Source of the DNA: Candidatus Woesearchaeota archaeon
Lineage (GTDB): Archaea > Nanobdellota > Nanobdellia > Woesearchaeales > ARS49
Assembly (NCBI GenBank): GCA_026394935.1
Contig: JAPLZR010000042.1
Coordinates: 1 to 33,551, forward strand
DNA length: 33,551 bases
Direction of reading: 5' to 3'
Under the pieces are notes generated by a model that did not search any database, was not told where the DNA came from, and worked only from the letters and a program-made list of their open reading frames with translations. Shown piece after piece: positions 1 through 33,551 of the stretch. The position numbers and the translations under genes are program-made. Numbering within the stretch: the first letter of the stretch is position 1; each line of letters starts with the position of its first letter.

Positions 1-1746
1 ACTCCGATTAATTTGAAGCTTGCTTTTGACCCTGATAATCAGAATAATGTTACGAATGATGATAGTAATCTGACTTTTGTGTTTAGTGGCGGTAAAATAA
101 GGTCTGATGGTGGATGGGATACTACTTTTGATGATAGTGGTGTTTATCCGATTGCTGTTGAGATTTCTGATGGCGAGGTTACTGTTAATAAGACAGTTAC
201 TTTGACCATATCCAATGTTAACAGGCCTCCTTTGATTACTGCTCCTGATTTGATTTATGCTGTTGGTTATGCTGATTTGTCGCAGTACATTGTTGAGTTG
301 GACAATCAGAATACTGCAACTAATGATGACAATGAGCTTACAATCAGATATACTGCTCCGTTTGATTCGGCTGGAAAGTGGATGCCTTCTGTAGCAGGTG
401 TTGCGTCTACTACGATTTCAGTGTTTGATGGTGATAATACTGTTGAGAAGTTTGTTACTGTGATTTTGGAGAATGTTTCCCAGCCGTTTACGCAGACTCC
501 TCCTGTTCCAGTTAATGATACTTTTACAGCGCCTAATGAAACAGCTCCTGTTATTGATACAATCGTGCCTGTTAATGACACGGTAATCATTCCGGTTAAT
601 GATACTCAGGTTGAGATAGAGCCTGTGACTCCTGAAAATGAGACCGAGCCAGCGCCTCAGCCTGTAGTAACCAATAATACTATAGTAGAAAATGTGACTG
701 TAAGCACTGGTCTTACTGATGTTGTTGTACTGCCTGTTACTGATGAGAATGCTACTAATGTTATAACCAACACTACTCAGAATACAACTCAGCAGACTGC
801 TCAGAACATTACTCAGCCGCAGAATACAACTCAGACGTCACAGAATGCTACGCAGCAGACTGATACTTTTGAGACTACGACTTATTCTATTCCGTTTATC
901 CCGTTGTCACAGCCTATTGTGCCGGTTGAGGGGCTTGGTGTTGAGGTGTTTGTGAACAGCAAGAAGGTTTCTGAGTCTGACAGTGTTAAAGTGAAGCCTG
1001 GCAAGGAAGTTAAGGTTAAGGTTGAGTTGGAAAACAGAGATAACGTTTCAAAGGATGTGAGTGTTAGTGCTGAGGTTGGTGATTTGGATGAAGATGGAAA
1101 AGACAGCTTTATTCTTCTTCCTGGCGCAAGGGACGAGTTCAAGCTTATTTTTGAGATTCCGCGTCTGACAGATGATGATAATTATCCATTGAAAGTCTTG
1201 GTTAATGATAAGGAAACTAAGGAGTGGAATGTTGTGTTGAAGGTTGACAAGCCTGCTCACGAATTAAGCATTAGGTACTTTAGCATTGACCCTATTGTTT
1301 GCGGTCAGGTTTCTACTGAGCTGAAGGTTAGGGTTGAGAATACTGGCAAGAATGATGAGGAAGGAGTTTTAGAGCTTGTTGGTGAAAGTGTTGGTTTGTC
1401 TGAGAAGATTTCGTTTGAGCTTGAGCAGGGTGAATCCAAGGCATTTACAAGGACGGTTAGTGCTCCTGAGGGCAGTCACGAGGTGTCTGCAAGGGTTGTT
1501 TACGGCAAGAAGTCTGTTTTGAGCAAGACTTCCTTTACTTCATCTGTTTGTAAGGCAGAGCAGGCTGTTTCTACGCAGTCAGAGCCTGGCAAGGAAAGGT
1601 TTGCGTTCCTGAGCCAGCAGAAAGCGAATATAGTTGCAGAAAGCGCTCCTGTTGAGGATATTTTCAGCTTTGTGTTCCTTACTGTTTTGACTGTGTTTGC
1701 GCTTTTGCTGTTTGTTTTTATTGTTCCGCCGTTGTTTAGGGGATAA
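1..1746 (+). CDS. Cell-surface protein, 5'-partial: two cadherin-like repeats, sequon-rich linker, two CARDB-like domains, C-terminal TM anchor
   Basis: Frame 1 is open from nt 1 (act ccg att aat precede the TTG at 13, with no stop), so the gene enters from the left edge. There are two ~90-aa repeats (D.DNQN..TNDD..LT...DG...V.. ending NVNRPP / NVSQPF). A PVNDT/NET/QNTTQ-rich linker follows. LENRDNVSKDV... and VRVENTGKNDEEG... blocks look CARDB-like. The C-terminus is hydrophobic (IFSFVFLTVLTVFALLLFVFIV). Confidence 0.7.
   Translation, partial: TPINLKLAFDPDNQNNVTNDDSNLTFVFSGGKIRSDGGWDTTFDDSGVYPIAVEISDGEVTVNKTVTLTISNVNRPPLITAPDLIYAVGYADLSQYIVELDNQNTATNDDNELTIRYTAPFDSAGKWMPSVAGVASTTISVFDGDNTVEKFVTVILENVSQPFTQTPPVPVNDTFTAPNETAPVIDTIVPVNDTVIIPVNDTQVEIEPVTPENETEPAPQPVVTNNTIVENVTVSTGLTDVVVLPVTDENATNVITNTTQNTTQQTAQNITQPQNTTQTSQNATQQTDTFETTTYSIPFIPLSQPIVPVEGLGVEVFVNSKKVSESDSVKVKPGKEVKVKVELENRDNVSKDVSVSAEVGDLDEDGKDSFILLPGARDEFKLIFEIPRLTDDDNYPLKVLVNDKETKEWNVVLKVDKPAHELSIRYFSIDPIVCGQVSTELKVRVENTGKNDEEGVLELVGESVGLSEKISFELEQGESKAFTRTVSAPEGSHEVSARVVYGKKSVLSKTSFTSSVCKAEQAVSTQSEPGKERFAFLSQQKANIVAESAPVEDIFSFVFLTVLTVFALLLFVFIVPPLFRG
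505..860 (+). repeat. Low-complexity coding repeats: ccNgttaatgaYac (PVNDT) units, then cagaatacaactcag (QNTTQ) units
   Basis: Direct reading gives PVNDT x3 plus PNET/PENET, then NTTQNTTQQTAQNITQPQNTTQTSQNATQQT. All are N-x-T sequons. Confidence 0.6.
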
Positions 1747-1779
1747 ACCTTTTTATACTTCCCTTCTTTATCTCATGCT

Positions 1780-2436
1780 ATGAAAAAGCTGGTGACGCAA
1801 GTGCTGGTTATTGTGTTGCTTATCGGTTTGCCTATGTTTTTTATTATGAATTTTGGCGGTTATTCTTCTACTGGTGCTGTTATTAACCAGAATGCTGAAC
1901 TCAGGATGCATCGTCTTAATGTGTATTTGGCGTTTCCAGTGCCTATTTACAATCCTATGCTTAAAAAATTGTCTGAAGAGGCAAAAACTTATCTTCGTGC
2001 AGGCTCAAAGGATGTTTTTTATGGTCCTGACAGATTAAAGCAGGGTGATAATTTTTTCAGCAATGAGAATGCTTTGTTTGTGGATTTAATCAAGCTTTCC
2101 TGCCTGAAGCCGGTCGGTTCTAGTGCTAAAGGGCTTTTTATCACTCCTGGAGGCATTCAAATCACGATGCCTGGAAATACTTTCTTTAATTTAGACTACA
2201 AAGAGCTTGCTAAGATGCCTTGTGATGCTTTTGTGGTGCCTTCTGCAGAGCAGGCTATTGGTAAAATCTTGCAGCTTGATGCTTTGCTTGTTAAGGGTAC
2301 TATTGAGTCTAGCAGTTGTCCTGATCTTGCTGCAGAGAACTATATTCTTGCCACGCAGAGTATGGCTTCTGGCAATATTGAGGATGCTTTGATTAACCTG
2401 CACGTTGCGTGGAGCAGGGCAATGAATTGTGGGTGA
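1780..2436 (+). CDS. Hypothetical membrane-anchored/secreted protein
   Basis: ATG ORF of 218 aa with an N-terminal hydrophobic segment (VLVIVLLIGLPMFFIMNF). No catalytic motif recognised. Confidence 0.55.
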   Translation: MKKLVTQVLVIVLLIGLPMFFIMNFGGYSSTGAVINQNAELRMHRLNVYLAFPVPIYNPMLKKLSEEAKTYLRAGSKDVFYGPDRLKQGDNFFSNENALFVDLIKLSCLKPVGSSAKGLFITPGGIQITMPGNTFFNLDYKELAKMPCDAFVVPSAEQAIGKILQLDALLVKGTIESSSCPDLAAENYILATQSMASGNIEDALINLHVAWSRAMNCG

Positions 2437-3010
2437 CTTCAAGTTGTTGAATATGAGATTTTCCCAGTTTGAGATTTGGGAGATTGTGAAGTCTTTGGTT
2501 GGTGTTTCTTTGATATTTGGCATTGCTACTGTTGGTTTGAATCTTAAATTAATCGCGGCTTTGCCTTTAATGTTGTTTACTGCTGGTGTTGGTTTTCTTT
2601 TTCACGAATTGGCGCACAAGTATTTGGCGCAGAGGTATCATTGCTGGGCTGAGTTTCGTGCGAATAATGGTGCTCTGTTAATTGGTTTGCTGTTGAGTTT
2701 TACCGGTTTTGTCCTGATAGCTCCCGGCGGTGTTTTTATTCACGGCGCGACTGCTAAACAGCATGGCAGGATTGCTTTTTCTGGTCCTTTTATGAATTTG
2801 CTTGTTGCCTTGGCTTTTTTAGCGCTTGGTTTTTGGATTCCGTCTGCGATTTTCGCGTATGGTTTTAGAATTAACGCCTTGCTCTGCGCTTTCAACCTGA
2901 TTCCTTTTCCGCCGTTTGATGGTTTTAGTGTTTGGCGGTGGAGCAGGCTTGCGTATTTCCTGATTGCGGGTGTTGCACTGATTTTGTTCGTTCTTTCAGG
3001 AGCCTTATAA
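2429..3010 (+). CDS. M50 (site-2 protease family) zinc metalloprotease
   Basis: HExxH (FHELAHKY) sits in a hydrophobic helix, with a downstream NLIPFPPFDG motif and several TM segments. GTG 2429 overlaps the upstream stop; ATG 2453 is an alternative start. Confidence 0.8.
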   Translation: MGDFKLLNMRFSQFEIWEIVKSLVGVSLIFGIATVGLNLKLIAALPLMLFTAGVGFLFHELAHKYLAQRYHCWAEFRANNGALLIGLLLSFTGFVLIAPGGVFIHGATAKQHGRIAFSGPFMNLLVALAFLALGFWIPSAIFAYGFRINALLCAFNLIPFPPFDGFSVWRWSRLAYFLIAGVALILFVLSGAL

Positions 3011-3512
3011 TCAGCTTGTCAACGTGTCTTTCTATTTTTTTTGCTGTTTTTTGGTAAACGTCAAGGACGTTTTCGAATAGTGTTGAGTCTTTGGTGTTCG
3101 TCAGCAGGCATATTAGTGGAATGAATACTGATGGTTTTACTGGAGTTCTTAGGTAGTGTGCTGGCTCTTTGATGTCTCTTGGCATCCAGGAGACGTATTC
3201 TGATAAAGTTTGTACGGGTCTGTTTGCCATTTCTTCAAATGTTTTTTTGTGTTGTTGGTCAAAGCAGAGTATTAGGTCTGATTCTGCGATATCTTGCAGT
3301 GTTAGCTTTCTTGGTCTGTAATCTGGGGCTTTGTAGCCGAGTCGTTTAAGTGCTATTATCATTTCTGATTTGATTCTTGGTGATGTGGGTATTTGTAGTG
3401 CTGCTGAGCTGACGTTTAGTTCGAGTCCTGCGCGCTCTGCTTGTTGTTTTGTTATTATTTCTGCAGCTATGCTTCTTTCAATGTTGTATGTGCATACGTA
3501 GAGAAGGTTCAT
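2925..3512 (-). CDS. Low-molecular-weight phosphotyrosine phosphatase / ArsC-like protein
   Basis: N-terminal VCTYNIERS fits the C-x5-R-[ST] P-loop. It has a 4-nt ATGA overlap with the upstream ORF 3509..3850. The last 86 nt overlap the convergent M50 gene. Confidence 0.5.
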   Translation of the reverse strand: MNLLYVCTYNIERSIAAEIITKQQAERAGLELNVSSAALQIPTSPRIKSEMIIALKRLGYKAPDYRPRKLTLQDIAESDLILCFDQQHKKTFEEMANRPVQTLSEYVSWMPRDIKEPAHYLRTPVKPSVFIPLICLLTNTKDSTLFENVLDVYQKTAKKIERHVDKLIIRLLKERTKSVQHPQSGNTQACSTAKH

Positions 3513-3850
3513 GATTCGTCTGTGCTGGTGGACACTGTGTTTTTAACCCATTGTCTGACTGCAGCGTCCCTGCAATATAATTCGATATCTAGAGTTGAAA
3601 GATAGTCAGGATCACTGATGGTTTTTCTTATGCGTTCGAAAGACTGGCAGGCGTTTACGCAGTCTACTTTTGTTGTTACAATGAAATAAAGCACTCGTCT
3701 TCCTTTGCCATCCATCAGATAGTCTGGCTGAGGTAAACTTTTGGGCAATGAGTATTTTGGTTGTGTTAGAACTGCGTCTGATAGTTCTGCAATTCCTCGT
3801 ATTTCTTCTCGTGCAGTCTCTTCTGATGTAAGTACGTCTATGTATGTCAT
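3509..3850 (-). CDS. Hypothetical protein, translationally coupled to the PTP-like gene
   Basis: 113-aa ATG ORF whose stop overlaps the downstream ATG (ATGA). No motif recognised. Confidence 0.45.
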   Translation of the reverse strand: MTYIDVLTSEETAREEIRGIAELSDAVLTQPKYSLPKSLPQPDYLMDGKGRRVLYFIVTTKVDCVNACQSFERIRKTISDPDYLSTLDIELYCRDAAVRQWVKNTVSTSTDES

Positions 3851-3902
3851 TCACTCACCTTTTGCGATTTCGAGTTGGGTGGTATATAAAGATTGCTGGG
3901 TT

Positions 3903-4412
3903 TCAGTCTATATTGAGAACGTAAAACAATTCTATCTCATCATCGTGGAACAAATTTCCAACATCTGCTGCGTATTTGAAGCCTTGTTTTTCGTATAATG
4001 CCCTGCCTGGTTGGTTGTCTTTGCCTGCAAACAGGAATATTTTTCTTGGTTTGAATCCGAGTTTTTTGAAGTGTTCTTTGACTGATTGTACTGCGTATTT
4101 GACTATTTTCGTGCCTGTGCCTTTGCCTCTGTAGTCTTCCATGACGTGTACTTCTTCGAATTCTGCTAGTCCGTCGTCAGGGTCTTCTTTGACGTGCCAT
4201 TGCAGCATTCCTACAATCTGTTCATCATCCTTTGCGACTATCGTGAAATTGTGTGTTAGATAGCATTCTACTCTTTTTTGTATGAATTCTTTGACTTTAT
4301 AGTGTTTTAAGTAGTCTATTAATTGTTGTTTGTCCTTGTTTGTTGCTGTTGTGATAGTTATGGTCATTTTCTTGTTTAATCTTGTTTTGTTTAATAATTT
4401 TTCACTGGACAT
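3903..4412 (-). CDS. GNAT family N-acetyltransferase
   Basis: Acetyl-CoA motif A (VMEDYRGKGTGTKIVKYAV) plus the C-terminal GRALYEKQGFKY. An alternative ATG lies at 4367 (MTITITT...). Confidence 0.8.
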   Translation of the reverse strand: MSSEKLLNKTRLNKKMTITITTATNKDKQQLIDYLKHYKVKEFIQKRVECYLTHNFTIVAKDDEQIVGMLQWHVKEDPDDGLAEFEEVHVMEDYRGKGTGTKIVKYAVQSVKEHFKKLGFKPRKIFLFAGKDNQPGRALYEKQGFKYAADVGNLFHDDEIELFYVLNID

Positions 4413-4424
4413 TCTGCCGTAACC

Positions 4425-4433
4425 TTTTTATAT
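4425..4433. promoter_or_regulatory. TATA-like box in the divergent GNAT / Lhr intergenic region
   Basis: tttttatat lies between the divergent starts 4412 (-) and 4447/4483 (+). Confidence 0.3.
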
Positions 4434-4446
4434 CGTCTGTTTAGCT

Positions 4447-7400
4447 ATGTTGTTGTTAAAACGTTCATTAATTATTTACTATATGGAAAATAATTTAATT
4501 GTGAGGAAGGAGCACCCTAACACCAAGGAAGAGGTAGAGGGCGTTTTAAACAGTACAATTAAGCAGTGGTTTTATTCTCGTTTCCCTAATTTTTCTTCTC
4601 CTCAGCTGTTTGGCGTGTTTGAGATACACTCAAGGAACAATATTCTTGTTTCAGCTCCTACTGGTGCAACAAAGACGCTCACCGCTTTCTTGTCCATTCT
4701 TAATGAGCTTGTTGATAGTGCTGAGAAGGGTGTTTTGCAGGACAAGATTTACTGTGTCTACATTTCTCCGCTAAAAGCATTAAGTAATGACATTTCCAAG
4801 AACCTGAAAGAACCATTAGAACAAATTGAGAACATTGCTGGCAAAAAGTTGGGCATTCGTGTTGCTGTAAGAACAGGCGATACTACTCAGGCTGAAAAAA
4901 GCAAGATGCTTGCTAAGCCTCCTCACATTTTGATTACAACTCCTGAATCTTTAGCCATTCTTCTCTCATCCACTAAGTTTCGTGACCATTTGATGAATGT
5001 TGAGTGGTGTATTGTTGACGAGATTCACGCTTTGGCTGAGAACAAGCGTGGCACTCATTTGTCTTTGTCTTTGGAGCGTCTTCAGCATATTTCCCCTGGT
5101 TTGTGCCGTGTTGGTTTGAGTGCTACTGTTGCTCCGATTGAGGAGATTGCTGAGTTTCTTGTTGGAAACAGGCCTTGTAAGATTGTTGATATTCAGTTCC
5201 TGAAAAACTCTGATTTGAAAGTCCTCTCTCCTGTTGACAATCTTATCGACACTCCTCACGCTGCTGCGCATCATGCCATGTACACCCTAATTGACGAATT
5301 GATTCAGGAGCATAAGACGACTTTGATTTTCACTAACACCAGGAGTGCTACTGAGCGTGTTGTTGACCATTTAAAAAACCGTTTTCCAAGCAAGTATCTT
5401 GGTAATATTGGCACTCATCACGGCAGTATGAGTAAGCGCAGTCGTTTAGAGATTGAGAATAAGTTGAGGAATGGTGAGTTGAAGGCTGTTGTTTGTTCTA
5501 CTTCTTTGGAATTGGGTATTGATATTGGTTATATCGACCTTGTTATCTGTCTTGGCAGTCCTAAGAGTGTTGCGCGTTTCCTGCAAAGAGCTGGTCGTAG
5601 TGGTCATCGTTTGAGTGAGACTGTTAAGTCCAGGATTATTGTGATGGACCGTGATGATTTGGTTGAGTGTGCTGTTCTTCTTAAAAGCGCGATTGAAAAG
5701 AAGATTGATCGTGTTCACATTCCGAGGAATGCTTTGGACGTTCTTGCTCAGCAGTTGATTGGTATGGCTTTGGAGCAGGTTTGGGAAGAAAGAGATTTGT
5801 TCAAGACTGTTAAGCAGAGTTATTGTTACAAGGACTTGAAATTGGGTGATTTTAATCAGATTTTGAGTTATTTGGCTGGTGAGTTTGCTGAGTTGGAAGA
5901 CCGTCATATTTACGCTAAGATTTGGCGTGAGGATGGCAAGGTTGGCAAGAGGGGTAAGTTAACTCGTGTTATCTATATGACTAATATTGGCACTATTCCT
6001 GATGAATCTTTTATTACTGTTAAGGTTGGTACTGAAACTGTTGGTATGCTTGATGAGGGTTTTGTTGAGCGTATGAAGCCTGGTGATGTTTTCGTGCTTG
6101 GTGGCGATACTTACATGTTTAAGTTCACCAGAGGTATGGTTGCTCAGGTGTCTGCTTCTGCTAATCGTCCTCCTACTGTTCCGCGCTGGGTTAGCGAAAT
6201 GTTGCCGTTAAGCTTTGACCTGGCAAACGAAATCGGGAGATTTAGGCGTTTGATGCTTGACAAGTTTAATGAGGGTGAGAATAAGGCTTCAATTTTGAAG
6301 TTTATTAATGAGCATTTGTATGTTGAAGATAAGGCTGCTAATGCGATTTATGAGTACTTTAAGGAGCAGTTTGATTATTGTAAGCACATTCCTAATGATA
6401 GGTCAATCTTGGTCGAGTATTATCAGGATGAGCGTGACCAAAAAATCATTTTTCACAGCTTGTTCGGCAGGAGAGTTAATGATTGTTTGAGCAGAGCTAT
6501 TGCTTTTGCTATTAGCAGGACTGAGCATAAGGATGTTGAATTGGGTATTAGCGATAATGGTTTTTACATTGCTGGTGGAAAGAAGCTTAACCCGATTAAA
6601 GCTATTAAACTGCTTAAGTCTGATAAATTAAACCTTATAATGAATACTGCTATTGAGAAATCTGAAGTGTTTAAGCGTCGTTTCCGTCATTGTGCTACTC
6701 GTTCTTTGATGATTTTGCGTAATTATCTTGGTCATCAGAAGAATGTTGGACGTCAGCAGGTTAGTTCTATGATTTTGATGAGTGCTTTGAAGCAGTTGGA
6801 TCCTGATTTTGGCATTTTGAAAGAAGCAAGAAGAGAGTGTCTTGAGGATTTGATGGATATTGAGAATACTAAGAAGGTGCTTGAGGGTATTGAAAAAGGA
6901 ACTATTAAGCTTGTTGAGATTGAAACTTTTATTCCTTCTCCTTTTGCTTTGAATCTTGCATTGCAGGGTTATGCTGATGTTTTGCGTATTGAGGACAAGT
7001 ATGAGTTTTTGCGCAGGATGCACGAGCAGATTTTGGCAAGGATTGCTGGTAAGAATGTGGAATACGTTAATCCTAAGTCTTTTGTTGACAAATCCTCTGG
7101 TGAGCGTAATGAGTTTAAGGAAATTTTGAAGCGTGAGGCTTGGAATTTGAAGCGCGTGCCTAAGTTTGCCAAGGCTGAACTAGTGAGAATTATTGATGGT
7201 GAAAGGCGCAATATTAATGCTAAATTCATTGAGGCTGTTAGGAAGTATCGTGATGAAATCGAGAAGTCTTGGCCTGATGAGTTGAAAAAGTTCTTTTTTA
7301 ACGTGTTTGATGACCTTAAAACTGATGATTTTTCTTATGAGGACTTTTGGACTGAGGAGTCTGTTAAGGAGGAGTCTAAGGTTGAGGAGGAGAAGCAGTT

Positions 7401-7611
7401 GCTTTTCGAGCAGTTCAATATTGCTGCAAAGAGGGCTAATGTTGACCCTCAGGTTCGTTATGATGTTTACAAGATGATTGCTGGCGATAAGGAGGGCTTC
7501 CGGGATGATACTATTAAATGGTTGAAATCTTTGTTCAGCAAGGCTGTTTCTTCTGTCTGGAAGGATGATATAGCTAAGTTTTTACAGAAAAAATTAAAAG
7601 AGCAGTCATAA
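4447..7611 (+). CDS. lhr: Lhr-type ATP-dependent DEAD/DEAH-box helicase (superfamily 2) with a long charged C-terminal extension
   Basis: Motifs seen: Walker A (SAPTGATKT), motif II (VDEIH), SAT, QRAGRSGH. A DEAD-associated-type region follows (GGDTYMF, RRFRHCA). ATG 4483 (MENNLIV) is a plausible alternative start given the TATA position. Confidence 0.9.
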   Translation: MLLLKRSLIIYYMENNLIVRKEHPNTKEEVEGVLNSTIKQWFYSRFPNFSSPQLFGVFEIHSRNNILVSAPTGATKTLTAFLSILNELVDSAEKGVLQDKIYCVYISPLKALSNDISKNLKEPLEQIENIAGKKLGIRVAVRTGDTTQAEKSKMLAKPPHILITTPESLAILLSSTKFRDHLMNVEWCIVDEIHALAENKRGTHLSLSLERLQHISPGLCRVGLSATVAPIEEIAEFLVGNRPCKIVDIQFLKNSDLKVLSPVDNLIDTPHAAAHHAMYTLIDELIQEHKTTLIFTNTRSATERVVDHLKNRFPSKYLGNIGTHHGSMSKRSRLEIENKLRNGELKAVVCSTSLELGIDIGYIDLVICLGSPKSVARFLQRAGRSGHRLSETVKSRIIVMDRDDLVECAVLLKSAIEKKIDRVHIPRNALDVLAQQLIGMALEQVWEERDLFKTVKQSYCYKDLKLGDFNQILSYLAGEFAELEDRHIYAKIWREDGKVGKRGKLTRVIYMTNIGTIPDESFITVKVGTETVGMLDEGFVERMKPGDVFVLGGDTYMFKFTRGMVAQVSASANRPPTVPRWVSEMLPLSFDLANEIGRFRRLMLDKFNEGENKASILKFINEHLYVEDKAANAIYEYFKEQFDYCKHIPNDRSILVEYYQDERDQKIIFHSLFGRRVNDCLSRAIAFAISRTEHKDVELGISDNGFYIAGGKKLNPIKAIKLLKSDKLNLIMNTAIEKSEVFKRRFRHCATRSLMILRNYLGHQKNVGRQQVSSMILMSALKQLDPDFGILKEARRECLEDLMDIENTKKVLEGIEKGTIKLVEIETFIPSPFALNLALQGYADVLRIEDKYEFLRRMHEQILARIAGKNVEYVNPKSFVDKSSGERNEFKEILKREAWNLKRVPKFAKAELVRIIDGERRNINAKFIEAVRKYRDEIEKSWPDELKKFFFNVFDDLKTDDFSYEDFWTEESVKEESKVEEEKQLLFEQFNIAAKRANVDPQVRYDVYKMIAGDKEGFRDDTIKWLKSLFSKAVSSVWKDDIAKFLQKKLKEQS

Positions 7612-7623
7612 TACTGCTGTTTT

Positions 7624-7956
7624 ATGACCGTTCGTTATCTTGCTTGGAACAAGCCTCGTTTGCCTACAGAGGAAGAGTTGAAAAAGCAGTTGACTAAAGA
7701 GGGTTTGAAGCCTTATATCGAGCTTATGGAGCGTGATGAGGCTTCTGAAGTGCACCAGCACAGGTATGATGAGACTCGTGTTCTTGTTTCCGGCAGGGTG
7801 GAGTTTTCCGCTGAGGGCAGGACTTATTCGTTAAAGCCTGGTGACCGTGTTGATTTGGAAAGGGACACTCCTCATTTGCTGAAGAATCTGGAGCGCGGTC
7901 AGAGTGTTATGCTTTGCGCTGAGAAGGGCAAGGTTGTTTATGTTGAGATTTATTGA
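7624..7956 (+). CDS. Cupin domain protein
   Basis: Cupin motif 1 is HQHRYDETRVLVSG (HxH-x3-E-x6-G). A motif-2-like GDRVDLERDTPHLLKN (H-x3-N) is also present. Confidence 0.7.
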   Translation: MTVRYLAWNKPRLPTEEELKKQLTKEGLKPYIELMERDEASEVHQHRYDETRVLVSGRVEFSAEGRTYSLKPGDRVDLERDTPHLLKNLERGQSVMLCAEKGKVVYVEIY

Positions 7957-8031
7957 GTTTTCTAGTATTTAAATGGATTTCGAAAGCAATAAAAGTATAG
8001 AAAACAGTATAGATGTTGGAAAAGTGATATC

Positions 8032-8894
8032 ATGACTATAACATCTCCGTTGAAAAAAAGCATCAGGGCAGTTTTAAATAGTTTGACTAGGTTAAAAACT
8101 GCAGAAATAGTCTATACTGATAGGTTTAGTGGAAAGAGAAAATCAGTAATTGCAGACCAGCTTATTTTTAACAATAATGATTACTTGGCATATGTTAACA
8201 GTATTGATTATTATCTGCCGTTCAATAGAATTGAGGAAATAAAGTCTGATGACTCTTTGTTATGGTCAAGAAAAGTTTTTGAGAAGGAAAATAAGCTAAA
8301 AGTAATTAACCATATGATTGATGGTCTGAAAAAAAACGGACTGTTTACGGCATTCATGCTGACGATTTATTCACGCGTGATGAACGTCATACGTTCAAAA
8401 CAGCAGAAGAAGCTCTTGATTTTGCATTGCGTCAAAACAGTGAAGTTTCAGCATTTGATTTTTATAATGGAGGACACGGTTTTATGGCGGACGCAGCTAA
8501 ATCATTGCTTCTTTTTGTCTTAAGAAAGGAAAGAAAAGATGAAGAAAGACTGAGGAAAAAGCGTTTTGATGAAATGGAAGAAGAGTATGCTAGAAAGAAT
8601 AAGATAGAAGCTAAATTGACTTCTGAAGAGCTTGAATTGAGGGAAAAGATTTTGATAGCATGGATTAGATTCTATGATGGTCCTGGGTCTCACAATGACC
8701 CTAAAACTTGCCCTCCAGAACGTCGCAAAGGATTAATTGAAACACTAAATATAATGAAAGAAATAGACCTAAAAGCAGATCTCAAAAAAATGAGAAATCT
8801 TTTAACACCTAAAGAATACAAACGTTTTTTGCCAATTTATAATTATTTCAAAAAGACAGGCAAATTCAGCATTCCTGGATTTAGGGGTGAGTAA
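8032..8894 (+). pseudogene. Orphan gene interrupted by a -1 frameshift at an A8 run (track ORFs 8032..8523 and 8427..8894 are its two halves)
   Basis: Frame 3 is open from 8322 and reads protein-like (KKRTVYGIHADDLFTRDERHTFKTAEEALDF...). Frame 1 after GLKKN reads as low-quality hydrophobic text. The span is 863 nt, and one extra A in a8329-8336 gives a 287-aa ORF. Confidence 0.55.
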
Positions 8895-8925
8895 GATAAA
8901 ACAACAAGGGAGATAACAATCTAAA

Positions 8926-9459
8926 ATGTTTGAAAAAATAAACTTTGGACCGGGAAAAGTATTCAATAATGACCTTAAAGGAATTAGTGTAAACACTTCA
9001 AATAAAGAATGGTTGAAAAAAGTTTGTGATACGCAGGACCTTTTCATGGTGGATTACCCCGAAGGATATGTAATTCATGTTGGATGGTTTTACAAATCAA
9101 AGCCGGAAAATGGGCGATTTACGGTTTCTTTTTTTAAAAGCCGCAATCTGATAAAGGAGAACTACAATAATAACTTGATGATAAAGAAGAAATGCTGCAG
9201 TACATTAAAATCACTTGATAAGACTGTCAGGAAATTTAATGAGATAATCAAAAAAAGGCTGTCAAAAGATCAGGAATTATATAACAAAGAAAAGCCCACA
9301 ACTTTCAAGGAATTTTTGAAATCAATGGATATGACGCCTGCTATGGGAAGTCCTTTGCTGAAGCACCTGCCTAACAAAAAATTCCTGCCTTTGATTGAAA
9401 AAGAAATGAAGAAAGATATTCAGCCTCACATTCTTACAAATCCTGCTATGAAAAGATAG
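8926..9459 (+). CDS. Hypothetical protein (orphan)
   Basis: 177-aa ATG ORF, Lys/Asn-rich, A-rich coding strand. No motif recognised. Confidence 0.55.
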   Translation: MFEKINFGPGKVFNNDLKGISVNTSNKEWLKKVCDTQDLFMVDYPEGYVIHVGWFYKSKPENGRFTVSFFKSRNLIKENYNNNLMIKKKCCSTLKSLDKTVRKFNEIIKKRLSKDQELYNKEKPTTFKEFLKSMDMTPAMGSPLLKHLPNKKFLPLIEKEMKKDIQPHILTNPAMKR

Positions 9460-9485
9460 ATGAGATTGCTGGCTATGGCACAAAA

Positions 9486-9860
9486 ATGAACGGCAGGGTG
9501 CTTTGGTCTGCTCAGGAAGCCTTGAAAATATTGGAAAAGGAGATATGCTCGCCCAAGGATTTCACTTTATATATTGACAGTAAAAAGAGCTTGGACGAGA
9601 TAAAGGATGCTTTGGTCAAAAAGTTAAAAGCGAGAATTGCGTCTTATCACGCTGTTGAACTGGATGGAAACCGCATCGAGCTGTGGTACGATAGAAACTA
9701 TGACCCTAAAGCTAAAACAAGACAAAGCAAATATCTGGTCACGCTGACGAGAACAGACCTGTCGAGAAGCCTTGATGAACAAAAAAAACTGAAGGCCGAG
9801 CTTGAGGTCTTTTTCAAGAATTTGGGTAAAACCTATTTATCGTCAAGATTATTTTCATAA
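9486..9860 (+). CDS. Hypothetical protein; stand-alone copy of the C-terminal module of the next gene
   Basis: 124-aa ATG ORF that aligns by eye with aa ~345-443 of ORF 9866..11197 (YIDSKKSLDEIK...LDGN..E...KLKAELEVFFKNLGKTYLSSRLF). Confidence 0.6.
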   Translation: MNGRVLWSAQEALKILEKEICSPKDFTLYIDSKKSLDEIKDALVKKLKARIASYHAVELDGNRIELWYDRNYDPKAKTRQSKYLVTLTRTDLSRSLDEQKKLKAELEVFFKNLGKTYLSSRLFS

Positions 9861-9865
9861 CTAAA

Positions 9866-11197
9866 ATGAACATAAAAACAATTGACGGCGTTGAATTGGA
9901 GACTAAAAAAGAAACTTTAGTCTATCGGGGCAAGGAAATCAGGATAGATAAAGATATGCCTGGCGATAAATATGCTTTATCCATTGAAAGGGAATTTGGC
10001 TCTAAACTTAAAACTTGCATTAACTGCAAATATTTTGAATATACGCCTTTAAGCATCGACATGGGCGGGGCGTTTAAAGGTCGTTGTCTTTTCAGGGAAA
10101 AAGCAGCGGAAAAAGCCAGAAAAGCCTGGTTCTTCAAGCCTAAAAATTATGATGAGATGCAGCGTCCTGACTATGGCATAGTTTCTATATTTTTTTGCTG
10201 CGACCATTTTGAATTTGAGCCGTACAGCGAGGAAAAAAAGAAAAATGTCATGGAAAAAGCCGAATCTGTTTTTTTGAGCGGCCAATACCGGGCTGAGAAA
10301 GTCCTGAAAAAAATAGCTATGGCAGTGTGTGTTCTGAGGGAGAACGGGATAGACCGTGATTTACTGCGGAAATTTACTGTTATGCTTAGAAAAAACAGGG
10401 TGGTTCAAAAGCGTAAAATTTCTTCTTTACTTAAAAGGCGTTTGGCAGTGTTGTTTTTGGAATGGTCGGCAAAGCATAAGATTGAATGGTCAGAAGGGAA
10501 TGGAGAGATTTACCTGTTTTTTACTTATATTCATATCGCAGTTGCCAAGTTGCTTAAATTGAATAAGAGCGCCGAGGAAATTGTTTTTGAAATTGCTACA
10601 AAAATCAATATTTACGGCAGGGAGGGCGTGCTTTTCCTGGATGAAGCGATTGAATATTATTCTTTTAGGATGAGTCGTGCCCTGAAGTATCTTCTTCACG
10701 TTGAAGCTTTGGAACTGGCAGGTCTTGACAAAAAAGTTAAAGATGAAAGGCTTTATAGAAAAGGCAGGGACATCATTGAACAAGCTAATGATGAGATGAG
10801 ATTTTTCGGCAGGGAAAGAGTTGCAAGAGCAAAGAAAAGGGACGAAAATCTTCATAATGAACCAAATAATAAGTATATGCCTGCTAGGGATTTCATGTTT
10901 TACCTGGACTCTGAAAAAGAGCGGGATGAAATCAAAAAATTATTGATTGAGGAATTGGGCGCAAAAACAGATGATCGCGGATCTATAACGCTCGATGGTA
11001 ATTATGTCGAGATTAAAAGAAACAAAAAAGATGTGCCTGGAAGCAACATAGTGGTAGAGTATAATTTTGATATTTATGTGATTTGCAGTAATGATGCCAA
11101 TACTCTCAGTCATCAAAGGAAACTGGCGAAGAAGCTTGAAAGATTCTTCAAAAAGATAGGGAAGACTTCTTTGGTTTCAGAATTGTTTATGGACTAA
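9866..11197 (+). CDS. Hypothetical protein with an N-terminal Cys/His cluster and a C-terminal module shared with ORF 9486..9860
   Basis: 443-aa ATG ORF. CINC-x19-C-x36-CC-x-H lies at aa 51-114. The C-terminus reads FYLDSEKERDEIK...LDGNYVE...KLAKKLERFFKKIGKTSLVSELF. Confidence 0.65.
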   Translation: MNIKTIDGVELETKKETLVYRGKEIRIDKDMPGDKYALSIEREFGSKLKTCINCKYFEYTPLSIDMGGAFKGRCLFREKAAEKARKAWFFKPKNYDEMQRPDYGIVSIFFCCDHFEFEPYSEEKKKNVMEKAESVFLSGQYRAEKVLKKIAMAVCVLRENGIDRDLLRKFTVMLRKNRVVQKRKISSLLKRRLAVLFLEWSAKHKIEWSEGNGEIYLFFTYIHIAVAKLLKLNKSAEEIVFEIATKINIYGREGVLFLDEAIEYYSFRMSRALKYLLHVEALELAGLDKKVKDERLYRKGRDIIEQANDEMRFFGRERVARAKKRDENLHNEPNNKYMPARDFMFYLDSEKERDEIKKLLIEELGAKTDDRGSITLDGNYVEIKRNKKDVPGSNIVVEYNFDIYVICSNDANTLSHQRKLAKKLERFFKKIGKTSLVSELFMD

Positions 11198-11226
11198 AGA
11201 ATTTATCATATTTGTTGCAGAACACT

Positions 11227-12066
11227 TTATTGAGTTTTTTTTGATAATCTTTTTCTTGCTTCTGGATTTTCAATGTAGTTTTCTGGTGTTGTGACTTTTT
11301 CTCCACTTCTTTGTTCGAGTTCTTTTCTTGCTATTCCTGCCACTTCGCCTCCTTGTTTGGAGGCAGTTTTGTTTTCTACAAATCCTTGTGCGTTTTTGCC
11401 TTTGGCTATTTTTGTTGTTGATGCCTCGCCGAGCATAGTGAAGATGATTTCCAAATCGTTCATGTGGTCTCTCAGATTCTCGTTTTTTAGTCCTTTGAAA
11501 TTCTTGTATTCTTCAGGAGTCATTCCGAATGTTGCTTTGGATATTTCTGCTGTCAGGATTGCGTATTCCCTGCCCTCGCTTACTCCTCGTTTGCCCCATT
11601 CGTCGGTTAGTTCGTCTCTTATTGCTATTCCTCTGACTCTTTTTTCTATCCAAGCGTCAGAATACCCTTTTGCCCTATAGAGCTCCTTCATTCGTTTTTG
11701 GGCTAATTCTGGATTCTGTATTTCCTCAACGCGTTCATATCCTACTTGGGCAAGCCATTGCTTGAATGGTTCTGCCTTTGGGGATGGTATTGATTGAATG
11801 ATTCTAAACGTATTCTTTGTACTCGCGCAGTCTGTCTCTCTTAATTTGCCATCTTCAGCTGTTAATTTCAACTGTACGATTTTATCGTACGGTTCAAATC
11901 CTTCTTCTGAAAGCTTTTGTTTCAGGTCAGACCAATACCTTTTGGGCAAAGTGCTGGCTTCTAAAGCATTCACTACATCAACAACAGAGAAATACCATTC
12001 ATCATTAAACCAAGTTCTTCTTATCTGTTTTCCCTGAAATACAACTAGGGCGTTATGTGCATCCAT
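11227..12066 (-). CDS. Bro-N domain protein (DinD / phage antirepressor-like)
   Basis: The N-terminus (VVFQGKQIRRTWFNDEWYFSVVDVVNALE...PKRYWSDLKQKL) is typical of Bro-N. A C-terminal helical region (DELTDEWGKRG...LTAEISKATFG) resembles DinD-type proteins. Confidence 0.75.
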   Translation of the reverse strand: MDAHNALVVFQGKQIRRTWFNDEWYFSVVDVVNALEASTLPKRYWSDLKQKLSEEGFEPYDKIVQLKLTAEDGKLRETDCASTKNTFRIIQSIPSPKAEPFKQWLAQVGYERVEEIQNPELAQKRMKELYRAKGYSDAWIEKRVRGIAIRDELTDEWGKRGVSEGREYAILTAEISKATFGMTPEEYKNFKGLKNENLRDHMNDLEIIFTMLGEASTTKIAKGKNAQGFVENKTASKQGGEVAGIARKELEQRSGEKVTTPENYIENPEARKRLSKKTQ

Positions 12067-12179
12067 GATATTTTTCTTCGTGAATTCTGTTTATAAACCT
12101 TGTGCGAGATTGTCCAGTGTCCAGTGACGGGCAAAAGATTAAAAATACTCGTTGTTTATTGCATTAAAAGGTGATATCT

Positions 12180-12719
12180 ATGCCGTATGAACAGAAAAAT
12201 TTTGATTTGCTCGGTATTTTTAGTGATGTTATGCTGAAGAACCATTTTACTTTGTATCAGGGCTATGTTAGCAACGCTAACAAGCTTCTTGACGAACTGA
12301 AGGGAAAGGAAGGTCCTGTTTTTGCTGAACTTAAAAGAAGGTTTGGCTGGGAGTTTAACGGTATGCGCTTGCACGAATTGTATTTTGGAAATATGTCCAA
12401 GAATCCTAAAAGGCTGAATGGCAAACTTTTGAAGCAGATTGAGAAGGACTTCGGCAGTTTTGCTGCTTGGGAGAAGGATTTCAAAGCAACTGGCAGTATG
12501 CGTGGCATCGGCTGGGTTGTCTTATACAACGACAATGGCAAATTGTTTAACTGTTGGGTTAACGAGCATGATGTCGGTCATCTTGCCGGCTGCACTCCGT
12601 TACTGGTGATGGACGTCTTCGAGCACGCTTATTTGACTGATTTTGGCATTAAGAAAGCAGATTACATTGAAGTTTTTATGAAAGTGATTGATTGGGAGGC
12701 TGTATCTAAACGCTTATGA
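12180..12719 (+). CDS. sod: Fe/Mn superoxide dismutase
   Basis: DVFEHAYL (the D-x-W-E-H-A-Y-Y signature) and GWVVL are present, with upstream His candidates (LKNH, RLHELYF). A GGTGAT SD precedes ATG 12180; the track start at 12171 is a GTG inside the SD. Confidence 0.85.
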   Translation: MPYEQKNFDLLGIFSDVMLKNHFTLYQGYVSNANKLLDELKGKEGPVFAELKRRFGWEFNGMRLHELYFGNMSKNPKRLNGKLLKQIEKDFGSFAAWEKDFKATGSMRGIGWVVLYNDNGKLFNCWVNEHDVGHLAGCTPLLVMDVFEHAYLTDFGIKKADYIEVFMKVIDWEAVSKRL

Positions 12720-13237
12720 AATTTGCAGTCGGCTCCAAGAATCCTGTAAAAATTTCTGCAGTTGCTAATGCAGTGAAAAAGGTCTGGCCTGATGCAGATG
12801 TTATTGGTGTTGAGGTTGACCACGGCACTGGCGTTCAGCCGACTTCTAATGAGGCGGGTTTGAAAGGTGCGACTTTGCGTGCAGAATTGTGCTTGAAGCA
12901 GGCTGATTCTGATTTTGGTGTTGGTATTGAGGGTAATACTGAGGAAACAGGGCACGGTATGCTTTTGCAGGGCTGGGTTGTTATTGTTAACAGGCAGGGC
13001 GAGAAGGGTATTGCTAATTGTGGTGGTTTCTTATTGCCTGAAAAGGTTGCTAATGAGGTCAGGAAAGGTCGTGAGCTTGGGCCTGTGATGGACGAACTTG
13101 CTGGTGTGCATAATACCAAGCAGAAGATGGGCAGTACTGGTATTCTGACTAACGGACTTATTTCAAGGACTGATGCTTTTGAGAAGGGCGTTATTTTTGC
13201 TTTGGCGAGATTTTTGAACCCGCAGTACTATAAGTAA
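12716..13237 (+). CDS. yjjX: Inosine/xanthosine triphosphatase (YjjX family NTPase)
   Basis: It aligns along its full length by eye with E. coli YjjX (GSKNPVKISAV, GVGIEGN, GWVVIVN, LGPVMDEL, GILTNGLISR, FALARFLNP). ATGA overlap with the sod stop. Confidence 0.85.
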   Translation: MKFAVGSKNPVKISAVANAVKKVWPDADVIGVEVDHGTGVQPTSNEAGLKGATLRAELCLKQADSDFGVGIEGNTEETGHGMLLQGWVVIVNRQGEKGIANCGGFLLPEKVANEVRKGRELGPVMDELAGVHNTKQKMGSTGILTNGLISRTDAFEKGVIFALARFLNPQYYK

Positions 13238-13344
13238 GACTTATGTGAATGAATGACTATGTTGTAATGTGCTTGTTCTGGTATGAAAATCATTTTAAAA
13301 GGGGTATTTAACGAAGTTCTATATGAAAACTGAGGGGTGGATTG

Positions 13345-14106
13345 ATGAATAAACCGCGGGTTCTTCTTTCATTGGATACTCCTGATGCTTTTGAATTAGT
13401 CAGGGATTTGCCTTTGGACAGCCGAGTTGATGTTTTCCGTGGTGTTTCTTCTGTTGAGAATTGCCCAGCAATTGCAGAGCATCACGCTATTTGGAATAAT
13501 TGGGATGCTATTGTTGCTGATTCTGTTCTGAACCTGGCGTTTCTTTTATCTTCTCACGCTGAACGCCCAGTCATTCCCATATCGCTTCCCCTAATGCAGG
13601 GTTATTGTGCCCTGTCTGTTGGTGATGACCAGTTTCAAAAAGCCGTTGGTTTTGCAGCTGATTTGCTGACGCAAGAGTACAAGCGAGTGGTGCTGTATAC
13701 TGCGCGATCTATCATACACGACCCTCTGCCATTTGCACTGCTTGGTAAGCTTGGTGTTGCGTATTATGTGGATTTGCCGCGCGGTCATGTTAAAAACCCT
13801 AAAGGAGATGAGCTTCCGCTTTTGTTGGAGCCGGCGGGCCATGTTATTGCCAAGCTGGAAGAGCACAAAAGATATGGTCTTGCTTGTTCGCGCAGCATTG
13901 TAAAAAATCATTATATTGCGGTTGTTGACAGTGATGAACATATTGCTCTTCTCGCTGCCAGAGTTATTGCAAGGCATGATCCGGATGTTGCGAAGAAACT
14001 TCAAGCTTATTATGAAGAGCAAAAGGAAAAGTACGAGCCGTTTAGAGCGGTTATTCCGCTTAGAAGTGTAAAACTAGGGGGTGGGATTGATGAGCGACAT
14101 AAGTGA
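13345..14106 (+). CDS. Hypothetical protein; degenerate PurE-like paralog
   Basis: The N-terminal ~85 aa align by eye with the adjacent PurE (RVLLSLDTPD vs AVIFAGSDSD; AIVADSVLNLAFLLSSHAERPVIPISLP vs YIAVAGGTDALSGTASFHSINPVISCPP). The GSxSD and SAHK motifs are lost. The C-terminal ALLAARVIARHDPDVAKKL resembles the PurE C-terminal helix. An SD precedes ATG 13345. Confidence 0.5.
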   Translation: MNKPRVLLSLDTPDAFELVRDLPLDSRVDVFRGVSSVENCPAIAEHHAIWNNWDAIVADSVLNLAFLLSSHAERPVIPISLPLMQGYCALSVGDDQFQKAVGFAADLLTQEYKRVVLYTARSIIHDPLPFALLGKLGVAYYVDLPRGHVKNPKGDELPLLLEPAGHVIAKLEEHKRYGLACSRSIVKNHYIAVVDSDEHIALLAARVIARHDPDVAKKLQAYYEEQKEKYEPFRAVIPLRSVKLGGGIDERHK

Positions 14107-14638
14107 GAGCGTTATATCATATGAAGTTATGGAAGCAATAAAGCAAAATAAGGGTTTTGCTGTTATATTTGCGGGTTCTGACAGCGACAGGCCTCATATC
14201 GACAAGCTGTCTGCAGCATTAAAAGAGTATCAGGTTCCTCATCAGGTAAGAATTTGTTCTGCGCACAAACAACCTGAAGCATTGCAAAAACTTGTTGGGG
14301 CTTATGATTCTATGGGAACACTTGCATACATAGCTGTTGCAGGTGGAACAGATGCTTTGTCAGGCACTGCAAGCTTCCATTCAATAAACCCGGTTATTAG
14401 TTGTCCTCCGGACGCGCCTAATGATACTTGTCTCAGGAATCCTCCTGGAAGCTCGAATGCGTACATACCAAATCCAAAGAACGCTGCAAGGTTTGTGGCG
14501 CAAATGTTTTCGCACTTGCCGGACACGCCTTACAGAAGACTGCTGGAAGCTGAAAAAACTAAAAAAGTTCTGGCTCTTGAAAAAGCCGATGGTGAACTAA
14601 GTAAGTTTCCTTATCAGCCTCAAGAGGTGAAAAAATGA
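14090..14638 (+). CDS. purE: Class II PurE (AIR carboxylase type)
   Basis: Motifs GSDSD, CSAHK and AVAGGTDALSG are present. NPVISCPP closely resembles the AIRc half of animal PAICS (YPVISCPP). An SD (agggggtggg) precedes ATG 14090; the track start is GTG 14081. Confidence 0.85.
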   Translation: MSDISESVISYEVMEAIKQNKGFAVIFAGSDSDRPHIDKLSAALKEYQVPHQVRICSAHKQPEALQKLVGAYDSMGTLAYIAVAGGTDALSGTASFHSINPVISCPPDAPNDTCLRNPPGSSNAYIPNPKNAARFVAQMFSHLPDTPYRRLLEAEKTKKVLALEKADGELSKFPYQPQEVKK

Positions 14639-15789
14639 GTTACCTTAGAACTGTTGAGAAGGGTACGAGTGTTAAATCTTTGGGCATTGTTGAAGAGCCG
14701 ACTCCTACAAAAACTGGAACGTTTGATTTTATTTATCGCAACCAGTATAGTATTCTTGATTGGGGTAAGATGCCTATGCCTGATGGAAAGGTTATGGACA
14801 ACAGTCCTGTTGCTCTTGTTGCTGCTTTTAATCACGAGCATGCCAGAAGGTATAGTGTTCCCACTTGTTATCAGGGTCCTGTTGATGACGCTGGCACTTC
14901 TCATTTGTCGCTTGCATGGTTTAGGGATAATGGCCAGGTTCCGCGCGCTTTGCGCATGCAAATGGTTAATGTTCTTAAGCCTGTTTTTGATGAGAAGACA
15001 AAGAAATGGGATTATTCTGTCTTCAAGAACCCTCCTGTGAACAATTATGTTCATCCTATTGAGTTTATCTGGCGTGCTGAAGCAGGTCCTGACAGCAGTT
15101 TTTGGAAGAATGTTGCCAAGGGTTCTTACAAGCTTATTGATTTTGGTTTGCCTGAAACTTTGAAGCCTGGTGATAATTTTCCTCAGTCTATTTTAGACCA
15201 TTCGAGCAAGTATGAGGATCACGACAGGTATTTTTCTCCTGCTGTTGCTCGCGAGCTTGGTAATTTTAGTAGTGAAAGATGGGAAAATTTGAATCGCTCG
15301 CGCTGGTGGCTTAACAAAATACTTTCTGACCACGCCGAATCTGTTGGACTGAGCAGGCCTGATGGCAAGCAGGAGTTTGTTGTTATGGATGTTAACGGCA
15401 CTCTTGTTGACGTGCTTGGTGATGTTGCAGGCACTTGGCACGAGGACCGTTTTGAGTACACTACTAAAGACGGTAAAATCGTAAAAGTCAGTAAGCAGAC
15501 GCCGAGAGATTTGCACAAGTTGCAGGATCCTGCGTGGGTTAAGCAGTGCGAAGAGGCAAAGGCAAAAGCAGAGAAAGAGGGTCATCCGAACTGGAAGGCT
15601 TTTGTTACTTTGGAGCCGCGTCCTTTGGAGGCTGAATTTTTTGACCATTATAACAATTTGATGTACGCTGCGAGCAATGCCTGGGTTAAATGGAAGGCTT
15701 TTCCGCAGGCGTCTTCGTTGGAAGTGGCTTGTGTTGAGTTTGACGGGTACTTGGCTGATTATAAGGCGAGGTTGCAGAAGAAGGCATAA
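14635..15789 (+). CDS. purC: SAICAR synthetase-like protein (divergent PurC, 384 aa)
   Basis: PIEFIWRAEAG resembles PIEWVCRRIATG of PAICS, and DGKQEFVV...DVLGDVAGTWHEDRF resembles D.K.EFG...ADVI..DSWRLW. ATGA overlap with purE, and an SD (gaggtga) is present. Confidence 0.65.
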   Translation: MSYLRTVEKGTSVKSLGIVEEPTPTKTGTFDFIYRNQYSILDWGKMPMPDGKVMDNSPVALVAAFNHEHARRYSVPTCYQGPVDDAGTSHLSLAWFRDNGQVPRALRMQMVNVLKPVFDEKTKKWDYSVFKNPPVNNYVHPIEFIWRAEAGPDSSFWKNVAKGSYKLIDFGLPETLKPGDNFPQSILDHSSKYEDHDRYFSPAVARELGNFSSERWENLNRSRWWLNKILSDHAESVGLSRPDGKQEFVVMDVNGTLVDVLGDVAGTWHEDRFEYTTKDGKIVKVSKQTPRDLHKLQDPAWVKQCEEAKAKAEKEGHPNWKAFVTLEPRPLEAEFFDHYNNLMYAASNAWVKWKAFPQASSLEVACVEFDGYLADYKARLQKKA

Positions 15790-17226
15790 ATGGCAAGAAA
15801 AACCATTCTTGAGCCTGGCAGGACTTTTCAGGAGTTTTCTATACTGCCGGGTTTTACAAGAGCGGACTGCTCTATACCCAACATCAATCTTGAAACAAGG
15901 CTTGCAGAGAATCTCGTGTTAAGGATTCCTTTGCTCAGTTCTGCGATGATGTCTGTTACTGGTTATGAGATGGCTTTGGCGCTTGGCAAGGAAGGGGGTC
16001 TTGGTGTTCTTCCTGTAAAACTATCAATAGCCGAGCAGTCAGATATTGTTTGCAGCATAAAGAATTATGAGATGGCTTTTGTTGAGGAGCCGATTACTGT
16101 TCGTGAAAATGCGAGTATTGATGAAGCTCTCAGGATTGTTGAACAGCAGGGGCATTCCAAAGTTCCTATTGTCAACAGAAACAATGTCTTTCTTGGCTTG
16201 TTTAATTATAATGAGTATTTGAAAATGCAGGTGTCCCGTAATGAACCCATCACCAAAGCTATGCTAAACGCTGAGAAGGTGCTTCACGTTCAAGAGCCTG
16301 GTTTGACTGTTGTTGCCGCCAGGGAGATTCTTGAGGAGAAGCAGGAGCATTACTTGGTCGTTCTTGATGACCAGCAGCGTCTTGTCAAGTTGGCGTTCAA
16401 GAAGGATGAGGAAAAGATTAAGGTTGGTGTTGCTATTTCTACTCATGAAGGCTGGGAGGAGCGTGCTGAGGCAAATCTTGCTGAGGGTGCTGACTTGATT
16501 GTTATTGACACTTCTGATGCTTTTAATGAATTTACAGGCAACGTTGTCTCTCGGTATAAAGAGATGGAAAGAAGTGTTCCTTTGTGTGCAGGCAATGTTG
16601 TGACGTATGAGGGCGCTATGTATTTGATGGAAAAGGGCGCTGATATGATTAAGGTTGGTATGAGTTCTGGCTCGATTTGTATTACCCAGCGGGAGAAGGC
16701 TGTTGGTCGTGCTCCTATGACTGCTTTGATGAAATGTGACCGTGCAAGGAAGGAATATATGAGAAAAACCAGTCGTTATGTTCCTATCATTGTTGATGGT
16801 GGTGTTGCCTGTCCTGCTGATATGGTGATTGCTCTGTCAATTACTGATGCGGTTATGATGGGCGGCTACTTCAATCGTTTTTTTGAGGCTGCTGGTGAGA
16901 AGATTGATGAGAATGGCAAGCTGACGACCGATGAAAAATCCATGCGCGAGGTTGCTACTTGGGGCGAGGGCTCGTTGAGGGCGATGAATATTGATCGTTA
17001 CAACCAAACTGCCAAGACTTTTTTTGCAGAGGGCGTTGAAGGCACTGTTCCTTACCGCGGCCGCTTGAAGCCTAATCTTAAGCGTGATTTGATGAAGGTT
17101 CGTGCTGCTATGAGCAATGCCGGCTGTTATAATCTTGAACAATTCAGGAAAGAGGCAATTATCGAGCTTAACTCGCCTACTGCAGCATACATTATCGGCA
17201 GTGCTCACGATGTTAAGACTAAATGA
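15790..17226 (+). CDS. guaB: IMP dehydrogenase with a CBS pair
   Basis: Motifs IPLLSSAMMSVT, KEGGLGVL, a CBS-like insert, VIDTSDAF, GNVVTYEGA, catalytic loop GMSSGSICITQ, and IIVDGGV. The start is directly adjacent to the purC stop (taaATG). Confidence 0.85.
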   Translation: MARKTILEPGRTFQEFSILPGFTRADCSIPNINLETRLAENLVLRIPLLSSAMMSVTGYEMALALGKEGGLGVLPVKLSIAEQSDIVCSIKNYEMAFVEEPITVRENASIDEALRIVEQQGHSKVPIVNRNNVFLGLFNYNEYLKMQVSRNEPITKAMLNAEKVLHVQEPGLTVVAAREILEEKQEHYLVVLDDQQRLVKLAFKKDEEKIKVGVAISTHEGWEERAEANLAEGADLIVIDTSDAFNEFTGNVVSRYKEMERSVPLCAGNVVTYEGAMYLMEKGADMIKVGMSSGSICITQREKAVGRAPMTALMKCDRARKEYMRKTSRYVPIIVDGGVACPADMVIALSITDAVMMGGYFNRFFEAAGEKIDENGKLTTDEKSMREVATWGEGSLRAMNIDRYNQTAKTFFAEGVEGTVPYRGRLKPNLKRDLMKVRAAMSNAGCYNLEQFRKEAIIELNSPTAAYIIGSAHDVKTK

Positions 17227-17236
17227 GGTGAAGACT

Positions 17237-18580
17237 ATGCATACAGCGATTATTGGCGCCCAATGGGGCGATGAGGGTAAGGGTAAGATTGTTGACATGC
17301 TTGCTGCCGAGCACGATGTTGTTGTTCGTTATAATGGCGGTCCGAATGCAGGGCATACTATTGTTGTTGGTGATAAGGAGATTATTTTGCATCAGGTTCC
17401 CAGCGGTGCTCCGCAGGGGAAGTTGTGTGTTATCGGCAATGGTTGTGTTGTAAATCCTGATCGTCTTGATGAGGAGTTGAAGCAGTTGTCTGACAATGGG
17501 ACTCCTGCTAATTTGCAGATTTCTGAGCGCGCTCATGTTATTACTCCTTATGATCTTTTGCTTGATGTAGGCTTGGAGATTTATAAGGGCAGGCAGGGCA
17601 AGAGGGTTGGCACGACTTTTCAGGGCATTGGTCCTGCGTACATGTTGAAAGCAGCCAGGACCGGTCTTACTTTTGGAGAGCTTTTGGAAACTGATAATTT
17701 GGCGGGCAGGGTTCAGGAGCTTCACGAATTCACAAAAGCGGTTCTCTCTGCTCTTGGTGTTTCTGGCGAGGATGTTTATTCTGCAATGAATAAAGATGAT
17801 TCTGCTGTGCGTATGAGCCGTGGTTTAAGGGCTTATTTTGAAAAAGAGATGGAGTTCAGAAAGGTATTGGACTCTTTGCAAGGGCATCGTGAGATGCTCA
17901 GCCCTATGGTTAGTGATATTTCTGTTTTGCTTTCTGAAGTTGATGATAATGGTTTGAGCATTCTTTTCGAGGGTGCTCAGGGTACCTTGCTTGATGTAGA
18001 CCACGGAACTTATCCTTACTGCACTGCTTCGAATGCGACTGTTGGCGGTGTTTTTGCAGGCACTGGTTTTGGAGGTCGTGTTGACAGGCGTATTGGTGTT
18101 TTGAAGGCTTACACTACAAGGGTTGGAGAGGGCGCGTTCCCGACTGAATTGAAGGATGAGACTGGTGCGCATATTCAGAAAAAAGGAGGGGAGTTCGGAG
18201 CTACTACAGGCCGTCCGAGGCGTGTTGGCTGGCTTGACCTTGTTATTGGCGAGTATGCTGCGCGTGTTAACGGTTTGACAGAGCTTGCTTTGACTAAGCT
18301 TGATGTTCTTGATGATTTGGATGAGATTGCTGTTTGTACAAGGTATAGCATTGATGGCAAGCCCGTCAGGCGTTTCCCTGCAAGCCCTCGGCTTCTTTCT
18401 CGCGCAGAGCCTTTCTACCAAGTATTTGGCGGGTGGAAGGCTGACACTACTAAGGCAAAAAGTTATGCAGACCTTCCTCCAAACGCGCAGGAATACATTT
18501 CTTTTATTGAGCAGGTTCTTCGCCTGCCTGTCAAATATGTTTCCAACGGTCCGAAGAGGGATCAGGTGATTGTGAGATGA
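17237..18580 (+). CDS. purA: Adenylosuccinate synthetase
   Basis: Motifs GAQWGDEGKGKIVD, GGPNAGHT, GTTFQGIGPAY and GATTGRPRRVGW are present. An SD (gaggtga) lies 6 nt upstream of ATG 17237. The track start 17117 overlaps guaB and is rejected. Confidence 0.95.
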   Translation: MHTAIIGAQWGDEGKGKIVDMLAAEHDVVVRYNGGPNAGHTIVVGDKEIILHQVPSGAPQGKLCVIGNGCVVNPDRLDEELKQLSDNGTPANLQISERAHVITPYDLLLDVGLEIYKGRQGKRVGTTFQGIGPAYMLKAARTGLTFGELLETDNLAGRVQELHEFTKAVLSALGVSGEDVYSAMNKDDSAVRMSRGLRAYFEKEMEFRKVLDSLQGHREMLSPMVSDISVLLSEVDDNGLSILFEGAQGTLLDVDHGTYPYCTASNATVGGVFAGTGFGGRVDRRIGVLKAYTTRVGEGAFPTELKDETGAHIQKKGGEFGATTGRPRRVGWLDLVIGEYAARVNGLTELALTKLDVLDDLDEIAVCTRYSIDGKPVRRFPASPRLLSRAEPFYQVFGGWKADTTKAKSYADLPPNAQEYISFIEQVLRLPVKYVSNGPKRDQVIVR

Positions 18581-20004
18581 GTCTTACAGAGCTGTTAGCC
18601 ATATCTCCTGTTGATGGCAGGTATCGTGAGGATGTTCAGGAGCTTGCTCCTTTTTGTTCTGAGTTTGCTTTGATTAAGAACAGGGTTAAGGTTGAAGTGG
18701 AATACTTGCTTGCTCTTGAGTCCGTCGGAATGATTGGTTTTGATAGTGCTGAAAGGCTTGCTTTGAGAAATACTTATGTGCATCTTTCAGAAGAGGATGC
18801 TCAGTTGATCAAAAACATTGAGACAAAAGGAGTGTCCGGCATTAACAACGGCAAGAAAACTGACCACGATGTCAAGTCTGTTGAGTTGTTTTTGAAACAC
18901 GTATACAAGAATTCCACGCTTAACAGGGCTATGGAATTGTTCCACATTTTCCTTACTTCTGAGGATGTTAACAACATTTGTTATTCTGTTATGCTTAAGG
19001 ATGCTGTTTACAAGTGTTTGATTCCTGCATTGGTTAAGCTTGAAGACAAGCTTGTTGCTATGGGTGACCAGTACAAAGCTATGCCTATGCCTGGCAGGAG
19101 TCACGGTCAGCACGCGATTCCGACAACTGTTGGAAAGGAATTGATGATTTTTGGTGAAAGGGTTGCCAAGCAGATGAAAGATTTGAGTGAAATCAGTCTG
19201 GAAGGAAAACTGAATGGCGCTATGGGCAATTACAGTGCGTTTTATGCTGGCAAGCCTGATGTTGATTGGCAGAAGTTCAGTAAAGCGTTTGTTGAATCAT
19301 TCGGCTTGAAGCACAATCCGTTTACAACGCAGATTGAGCCTCACGACAGCATGGCTGACATGTTCTATAAGCTTGCTCACATCAACACCATTCTTCTTGG
19401 CACTGATCAGGATATGTGGGGTTACATTAGTGATGAGTATTTTGTTCAGAAGCGCGAAGAAGGTGTTGTTGGCTCGTCTACTATGCCTCAGAAGATTAAT
19501 CCTATTAAGTTTGAGAATAGTGAGGGTAATTTGGGTATAGCTAATGCGTTTTTGCATTATTTTGCTACAAAACTGCCTGTTTCGCGTTTCCAGCGTGATT
19601 TGAGTGATAGTACTGTTCAGCGCTGGATTGGCACTGCTCTTGGTGCTGCGCTTGTTGCTTACAAGAATACTCTCAGGGGTCTGAACAAGTGTGAGCCTGG
19701 TGCGGTTTATCTTGGTAATGATTTGGATAAGCATTGGGAAATGCTTTCAGAGCCTATTCAGCAGATGTTGAGGGTTGAGGGAATTCCTGATGCGTACAAT
19801 ATGTTGAAAGATTTGACTCAGGGAAGGAATTGGACTCGTGATGATGTTGTTAATTTTGCTGACAAGGCGCCTGTGCGTCCTGAGGTTCGTGATAAAATAT
19901 TGGCTTTGACTCCGTTTAATTATGTTGGCAAGGCTCCAGAGCTGACTGTTGACTCTATTGCGCGCGTAAAAGATATTTTGGGAGATGTTAAAAGGTGCGC
20001 TTGA
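18577..20004 (+). CDS. purB: Adenylosuccinate lyase
   Basis: Fumarate-lyase signature GSSTMPQKINPIKFEN is present, with an SPVDGRY N-terminus. ATGA overlap with purA. Confidence 0.95.
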   Translation: MSLTELLAISPVDGRYREDVQELAPFCSEFALIKNRVKVEVEYLLALESVGMIGFDSAERLALRNTYVHLSEEDAQLIKNIETKGVSGINNGKKTDHDVKSVELFLKHVYKNSTLNRAMELFHIFLTSEDVNNICYSVMLKDAVYKCLIPALVKLEDKLVAMGDQYKAMPMPGRSHGQHAIPTTVGKELMIFGERVAKQMKDLSEISLEGKLNGAMGNYSAFYAGKPDVDWQKFSKAFVESFGLKHNPFTTQIEPHDSMADMFYKLAHINTILLGTDQDMWGYISDEYFVQKREEGVVGSSTMPQKINPIKFENSEGNLGIANAFLHYFATKLPVSRFQRDLSDSTVQRWIGTALGAALVAYKNTLRGLNKCEPGAVYLGNDLDKHWEMLSEPIQQMLRVEGIPDAYNMLKDLTQGRNWTRDDVVNFADKAPVRPEVRDKILALTPFNYVGKAPELTVDSIARVKDILGDVKRCA

Positions 20005-20044
20005 TTCAATAGTTTTTTATAATTTTTTATCTTTTTCTTAATTT

Positions 20045-20752
20045 ATGCTTAAACTATCACCTAACATTTATGCGATTGACCTGTGCATTTACTTGTCTGA
20101 CATTAAAGCATTAATCATCTCAGACCTGCACCTTGGCTATGAGGAATCTTTGCAGAAGCGCGGTGTTCTTGTTCCTAAGACGATGTTTAAGCTGATAATA
20201 AAGCGTTTGGACTGGATTCTTTCTCAGGTTTCTGTTGAAAAGGTTATCTTGAACGGTGACATTAAACACGAGTTTGGCACGATTAGCGTGCAGGAGTGGC
20301 GTGAAGTGTTGCGTTTGATTGAGTATTTTGAGAAAAAGGATATTGAAATTCTTGCCATTAAGGGTAATCATGATACTATTTTCAGTCCTATTGCGAGAAA
20401 AAAGCAGATTAAAGAGGTTAAGGAAGCGCGTCACAAGGACATTTTGATTGCTCATGGCGATTACGTTCCTGAAAAGCTTTCTAAAATCATCATTATTGGT
20501 CACGAGCATCCTGCAATAACATTGAGAGAAAAAGCTAAATCTGAAAAGTTCAAGTGCTTTCTGAAAGGTAGATTCAAAAAGTCTGTTTTAATCGTTCTGC
20601 CTTCTTTTAATCCTTTGACTGAGGGTTCTGATGTCTTGAAAAAAGAGGTGTTGAGCCCGTTAATCAAGAATATCTCAAATTTTGATGTTTACATTGTGGA
20701 TGACAAGACTCATGAAGTTATGGCTTTTGGGAAAATTAAGACCCTAGTTTGA
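20045..20752 (+). CDS. Metallophosphoesterase (archaeal SbcD-related / ligase-associated PdeM-like type)
   Basis: Calcineurin-like motifs are present in order: ISDLHLG, NGDIKHEF, GNHD, GHEHP. Confidence 0.8.
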   Translation: MLKLSPNIYAIDLCIYLSDIKALIISDLHLGYEESLQKRGVLVPKTMFKLIIKRLDWILSQVSVEKVILNGDIKHEFGTISVQEWREVLRLIEYFEKKDIEILAIKGNHDTIFSPIARKKQIKEVKEARHKDILIAHGDYVPEKLSKIIIIGHEHPAITLREKAKSEKFKCFLKGRFKKSVLIVLPSFNPLTEGSDVLKKEVLSPLIKNISNFDVYIVDDKTHEVMAFGKIKTLV

Positions 20753-20870
20753 ACGATACCGGCTCTTCTTCTTCAGAGAACCATCTGTCGCTTCCTTCGC
20801 AGTGCCCGCAGTGTTTGCATACTGACTGGAGCTCTCCGTATTTTTCCCTGTGACATTTAGGGCAGTTCAT
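20736..20870 (-). CDS. Small zinc-ribbon protein (44 aa), paralog of 20916..21053
   Basis: Hand translation gives MNCPKCHREKYGELQSVCKHCGHCEGSDRWFSEEEEPVSFKLGS*. It has two CxxC pairs. It is below the ORF-track size cutoff and overlaps the phosphoesterase 3' end by 17 nt. Confidence 0.5.
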   Translation of the reverse strand: MNCPKCHREKYGELQSVCKHCGHCEGSDRWFSEEEEPVSFKLGS

Positions 20871-20915
20871 GGTTATTTAAGAAAAAGTTGATGTTTATAA
20901 GTTTAATTGTGAAAA

Positions 20916-21053
20916 TCAGAATTCGCTTAAAGGTATGCTTTCATCTTCGTTGTTGAACCATCTGTCTCCTCCTGAGTCGAATGTGTAGTTGCAGTGCCTG
21001 CAGAAGCTCTGCAGTTCTCCTATGACTTCTTTATCACATTTTGGGCATTTCAT
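20916..21053 (-). CDS. Small zinc-ribbon protein (45 aa), paralog of 20736..20870
   Basis: Hand translation gives MKCPKCDKEVIGELQSFCRHCNYTFDSGGDRWFNNEDESIPLSEF*. It shares M.CPKC..E..GELQS.C.HC...DRWF with its neighbour. Confidence 0.55.
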   Translation of the reverse strand: MKCPKCDKEVIGELQSFCRHCNYTFDSGGDRWFNNEDESIPLSEF

Positions 21054-21114
21054 GTTATTAGAACAAGTCCCGCCAACCCTTGCGGACTGGCGGGATTGTC
21101 GTAGTGAGTGAAGA

Positions 21115-21219
21115 CTATGAGTCTGGCTCGTCTTTGAGTACGCACATTCTGCATACGTACGAGTCTTGGCACCACAGCCCCATTATTTCCCCGCATCCCA
21201 CGCAGTATGCTCTTTTCAT
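21115..21219 (-). CDS. Small zinc-ribbon protein (34 aa)
   Basis: Hand translation gives MKRAYCVGCGEIMGLWCQDSYVCRMCVLKDEPDS*. GGAGGTG lies 10 nt upstream of the ATG. Confidence 0.5.
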   Translation of the reverse strand: MKRAYCVGCGEIMGLWCQDSYVCRMCVLKDEPDS

Positions 21220-21373
21220 CGGTTACAAACACCTCCAAACATCATCCATCATATGTCTGGAACATTGAAATTTTCATCGTCTCATCATCTTTTTAATGAA
21301 ACCGTCAAAACATTCATCACTTTGGTGCAATCCTACGAACTCCCTGATTTCTTCTATGTCCCGGATGAAGACT

Positions 21374-21550
21374 TTATTCAAGTTCTTCCTCTTCTTTCCA
21401 GTTGTCCATCATTTCTTTGTTTGCTTCCTCTACGCCTTGTTCGAAGGCAAGCTCACGTGCTGATTCTTCATCCATTCTATCTTCTGTGATTTCTTCTTCG
21501 TCTTCCTCGAACGGGTCAGGGAAGACCTTTTCAAACTCCATGCTTTTCAT
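21374..21550 (-). CDS. Small highly acidic protein (58 aa)
   Basis: Hand translation gives MKSMEFEKVFPDPFEEDEEEITEDRMDEESARELAFEQGVEEANKEMMDNWKEEEELE*. GGAGGTGGGAG lies immediately upstream of the ATG. Confidence 0.55.
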   Translation of the reverse strand: MKSMEFEKVFPDPFEEDEEEITEDRMDEESARELAFEQGVEEANKEMMDNWKEEEELE

Positions 21551-21658
21551 CTCCCACCTCCGCCCAACCGTAAGGGTTCTATAGGCAGAATGCCCTTTAT
21601 ATCTTTCCCTAATAGAATATAAAATTTATATAAAAAAAGAAATATTAATAATTAACGG

Positions 21659-21671
21659 AAAGATTTATATA
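21659..21671 (+). promoter_or_regulatory. TATA-box candidate (aaagatttatata) for the AbrB-PhoU gene
   Basis: TTTATATA lies ~45 nt upstream of ATG 21716, and a GGAGGG SD sits at 21704-21709. The same aagatttatata string recurs at 32622-32634. Confidence 0.45.
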
Positions 21672-21715
21672 GAAACTTATGCTTCCTTAATTTTAATATA
21701 TTTGGAGGGTTTATT

Positions 21716-22651
21716 ATGAGACGCAAAGTCATCCAGATTGCTGAATCTACACAGTTGATTTCATTGCCCAGGAAGTGGGCTTTGCAGCATAATATCAAGA
21801 AAGGCGATGAGCTCGAGGTTGAGATTGATGGCAGCAAGATAGTAGTGAATACCGACAGCACTCCTCCGTATACGAGCATCGAGGTTGATGTGTCTAATCT
21901 GGACAGGACCTCAATAGTCTTTATGATACGCGCGTTATACAAAAAAGGGTACGATGAAATAAAGCTAAGATACAATGCGCCCACAGCCCATCACTATCGC
22001 ACAGAAAAAGAGGTTAACGTCAGCACAATTGTCCACCAGGAAGTCAGCAGGTGTCCTGGTTTGGAGGTTATTGAGCAGAAGGATAATTATTTCATCCTGA
22101 AAGCTATCTCTGTTGCCGACCCTAAAGAGCTTGACAACATTCTGCGCAGGACATTTATTTTGATCTCTGACACCAACAAGGATTTTGTTCTTGCTTGCAA
22201 AAACAATGACCGGTCTTTGCTTGAATCTATCGAGGAAAAGCACGATAACGCGACGCGTTTCATTAATCATTCCTGCCGTCTTATCACAAAGAGTCGGCAC
22301 AATTCAAACACTGCTCACTTTTTGTATACCATTGTTTCAATGATGGATAAGATTCTTGACGTTATGAAGGACGGCGCCCGTTATATGCTGCTTTATAACA
22401 AAAAAATACGGCCTGAAACATTCGAGATTCTTGATTTTATGTGCAAATCTTATGGTACATTTTATGAGATGTTCTACAAGTTTGATCTGACGAAGGTGCA
22501 CAAGATGAATGAGGACAGGGAAACAATACACCAGCGGGTTCAGAAAGCGAAGAATATTCCAAAAGAGGAAATTCAGCTGCTTTATGACATGCACCAATCC
22601 CTTGAATTGTACCGCGCATTGACAGAGGCGCGAATGTCGATTGAGTATTAA
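21716..22651 (+). CDS. AbrB/SpoVT-domain + PhoU-like phosphate uptake regulator
   Basis: The N-terminus (RKVIQIAESTQLISLPRKWALQHNIKKGDELEVEIDGSKIVV) is a SpoVT/AbrB swapped-hairpin pattern. It is followed by a ~200-aa helical region with two PhoU-like repeats. Confidence 0.7.
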   Translation: MRRKVIQIAESTQLISLPRKWALQHNIKKGDELEVEIDGSKIVVNTDSTPPYTSIEVDVSNLDRTSIVFMIRALYKKGYDEIKLRYNAPTAHHYRTEKEVNVSTIVHQEVSRCPGLEVIEQKDNYFILKAISVADPKELDNILRRTFILISDTNKDFVLACKNNDRSLLESIEEKHDNATRFINHSCRLITKSRHNSNTAHFLYTIVSMMDKILDVMKDGARYMLLYNKKIRPETFEILDFMCKSYGTFYEMFYKFDLTKVHKMNEDRETIHQRVQKAKNIPKEEIQLLYDMHQSLELYRALTEARMSIEY

Positions 22652-24213
22652 TTTCCCAAAGGCGATTTAAAGGGAAATCTTTGAAGGTTTTGCGAGAAAG
22701 ACTGCCAGAAATTTATGTCGCCTGCATTTAGTTTTATTGCCCTGTAAAACTTGCCTCCTGTTTTTGCATAGCCGAATGTGACTGCATATATGCTGTCTGC
22801 AGGGTTTCGGTCTTTAAAATCGTCTCCGAGCATATACAGCAAACCATCGTTAAAAGCAGTCAGTGAGTCGTGGCATTTGCCATAGACGGACAATGGAATG
22901 AAATTTCTATGGGAGTTTCTCGCTCGCGATTCAAGACCTGCTGACATTTCTATCAGGTCAAGTGTTGCTTCCCGATAATCTATGTCTTCTTCACTTCTTT
23001 TCCAAGGCTCCATAAAAACTCCGAACCTGCCATAGGAATCAGAATGGCACGCCACTCTTTGTCTTTGAAGACAGGCAACTCTGCTTTGAGGAATGTGCTT
23101 TTCTTCAGCATATGCAAATGTAATGTCGCTCGGGATGGTCAGGGTTATCGGCTCGTTTCTGGCTATTCTTGAAAACAGGTCGTGCGGAAATACGCTGTGA
23201 AGAACTGAATCCACGTAGTTCTGGCTTGAATTATTTCGCTCCCACTGTATTATTGAGCGCAGCAGGCGTGCTGATTCTTCAGGGGTTGAATGCGTGGTGT
23301 TTATAGAATATTTATACAAATCTCTGCTGTCAAGAAAATATTCTATGCTGGCTTGAAGAGCATTCATGCGGCGTTCTTTTTCATCAAGAGGCGCTTTTCT
23401 GCGAAGAAGCCTCTCGCGAAGGACTGGAAGGTCTGCATGAAATAGTATTGGCACAGAAATATTTGGGTTGATTGCATCAAGTTTTTCCTTGATTTCGCCG
23501 ATGACGTCAGTGGTTAATGTGACCATTGCGTCGGTTCCGCGTTTTAACAGCTGTTCAAGGCTGGACGGAATGCCATATTTATGGCCTTGTATATCAAAAG
23601 TGTAGAAAAACTTGCCGTCGCGCTCCATTTTCGCAAATCTTTCTTTTGTAATGAACTGGAAATCCACTCCTTTTTTTTCATCGCTTCGCCTGGGCCGGGT
23701 GGTATACTTCTGTATGAAAACAACGTTCGGGTCATCTTTTACTCGATAACCCGCTTCAGTTTTTCCTGCGCAGGTTGGACCAACAAGAAAATAGCATTTG
23801 CCCGGTCTTGCTGCAGGGCTGGCCTCTATTGGCGTAATGTAGTCGCTTGCAAAACGTCTTAATAACAGTGGCGCTTCTTCCCTGATCCAGAAAACAGTGA
23901 TGTGCTTGTCTGACGCTGAACGCCTGTCTGCTTCTGTTCCAACTGCGACTACTTGTGCGTTTGGGAAAAGCCTGTACACTTCATCCGCTAATCCTGCGAT
24001 GTGCTTTCCTTCTATCAAAACAAGGTCGAATTCTGCTTTGTGGGCTTCAAACTGTCCCAATTCTTCTGGCTTGATTGTTCTTCCTAAAAGGGACATGACG
24101 TCAAATCCTTCGAGTTCTTTTTTGAATAAACGCGGATCTTTTTCAGCAAGAATGAGTGCTTTCGGAGGTTGTTCTGGTTCGATTAAATAAGTGGATTCAA
24201 GTTTGTTTATCAA
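22648..24213 (-). CDS. Multidomain protein: degenerate receiver-like domain, guanylate-kinase-like domain, unknown C-terminal domain; start uncertain (frame open to 24513)
   Basis: TTG start at 24213. aa 17-125 are receiver-like (KALILAEKD, FDLVLIEG, VVAVGT). aa 138-325 are GK-like (GPTCAGKT, TTRPRRSDEKKGVDFQF, HKYGIP). aa 330-521 are unassigned. The same frame has no stop until TAA at 24514-24516. Confidence 0.8.
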   Translation of the reverse strand: MINKLESTYLIEPEQPPKALILAEKDPRLFKKELEGFDVMSLLGRTIKPEELGQFEAHKAEFDLVLIEGKHIAGLADEVYRLFPNAQVVAVGTEADRRSASDKHITVFWIREEAPLLLRRFASDYITPIEASPAARPGKCYFLVGPTCAGKTEAGYRVKDDPNVVFIQKYTTRPRRSDEKKGVDFQFITKERFAKMERDGKFFYTFDIQGHKYGIPSSLEQLLKRGTDAMVTLTTDVIGEIKEKLDAINPNISVPILFHADLPVLRERLLRRKAPLDEKERRMNALQASIEYFLDSRDLYKYSINTTHSTPEESARLLRSIIQWERNNSSQNYVDSVLHSVFPHDLFSRIARNEPITLTIPSDITFAYAEEKHIPQSRVACLQRQRVACHSDSYGRFGVFMEPWKRSEEDIDYREATLDLIEMSAGLESRARNSHRNFIPLSVYGKCHDSLTAFNDGLLYMLGDDFKDRNPADSIYAVTFGYAKTGGKFYRAIKLNAGDINFWQSFSQNLQRFPFKSPLGN

Positions 24214-24512
24214 ATTCGCTATCTGGCGCGCTCCGCTGTCTCTTGGCAGGGTGTAAACGTGTTCGCTGTTGAAAAGTGTTTGTATGATTTTTTCTTGTGA
24301 CGGGTCGCAGACTACAACAAGGGGACTGTCGGGTCTTTTTTTGATAAGTCCTGCTATCTGCGATTGTCCTATGACCGGGTCTAGCGGGTTAAAAGCATCG
24401 TAGAAAATTACGTTTACATTTGAATCAGCCGCGTGTTGTAAATCCTGGCTTCTGAAAGAATATTCTGCACCCTCAACTGCACTGCGTACTCTGGTGAGGA
24501 AATACCAAAAAC

Positions 24513-24524
24513 TTTATAAATATA
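24513..24524. promoter_or_regulatory. TATA-like element in the 24214-24564 divergent region
   Basis: tttataaatata lies ~41 nt upstream of ATG 24565, and GGGGGGAGA lies just before that ATG. Confidence 0.4.
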
Positions 24525-24564
24525 CCGAATTTATGACTACCACGCAGTAGCACTAGGGGGGAGA

Positions 24565-25815
24565 ATGAATATTCAAGACATATTGCCGAAAACAGAAGGA
24601 AAGCACGAATTGTCAAAAGTCAATAAGGTTCTTCTAGATGCTGCAAAATCTCTGGAGCAATTATCAGTATCTCTTTCAAAGATAGATGCACTATTTAAGA
24701 CTGCCAATACGCAGTTTTCTGTTTTTTATGAGAATTTTTATGCTGCCAATTTTCCGCTTCATTTGGGCGCGTCAATTGCGTCCTATGCGGCAAAAAGAAT
24801 CTCAGAGCAGCATGTATCTTCTGCACAAGCCGAGGAAATCAGCAGGCTGCCCTGTATTGTTGATAAACTCGTTAGTGAAAAAAAGCTGGACACCCGAACA
24901 GTTGAGCTATTTTTCACATATTCTCAGGAAGATGTCAATAATCTCCGGCGTTCCGTAAGCGAAATCCCGGAGCACATTGAAAAATTTGGCTCGACAATGA
25001 AGCGTCTTAAGCATTTCTTTGATAAAAAGACCCCGGTTCACGTATACAAGGGGCTTGTCGCAACGCGCGACATAAGATATAACGGCGATTGGAATGAAAT
25101 GATTGCGGACTTGGAGAAAAAATTGGATGCTGATATGGCGCGCCAGGAACCCGAAGAAGCAGCATATAGTCTAAGAAGGTCGATTCTCGAATGCAAGATA
25201 ATACGCAGGTATGAGGACCAGGAAAGGATAAACCTGGCGCAGATTTCAAGAATTTTTGACAGGGTATGTGCTGTTTTGGATTTGGAAAGTTCTGTGGAAT
25301 TGTATAACGATCTTCGCGCAGTCAATCTTCCATCAAATGTTACGATAGCGATGGGTGAGTATTTTGCAGAAAGAGTTCATTCTCTTGAGAGAAGCGAAAT
25401 TGAAGAGCTTATCGGGCTTGTTAAAGTGCGCCTGGATACCGGCGTCTATTCTGCAAAAAATGTGGAGCTTTTCTTCCTTGCAGCGTCTGAAAAGCCAGGG
25501 TGCCGAAATGTTCCTGTTGCATCAATACCGGATTATCTGGAAAAATTTGATAGCTCAATCAAAGAATTGTCCGGCTTCATTGAAGATCACGCTGAATATA
25601 AAGCGTGCGTGGCTGAGCGAAACAGCAATTATCACAGAAGCTGGAGTCGTATGAAAAAATTCCTTGGCGACCAGCTCTCTATTGAGGAGCAAAAACCAGA
25701 GGGCAGCAAAGAACTTTCTGCACTAAAAGAAAAAGTGTCTGTGATAAATTCTATAATGGAAATGGAATCGAAATCCTGCTTGTCTAGTGTATCAAACAGG
25801 CTTTATAGCCGTTGA
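24565..25815 (+). CDS. Hypothetical helical protein with an internal ~125-aa duplication
   Basis: 416-aa ATG ORF with an SD. aa ~55-190 and ~258-385 align by eye (NFPLHLGASIASYAAKRI / NLPSNVTIAMGEYFAERV; TVELFF / NVELFF; SEIPEHIEKFGSTMKRL / ASIPDYLEKFDSSIKEL). Confidence 0.7.
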   Translation: MNIQDILPKTEGKHELSKVNKVLLDAAKSLEQLSVSLSKIDALFKTANTQFSVFYENFYAANFPLHLGASIASYAAKRISEQHVSSAQAEEISRLPCIVDKLVSEKKLDTRTVELFFTYSQEDVNNLRRSVSEIPEHIEKFGSTMKRLKHFFDKKTPVHVYKGLVATRDIRYNGDWNEMIADLEKKLDADMARQEPEEAAYSLRRSILECKIIRRYEDQERINLAQISRIFDRVCAVLDLESSVELYNDLRAVNLPSNVTIAMGEYFAERVHSLERSEIEELIGLVKVRLDTGVYSAKNVELFFLAASEKPGCRNVPVASIPDYLEKFDSSIKELSGFIEDHAEYKACVAERNSNYHRSWSRMKKFLGDQLSIEEQKPEGSKELSALKEKVSVINSIMEMESKSCLSSVSNRLYSR

Positions 25816-25853
25816 AACATAGATTTATAAAGGGGTGTCTTTGAACTTTTAAT

Positions 25854-26147
25854 ATGATGGTAGACCACGATACTGGCAAGGACACGGATGCAATTGAAGC
25901 GCAGCATCTTCTATACGTTGCTAGCCTGCCTCCCGGAACAAGAAGACTTATCAGTCAAAGAATGTCTCTCGGCAGAGGCAGTTGGGAGACTTTGGAAGAA
26001 AAAATACCAAGAGCAAAAAGCCAGATTGAAGAATTAAGAACGTATGAAGCAATTCACGGCGTTGATCTCGATTATTATCTCAAGCGCCATCAGGAAAATT
26101 TAAATCCCAGATTGCCCAATGACTCGACAACAGATACCACTTCATAA
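25854..26147 (+). CDS. Hypothetical small protein
   Basis: 97-aa ATG ORF. Its 3' 58 nt overlap the convergent HAD gene. No motif recognised. Confidence 0.4.
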   Translation: MMVDHDTGKDTDAIEAQHLLYVASLPPGTRRLISQRMSLGRGSWETLEEKIPRAKSQIEELRTYEAIHGVDLDYYLKRHQENLNPRLPNDSTTDTTS

Positions 26148-26782
26148 ACCGCCTTTCTTCTGAAATGATACGTGCCAAACTTTTCATCATGTTCTATGTC
26201 GCGTTCTATGCCGAGAGCTTCAGCGCCTACAAGCAGGGTGTTCATACCTAGTCTTCTTGCTGGCGCGATGTCTGCTCTTTCACTGTCGCCTACAAACATC
26301 AGTTCAAATGGATCACACTTGGATCTTACTATGACTTCATCAAATCCTGACGGCTTTCCACCGCCTTCTTCATTGGTCATCATGTACTTGAACATTGTTA
26401 AATCCACGCCAAGCTTGGAAAGGACAGCGAATAGTTCAGGTCTTGAATCATTTGTGTATATGCTTATATCGAGATTTTTCTGCTTTAAACAAATAAGAGC
26501 CTCATTAAGTAATGGGTCTGGATTAAGCAAGTCAGTAATATCTGCGCCTTGGGCAATATCTGAAGCATCCAAAGCTGAAAGGCCGAACATGTTTTTTATT
26601 GAGGACAGCCTGGTTCCATATTCTTTTCTGCCCTGCTGGAACCTGGTCCTCACTTCACTCTCCGGTCTTTTTAATAAAGCAGAAATTTTTGAGCATACAT
26701 GATTATCTCTTCTGGCAGTTATGTCTGGCGTTAAGGCATAAAGAGTTCCGTTGCAGTCAAACCAGACGTGGTCAAGTTCCAT
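26090..26782 (-). CDS. HAD superfamily hydrolase
   Basis: Motif I variant WFDCNGTLY (D-x-N-G-T), a cap region, motif III region YTNDSR, and motif IV FVGDSERADI are present. Confidence 0.75.
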   Translation of the reverse strand: MELDHVWFDCNGTLYALTPDITARRDNHVCSKISALLKRPESEVRTRFQQGRKEYGTRLSSIKNMFGLSALDASDIAQGADITDLLNPDPLLNEALICLKQKNLDISIYTNDSRPELFAVLSKLGVDLTMFKYMMTNEEGGGKPSGFDEVIVRSKCDPFELMFVGDSERADIAPARRLGMNTLLVGAEALGIERDIEHDEKFGTYHFRRKAVYEVVSVVESLGNLGFKFS

Positions 26783-26893
26783 TTTTAACCCCTCTTTAGT
26801 AGAAATTTTTCTATTTAATATAAAGGTTTGCTATTTCACTGTTAAAAAACAAACAGCATAACCTTTAAAAACCTCTTTCTGATATTATCATGT

Positions 26894-28366
26894 ATGCCGA
26901 CTGAAGAGGAGCTTATTGCTGAGCGCAGGCGTAAAAGGGATGATTTGCTGAAGTTAGGCATTAACCCGTATCCTTACAAGTACTCGCCTTCTCATAAGTC
27001 TGCTGAGCTTCTTGAAAAGTATAAGTCTCTTGCTGTTGAGCAGAGGACTGAAGATTCTGTGAAAATAGCCGGAAGGATTGTTGCGTTGAGGCGTATGGGC
27101 AAGGCGACTTTTATGCACATTTTGGACCAGTTCGGAAAGATTCAGGCTTACTTTAAGTTTGATGATTTGAAGACGTATGATCATTTGAAGCTTTTTGATA
27201 TGGGTGATTTTATTGGTGTTGAAGGCATTGTTTTTAAGACGAAAACAGGTGAAATTAGTGTTTGGGCTAAGAATTTTGAGATGTTGTGCAAGTCGTTGAG
27301 GCCTTTGCCTGAGAAGTGGCATGGTTTGACGGATGTTGAACAGCGTTACAGGAAGCGTCATTTGGACTTGATTATGAATCCCGGGGTTAAGGAGACGTTC
27401 ATCAGGCGCACTAAGATTATTGATTGTATAAGGAAGACTTTGAACGAGAAGGGTTTCTTGGAGGTTGATACTCCTGTTATCCAGCCGATTTATGGCGGTG
27501 CGAGTGCTAAGCCTTTCAGGACTCATTTGAATTCTTTGAAGATGGATGTTTTCTTAAGAATTTCAAATGAATTGTATTTGAAGCGTTTGCTTGTTGGCGG
27601 TTTCGAAAAAATTTACGAGTTTGCAAGGGATTTCCGTAATGAGGATATTGATCGTTCTCATAATCCTGAGTTTACTCAGGTTGAGGTTTATCAGACGTAT
27701 GGTGATTTTAATGATATGAAGGAGCTTGTTATGGACTTGTATGTTGCTTCTGCTAAAGCTATTCATGGTTCTACTAAGTTTGAATATCAGGGTCAGATTA
27801 TTGATGTGAAGAAGCCTTGGCAGGAATATACTATGGTTGAAGCGTTAAAAAAATTCGCAGGGATTGATGCTGACAAGCTGACTATGGATGATATGAATAA
27901 GCTTTGCACTGAGCACGCTATTGAAGTCATGCAGAATCCTACGAAGGGTCATTTGATTCAGGCTATGTTTGAGGAGTTTGTTGAGGATAAGCTTGTCCAG
28001 CCGACTTTAATCACTCATCATCCTATTGAGAGCACTCCTTTGTGCAAGCCTTGCAGGGAGCCTCATTTGAAAGAGCATTTTATTGAGCGTTTTGAGCCGT
28101 TTATTGCTGGCATGGAGATTGCTAATGCGTATTCTGAGCTTAATGATCCTGTTTTGCAGAGAAAATTGCTGGAAGATCAGGCTAGCCAGTTAAGGGCTGG
28201 CAGTGAGGAAGCTCATCCTATGGATGAGGATTTCGTGCAGGCTATTGAGGTTGGCATGCCTCCTACTGGCGGTATTGGTATTGGTATTGACCGTATGATT
28301 ATGATTTTGACTAACAATCCTAGTATTCGGGATGTTTTGTTTTTCCCGTTCATGGGGAAGTTATGA
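26894..28366 (+). CDS. lysS: Lysine--tRNA ligase, class II
   Basis: OB-fold N-domain (GRIVALRRMGKATFMHI), class II motif 2 (FRNEDIDRSHNPEFTQVE) and motif 3 (GIGIGIDRMIMILT) are present. Confidence 0.95.
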   Translation: MPTEEELIAERRRKRDDLLKLGINPYPYKYSPSHKSAELLEKYKSLAVEQRTEDSVKIAGRIVALRRMGKATFMHILDQFGKIQAYFKFDDLKTYDHLKLFDMGDFIGVEGIVFKTKTGEISVWAKNFEMLCKSLRPLPEKWHGLTDVEQRYRKRHLDLIMNPGVKETFIRRTKIIDCIRKTLNEKGFLEVDTPVIQPIYGGASAKPFRTHLNSLKMDVFLRISNELYLKRLLVGGFEKIYEFARDFRNEDIDRSHNPEFTQVEVYQTYGDFNDMKELVMDLYVASAKAIHGSTKFEYQGQIIDVKKPWQEYTMVEALKKFAGIDADKLTMDDMNKLCTEHAIEVMQNPTKGHLIQAMFEEFVEDKLVQPTLITHHPIESTPLCKPCREPHLKEHFIERFEPFIAGMEIANAYSELNDPVLQRKLLEDQASQLRAGSEEAHPMDEDFVQAIEVGMPPTGGIGIGIDRMIMILTNNPSIRDVLFFPFMGKL

Positions 28367-28704
28367 AAACAACCATTGGATTAACAACGAGAGTTGTTAT
28401 TTTTGGAAAAAATGGAAAAAAAGAAGTGATTGCAAGGGTTGATACTGGTGCTACTAAGAGCAGTATTGACAAGTGTTTGGCTAAAGAGCTTGATTTGGGT
28501 CCTGAGTTGAAGCACGCAAAGGTTAAGAGTGCTCATGGTGTTCGTTATAGACCGGTTGTTACTGCTGAGATTCTTATTGCGGGTCAGGCGATGGAGGCAG
28601 AGTTTACTGTTGCTGAGCGTGAGCATATGAAGTATGAGGTGTTGATTGGGCAAAACATTTTAAAGAGGGGTTTCTTGATTGACCCTTCGAAGGAAGTTAG
28701 ATGA
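28363..28704 (+). CDS. Retropepsin-like aspartic peptidase (RimB / 'ATP-dependent zinc protease' family)
   Basis: VDTGATKSSID (DTG motif), a YRPVV...FTVAEREHMKYEVLIGQNIL...FLIDP pattern, and ATGA overlaps with both lysS and the RimK-like gene. Confidence 0.8.
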   Translation: MKTTIGLTTRVVIFGKNGKKEVIARVDTGATKSSIDKCLAKELDLGPELKHAKVKSAHGVRYRPVVTAEILIAGQAMEAEFTVAEREHMKYEVLIGQNILKRGFLIDPSKEVR

Positions 28705-29546
28705 AAGCAGCAATTATCTCGTTGGGTAGTATTTCGTCAAAATGGCTTGTTGATGAGTTGAAAAAGTTTTTTGATGTTGTTGACCATATTGACATTCAGG
28801 AGTTGGAGGTTTCTTTGGGTCAGAAAAAGGCCGAGATTCTTTATAAGGGCAAGCCTTTGCCTAAGTATGACTGTATTTACGCTAAGGGCAGTTTCAGGTA
28901 TGCTGTTCTTTTGCGTGCTTTGACTACTTTGCTTCAAAAGGATACTTATATGCCGTTAAAGCCTGGCAGTTATACTATTGGTCATGATAAGGTTTTGACT
29001 CATTTGAAGTTTCAGGAGTTTGGTGTTCCTCAGCCTACAACGTATATCGCTTCTACTGCTGATGCTGGTAAGAAGATTATCAAGAAGATTCCTTTTCCTG
29101 TTATTATGAAACTGCCTGCCGGCACTCATGGCAAGGGTGTTATGCTTGCTGACAGTCCTGAGAGCGCGAGTTCTATGATTGATGCTCTTGCGTTGTTGAG
29201 ACAGCCTTTCTTGATTCAGGAGTATATTGAGACTGATGGTATTAATTTGTCTCCTGGATTGCAGGGCATTACTAAGGTTACTAAGATTAATGTTGCTTCT
29301 ATTCTTGCTGAGTTCTTGTTTAAGCAGACTAAGGCTTTTAGGGATAAGGGTAAGGAGGAGATTTTGAAGGAGCTTGGCACTGTTCAGGAGATTGAGGGTT
29401 CTATGGACTTCCGTGGCAACAGGATGCTTTTGCCTGAGGTTGTTACTATGTCTTCTAAGATTAAGGAAGGGGATGATGTTGTTATTAAGACTGTTAAGGG
29501 TCGTGTAGAAATTACTAAGACTGCTTCTAAGAAGGAAAAAGAGTAA
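28701..29546 (+). CDS. RimK-family ATP-grasp protein with an apparent internal deletion of the catalytic C-subdomain and an AbrB-like C-terminal tail
   Basis: It aligns by eye with E. coli RimK through FLIQEYIE. It then jumps to INLSPGLQGITKVTKINVA, equivalent to RimK VNASPGLEGIEKTTGIDIA. ~75 aa are missing, including the RSN and Mg ligand region. The tail reads NRMLLPEVVTMSSKIKEGDDVVIKTVKGRVEITK. Confidence 0.7.
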   Translation: MKAAIISLGSISSKWLVDELKKFFDVVDHIDIQELEVSLGQKKAEILYKGKPLPKYDCIYAKGSFRYAVLLRALTTLLQKDTYMPLKPGSYTIGHDKVLTHLKFQEFGVPQPTTYIASTADAGKKIIKKIPFPVIMKLPAGTHGKGVMLADSPESASSMIDALALLRQPFLIQEYIETDGINLSPGLQGITKVTKINVASILAEFLFKQTKAFRDKGKEEILKELGTVQEIEGSMDFRGNRMLLPEVVTMSSKIKEGDDVVIKTVKGRVEITKTASKKEKE

Positions 29547-29612
29547 TAAAAAAACCAATGATGGCAATTTGGGTTTTTTTAAGCCTCCAATTGTGTTTTA
29601 GACCCAATTGGA
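29547..29612. terminator. Two hairpins between convergent genes (A7CC...GGT7; ctccaattg-N11-caattggag)
   Basis: a29547-c29555 pairs with g29571-t29579, giving T-runs on both strands. A 9-bp perfect inverted repeat lies at 29584-29592 / 29604-29612. Confidence 0.5.
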
Positions 29613-29616
29613 GCAA

Positions 29617-30105
29617 TTAGCACTGACCGACTACTACAGTTGTTATTTGTCCGCCGCAGTTGTCTGTGCAGACTTTTTCTGCTGCGTCTCTGTCTGCCGC
29701 GGTTATTCCTTGTTTCAAACAATTGCAGGTGTAGCAGGCTTGTTCTGGTAATTGGTAGTATGCTCTTCCTGCTTGGAATGCTCTTGTTTCTCTTGCAATT
29801 CCTGCTATGCTTCCGCCGTATTCTGCTGGTTTGCTTACTGCAAAGCTTCCTGATGTGAAAACTCCTGCTTGTTGTTCACAGTATGTGAAGCATTTTTGCA
29901 TTTCTTCCTGTGCTTTTGGAATTTCCATGCATCTTTGTTTGCAGTCTTCTATCGGCAGTCCTACTGTCGGCAGGACTCTTGGCGGTTCTCTTGCTTTCAT
30001 TCCTGTAACAGTGCTGGTCGGGATAAAAACAAAGATTGCTCCGATGATTGCAATTGCTAGTACTAGTAGAACAATTGCGGTTTCAGCCTCTCCTCTTTTG
30101 CTCAT
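29617..30105 (-). CDS. Exported Cys-rich protein with a pilin-like (class III-type) signal candidate
   Basis: MSKRGEAETAIVLLVLAIAIIGAIFVF is a short charged head ending in RG, followed by a hydrophobic helix. There are 10 Cys, including two C-x3-C pairs (CKQRC, CFTYC). ttttatatt lies ~21-30 nt upstream of the ATG. Confidence 0.6.
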   Translation of the reverse strand: MSKRGEAETAIVLLVLAIAIIGAIFVFIPTSTVTGMKAREPPRVLPTVGLPIEDCKQRCMEIPKAQEEMQKCFTYCEQQAGVFTSGSFAVSKPAEYGGSIAGIARETRAFQAGRAYYQLPEQACYTCNCLKQGITAADRDAAEKVCTDNCGGQITTVVVGQC

Positions 30106-30142
30106 ACGCAGGGATATCTGAGATTGAATATAAAAAGATTTC

Positions 30143-30424
30143 CTATCTTTCCGGTATCAGTCCTGTGCATCTCCAGTTTATTTCTGCTTTTTTTGTTGTT
30201 GCATCAATGACGCATGTTGGATTGCATCCTTCTTTTTCAATGTTGAGGTCTATCCACCACGTGTTTGTTCCTTCGTTGCAGAAGTGTGTTGTTTTTAGCG
30301 TTCCTTGGCTGCAGTCTCCTGCTTTTGCTATTTGTTGTGCTTCCTGATAGCTCATGCCATTGCACATCTCAGCCGCAGGACTGCACGCAAATAATAAAAA
30401 TAAGACGATTATGGCGTAGTTCAT
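30143..30424 (-). CDS. Small Cys-rich lipoprotein candidate (93 aa)
   Basis: MNYAIIVLFLLFAC has a lipobox-like LFAC, and there are 7 more Cys. Its ATG overlaps the upstream stop (ATGA). Only the 3' part of track ORF 30143..30721 is taken as real. Confidence 0.6.
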   Translation of the reverse strand: MNYAIIVLFLLFACSPAAEMCNGMSYQEAQQIAKAGDCSQGTLKTTHFCNEGTNTWWIDLNIEKEGCNPTCVIDATTKKAEINWRCTGLIPER

Positions 30425-30699
30425 GTTTTCTCGTCTACTTCTTTTTTGCCTTCTTCTAATTCTTGTTCTTGTTGTTTGTCCAGTTTTAATAGCATTGCCT
30501 GGAATTCTCCGACGTGTGTTTTTTCTTCTTTTGCTATGTCCAATAGTATTGTCTTTAATCTTTTGTCGTCTGTCATGGCCGCCATTTGCTCGTATAGGCT
30601 TACTGCGTCGTATTCTGCGATTATTCCTGTTCTTAGTATTTCTTTGTCTATGTCTTCTTTTTTGACTTTGTCGAGTTTTGTTGGTATTGTTGACATCAT
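30421..30699 (-). CDS. EncFtn-like (encapsulated-ferritin family) small ferritin-like protein
   Basis: IIAEYDAVSLYEQ...TDDKRLKTILLDIAKEEKTHVGEF resembles R. rubrum EncFtn EELEAVDWYDQ...TDPELTAILAHNRDEEKEHAAM. An AAGGGTGAT SD precedes ATG 30699; the track start GTG 30708 lies inside the SD. Confidence 0.55.
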   Translation of the reverse strand: MMSTIPTKLDKVKKEDIDKEILRTGIIAEYDAVSLYEQMAAMTDDKRLKTILLDIAKEEKTHVGEFQAMLLKLDKQQEQELEEGKKEVDEKT

Positions 30700-30799
30700 T
30701 GTTATCACCCTTTTGAAACAAGTTTTTCTTTTGTATTTAAATGTTTTCGGAACTTTTTTAAATTAATTCGTTCTACTACTTTTTTTTAAGGTGATTTAA

Positions 30800-31207
30800 A
30801 TGGGTGAAAATGCTATTCTAGAGTTAAGAACGGTTAATCTCAAAAAGGACCTGGAGAAAAGAAGCGCTGAAAGAAGTTCAAACTCATTTCATTGTTTGCT
30901 CACTGCGCTTGTAAGGATGGATAAGGCTCTTGAGAAGATGCTCGAATCAGCGGGCTTTACAAAAGCGCCAAGAACGATGATTCCTTACGGCATATCAGAA
31001 ACTTTCAGCCACGGTGACGGTAGCAGGATTACGCACGTTCTTACTGGTTATGAAGATGCAAAGGAATGGCTTTCTGATAAATACGTTGGGTACGGAAATC
31101 CAGCGACTGTAACGCCTGCGCTTCAAAGTTTGGAGGGCGTATATAGCGAAGCCAGCTTAAGTGTTGAACTGGTGCCTGCACAGCCTGAGCCTGCCAGAAC
31201 TGTTTAA
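30800..31207 (+). CDS. Hypothetical protein, paralog of 31297..31593
   Basis: An SD (aaggtga) is present. The shared pattern is SAGF.K....H.DG.R..H....DK..GYG.P.T......EGVY.E. Confidence 0.55.
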   Translation: MGENAILELRTVNLKKDLEKRSAERSSNSFHCLLTALVRMDKALEKMLESAGFTKAPRTMIPYGISETFSHGDGSRITHVLTGYEDAKEWLSDKYVGYGNPATVTPALQSLEGVYSEASLSVELVPAQPEPARTV

Positions 31208-31296
31208 CTCTCATATTTTTGTCTTTTAACAACCTTTTAATATAACCTGTTTTCTTGGAAATAAACTTGCGAATATAAAAAAAGTGGTGAGTGAAG

Positions 31297-31593
31297 ATGA
31301 ACAGCGATGTAAACTGTAGTTTTGTATATCATGGCAAAATTTTGCCTGTTGAAGAGCTTGTTGTTGAGACTATCAGGAGTGCTGGTTTTAGAAAGACGAA
31401 CAGCATGCCTGTCGGCACGTGCGTGAATACTATTTACGCTCATGATGATGGTGCAAGGCTTGAGCACTGTCGTGTTCAGAGAAATAATTGGGGTTCGGAT
31501 AAGTTTTTGGGTTATGGAACTCCGAACACTCTTGGCGAGGTCATCCGCAGGATAGAGGGGGTTTATGCTGAAGTGGCTAAAAAAAGAAAATAA
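31297..31593 (+). CDS. Hypothetical protein, paralog of 30800..31207
   Basis: A GGTGA SD lies 6 nt before ATG 31297; the track start is GTG 31291. Reads IRSAGFRKT...HDDGARLEH...DKFLGYGTPNT...IEGVYAEV. Confidence 0.55.
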   Translation: MNSDVNCSFVYHGKILPVEELVVETIRSAGFRKTNSMPVGTCVNTIYAHDDGARLEHCRVQRNNWGSDKFLGYGTPNTLGEVIRRIEGVYAEVAKKRK

Positions 31594-31596
31594 GTT

Positions 31597-31800
31597 TTAT
31601 CTGAAAATCATGTTCTTTATCCACGAATAGTGCAGCAGGACGTGAATAAGCACTATTGCGACAAATATCAGGCTTGCGTATACGTGGACGTCTCTCATTC
31701 CTCTGCTTCCGAGCCACATCATTATGCCGGTTGCCGCTGATATCAATAGTGCGATGAACGCTGATACGTTCACGATTAAGAGTAGTTTTGCTTTGTTCAT
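31597..31800 (-). CDS. Small two-TM membrane protein
   Basis: 67 aa with two hydrophobic helices (LLLIVNVSAFIALLISAATGIMMW; VYASLIFVAIVLIHVLLHY). Confidence 0.5.
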   Translation of the reverse strand: MNKAKLLLIVNVSAFIALLISAATGIMMWLGSRGMRDVHVYASLIFVAIVLIHVLLHYSWIKNMIFR

Positions 31801-31832
31801 GGATTGCTGTCTGTTTGCTGTCTTTTTAATAG

Positions 31833-32162
31833 TTATGAATCAGAGAACAAGTCCGGGCATCTTGCTTTTTGAGCGCTCGTTATGGCTTTTTGGTATTCAG
31901 GTCCGTACACCTGCCTTAACTCAGGTGTGGACTGGTCTTCAGCTATTTCTTTATAGTGCAGTCTTGCTTTTTCATATGCTTTATCAAGGCTTTTTTCTAT
32001 GAGGTTTTGTGCTTTTCTTATGTTTCCGTCTTTTATTGCAGTGTACAGCCTGGTCCACCTTTCAAGGTTTGCTATGTTTTTTTCAGCATTTTTTCTTTCC
32101 TGTATGTCTTTTTGAAAGATTTCTTCGTCTAGTTCACGTAAGTATGCGTCTGCTTCGTTCAT
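31833..32162 (-). CDS. Hypothetical helical protein, paralog of 32223..32531
   Basis: It starts MNE. AEKNIANLE aligns with AQKNIERLD, and EYQKAITSAQKA with EYRQAIAKAQKT. Confidence 0.55.
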   Translation of the reverse strand: MNEADAYLRELDEEIFQKDIQERKNAEKNIANLERWTRLYTAIKDGNIRKAQNLIEKSLDKAYEKARLHYKEIAEDQSTPELRQVYGPEYQKAITSAQKARCPDLFSDS

Positions 32163-32180
32163 GTATCTTGGAAAGTTGCA

Positions 32181-32215
32181 CTGTAAGATAAAGAGTTCCT
32201 CAGGAAATTTTGAGT
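32181..32215 (-). promoter_or_regulatory. Conserved upstream 35-mer, copy 1 (ctgtaagataaagagttcctcaggaaattttgagt), TATA-like core
   Basis: 31/35 identical to 32551-32585. It starts 19 nt upstream of the ATG at 32162. On the minus strand it contains CTCTTTATCT ~28 nt before the ATG. Confidence 0.5.
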
Positions 32216-32222
32216 AATAACG

Positions 32223-32531
32223 TCAGGCCTGTGTGTTTGGCTGCACTGTTTTTTGCGCTTTAGCGATTGCCTGCCTGTATTCGCGGATGTAGAATTCAGT
32301 CATCTCATTTGAGTATCTGTTGTTTAACATTGCCTCCAGTCCCTGCCTTGCCGCTTCGCAGGCAAGTTTTAGATATATTCTTGAAAACTTTTCTGCAGTT
32401 TCATAATTTTCTTTTTTGACTGATTCATACAGCTCTATGGCTTCATCCAGTCTTTCGATGTTTTTCTGTGCTCGTGTTTTTGATTCTATGTCTTCATTAT
32501 ACGTTTCTTTGTTCAGGTTTTCTTCGTTCAT
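32223..32531 (-). CDS. Hypothetical helical protein, paralog of 31833..32162
   Basis: Same shared blocks as 31833..32162, and the same conserved upstream 35-mer. Confidence 0.55.
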   Translation of the reverse strand: MNEENLNKETYNEDIESKTRAQKNIERLDEAIELYESVKKENYETAEKFSRIYLKLACEAARQGLEAMLNNRYSNEMTEFYIREYRQAIAKAQKTVQPNTQA

Positions 32532-32550
32532 AATACAACTGTAACTGAAC

Positions 32551-32585
32551 TGTTAGATAAAGAGTTCCTCAGTGAGTTTTGAGTG
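32551..32585 (-). promoter_or_regulatory. Conserved upstream 35-mer, copy 2 (ctgttagataaagagttcctcagtgagttttgagt)
   Basis: It starts 20 nt upstream of the ATG at 32531 and is near-identical to copy 1. Confidence 0.5.
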
Positions 32586-32621
32586 TTTTCCTGGCGCGTT
32601 TCCACATTTTTTTTGGTATAG

Positions 32622-32634
32622 TAAGATTTATATA
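32622..32634 (+). promoter_or_regulatory. TATA-box candidate (taagatttatata) for the right-edge surface protein gene
   Basis: TTTATATA ends 27 nt upstream of ATG 32661. This spacing suggests a leaderless or very short-leader mRNA. Confidence 0.45.
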
Positions 32635-32660
32635 CTGTTTTTGTTAAATCGTGTGTGGTT

Positions 32661-33551
32661 ATGAAAAAAGGGGTTGTGGTGTTATTAGTAGTTTTTGGGT
32701 TTATCGTATTGTTTTCTATGTTGTTTGTTCTTTATAAGCCTTTGACTTCGGTTCTTGTTGTGAATGAGACTGCTATTGAACCGTCGGTTTTGGTTCCTGT
32801 TGTGAATGAAACTTCAGTGTTTGTTGTGAATGAGACGTTGTCTGAGCCTTTGGTGCCTGTTGTGAATGAATCAGTGGTTTCGGATACTTTGCCTATTTAT
32901 GAGGGCGAGAATACTGTTGCTGGAGGGAGTATTTCTGTTGGTTTTGAAAGGTTGATTAGGGAGGTTAGAGTGTTTGAGGGGGTTAAGAGAACTTTTGCTC
33001 GGCCTGGTGTTGTTATTACTAATCCTGGGAGGGCTGAGTTTAAGTCAGTGGCTGGTTATTATGATGGGCCTTCGCCGACAGGTATGACTATTACAACTGA
33101 TGTTTTGGCTGTTGAGTCTATGACTGTGGAAAAAGCTGTTATTCAATTGCCGAAGAGGGGTCGGGTTGACAAGATTTTGAGGTGTGCTGATTTTGATTTG
33201 GATGCTTTTGCTTGTGCTGGTTGGGAAGTGACGGATATTTCTTTTAGTGATCGTGGTGATTTTGTTGAATTTAAAGTGACGAGTTTTAGCGGTTATGCTG
33301 GTGCTGCGGTTGCTAATTCTAATTATCAGGTTTTGGATGGGTCAACTGCGCCGGTAATTAATTTCACATTTCCAACTCCTGCGAATGGAAGCACGATCAG
33401 TGTGAATTTTTCGACAATAAATGTGACTGTGAATGAGAATGTTTCTTCTTGTATTTTGAGTTGGGATCCTCCGACTTGTTCTGCTCTGGGCGGTAATATA
33501 ACGACTGATGGTGATTATTGTGTTCATACTTTTTATTCAAATGGAACTTTT
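32661..33551 (+). CDS. Cell-surface protein, 3'-partial (signal anchor, VVNE[TS] sequon repeats); absent from the ORF track
   Basis: Hand translation gives 297 codons with no stop to the window end: MKKGVVVLLVVFGFIVLFSMLFVLYKPLTSVLVVNETAIEPSVLVPVVNETSVFVVNETLSEPLVPVVNESVV...GYAGAAVANSNYQVLDGSTAPVINFTFPTPANGSTISVNFSTINVTVNENVSSC... Confidence 0.75.
   Translation, partial: MKKGVVVLLVVFGFIVLFSMLFVLYKPLTSVLVVNETAIEPSVLVPVVNETSVFVVNETLSEPLVPVVNESVVSDTLPIYEGENTVAGGSISVGFERLIREVRVFEGVKRTFARPGVVITNPGRAEFKSVAGYYDGPSPTGMTITTDVLAVESMTVEKAVIQLPKRGRVDKILRCADFDLDAFACAGWEVTDISFSDRGDFVEFKVTSFSGYAGAAVANSNYQVLDGSTAPVINFTFPTPANGSTISVNFSTINVTVNENVSSCILSWDPPTCSALGGNITTDGDYCVHTFYSNGTF
32758..32869 (+). repeat. 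Four copies of gttgtgaatgaR (VVNE) with irregular spacing
   Basis: Copies start at 32758, 32800, 32823 and 32858. Each encodes an N-E-[TS] sequon. Confidence 0.6.

What the first reader, a model, noticed from the sequence alone, without database searches (positions are those of the whole stretch)
7957..12170. Orphan gene island (four unknown genes + Bro-N gene) inserted between housekeeping genes, with a shifted base composition
Seen:
- Five consecutive genes lie between cupin and sod (8032-8894, 8926-9459, 9486-9860, 9866-11197 on +; 11227-12066 on -).
- I can assign only the last one, to the Bro-N / DinD-like family.
- The four + genes have an A-rich coding strand. Hand counts: 9181-9240 has 27 A / 16 T, and 9721-9780 has 22 A / 10 T.
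- Flanking core genes are T-biased. Hand counts: 5041-5100 has 10 A / 22 T, and 17341-17400 has 14 A / 21 T.
- One island gene is frameshifted, and two share a domain.

Established: Bro-N domains are typical of phage/virus and mobile-element proteins.

Inference:
- This is a horizontally acquired block, either a remnant of an integrated element or a conflict/defence-type island.
- I saw no integrase, tRNA or clear att repeats, so the mobile-element call is not supported directly.
Basis: partly seen in the sequence, partly recalled or inferred. Interest (0 to 1): 0.65.

Follow-up and report, generated by a model that had tools for sequence, protein, structure and literature searches.

The report
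Variable accessory island in DPANN archaeon
A 4.2-kb block of foreign-looking genes sits in a slot between two housekeeping genes of a tiny symbiotic archaeon, a slot whose content differs in every relative examined; it is a real, horizontally acquired and partly decaying insert made of very rare genes plus one common phage-type gene, not a recognisable new system.

Summary
Window 7955-12137 is an insert between a cupin gene and sod in a Woesearchaeales-like (DPANN) archaeal contig. In four related genomes the same slot is empty (35 bp), holds a ParE toxin gene with a small upstream ORF (two genomes), or holds another unknown gene. The four + strand genes have lower GC than the core + strand genes (0.357 vs 0.43). 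They also lack the host's strong third-codon-position T excess (AT3 skew -0.03 vs -0.51, p=0.0005).

ORF1 is broken: its only full-length relative bridges the frameshift, and about 106 nt are missing. ORF3 is a paralogue of the ORF4 C-terminus. ORF2 has no relative.

Two pieces have rare relatives: the ORF1 C-terminal half and a new 4-Cys domain at the ORF4 N-terminus. These lie in the same order at the 5' edge of TrbC-pilin/VirB4 type IV secretion clusters on metagenome contigs.

The Bro-N gene is a full-length member of PADLOC candidate family PDC-S13. It is common in phages and bacterial plasmids and looks adapted to the host strand bias, so it is probably an older arrival.

There is no integrase, tRNA, att repeat or secretion machinery here. 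Best reading: cargo of a variable slot, comprising a recent, decaying fragment of a T4SS-associated module plus a phage-type Bro-N gene. Moderate interest.

The parts
7955..12137 (.). Whole insert (4183 bp, GC 0.369 vs 0.420 for the rest of the window) in the cupin|sod slot.
   Evidence: blastn against the closest relative L001: homology ends at 7954 and resumes at 12138. GC.
7957..8031 (+). Intergenic region upstream of ORF1. It is AT-rich and has TATA-like motifs (TATTTAAAT 7966-7974; TAAAAGTATAG 7990-8000). Presumed archaeal promoter of the four-gene cassette.
   Evidence: Read directly from the sequence. Promoter function is inferred, not tested.
8032..8336 (+). ORF1, 5' part (frame 1): a small beta-rich N-terminal domain, 57% identical to P0003 residues 1-111.
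   Evidence: Weak PF04457 (MJ1316) hit, E 3e-4, below cutoff. Low-confidence model resembles Sm/SH3-like barrels.
8329..8336 (+). A8 run (A_AAA_AAC in frame 1), lying inside the only interval (8322-8360) where frame 1 can pass into frame 3.
   Evidence: One of only 7 homopolymers of 8 nt or more in the window.
8337..8894 (+). ORF1, 3' part (frame 3). Positions 8361-8507 are 53% identical to P0003 residues 150-198. The last ~120 codons are 44% identical to a stand-alone 128-aa gene of the T4SS-cluster contigs L005-L010.
8926..9459 (+). ORF2: 177 aa, 17% Lys, net charge +16. No detectable relative.
   Evidence: (self hit only).
9486..9860 (+). ORF3: 124 aa, a stand-alone paralogue of the ORF4 C-terminal domain.
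   Evidence: (P0007).
9866..11197 (+). ORF4: 443 aa, three parts (4-Cys domain, low-confidence helical middle, ORF3-like C-terminal alpha/beta domain).
9866..10240 (+). ORF4 residues 1-125: a 4-Cys domain (C51-x-N-C54 ... C74 ... C112, all invariant in 6 sequences). Presumed zinc-binding.
   Evidence: pLDDT 70-86 in the model. Metal binding is inferred.
10886..11188 (+). ORF4 residues 341-441: the ORF3-like domain.
   Evidence: 35% identity, E 2e-16. One search gives beta-alpha-beta-beta-beta-alpha topology.
11227..12066 (-). Bro-N / DinD-like gene (279 aa). The Bro-N domain spans residues 14-107 (nt 11746-12027). Full-length member of PADLOC PDC-S13 and phrog_15286.
   Evidence: PDLC04920, E 1e-121, 403 bits; E 3e-98.
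12067..12137 (-). Region upstream of the Bro-N gene. It has a palindromic TATA-like box, TTTATAAA, at 12090-12097, 24-31 nt from the ATG.
   Evidence: Read. Promoter function is inferred.

Best explanation
The block is horizontally acquired cargo in a variable intergenic slot (cupin|sod) of a Woesearchaeales-type DPANN archaeon. It has two components of different age.

(1) A co-directional, tightly spaced four-gene cassette (ORF1-4).
- It encodes basic, lysine-rich proteins.
- It is a recent, already decaying fragment of a gene module that elsewhere sits at the 5' edge of monoderm-type (VirB4 + TrbC-pilin) type IV secretion/conjugation clusters.
- It arrived without the secretion machinery. 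ORF1 has been inactivated by a frameshift with loss of about 35-38 codons.
- The surviving products are most likely nucleic-acid- or protein-binding accessory or regulatory proteins rather than enzymes. They are a 4-Cys, presumably zinc-binding, domain fused to a helical region and an alpha/beta domain that is duplicated as ORF3.

(2) A convergent Bro-N/DinD-like gene of a family that travels on phages and plasmids and inside defence loci.
- It combines a DNA-binding Bro-N domain with a DinD-type C-terminal domain.
- It has been resident long enough to take on the host's strand-specific base bias.

Insertion probably occurred by recombination in or next to the conserved flanks, not by a site-specific integrase.

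Shown: insert boundaries, variability of the slot, composition contrast, frameshift, paralogy, family memberships, gene order in relatives. Inferred: direction and timing of transfer, zinc binding, binding/regulatory roles, insertion mechanism.
For: Host: AspRS is 97-88% identical to Woesearchaeota/Nanoarchaeota-type MAGs.

Slot variability:
- L002 has cupin followed by sod after 35 bp.
- L001 and L097 carry a ParE-family toxin gene (PF05016, E 2e-10) with a small ORF just upstream on the same strand (72 aa in L097), taken to be the antitoxin from position only.
- L098 carries an unrelated 292-aa gene.
- Homology to L001 breaks exactly at 7954 and 12138.

Composition:
- Core + genes have AT3 skew -0.51+-0.21. 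Cassette genes have -0.03 (p=0.0005). GC is 0.43 vs 0.357.
- The cassette matches the T4SS-cluster contigs L004/L005/L011 (AT3 +0.06 to +0.16, GC 0.36-0.42).

Decay: P0003 residues 1-111 align to frame +1 (8032-8352) and residues 150-198 to frame +3 (8361-8507). So 38 codons correspond to 8 nt.

T4SS link:
- The ORF4 4-Cys domain has only 5 relatives among 1.84 billion representative proteins.
- Three of them (L004, L005-10, L011) are followed by a collinear set of genes that includes a TrbC/T4SS pilin in L004 and L011. In L011 the set continues to PrgI/TraC-like genes and a VirB4-like ATPase.
- The ORF1 C-terminal half matches the 128-aa gene two genes upstream of the Cys gene in L005-L009 (44% identity, E 1e-18). 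The order is the same as in the window.

Bro-N gene:
- PDC-S13, 403 bits.
- 45-62% identical copies on the 80 IMG/VR contigs kept, out of 190 matching stretches.
- 63% identity to a Paracaedimonas plasmid gene.
- One copy is embedded between cas4 and cas1b in Arcobacter.
- Its AT3 skew is +0.49, like other minus-strand host genes, against 0.03-0.13 in bacterial homologues.

The proteins are basic, with net charge +7 to +16.
Against: - No integrase, relaxase, VirB4, coupling protein, tRNA or flanking direct repeats in the island or the window. The mobile-element origin therefore rests on distant homology to two domains and on gene order.
- The relatives are few and on short, taxonomically unplaced contigs. 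T4SS clusters of reduced-genome symbionts can be chromosomal and not conjugative (PMC12102498, shown there for Patescibacteria). T4SS-associated therefore does not prove mobile.
- ORF2, ORF3 and the ORF4 middle have no relatives in those clusters.
- The frameshift could be a homopolymer assembly error or slippage at the A8 run plus an in-frame length difference, in which case ORF1 is intact.
- The age argument for Bro-N rests on one gene.
- Part of the A excess reflects lysine-rich proteins (positions 1 and 2), though the third-position contrast does not.
Confidence: 0.6

Rival explanations
1. The cassette (ORF2-4, with or without ORF1) is a working, uncharacterised conflict or defence module, and the slot is a defence hotspot. 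ORF3 acts as a decoy or partner of the homologous C-terminal domain of ORF4. The Bro-N PDC-S13 gene is a second, independent defence gene.
For: - Different cargo occupies the slot in relatives: a ParE-type toxin gene in two genomes and an unknown 292-aa gene in a third.
- Bro-N is a PADLOC candidate, and a homologue is embedded in a CRISPR-Cas operon.
- Another Cys-domain protein (P0008) lies directly downstream of a protein with a Scabin-like ADP-ribosyltransferase toxin domain.
- Gene spacing is operon-like: 31, 26 and 5 nt.
- The best, non-significant fold matches of the ORF4 model (~90-residue alignments; which part of ORF4 aligned is not reported) are heterodimerising IntS9/IntS11 C-terminal domains.
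Against: - No PADLOC, PHROG, Pfam or NCBIfam match for any of the four genes.
- No enzymatic or effector domain is recognisable.
- PDC systems are untested candidates.
- ORF1 is disrupted.
- Only five genomes sample the slot, and the cargo in L098 and the ParE gene and its partner ORF (L001, L097) get no PADLOC hit.
- Fold matches have E > 0.1 on a model with pLDDT 59.
Confidence: 0.22
2. The genes are native, fast-evolving lineage-specific genes of this DPANN lineage, for example for host interaction through a chromosomal type IV secretion system. They were lost or replaced in the relatives examined, rather than gained here.
For: - DPANN genomes are rich in lineage-specific orphans.
- T4SS clusters of reduced-genome symbionts are often chromosomal and lack a relaxase (PMC12102498, for Patescibacteria).
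- One Cys-domain gene (P0009) sits in an ordinary chromosomal context syntenic with window 26894-29546.
- Synteny around the slot is generally fluid.
Against: - Third-position AT skew of the cassette is about 0, while every long core + strand gene shows -0.4 to -0.77. Long residence should have imposed the host bias, as it appears to have on Bro-N.
- GC is 6-7 points lower.
- The closest relative (cupin 88%, sod 90%) lacks all five genes.
- No T4SS genes are in the 33.5-kb window.
Confidence: 0.12
3. The block is an assembly or binning artefact: a chimeric join of foreign reads into the contig.
For: - The source is evidently a metagenome assembly.
- Contigs of two relatives end at or near this slot (L097 starts 32 bp before cupin; L117 starts inside sod).
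- The exact proteins occur on one contig only.
Against: - Both flanks return to the same syntenic partner genes, with clean breakpoints at 7954 and 12138.
- The slot holds inserts in three independent assemblies.
- Bro-N carries the host's strand bias.
Confidence: 0.04

Closest known systems
Core-gene-flanked variable 'hotspots' for defence and accessory cargo, as described for Pseudomonas aeruginosa and E. coli
   Same: A fixed slot between conserved housekeeping genes carries different cargo in different genomes (empty, ParE toxin gene with partner ORF, unknown gene, this island). There is no integrase or att site, and the cargo has atypical composition.
   Different: The host is a DPANN archaeon. 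Only five genomes were sampled. Only one cargo gene (Bro-N/PDC-S13) has even a candidate defence label. The four-gene cassette matches nothing in PADLOC.
Integrative/conjugative elements and plasmids with monoderm-type (MPF-FATA) type IV secretion systems, and the chromosomal T4SS clusters of reduced-genome symbionts (PMC12102498)
   Same: Two cassette pieces (ORF1 C-terminal half and ORF4 4-Cys domain) have their only relatives, in the same order, immediately upstream of clusters with a TrbC-like pilin. In L011 the cluster also holds PrgI/TraC-like proteins and a VirB4-like ATPase. Base composition resembles those contigs.
   Different: The window has no pilin, VirB4, coupling protein, relaxase or integrase. 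The cassette's other genes are not shared with those clusters. It is unknown whether those clusters are mobile.
Bro-N domain proteins (PF02498), E. coli DinD (NF008573) and PADLOC candidate PDC-S13
   Same: An N-terminal Bro-N domain above Pfam's threshold. The C-terminal half aligns to the DinD model over positions 149-278. Full-length 403-bit match to PDLC04920 and 329-bit match to phrog_15286.
   Different: It scores 20 bits against DinD's 242-bit equivalog cutoff, so it is not a DinD orthologue. It is encoded in an archaeon, whereas the relatives found are bacterial plasmid and phage genes. The family's function is untested.
Type II toxin-antitoxin cargo (ParE/RelE family) in the same slot of relatives
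   Same: It occupies exactly the cupin|sod position, on the minus strand like the Bro-N gene.
   Different: No toxin-antitoxin gene is recognisable in the window's island.

Membership tests
Horizontally acquired genomic island | Absent from the syntenic locus of related genomes. | tested here: met
   L002 has cupin followed by sod after 35 bp. L001, L097 and L098 have other cargo. Breakpoints are at 7954 and 12138.
Horizontally acquired genomic island | Base composition or codon bias unlike the host. | tested here: met
   For the + cassette, GC is 0.357 vs 0.430 and AT3 skew is -0.03 vs -0.51 (p = 0.0003-0.0005). Not met for the Bro-N gene, which fits the host strand bias. Synonymous-codon likelihood is not significantly different (p=0.26).
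Horizontally acquired genomic island | Mobility genes (integrase, transposase), a tRNA target, flanking direct repeats. | tested here: not met
   No such Pfam domain in the island ORFs. No tRNA. Only short, low-identity repeats, none bracketing the insert.
Integrative conjugative element / conjugative plasmid (MPF-FATA T4SS) | VirB4 ATPase, pilin or other mating-pair-formation genes. | tested here: not met
   No VirB4, AAA_10, TrbC or T4SS_pilin domain in the Pfam scans of the island ORFs and 21 flanking ORFs. They are present only on relatives' contigs: a TrbC-like pilin in L004 and L011, a VirB4-like ATPase in L011.
Integrative conjugative element / conjugative plasmid (MPF-FATA T4SS) | Relaxase and coupling protein. 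| tested here: not met
   No such domain in the Pfam scans of the island ORFs and 21 flanking ORFs. The relatives' contigs are too short to judge.
Bro-N family (PF02498) | Domain match above Pfam's gathering score. | tested here: met
   43.6 bits against 25.6, residues 14-107, E 5e-11.
DinD (NCBIfam NF008573 equivalog) | Whole-protein score above the curated cutoff. | tested here: not met
   20.4 bits against 242. Only the C-terminal half aligns.
PADLOC PDC-S13 (phage defence candidate) | Full-length match to the family HMM. | tested here: met
   PDLC04920, E 1.3e-121, 403 bits, residues 1-275 on profile positions 1-277 of 286.
PADLOC PDC-S13 (phage defence candidate) | Demonstrated anti-phage activity. 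| not testable with these tools
   The source paper calls the 145 PDC systems untested. PDC-S13 is not named in the text or supplements held.
MJ1316 / DUF504 RNA-end recognition domain (PF04457), for the ORF1 N-terminus | Domain match above the gathering score, shared by homologues. | tested here: not met
   21.8 bits against 26.3, E 3e-4. The 57%-identical homologue P0003 gives no hit at E<=0.01. A low-confidence model gives Sm/SH3-like small-barrel matches at E 0.06-0.2. This is a lead only.
Known defence systems (PADLOC) or phage protein families (PHROGs), for ORF1-4 | Any HMM match. | tested here: not met
   No PADLOC hit. PHROG best E values are 0.035-0.09.

The most novel reading that the evidence does not exclude
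ORF1-4 represent a previously undescribed accessory module of archaeal (DPANN) type IV secretion/DNA-transfer systems. It is built around a new 4-Cys zinc-binding domain and a duplicated alpha/beta partner domain (ORF3 / ORF4 C-terminus). The module can move on its own into chromosomal slots and acts in inter-cell or element-host conflict, for example as regulator, exclusion or immunity factor. On this reading the cupin|sod slot would be a defence/accessory hotspot in DPANN archaea; I know of no described one, but I did not search the literature for it.
Probability: 0.15. Interest if true: 0.6.

Novelty: new member of a known kind. Interest (0 to 1): 0.35.

Why it matters
DPANN archaea are uncultured, reduced-genome symbionts whose gene exchange and conflict systems are almost unknown. 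This locus gives:
- a clean example of a core-flanked variable slot in such a genome;
- a compositional clock (third-position strand bias) that separates an older from a recent arrival;
- two tiny protein families (a 4-Cys domain with five known relatives and an ORF1C-like family) that mark the 5' edge of VirB4/TrbC secretion clusters.

If those clusters prove to be conjugative, the families would be handles for finding mobile elements of DPANN archaea.

The practical value is modest. No function can be assigned, and one gene is broken.

Tried and rejected
Profile and sequence searches:
- Pfam, NCBIfam, PADLOC and PHROG scans of ORF1-4 gave nothing above threshold.
- PDB sequence search of ORF1, ORF2, ORF4 and Bro-N gave nothing.
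- The word-index search of 5.8 billion proteins found only self hits for ORF4 and ORF2, and one relative (P0003) for ORF1. That search missed the 44%-identical L005 gene, so the orphan status of ORF2 rests on a less sensitive search.

Structure:
- The AlphaFold model of ORF4 (pLDDT 59) gave no match below E 0.06 in either library: PDB best 0.12, BFVD best 0.06 (model).
- The ORF1 model (pLDDT 52.5) gave only Sm/SH3-like small-barrel matches at E > 0.06. I treat these as not informative.

Collection scans:
- Viral contigs with the Cys-domain, ORF3/ORF4C and ORF1 alignments: no relatives.
- Metagenome contigs with the ORF1C and Cys-domain alignments: none.
- Genome contigs with the Cys-domain alignment: only the archaeon DeMMO1_7 contig already found.
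- Exact look-up of ORF4 in the assembly index: not on record.

Other:
- att-like repeats, tRNA and Rfam: none.
- Similarity of the ORF4 middle region to the gene upstream of the Cys gene in L011 is too weak to use (26% over 104 aa, E 0.01-0.06 in a tiny database).
The taxon of the T4SS contigs is therefore undetermined.
- PDC-S13 is not mentioned in the papers or supplements held.
- Programmed -1 frameshifting at A_AAA_AAC was considered. It was neither supported nor excluded, because the only homologue differs in length exactly at the junction.

Full report
**Observation.** The flanking genes are a Cupin_2 protein (7624-7956) and an Fe/Mn superoxide dismutase (12171-12719), followed by a DUF84 NTPase.
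- The hand counts are right, except that one value is 21 A rather than 22.
- The 124-aa ORF3 and ORF4 residues 341-441 share a domain: 35% identity over 101 aa, E 2e-16.
- The first gene is split between frame 1 (8032-8523) and frame 3 (open from 8322 to 8894).
- There is no tRNA, no Rfam family and no bracketing repeat.

**Host and neighbourhood.** The contig carries Lhr-type helicase-sized, purine-synthesis, AspRS-class synthetase, RimK and RimB-like protease genes.
- The synthetase is 97%, 91% and 88% identical to those of three MAGs that rank among Woesearchaeota, Nanoarchaeota and Nanoarchaeia assemblies. Titles reading 'uncultured Methanosarcinales' on third-party MAGs are interleaved with these and look like placeholders.
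- The host is therefore a Woesearchaeales-type DPANN archaeon.

**Synteny.** I found the cupin|sod junction in four other genomes.
- L002 (cupin 69% identical): the genes are 35 bp apart.
- L001 (cupin 88%, sod 90%) and L097 (cupin 81%, sod 88%): the gap holds a minus-strand ParE-family toxin gene (PF05016, E 2e-10) with a small upstream ORF (72 aa in L097) that I take to be the antitoxin from its position only; it has no Pfam hit.
- L098: an unrelated 292-aa minus-strand gene.
- Nucleotide homology between the window and L001 stops at 7954, the cupin stop codon, and resumes at 12138, 33 nt before the sod start. The insert is therefore 7955-12137.
- Both flanks return to the same partners, so a chimeric assembly is unlikely.

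**Composition.** The window has a very strong strand asymmetry at synonymous sites.
- Long + strand core genes have third-position AT skew of -0.4 to -0.77.
- Minus-strand genes have +0.07 to +0.67 on their own coding strand. The + DNA strand is thus T-rich whichever way the gene points.
- The four + strand island genes have AT3 skew of -0.13 to +0.09 (mean -0.03, against -0.51+-0.21; Mann-Whitney p=0.0005). Their GC is 0.357 against 0.430 (p=0.0003).
The third-position contrast cannot be explained that way.
- The simplest reading is that the cassette has not been in this genome long enough to acquire the host bias.
- The T4SS-cluster contigs that hold its only relatives have the same signature: AT3 +0.06 to +0.16, GC 0.36-0.42.
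- The Bro-N gene behaves differently. Its AT3 skew is +0.49, like the other minus-strand host genes, whereas three bacterial homologues show 0.03-0.13. That suggests an earlier, separate arrival. The inference rests on one gene.

**ORF1.** The joined product has one full-length relative, P0003 (442 aa, on a 1.6-kb JGI contig).
- P0003 residues 1-111 align to frame +1 at 8032-8352 (57% identity). Residues 150-198 align to frame +3 at 8361-8507 (53%).
- Thirty-eight codons of the relative therefore correspond to 8 nt here, a difference of about 106 nt, which is not a multiple of three.
- Two histories fit. One is a single out-of-frame deletion. The other is an in-frame length difference plus a one-base change in the A8 run (8329-8336), which lies in the only interval where the frames can be joined and forms the slippery pattern A_AAA_AAC.
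- I favour a disrupted gene. I cannot exclude an assembly error or slippage.
- The N-terminal domain gives a sub-threshold match to PF04457 (MJ1316) that the homologue does not reproduce. A low-confidence model resembles Sm/SH3-like barrels. These are leads only.
- The last ~120 residues are 44% identical (E 1e-18) to a stand-alone 128-aa gene on contigs L005-L009, and partly on L010.

**ORF2-4.** ORF2 has no relative in the word-index search and no profile hit.
- ORF4 was searched with full HMMER against 1.84 billion representatives. Apart from itself and ORF3, five proteins match, all through residues 1-125.
- The alignment shows invariant C51, N53, C54, C74 and C112, a four-cysteine signature that I take to be zinc-binding. 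This is an inference.
- The ORF4 model is confident only for this domain and for parts of the C-terminal alpha/beta domain.
- Foldseek finds nothing below E 0.06 in PDB or BFVD.

**Context of the relatives.** On L004 and L011 the Cys-domain gene is followed by a collinear cluster.
- The cluster comprises a 405-420-aa secreted, membrane-anchored protein, a membrane protein, a TrbC/T4SS-pilin gene and a ~540-aa protein.
- On L011 it continues with PrgI/TraC-like proteins and a 658-aa ATPase. The ATPase has AAA_10, TraG P-loop and DUF87 domains and is 26% identical (E 1e-45) to Firmicutes VirB4-like conjugal transfer ATPases.
- L005-L010 carry the same cluster type: the 422-aa protein is 41% identical to that of L011. 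There the order is 128-aa ORF1C-like gene, a 126-aa gene, the Cys-domain gene. This mirrors ORF1, ORF2/3, ORF4 in the window.
- The other two relatives lie elsewhere. P0008 is immediately downstream of a protein with a Scabin-like ADP-ribosyltransferase domain in an archaeal MAG. P0009 sits between AspRS and the RimB-like protease of a low-GC contig whose gene order matches window 26894-29546.
- The domain thus occurs in archaeal genomes, at varying loci, and most often at the edge of type IV secretion clusters.
- Whether those clusters are conjugative is open. In Patescibacteria most such clusters lack a relaxase and are thought to be co-opted (PMC12102498).

**Bro-N gene.** It has a Bro-N domain above threshold.
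- The DinD-type C-terminal half scores far below the DinD equivalog cutoff.
- It matches PADLOC PDC-S13 (403 bits) and phrog_15286 (329 bits) over its full length.
- PDC systems were proposed by 'guilt by embedding' in known defence loci and are untested.
- Relatives at 45-63% identity are found on 80 listed IMG/VR viral contigs (190 stretches matched), on bacterial plasmids, and in one case between cas4 and cas1b.
- A palindromic TTTATAAA lies 24-31 nt upstream of its start codon, compatible with archaeal expression. This is an inference.

**Interpretation.** The block is cargo of a variable slot. It combines a recent, decaying fragment of a T4SS-associated module with an older phage/plasmid-type Bro-N gene (confidence 0.6).
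- No integrase or att site is present, so insertion through recombination in the conserved flanks is the most economical mechanism. This is an inference.
- Rivals are a working new conflict module (0.22), native fast-evolving genes lost elsewhere (0.12) and an assembly artefact (0.04).

**Comparison and novelty.** The locus behaves like the core-flanked hotspots known from bacteria. It shares two gene families with secretion and conjugation clusters.
- It fails the defining tests for an ICE: no VirB4, pilin, relaxase or integrase.
- It also fails the DinD equivalog test.
- It passes the tests for a compositionally atypical, non-syntenic island, for Bro-N and for PDC-S13.
- I rate it a new member of a known kind. 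Interest is moderate because the host group is poorly known and the two small families may help to find DPANN mobile elements.

**Limits.** No function is established, the sample of relatives is small, and one gene is broken.

Noticed in passing
whole window (e.g. 4447-7611, 26894-28366 on +; 3903-4412, 29617-30105 on -): Extreme strand asymmetry at third codon positions. + strand genes have AT3 skew down to -0.77, and minus-strand genes up to +0.67 on their coding strand. The + DNA strand is therefore T-rich (and G-rich) at synonymous sites whatever the gene direction. This gives a usable clock for foreign DNA in this genome.
   Followed up: partly
window 24565-25815 (also 14081-14638, 30800-31207, 21716-22651): Other + strand genes with near-zero third-position AT skew (-0.05, -0.11, -0.12, -0.29). 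The 416-aa ORF at 24565-25815 has no Pfam hit, and 1-kb windows across 24501-26250 reach AT skew +0.07 to +0.09. This may be a second atypical patch.
   Followed up: no
L013 3914-4237 (Logan SRR28093593), compared with window 28363-28366: A stand-alone 4-Cys-domain gene (P0009) is inserted between the AspRS-class synthetase and the RimB-like protease/RimK genes of a 26%-GC contig. In the window the same two genes overlap with no insert.
   Followed up: partly
L012/L016 17-2716 (MAG archaeon DeMMO1_7, JAGVIO010000065.1): A 562-aa protein with a C-terminal Scabin-like ADP-ribosyltransferase domain (PF22596, E 6e-8) is followed 7 nt later by P0008, a 334-aa protein ending in the 4-Cys domain. The layout resembles a toxin-immunity pair.
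   Followed up: no
L178 6986-7882 (Arcobacter cloacae plasmid pACLO, NZ_CP053834.1): A 50%-identical homologue of the island's Bro-N protein is embedded between cas4 and cas1b of a type I-B CRISPR-Cas operon.
   Followed up: no
L001 6-57: The first 52 nt of the cupin gene occur a second time at the end of the relative's contig (92% identical to window 7624-7675). This is either a partial duplication or an assembly repeat next to the variable slot.
   Followed up: no
record titles of L001, L017, L020-L022 and others: Third-party-assembled MAGs titled 'uncultured Methanosarcinales archaeon' rank among Woesearchaeota/Nanoarchaeota genomes for both AspRS and SOD. The taxonomic label looks unreliable.
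   Followed up: partly
window 8329-8336, 9781-9788, 11235-11242: Three of the seven homopolymer runs of 8 nt or more in the 33.5-kb window lie in the 4.2-kb island. Two of them are in frame inside ORF3 and the Bro-N gene.
   Followed up: no
window 15790-17226 / 17117-18580: The IMP dehydrogenase and adenylosuccinate synthetase ORFs overlap by 110 nt as listed. The Pfam match to the synthetase begins at residue 44, so its true start is probably a later ATG.
   Followed up: no

What the first reader, a model, noticed from the sequence alone, without database searches (positions are those of the whole stretch)
22648..24516. Receiver-like + guanylate-kinase-like + orphan-domain protein with a 100-codon start-less in-frame upstream extension
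Seen:
- The minus-strand ORF begins at a TTG (24213), but the same frame stays open for 100 more codons, up to a TAA at 24514-24516.
- Checking codon by codon, I find no ATG, GTG or TTG among those 100 codons.
- The extension translates to ..TRVRSAVEGAEYSFRSQDLQHAADSNVNVIFYDAFNPLDPVIGQSQIAGLIKKRPDSPLVVVCDPSQEKIIQTLFNSEHVYTLPRDSGARQIAN.
- This has the beta/alpha periodicity of a CheY-like receiver from helix 1 onward (VIFYD as beta3, PLVVVCD as beta4). It lacks beta1 and the acidic pair.
- aa 17-125 of the called ORF look like a second, degenerate receiver.
- aa 138-325 carry GMP-kinase hallmarks (GPTCAGKT, TTRPRRSDEKKGVDFQF, HKYGIP).
- aa 330-521 match nothing I recognise.

Established: GPSGxGK[ST] and TTRxPRxxExxGxxYxF are guanylate-kinase family motifs.

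Inference:
- The N-terminus may be decaying, may use a non-canonical start (ATT/ATA/ATC/CTG occur in frame), or may hide an assembly indel.
- I cannot place the REC-REC-GK-X architecture in any described system.
- It sits tail-to-tail with a PhoU-like regulator and head-to-head with an orphan repeat protein.
- This is my best candidate for an undescribed signalling or nucleotide-linked module.
Basis: partly seen in the sequence, partly recalled or inferred. Interest (0 to 1): 0.75.

Follow-up and report, generated by a model that had tools for sequence, protein, structure and literature searches.

The report
Missing 107 bp truncates novel kinase gene
The "start-less" upstream extension exists because this contig lacks 107 bases that hold the gene's real start; the intact gene encodes a rare, uncharacterised archaeal guanylate-kinase-like protein that always sits next to an AbrB-type DNA-binding regulator.

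Summary
The minus-strand ORF 22648-24213 has 100 further open codons with no ATG, GTG or TTG.

The cause is ordinary. Compared with three assemblies of a 97.6%-identical strain, the window lacks 107 bp at 24496|24495. Those bases carry a GGTG ribosome-binding site, the ATG and 22 codons (MPEDSTNFLYLKEEGVPWTDLE). Because 107 is not a multiple of 3, the frame shifts, and the "closing" TAA lies inside the gene's own TATA box.

A Logan contig that is 100% identical to the window over 1741 bp reads on into the missing segment. I therefore favour a mis-assembly or a minority deletion over gene decay. The 35:9 ratio of synonymous to non-synonymous codon changes agrees.

The intact protein has 637 aa: two (beta-alpha)5 receiver-like domains without a conserved phospho-acceptor, a kinase-competent guanylate-kinase fold that has lost its guanine-contact residues, and a roughly 190-aa C-terminal domain with no Pfam or PDB sequence match.

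The family is tiny, 13 clusters among 1.84 billion representative proteins. In 9 of 9 readable contexts a convergent AbrB-family gene abuts its 3' end.

I infer a regulatory kinase paired with a transcription factor. The function is untested.

The parts
22648..24213 (-). ORF as annotated in the deposited contig (TTG start, 521 aa). It is the 3' 82% of the real gene.
   Evidence: One search shows a 521-aa cluster member from an NCBI contig of 33551 bp, which is this window.
24214..24495 (-). 94 authentic codons upstream of the TTG (TRVRSAVEG...QIAN). They code for the rest of receiver-like domain 1, from helix 1 onward.
   Evidence: Collinear with P0001 residues 56-149 and with the orthologues. 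There are 5 synonymous and 0 non-synonymous changes against L001 in the first 91 codons.
24495..24496 (-). Junction where 107 bp are missing (TTTCCTC|ACCAGAG). There is no microhomology at the break.
   Evidence: Alignments A1, A2 and A9; one search gives the 107-bp sequence; one search finds no flanking repeat.
24496..24513 (-). Six pseudo-codons (SFWYFL). These are really the 5' leader and promoter-proximal DNA, read in the wrong frame because of the deletion.
   Evidence: In L001 the same bases lie upstream of the ATG, in another frame.
24513..24520 (-). TATA-box-like TTTATAAA. The TAA that 'closes' the extension (24516-24514) lies inside it.
   Evidence: In L001 the element ends 58 nt upstream of the ATG. 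That it is a promoter is inferred from the archaeal promoter consensus, not tested.
23836..24168 (-). Receiver-like (beta-alpha)5 domain 2. An invariant E-G sits where a receiver has its phospho-acceptor Asp.
   Evidence: AF2 model residues 165-275; invariant E217 and G218 in alignment A4; weak similarity to response regulators.
23233..23808 (-). Guanylate-kinase-fold P-loop kinase domain (GPTCAGKT, TTRPRRSDE, YG, lid arginines).
   Evidence: Pfam PF00625 scores 30.1 bits against a cut-off of 25.2. PDB GK sequences match at E=2.4e-10. Foldseek gives E=5e-12 and target-normalised TM about 0.8.
22651..23232 (-). Family-specific C-terminal domain of about 190 aa. Motifs: YGRxGhF, LDLIE, RxRN, FNDGLLYxLGDD, YAVxFG.
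   Evidence: No Pfam or PDB sequence match. 13 representative homologues found. Alignment A6. Model confidence in this domain is mostly pLDDT 85-94.
21716..22651 (+). Conserved convergent partner: a 311-aa AbrB/SpoVT-domain protein with a helical, weakly PhoU-like C-terminal region. Its stop codon overlaps the target's stop in TTAA.
   Evidence: PF04014 hits 7 of 7 partners. PhoU and PhoU_div reach only E=0.005-0.011. The gene is adjacent in 9 of 9 family members with readable context.
24565..25815 (+). Divergent 416-aa protein with an internal duplication. It shares a 110-bp promoter region with the intact target gene. The linkage is lineage-specific, not family-wide.
   Evidence: 35% identity to the L003 neighbour and 24% to the L004 neighbour. 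Absent beside the distant members.
21374..21550 (-). Small acidic ORF (58 aa), divergent from the AbrB gene. Possibly a third component of the module.
   Evidence: The motif E-x-A/G-F-x-x-G-x-[DE]-[DEQ]-A is shared with small ORFs at the same position in L031, L026 and L027. No Pfam hit.

Best explanation
Shown:
- The window lacks 107 bp at 24496|24495.
- In every other assembly that covers this spot, those bases carry a GGTG Shine-Dalgarno-like site, the ATG and the first 22 codons of the gene.
- Their loss removes the start codon and strand beta1 of the first domain. It also shifts the frame, so leader DNA is read as six codons up to a TAA that is part of the promoter's TATA box. This is the 'start-less extension'.
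- An independent assembly of the same strain runs through the junction into the missing segment.
- The gene evolves under purifying selection.

From these last two points I take the gap to be a mis-assembly or a minority deletion allele, not decay of the gene.

Shown by alignment and model: the intact gene encodes a 637-aa protein with four parts.
- Two (beta-alpha)5 receiver-like input domains that lack a conserved phospho-acceptor.
- A guanylate-kinase-fold domain. Its P-loop, its pair of arginines that bind the substrate phosphate, and its lid arginines are conserved. Its guanine-contact positions are replaced.
- A family-specific C-terminal domain.

The GK domain plus the C-terminal domain form the invariant core. 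The N-terminal domains vary or are absent in distant members.

Inferred: the core is an ATP-dependent kinase acting on a phosphorylated substrate other than GMP. The variable N-terminal domains gate it. It works together with the AbrB-type DNA-binding protein whose gene always abuts its 3' end. Either the kinase sets the level of a ligand that the regulator senses, or it acts directly on the regulator.
For: Deletion:
- Alignments A1 and A2 show the gap.
- The 107-bp segment is identical in L001 and L002.
- L035, a third assembly, holds the last 43 bp of the segment.
- Orthologues at 34-41% identity (A3/A4) start MPxxxhhFLK, which aligns with M34 of P0001. That position lies inside the missing segment.
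- In the AF2 model, residues 1-36 of the over-called P0001 are disordered and beta1 is residues 39-45.

Same strain, intact allele:
- L041 nt 38-1778 equal window 24496-26236 with 0 mismatches. L001 has 30 mismatches over the same stretch.
- L041 nt 1-37 equal the first 37 bp of the segment.

Selection:
- 46 nucleotide differences in 1848 nt, giving 35 synonymous and 9 non-synonymous codon changes. None of the non-synonymous ones falls in the first 91 codons.

Kinase domain:
- Pfam, PDB sequence and Foldseek hits.
- Nearly invariant G294, G299, K300, R322, R325, E328, Y362, G363, R417 and R421 across 12 members.

Core and variable N-termini:
- P0011 (444 aa) is the GK domain plus the C-terminal domain only. 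P0010 and P0012 have different N-termini.

Partner gene:
- A convergent 311-316 aa AbrB gene, overlapping or within 3 bp of the target's stop, is present for P0001, P0002, P0003, P0005, P0009, P0010, P0011, P0012 and P0023.
- Three of these contexts have otherwise unrelated neighbours.
Against: - De Bruijn assemblers need real junction k-mers, and the break has no repeat or microhomology. A true deletion allele may therefore exist in the sample that gave this MAG.
- L041 stops 37 bp into the segment, so the whole 107 bp has not been seen in the window's strain.
- No substrate, activity or protein-protein contact was tested.
- Convergent genes are not co-transcribed, so linkage to the partner rests on adjacency alone.
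- The fold of the C-terminal domain could not be searched on its own.
Confidence: 0.65

Rival explanations
1. The 107-bp deletion is real and fixed in this genome. The gene is then a fresh pseudogene, or it yields an N-terminally truncated protein starting at TTG 24213 or ATG 24096 that lacks receiver-like domain 1.
For: The deposited NCBI contig carries the junction and the gene is annotated as 521 aa. There is no repeat at the break that would explain an assembler collapse. The promoter is retained.
Against: A contig 100% identical to the window from SRR20698646 continues into the segment without branching at the junction. The rest of the gene shows no damage and has a 35:9 ratio of synonymous to non-synonymous changes. 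All nine orthologue groups keep the N-terminus or a different complete one.
Confidence: 0.25
2. The extension is translated from a non-canonical start codon (ATT, ATA, ATC or CTG) or from a leaderless transcript. The window's sequence is then complete as it stands.
For: In-frame near-cognate codons exist at 24408, 24372, 24357, 24345 and elsewhere.
Against: Close strains and distant orthologues all have a normal ATG, plus a conserved beta1 strand upstream of the junction. Any near-cognate start would begin inside the domain and lack beta1.
Confidence: 0.03
3. Rival on function: the protein is this lineage's housekeeping GMP kinase, with added regulatory domains. This would fit its position near guaB, purA and purB.
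For: Pfam Guanylate_kin scores above its cut-off. The catalytic residues are intact. A purine gene cluster lies 2.6 kb away. JGI names some members 'guanylate kinase'.
Against: It scores far below the NCBIfam equivalog cut-off, 61.6 against 160 bits. The positions aligned with the guanine and GMP contacts of solved GKs are K, a hydrophobic residue, I/V and T. The purine neighbours are absent in distant members. With only 13 clusters in 1.84 billion representatives, the family is too rare for a general housekeeping role.
Confidence: 0.15
4. Rival on function: the GK domain is a non-catalytic binding module, as in MAGUK scaffolds, and the protein is an adaptor.
For: The GK fold can evolve into a phospho-peptide binder. 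MAGUK GK domains are among the PDB sequence matches.
Against: The Walker A motif GxxxxGK[ST] and the lid arginines are nearly invariant in the family. From my own knowledge, MAGUK GK domains have lost the P-loop.
Confidence: 0.05

Closest known systems
Guanylate kinase (Gmk, PF00625, EC 2.7.4.8)
   Same: Same fold: Foldseek target-normalised TM about 0.8, E=5e-12. It shares the P-loop, the TTRxPRxxE phosphate-binding motif, the YG motif and the lid arginines.
   Different: Identity is about 20-24%. It scores far below the equivalog cut-off. The guanine-contact positions are replaced. The domain sits in a 637-aa protein between two receiver-like domains and an orphan C-terminal domain.
PhnN ribose 1,5-bisphosphokinase (TIGR02322)
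   Same: A GK-fold kinase that acts on a phosphorylated substrate other than GMP. It scores nearly as well as Gmk against this protein (52 against 62 bits).
   Different: The score is below the cut-off of 156 bits. No phn genes are nearby. From my recall of the E. coli sequence, PhnN lacks the TTRxPR motif, which this family keeps.
Pseudo-receiver domains (CheY-like fold without phosphorylation)
   Same: (beta-alpha)5 topology. Domain 2 has an invariant Glu at the end of beta3. The domains sit at the N-terminus, ahead of an output module.
   Different: There is no significant sequence match to PF00072 for this protein. The acidic pocket, the T/S and the K signature residues are not conserved.
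Archaeal AbrB-PhoU-type regulators (compared with the partner gene)
   Same: An N-terminal AbrB/SpoVT swapped-hairpin DNA-binding domain (PF04014, 7 of 7 partners), followed by a helical C-terminal region of about the right size.
   Different: PhoU and PhoU_div hits are below threshold (E=0.005-0.011, each in 1 of 7 partners). A profile search of PDB sequences found no PhoU structure. There is an extra, highly conserved middle segment (LDRSS...LYKKGYDEI).

Membership tests
Guanylate kinase (PF00625 / TIGR03263) | Pfam domain score above the gathering threshold | tested here: met
   30.1 bits against a cut-off of 25.2.
Guanylate kinase (PF00625 / TIGR03263) | NCBIfam equivalog score (same function as Gmk) | tested here: not met
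   TIGR03263 scores 61.6 bits against a cut-off of 160.45. PRK14738 scores 60.9 against 263.
Guanylate kinase (PF00625 / TIGR03263) | GK fold with P-loop GxxxxGK[ST], TTRxPRxxE and lid arginines | tested here: met
   Foldseek against PDB: top 50 hits are all guanylate kinases (9lo3, 2an9, 1gky), E down to 5e-12. Nearly invariant G294, G299, K300, R322, R325, E328, R417 and R421.
Guanylate kinase (PF00625 / TIGR03263) | Guanine/GMP-contact residues (yeast S34, E69, S80, D100, recalled from the 1GKY complex) | tested here: not met
   The aligned positions are K, Y or another hydrophobic residue, I/V/L, and T (HMMER alignment to S. aureus GK; family columns). The mapping of these residues to function rests on my own knowledge.
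Guanylate kinase (PF00625 / TIGR03263) | GMP + ATP -> GDP + ADP activity | not testable with these tools
   Needs an enzyme assay.
CheY-like receiver (PF00072) | Significant profile match to Response_reg | tested here: not met
   No hit for either N-terminal domain at E<=10. One of 9 family N-termini hits at E=0.032.
CheY-like receiver (PF00072) | (beta-alpha)5 flavodoxin-like topology | tested here: met
   AF2 model with mean pLDDT 80.8. Strands and helices alternate over residues 39-159 and 167-275.
CheY-like receiver (PF00072) | Conserved phospho-acceptor Asp after beta3, acidic pair after beta1, T/S after beta4, K after beta5 | tested here: not met
   The Asp of VIFYD in domain 1 is A, Q, I or S in the orthologues. 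Domain 2 has an invariant E-G instead.
CheY-like receiver (PF00072) | Remote homology by profile-profile comparison | tested here: inconclusive
   hhalign against five receiver sequences recalled from memory: domain 1 P=0.0012 (98 columns, probability 19%); domain 2 P=0.013. Controls gave P=0.03-0.2. The best PDB profile hit is response regulator 2qxy at E=0.047.
PhoU (PF01895 / PF01865), for the partner gene | PhoU-domain match above threshold | tested here: not met
   PhoU_div scores 16.6 bits against a cut-off of 24.4 (E=0.0053). PhoU reaches E=0.011 in 1 of 7 partners. No PhoU structure was found with the profile.
AbrB/SpoVT (PF04014), for the partner gene | N-terminal swapped-hairpin DNA-binding domain | tested here: met
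   33.2 bits against a cut-off of 24.7. All 7 partners hit, best E=2e-9.
PhnN (TIGR02322) | Equivalog score | tested here: not met
   52.3 bits against a cut-off of 156.
Known anti-phage defence proteins (PADLOC) | Match to any defence-system model | tested here: not met
   No hit for P0001 or P0011. P0010 and P0012 give only weak P-loop hits.

The most novel reading that the evidence does not exclude
The invariant core (GK-fold kinase plus orphan C-terminal domain), its interchangeable N-terminal sensor domains and the obligately adjacent AbrB-type regulator, perhaps with the small acidic protein, could form an undescribed archaeal signalling module. In it, a guanylate-kinase-derived enzyme would make or consume a phosphorylated small-molecule signal, or phosphorylate the regulator itself, to control transcription.
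Probability: 0.25. Interest if true: 0.6.

Novelty: new variant of a known kind. Interest (0 to 1): 0.35.

Why it matters
For annotation, the deposited 521-aa protein is a truncation caused by 107 missing bases. It should be corrected or flagged rather than read as gene decay or exotic initiation.

For biology, the intact gene defines a very small, unnamed family, probably archaeal. A catalytically competent guanylate-kinase fold has lost its guanine pocket, gained sensor-like domains and an orphan domain, and kept a fixed genomic partnership with an AbrB-type transcription factor.

If the pairing is functional, it would be a new way of linking nucleotide or phosphate chemistry to transcription in archaea. 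That is a modest but testable lead.

Tried and rejected
- **Word-index homologue searches.** The full protein returned only the 99%-identical P0001. The C-terminal domain alone returned nothing. The family profile returned only canonical small GKs. The exhaustive phmmer search was needed to find the family.
- **Single-sequence AF2.** Useless, pLDDT 37.5.
- **Foldseek of the whole model.** Both PDB and BFVD hit lists are dominated by GK hits. The C-terminal and receiver-like domains therefore could not be assigned by structure.
- **GGDEF or cyclase palm idea for the C-terminal domain.** The order beta-alpha-alpha-beta-beta-alpha-beta-beta and the GDD motif suggested it. hhalign against recalled PleD and WspR sequences gave probability 0.8%, so I rejected it.
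- **Defence-system reading.** PADLOC found nothing for the kinase.
- **Mobile-element origin.** The C-terminal domain has no tblastn hit in the plasmid or phage collections.
- **Repeat-mediated deletion or excision.** There are no direct or inverted repeats at the junction.
- **Other assemblies of the deletion allele.** I looked up the exact 521-aa and 482-aa products and neither is on record.
- **Literature searches.** Searches on AbrB/PhoU in archaea, the 'missing' archaeal guanylate kinase, and CARF/AbrB found nothing that describes this family.
- **Organism.** The purA protein is of the long type, which says little about taxonomy. No tRNA or Rfam hit in the window.
Full report
**1. The observation**

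On the minus strand, the ORF called from TTG 24213 to the stop at 22648 has 521 aa. The same frame stays open upstream to a TAA at 24516-24514. A codon-by-codon check finds no ATG, GTG or TTG among the 100 intervening codons. Only near-cognate codons (ATT, ATA, ATC, CTG) occur. These three start codons make up 3.6% of the ORF's own codons, so a run of 100 without any has a chance of about 0.025.

**2. What causes it**

The only close relative in the 5.8-billion-protein index is P0001, at 99% identity and 670 aa. It lies on ENA contig L001.

A DNA alignment shows the window lacks exactly 107 bp present in L001, between window positions 24496 and 24495. The junction reads TATTTCCTC|ACCAGAG. JGI contig L002 carries the identical 107 bp. 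A third assembly, L035, holds its last 43 bp.

The segment reads CTCTGCTGATAGTCGATATTCCGATATTGGCAGTGGTGCAAATGCCTGAAGAT... It contains a GGTG Shine-Dalgarno-like site, an ATG and 22 codons (MPEDSTNFLYLKEEGVPWTDLE).

Because 107 is not a multiple of three, the leader DNA upstream of the junction is read in a false frame as six codons (SFWYFL). This continues up to a TAA that lies inside the TATA-like TTTATAAA at 24520-24513. So 94 of the 100 'extension' codons are genuine coding sequence. They have lost their start.

**3. Where orthologues start**

An exhaustive phmmer search with the C-terminal 197 aa found 13 representatives among 1.84 billion proteins. Six of them are full-length orthologues of 636-657 aa. 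Their N-termini (MPHIDVLFLK, MPTGLTTDILFLRE, MPTPATVIFLK, MSADILYLKQ and others) align with M34 of P0001 (MPEDSTNFLYLKEE).

The gene caller's 33 extra residues in P0001 are disordered in the model. The first strand is residues 39-45.

The conserved start therefore lies inside the 107 bp that the window lacks. It rules out the need for a non-canonical initiation codon.

**4. Artefact or real deletion?**

The window is a different strain from L001, L002 and L035, at about 97.6% identity. In the shared 1848 nt of the gene there are 46 differences. These give 35 synonymous and 9 non-synonymous codon changes, none of the latter in the first 91 codons. The gene is under purifying selection and not decaying.

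Two Logan contigs from run SRR20698646 are 100% identical to the window:
- L037 matches window 20663-22685.
- L041 matches over nt 38-1778, which equal window 24496-26236 with 0 mismatches. L001 has 30 mismatches over the same stretch.

L041 does not turn into ACCAGAG at the junction. Instead it continues for 37 bp into the 'missing' segment. The window's own strain therefore carries at least the start of the segment in an independent assembly.

Some cautions apply:
- The break has no repeat or microhomology.
- A k-mer assembler needs real junction reads, so a minority deletion allele may exist.
- L041 ends inside the segment, as does L035, at offsets 37 and 64. This hints at a locally difficult assembly graph.

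I put about 0.65-0.7 on mis-assembly or a minority variant and about 0.25 on a fixed deletion. The deposited record annotates the 521-aa truncation.

**5. Anatomy of the intact protein**

The intact protein has 637 aa. With the 13-sequence family alignment, AlphaFold2 gives mean pLDDT 80.8.

*N-terminal domains.* Residues 38-160 and 165-275 (P0001 numbering) are each alternating beta-alpha units of the flavodoxin or CheY type.

Sequence support for 'receiver' is below threshold:
- No Response_reg hit for this protein.
- One of nine family N-termini hits at E=0.032.
- The best PDB profile hit is response regulator 2qxy, at E=0.047.
- hhalign gives P=0.0012 for domain 1 and 0.013 for domain 2, against controls of 0.03-0.2.

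The Asp of VIFYD is not conserved among orthologues. Domain 2 has an invariant Glu-Gly at that position. At best these are pseudo-receivers.

*Kinase domain.* Residues 285-476 are a guanylate-kinase fold:
- Pfam scores 30.1 bits against a cut-off of 25.2.
- PDB GK sequences match at E=2.4e-10.
- The top 50 Foldseek PDB hits are all guanylate kinases, with target-normalised TM up to 0.81.

The Walker A motif, TTRxPRxxE, the YG motif and two lid arginines are nearly invariant, so catalysis is plausible.

However, the protein scores far below the Gmk equivalog cut-off, 61.6 against 160 bits, and PhnN scores almost as well. From my knowledge of the yeast 1GKY complex, residues S34, E69, S80 and D100 contact the guanine and GMP in solved enzymes. 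The positions aligned with them here are K, a hydrophobic residue, I/V/L and T. I infer a phosphorylated acceptor other than GMP.

*C-terminal domain.* Residues 477-661 form a confidently modelled alpha/beta domain. Its conserved motifs are YGRxGhF, LDLIE, RxRN, FNDGLLYxLGDD and YAVxFG. It has no Pfam or PDB sequence match, even with a profile. It has no tblastn hit in the plasmid or phage collections. A GGDEF-like palm idea was tested and rejected. I could not search its fold separately, because Foldseek on the whole model returns only GK hits.

**6. Family and context**

The GK domain plus the C-terminal domain form the invariant core. P0011 (444 aa) has nothing else. P0010, from a Woesearchaeota MAG, and P0012 have different N-terminal regions. 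This pattern, a fixed catalytic core with interchangeable N-terminal modules, is typical of signalling enzymes. That reading is an inference.

In every context I could read, a 311-316 aa gene encoding an AbrB/SpoVT-domain protein converges on the 3' end of the kinase gene. It overlaps the kinase gene by 4-32 bp or lies within 3 bp of its stop. The contexts cover P0001, P0002, P0003, P0005, P0009, P0010, P0011, P0012 and P0023. In the P0009 context the convergent gene is cut by the contig end, so only 279 aa are seen and its AbrB domain was not checked. Three of these contexts (L025, L026, L027) share no other neighbours with the window. The adjacency is therefore not just lineage synteny.

The partner is better conserved than the kinase, at 35-72% against 21-41% identity. 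Its AbrB domain is solid. Its PhoU-likeness is weak.

The same holds for the nearby purine genes guaB, purA and purB.

The organisms are uncultured. MAG labels include Methanosarcinales (twice), Woesearchaeota and one Binatia bin that is probably mis-binned. The TATA-box promoter and a diphthamide-synthase-family gene (Diphthami_syn_2) in the syntenic L030 and L042 contigs are consistent with archaea.

**7. Mechanism**

Shown: the protein is a kinase-competent GK fold with an altered acceptor pocket, fused to sensor-like domains and an orphan domain, and its gene has a fixed partner encoding a DNA-binding protein.

Inferred, at about 0.35-0.4: it is a regulatory kinase whose activity is gated by the N-terminal domains. 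It controls the AbrB-type regulator either through a phosphorylated metabolite or nucleotide, or directly. The abutting convergent 3' ends leave no room for terminators, which suggests transcriptional interference between the two genes.

Rivals on function are a lineage-specific GMP kinase (0.15) and a non-catalytic scaffold (0.05).

**8. Verdict**

The headline oddity is an indel in the assembly and is ordinary. The protein behind it belongs to a very rare, unnamed family, a new architectural variant of the guanylate-kinase fold with a conserved regulator partner. It is worth a note and a modest follow-up, not the 0.75 first assigned. Interest 0.35.

Noticed in passing
window 21374-21550 (-); L031 9085-9276; L026 5937-6086; L027 7675-7821: A small acidic ORF (48-63 aa) lies divergent from the AbrB partner gene. 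It shares the motif E-x-A/G-F-x-x-G-x-[DE]-[DEQ]-A even in distant family contexts. It may be a third component of the module. No Pfam match.
   Followed up: partly
window 22648-22651, and the equivalent spot in L003, L004, L025-L027, L031, L042: The kinase gene and the AbrB gene converge with overlapping or abutting stop codons (TTAA here; 4-32 bp overlap, or a gap of 3 bp or less, elsewhere). No room is left for terminators. This suggests antisense or transcriptional interference.
   Followed up: partly
window 22651-24495 compared with L001: Strain differences are very unevenly spread. 41 of 46 fall in the first 806 nt, which code for the receiver-like domains. Only 5 fall in the 1040 nt that code for the GK and C-terminal domains, and all 9 amino-acid changes lie before the GK domain.
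   Followed up: partly
L041 nt 1-37; L035 end (reverse strand): Two independent assemblies break inside the 107-bp segment, at offsets 37 and 64. This hints at local strain variation or a coverage problem exactly where the window has its gap.
   Followed up: no
window 21869-22093 (partner aa 52-126): The highly conserved middle segment of the AbrB partner (LDRSS...LYKKGYDEI) gives a weak hit to the PADLOC model 'CARF6--CARF_CARF_CARF' (E=5e-5). Only 2 of 7 partners hit, so this is unconfirmed. If real, it would point to a ligand-sensing domain.
   Followed up: partly
window 12716-20004: A run of purine-nucleotide genes: NTPase_I-T (DUF84), an AIR carboxylase-like gene, a SAICAR-synthetase-like gene, IMP dehydrogenase, adenylosuccinate synthetase and adenylosuccinate lyase. 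The purA ORF overlaps guaB by about 110 nt, and its Pfam match begins only at aa 44 of the ORF, so its start is probably over-called.
   Followed up: partly
window 8000-12066: A low-GC stretch (33-39% against about 42% elsewhere) with reversed AT skew. It contains unannotated ORFs and a Bro-N domain protein (11227-12066, minus strand). It may be an integrated mobile or viral element.
   Followed up: no
window 24565-25815 (+): The divergent 416-aa protein is an internal tandem duplication: its N- and C-terminal halves align to each other through the L003 orthologue. It has no family match and is conserved only within this lineage.
   Followed up: partly
L025 4009-4677; L026 2723-3469: V4R-domain (small-molecule-binding) genes lie near the kinase gene in two distant family members. 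In L026 the gene is immediately upstream and on the same strand.
   Followed up: no
L030 (P0009, HSU72372.1): This family member is deposited as 'Candidatus Binatia bacterium'. Yet its contig shares class II LysRS and RimK with the window and additionally carries a diphthamide-synthase-family gene. It is probably a mis-binned archaeal contig.
   Followed up: no
window 20753-21715: About 960 bp between the metallophosphoesterase gene and the AbrB gene has no long ORF, tRNA or Rfam match. In L031 the equivalent space holds an 822-aa gene.
   Followed up: no
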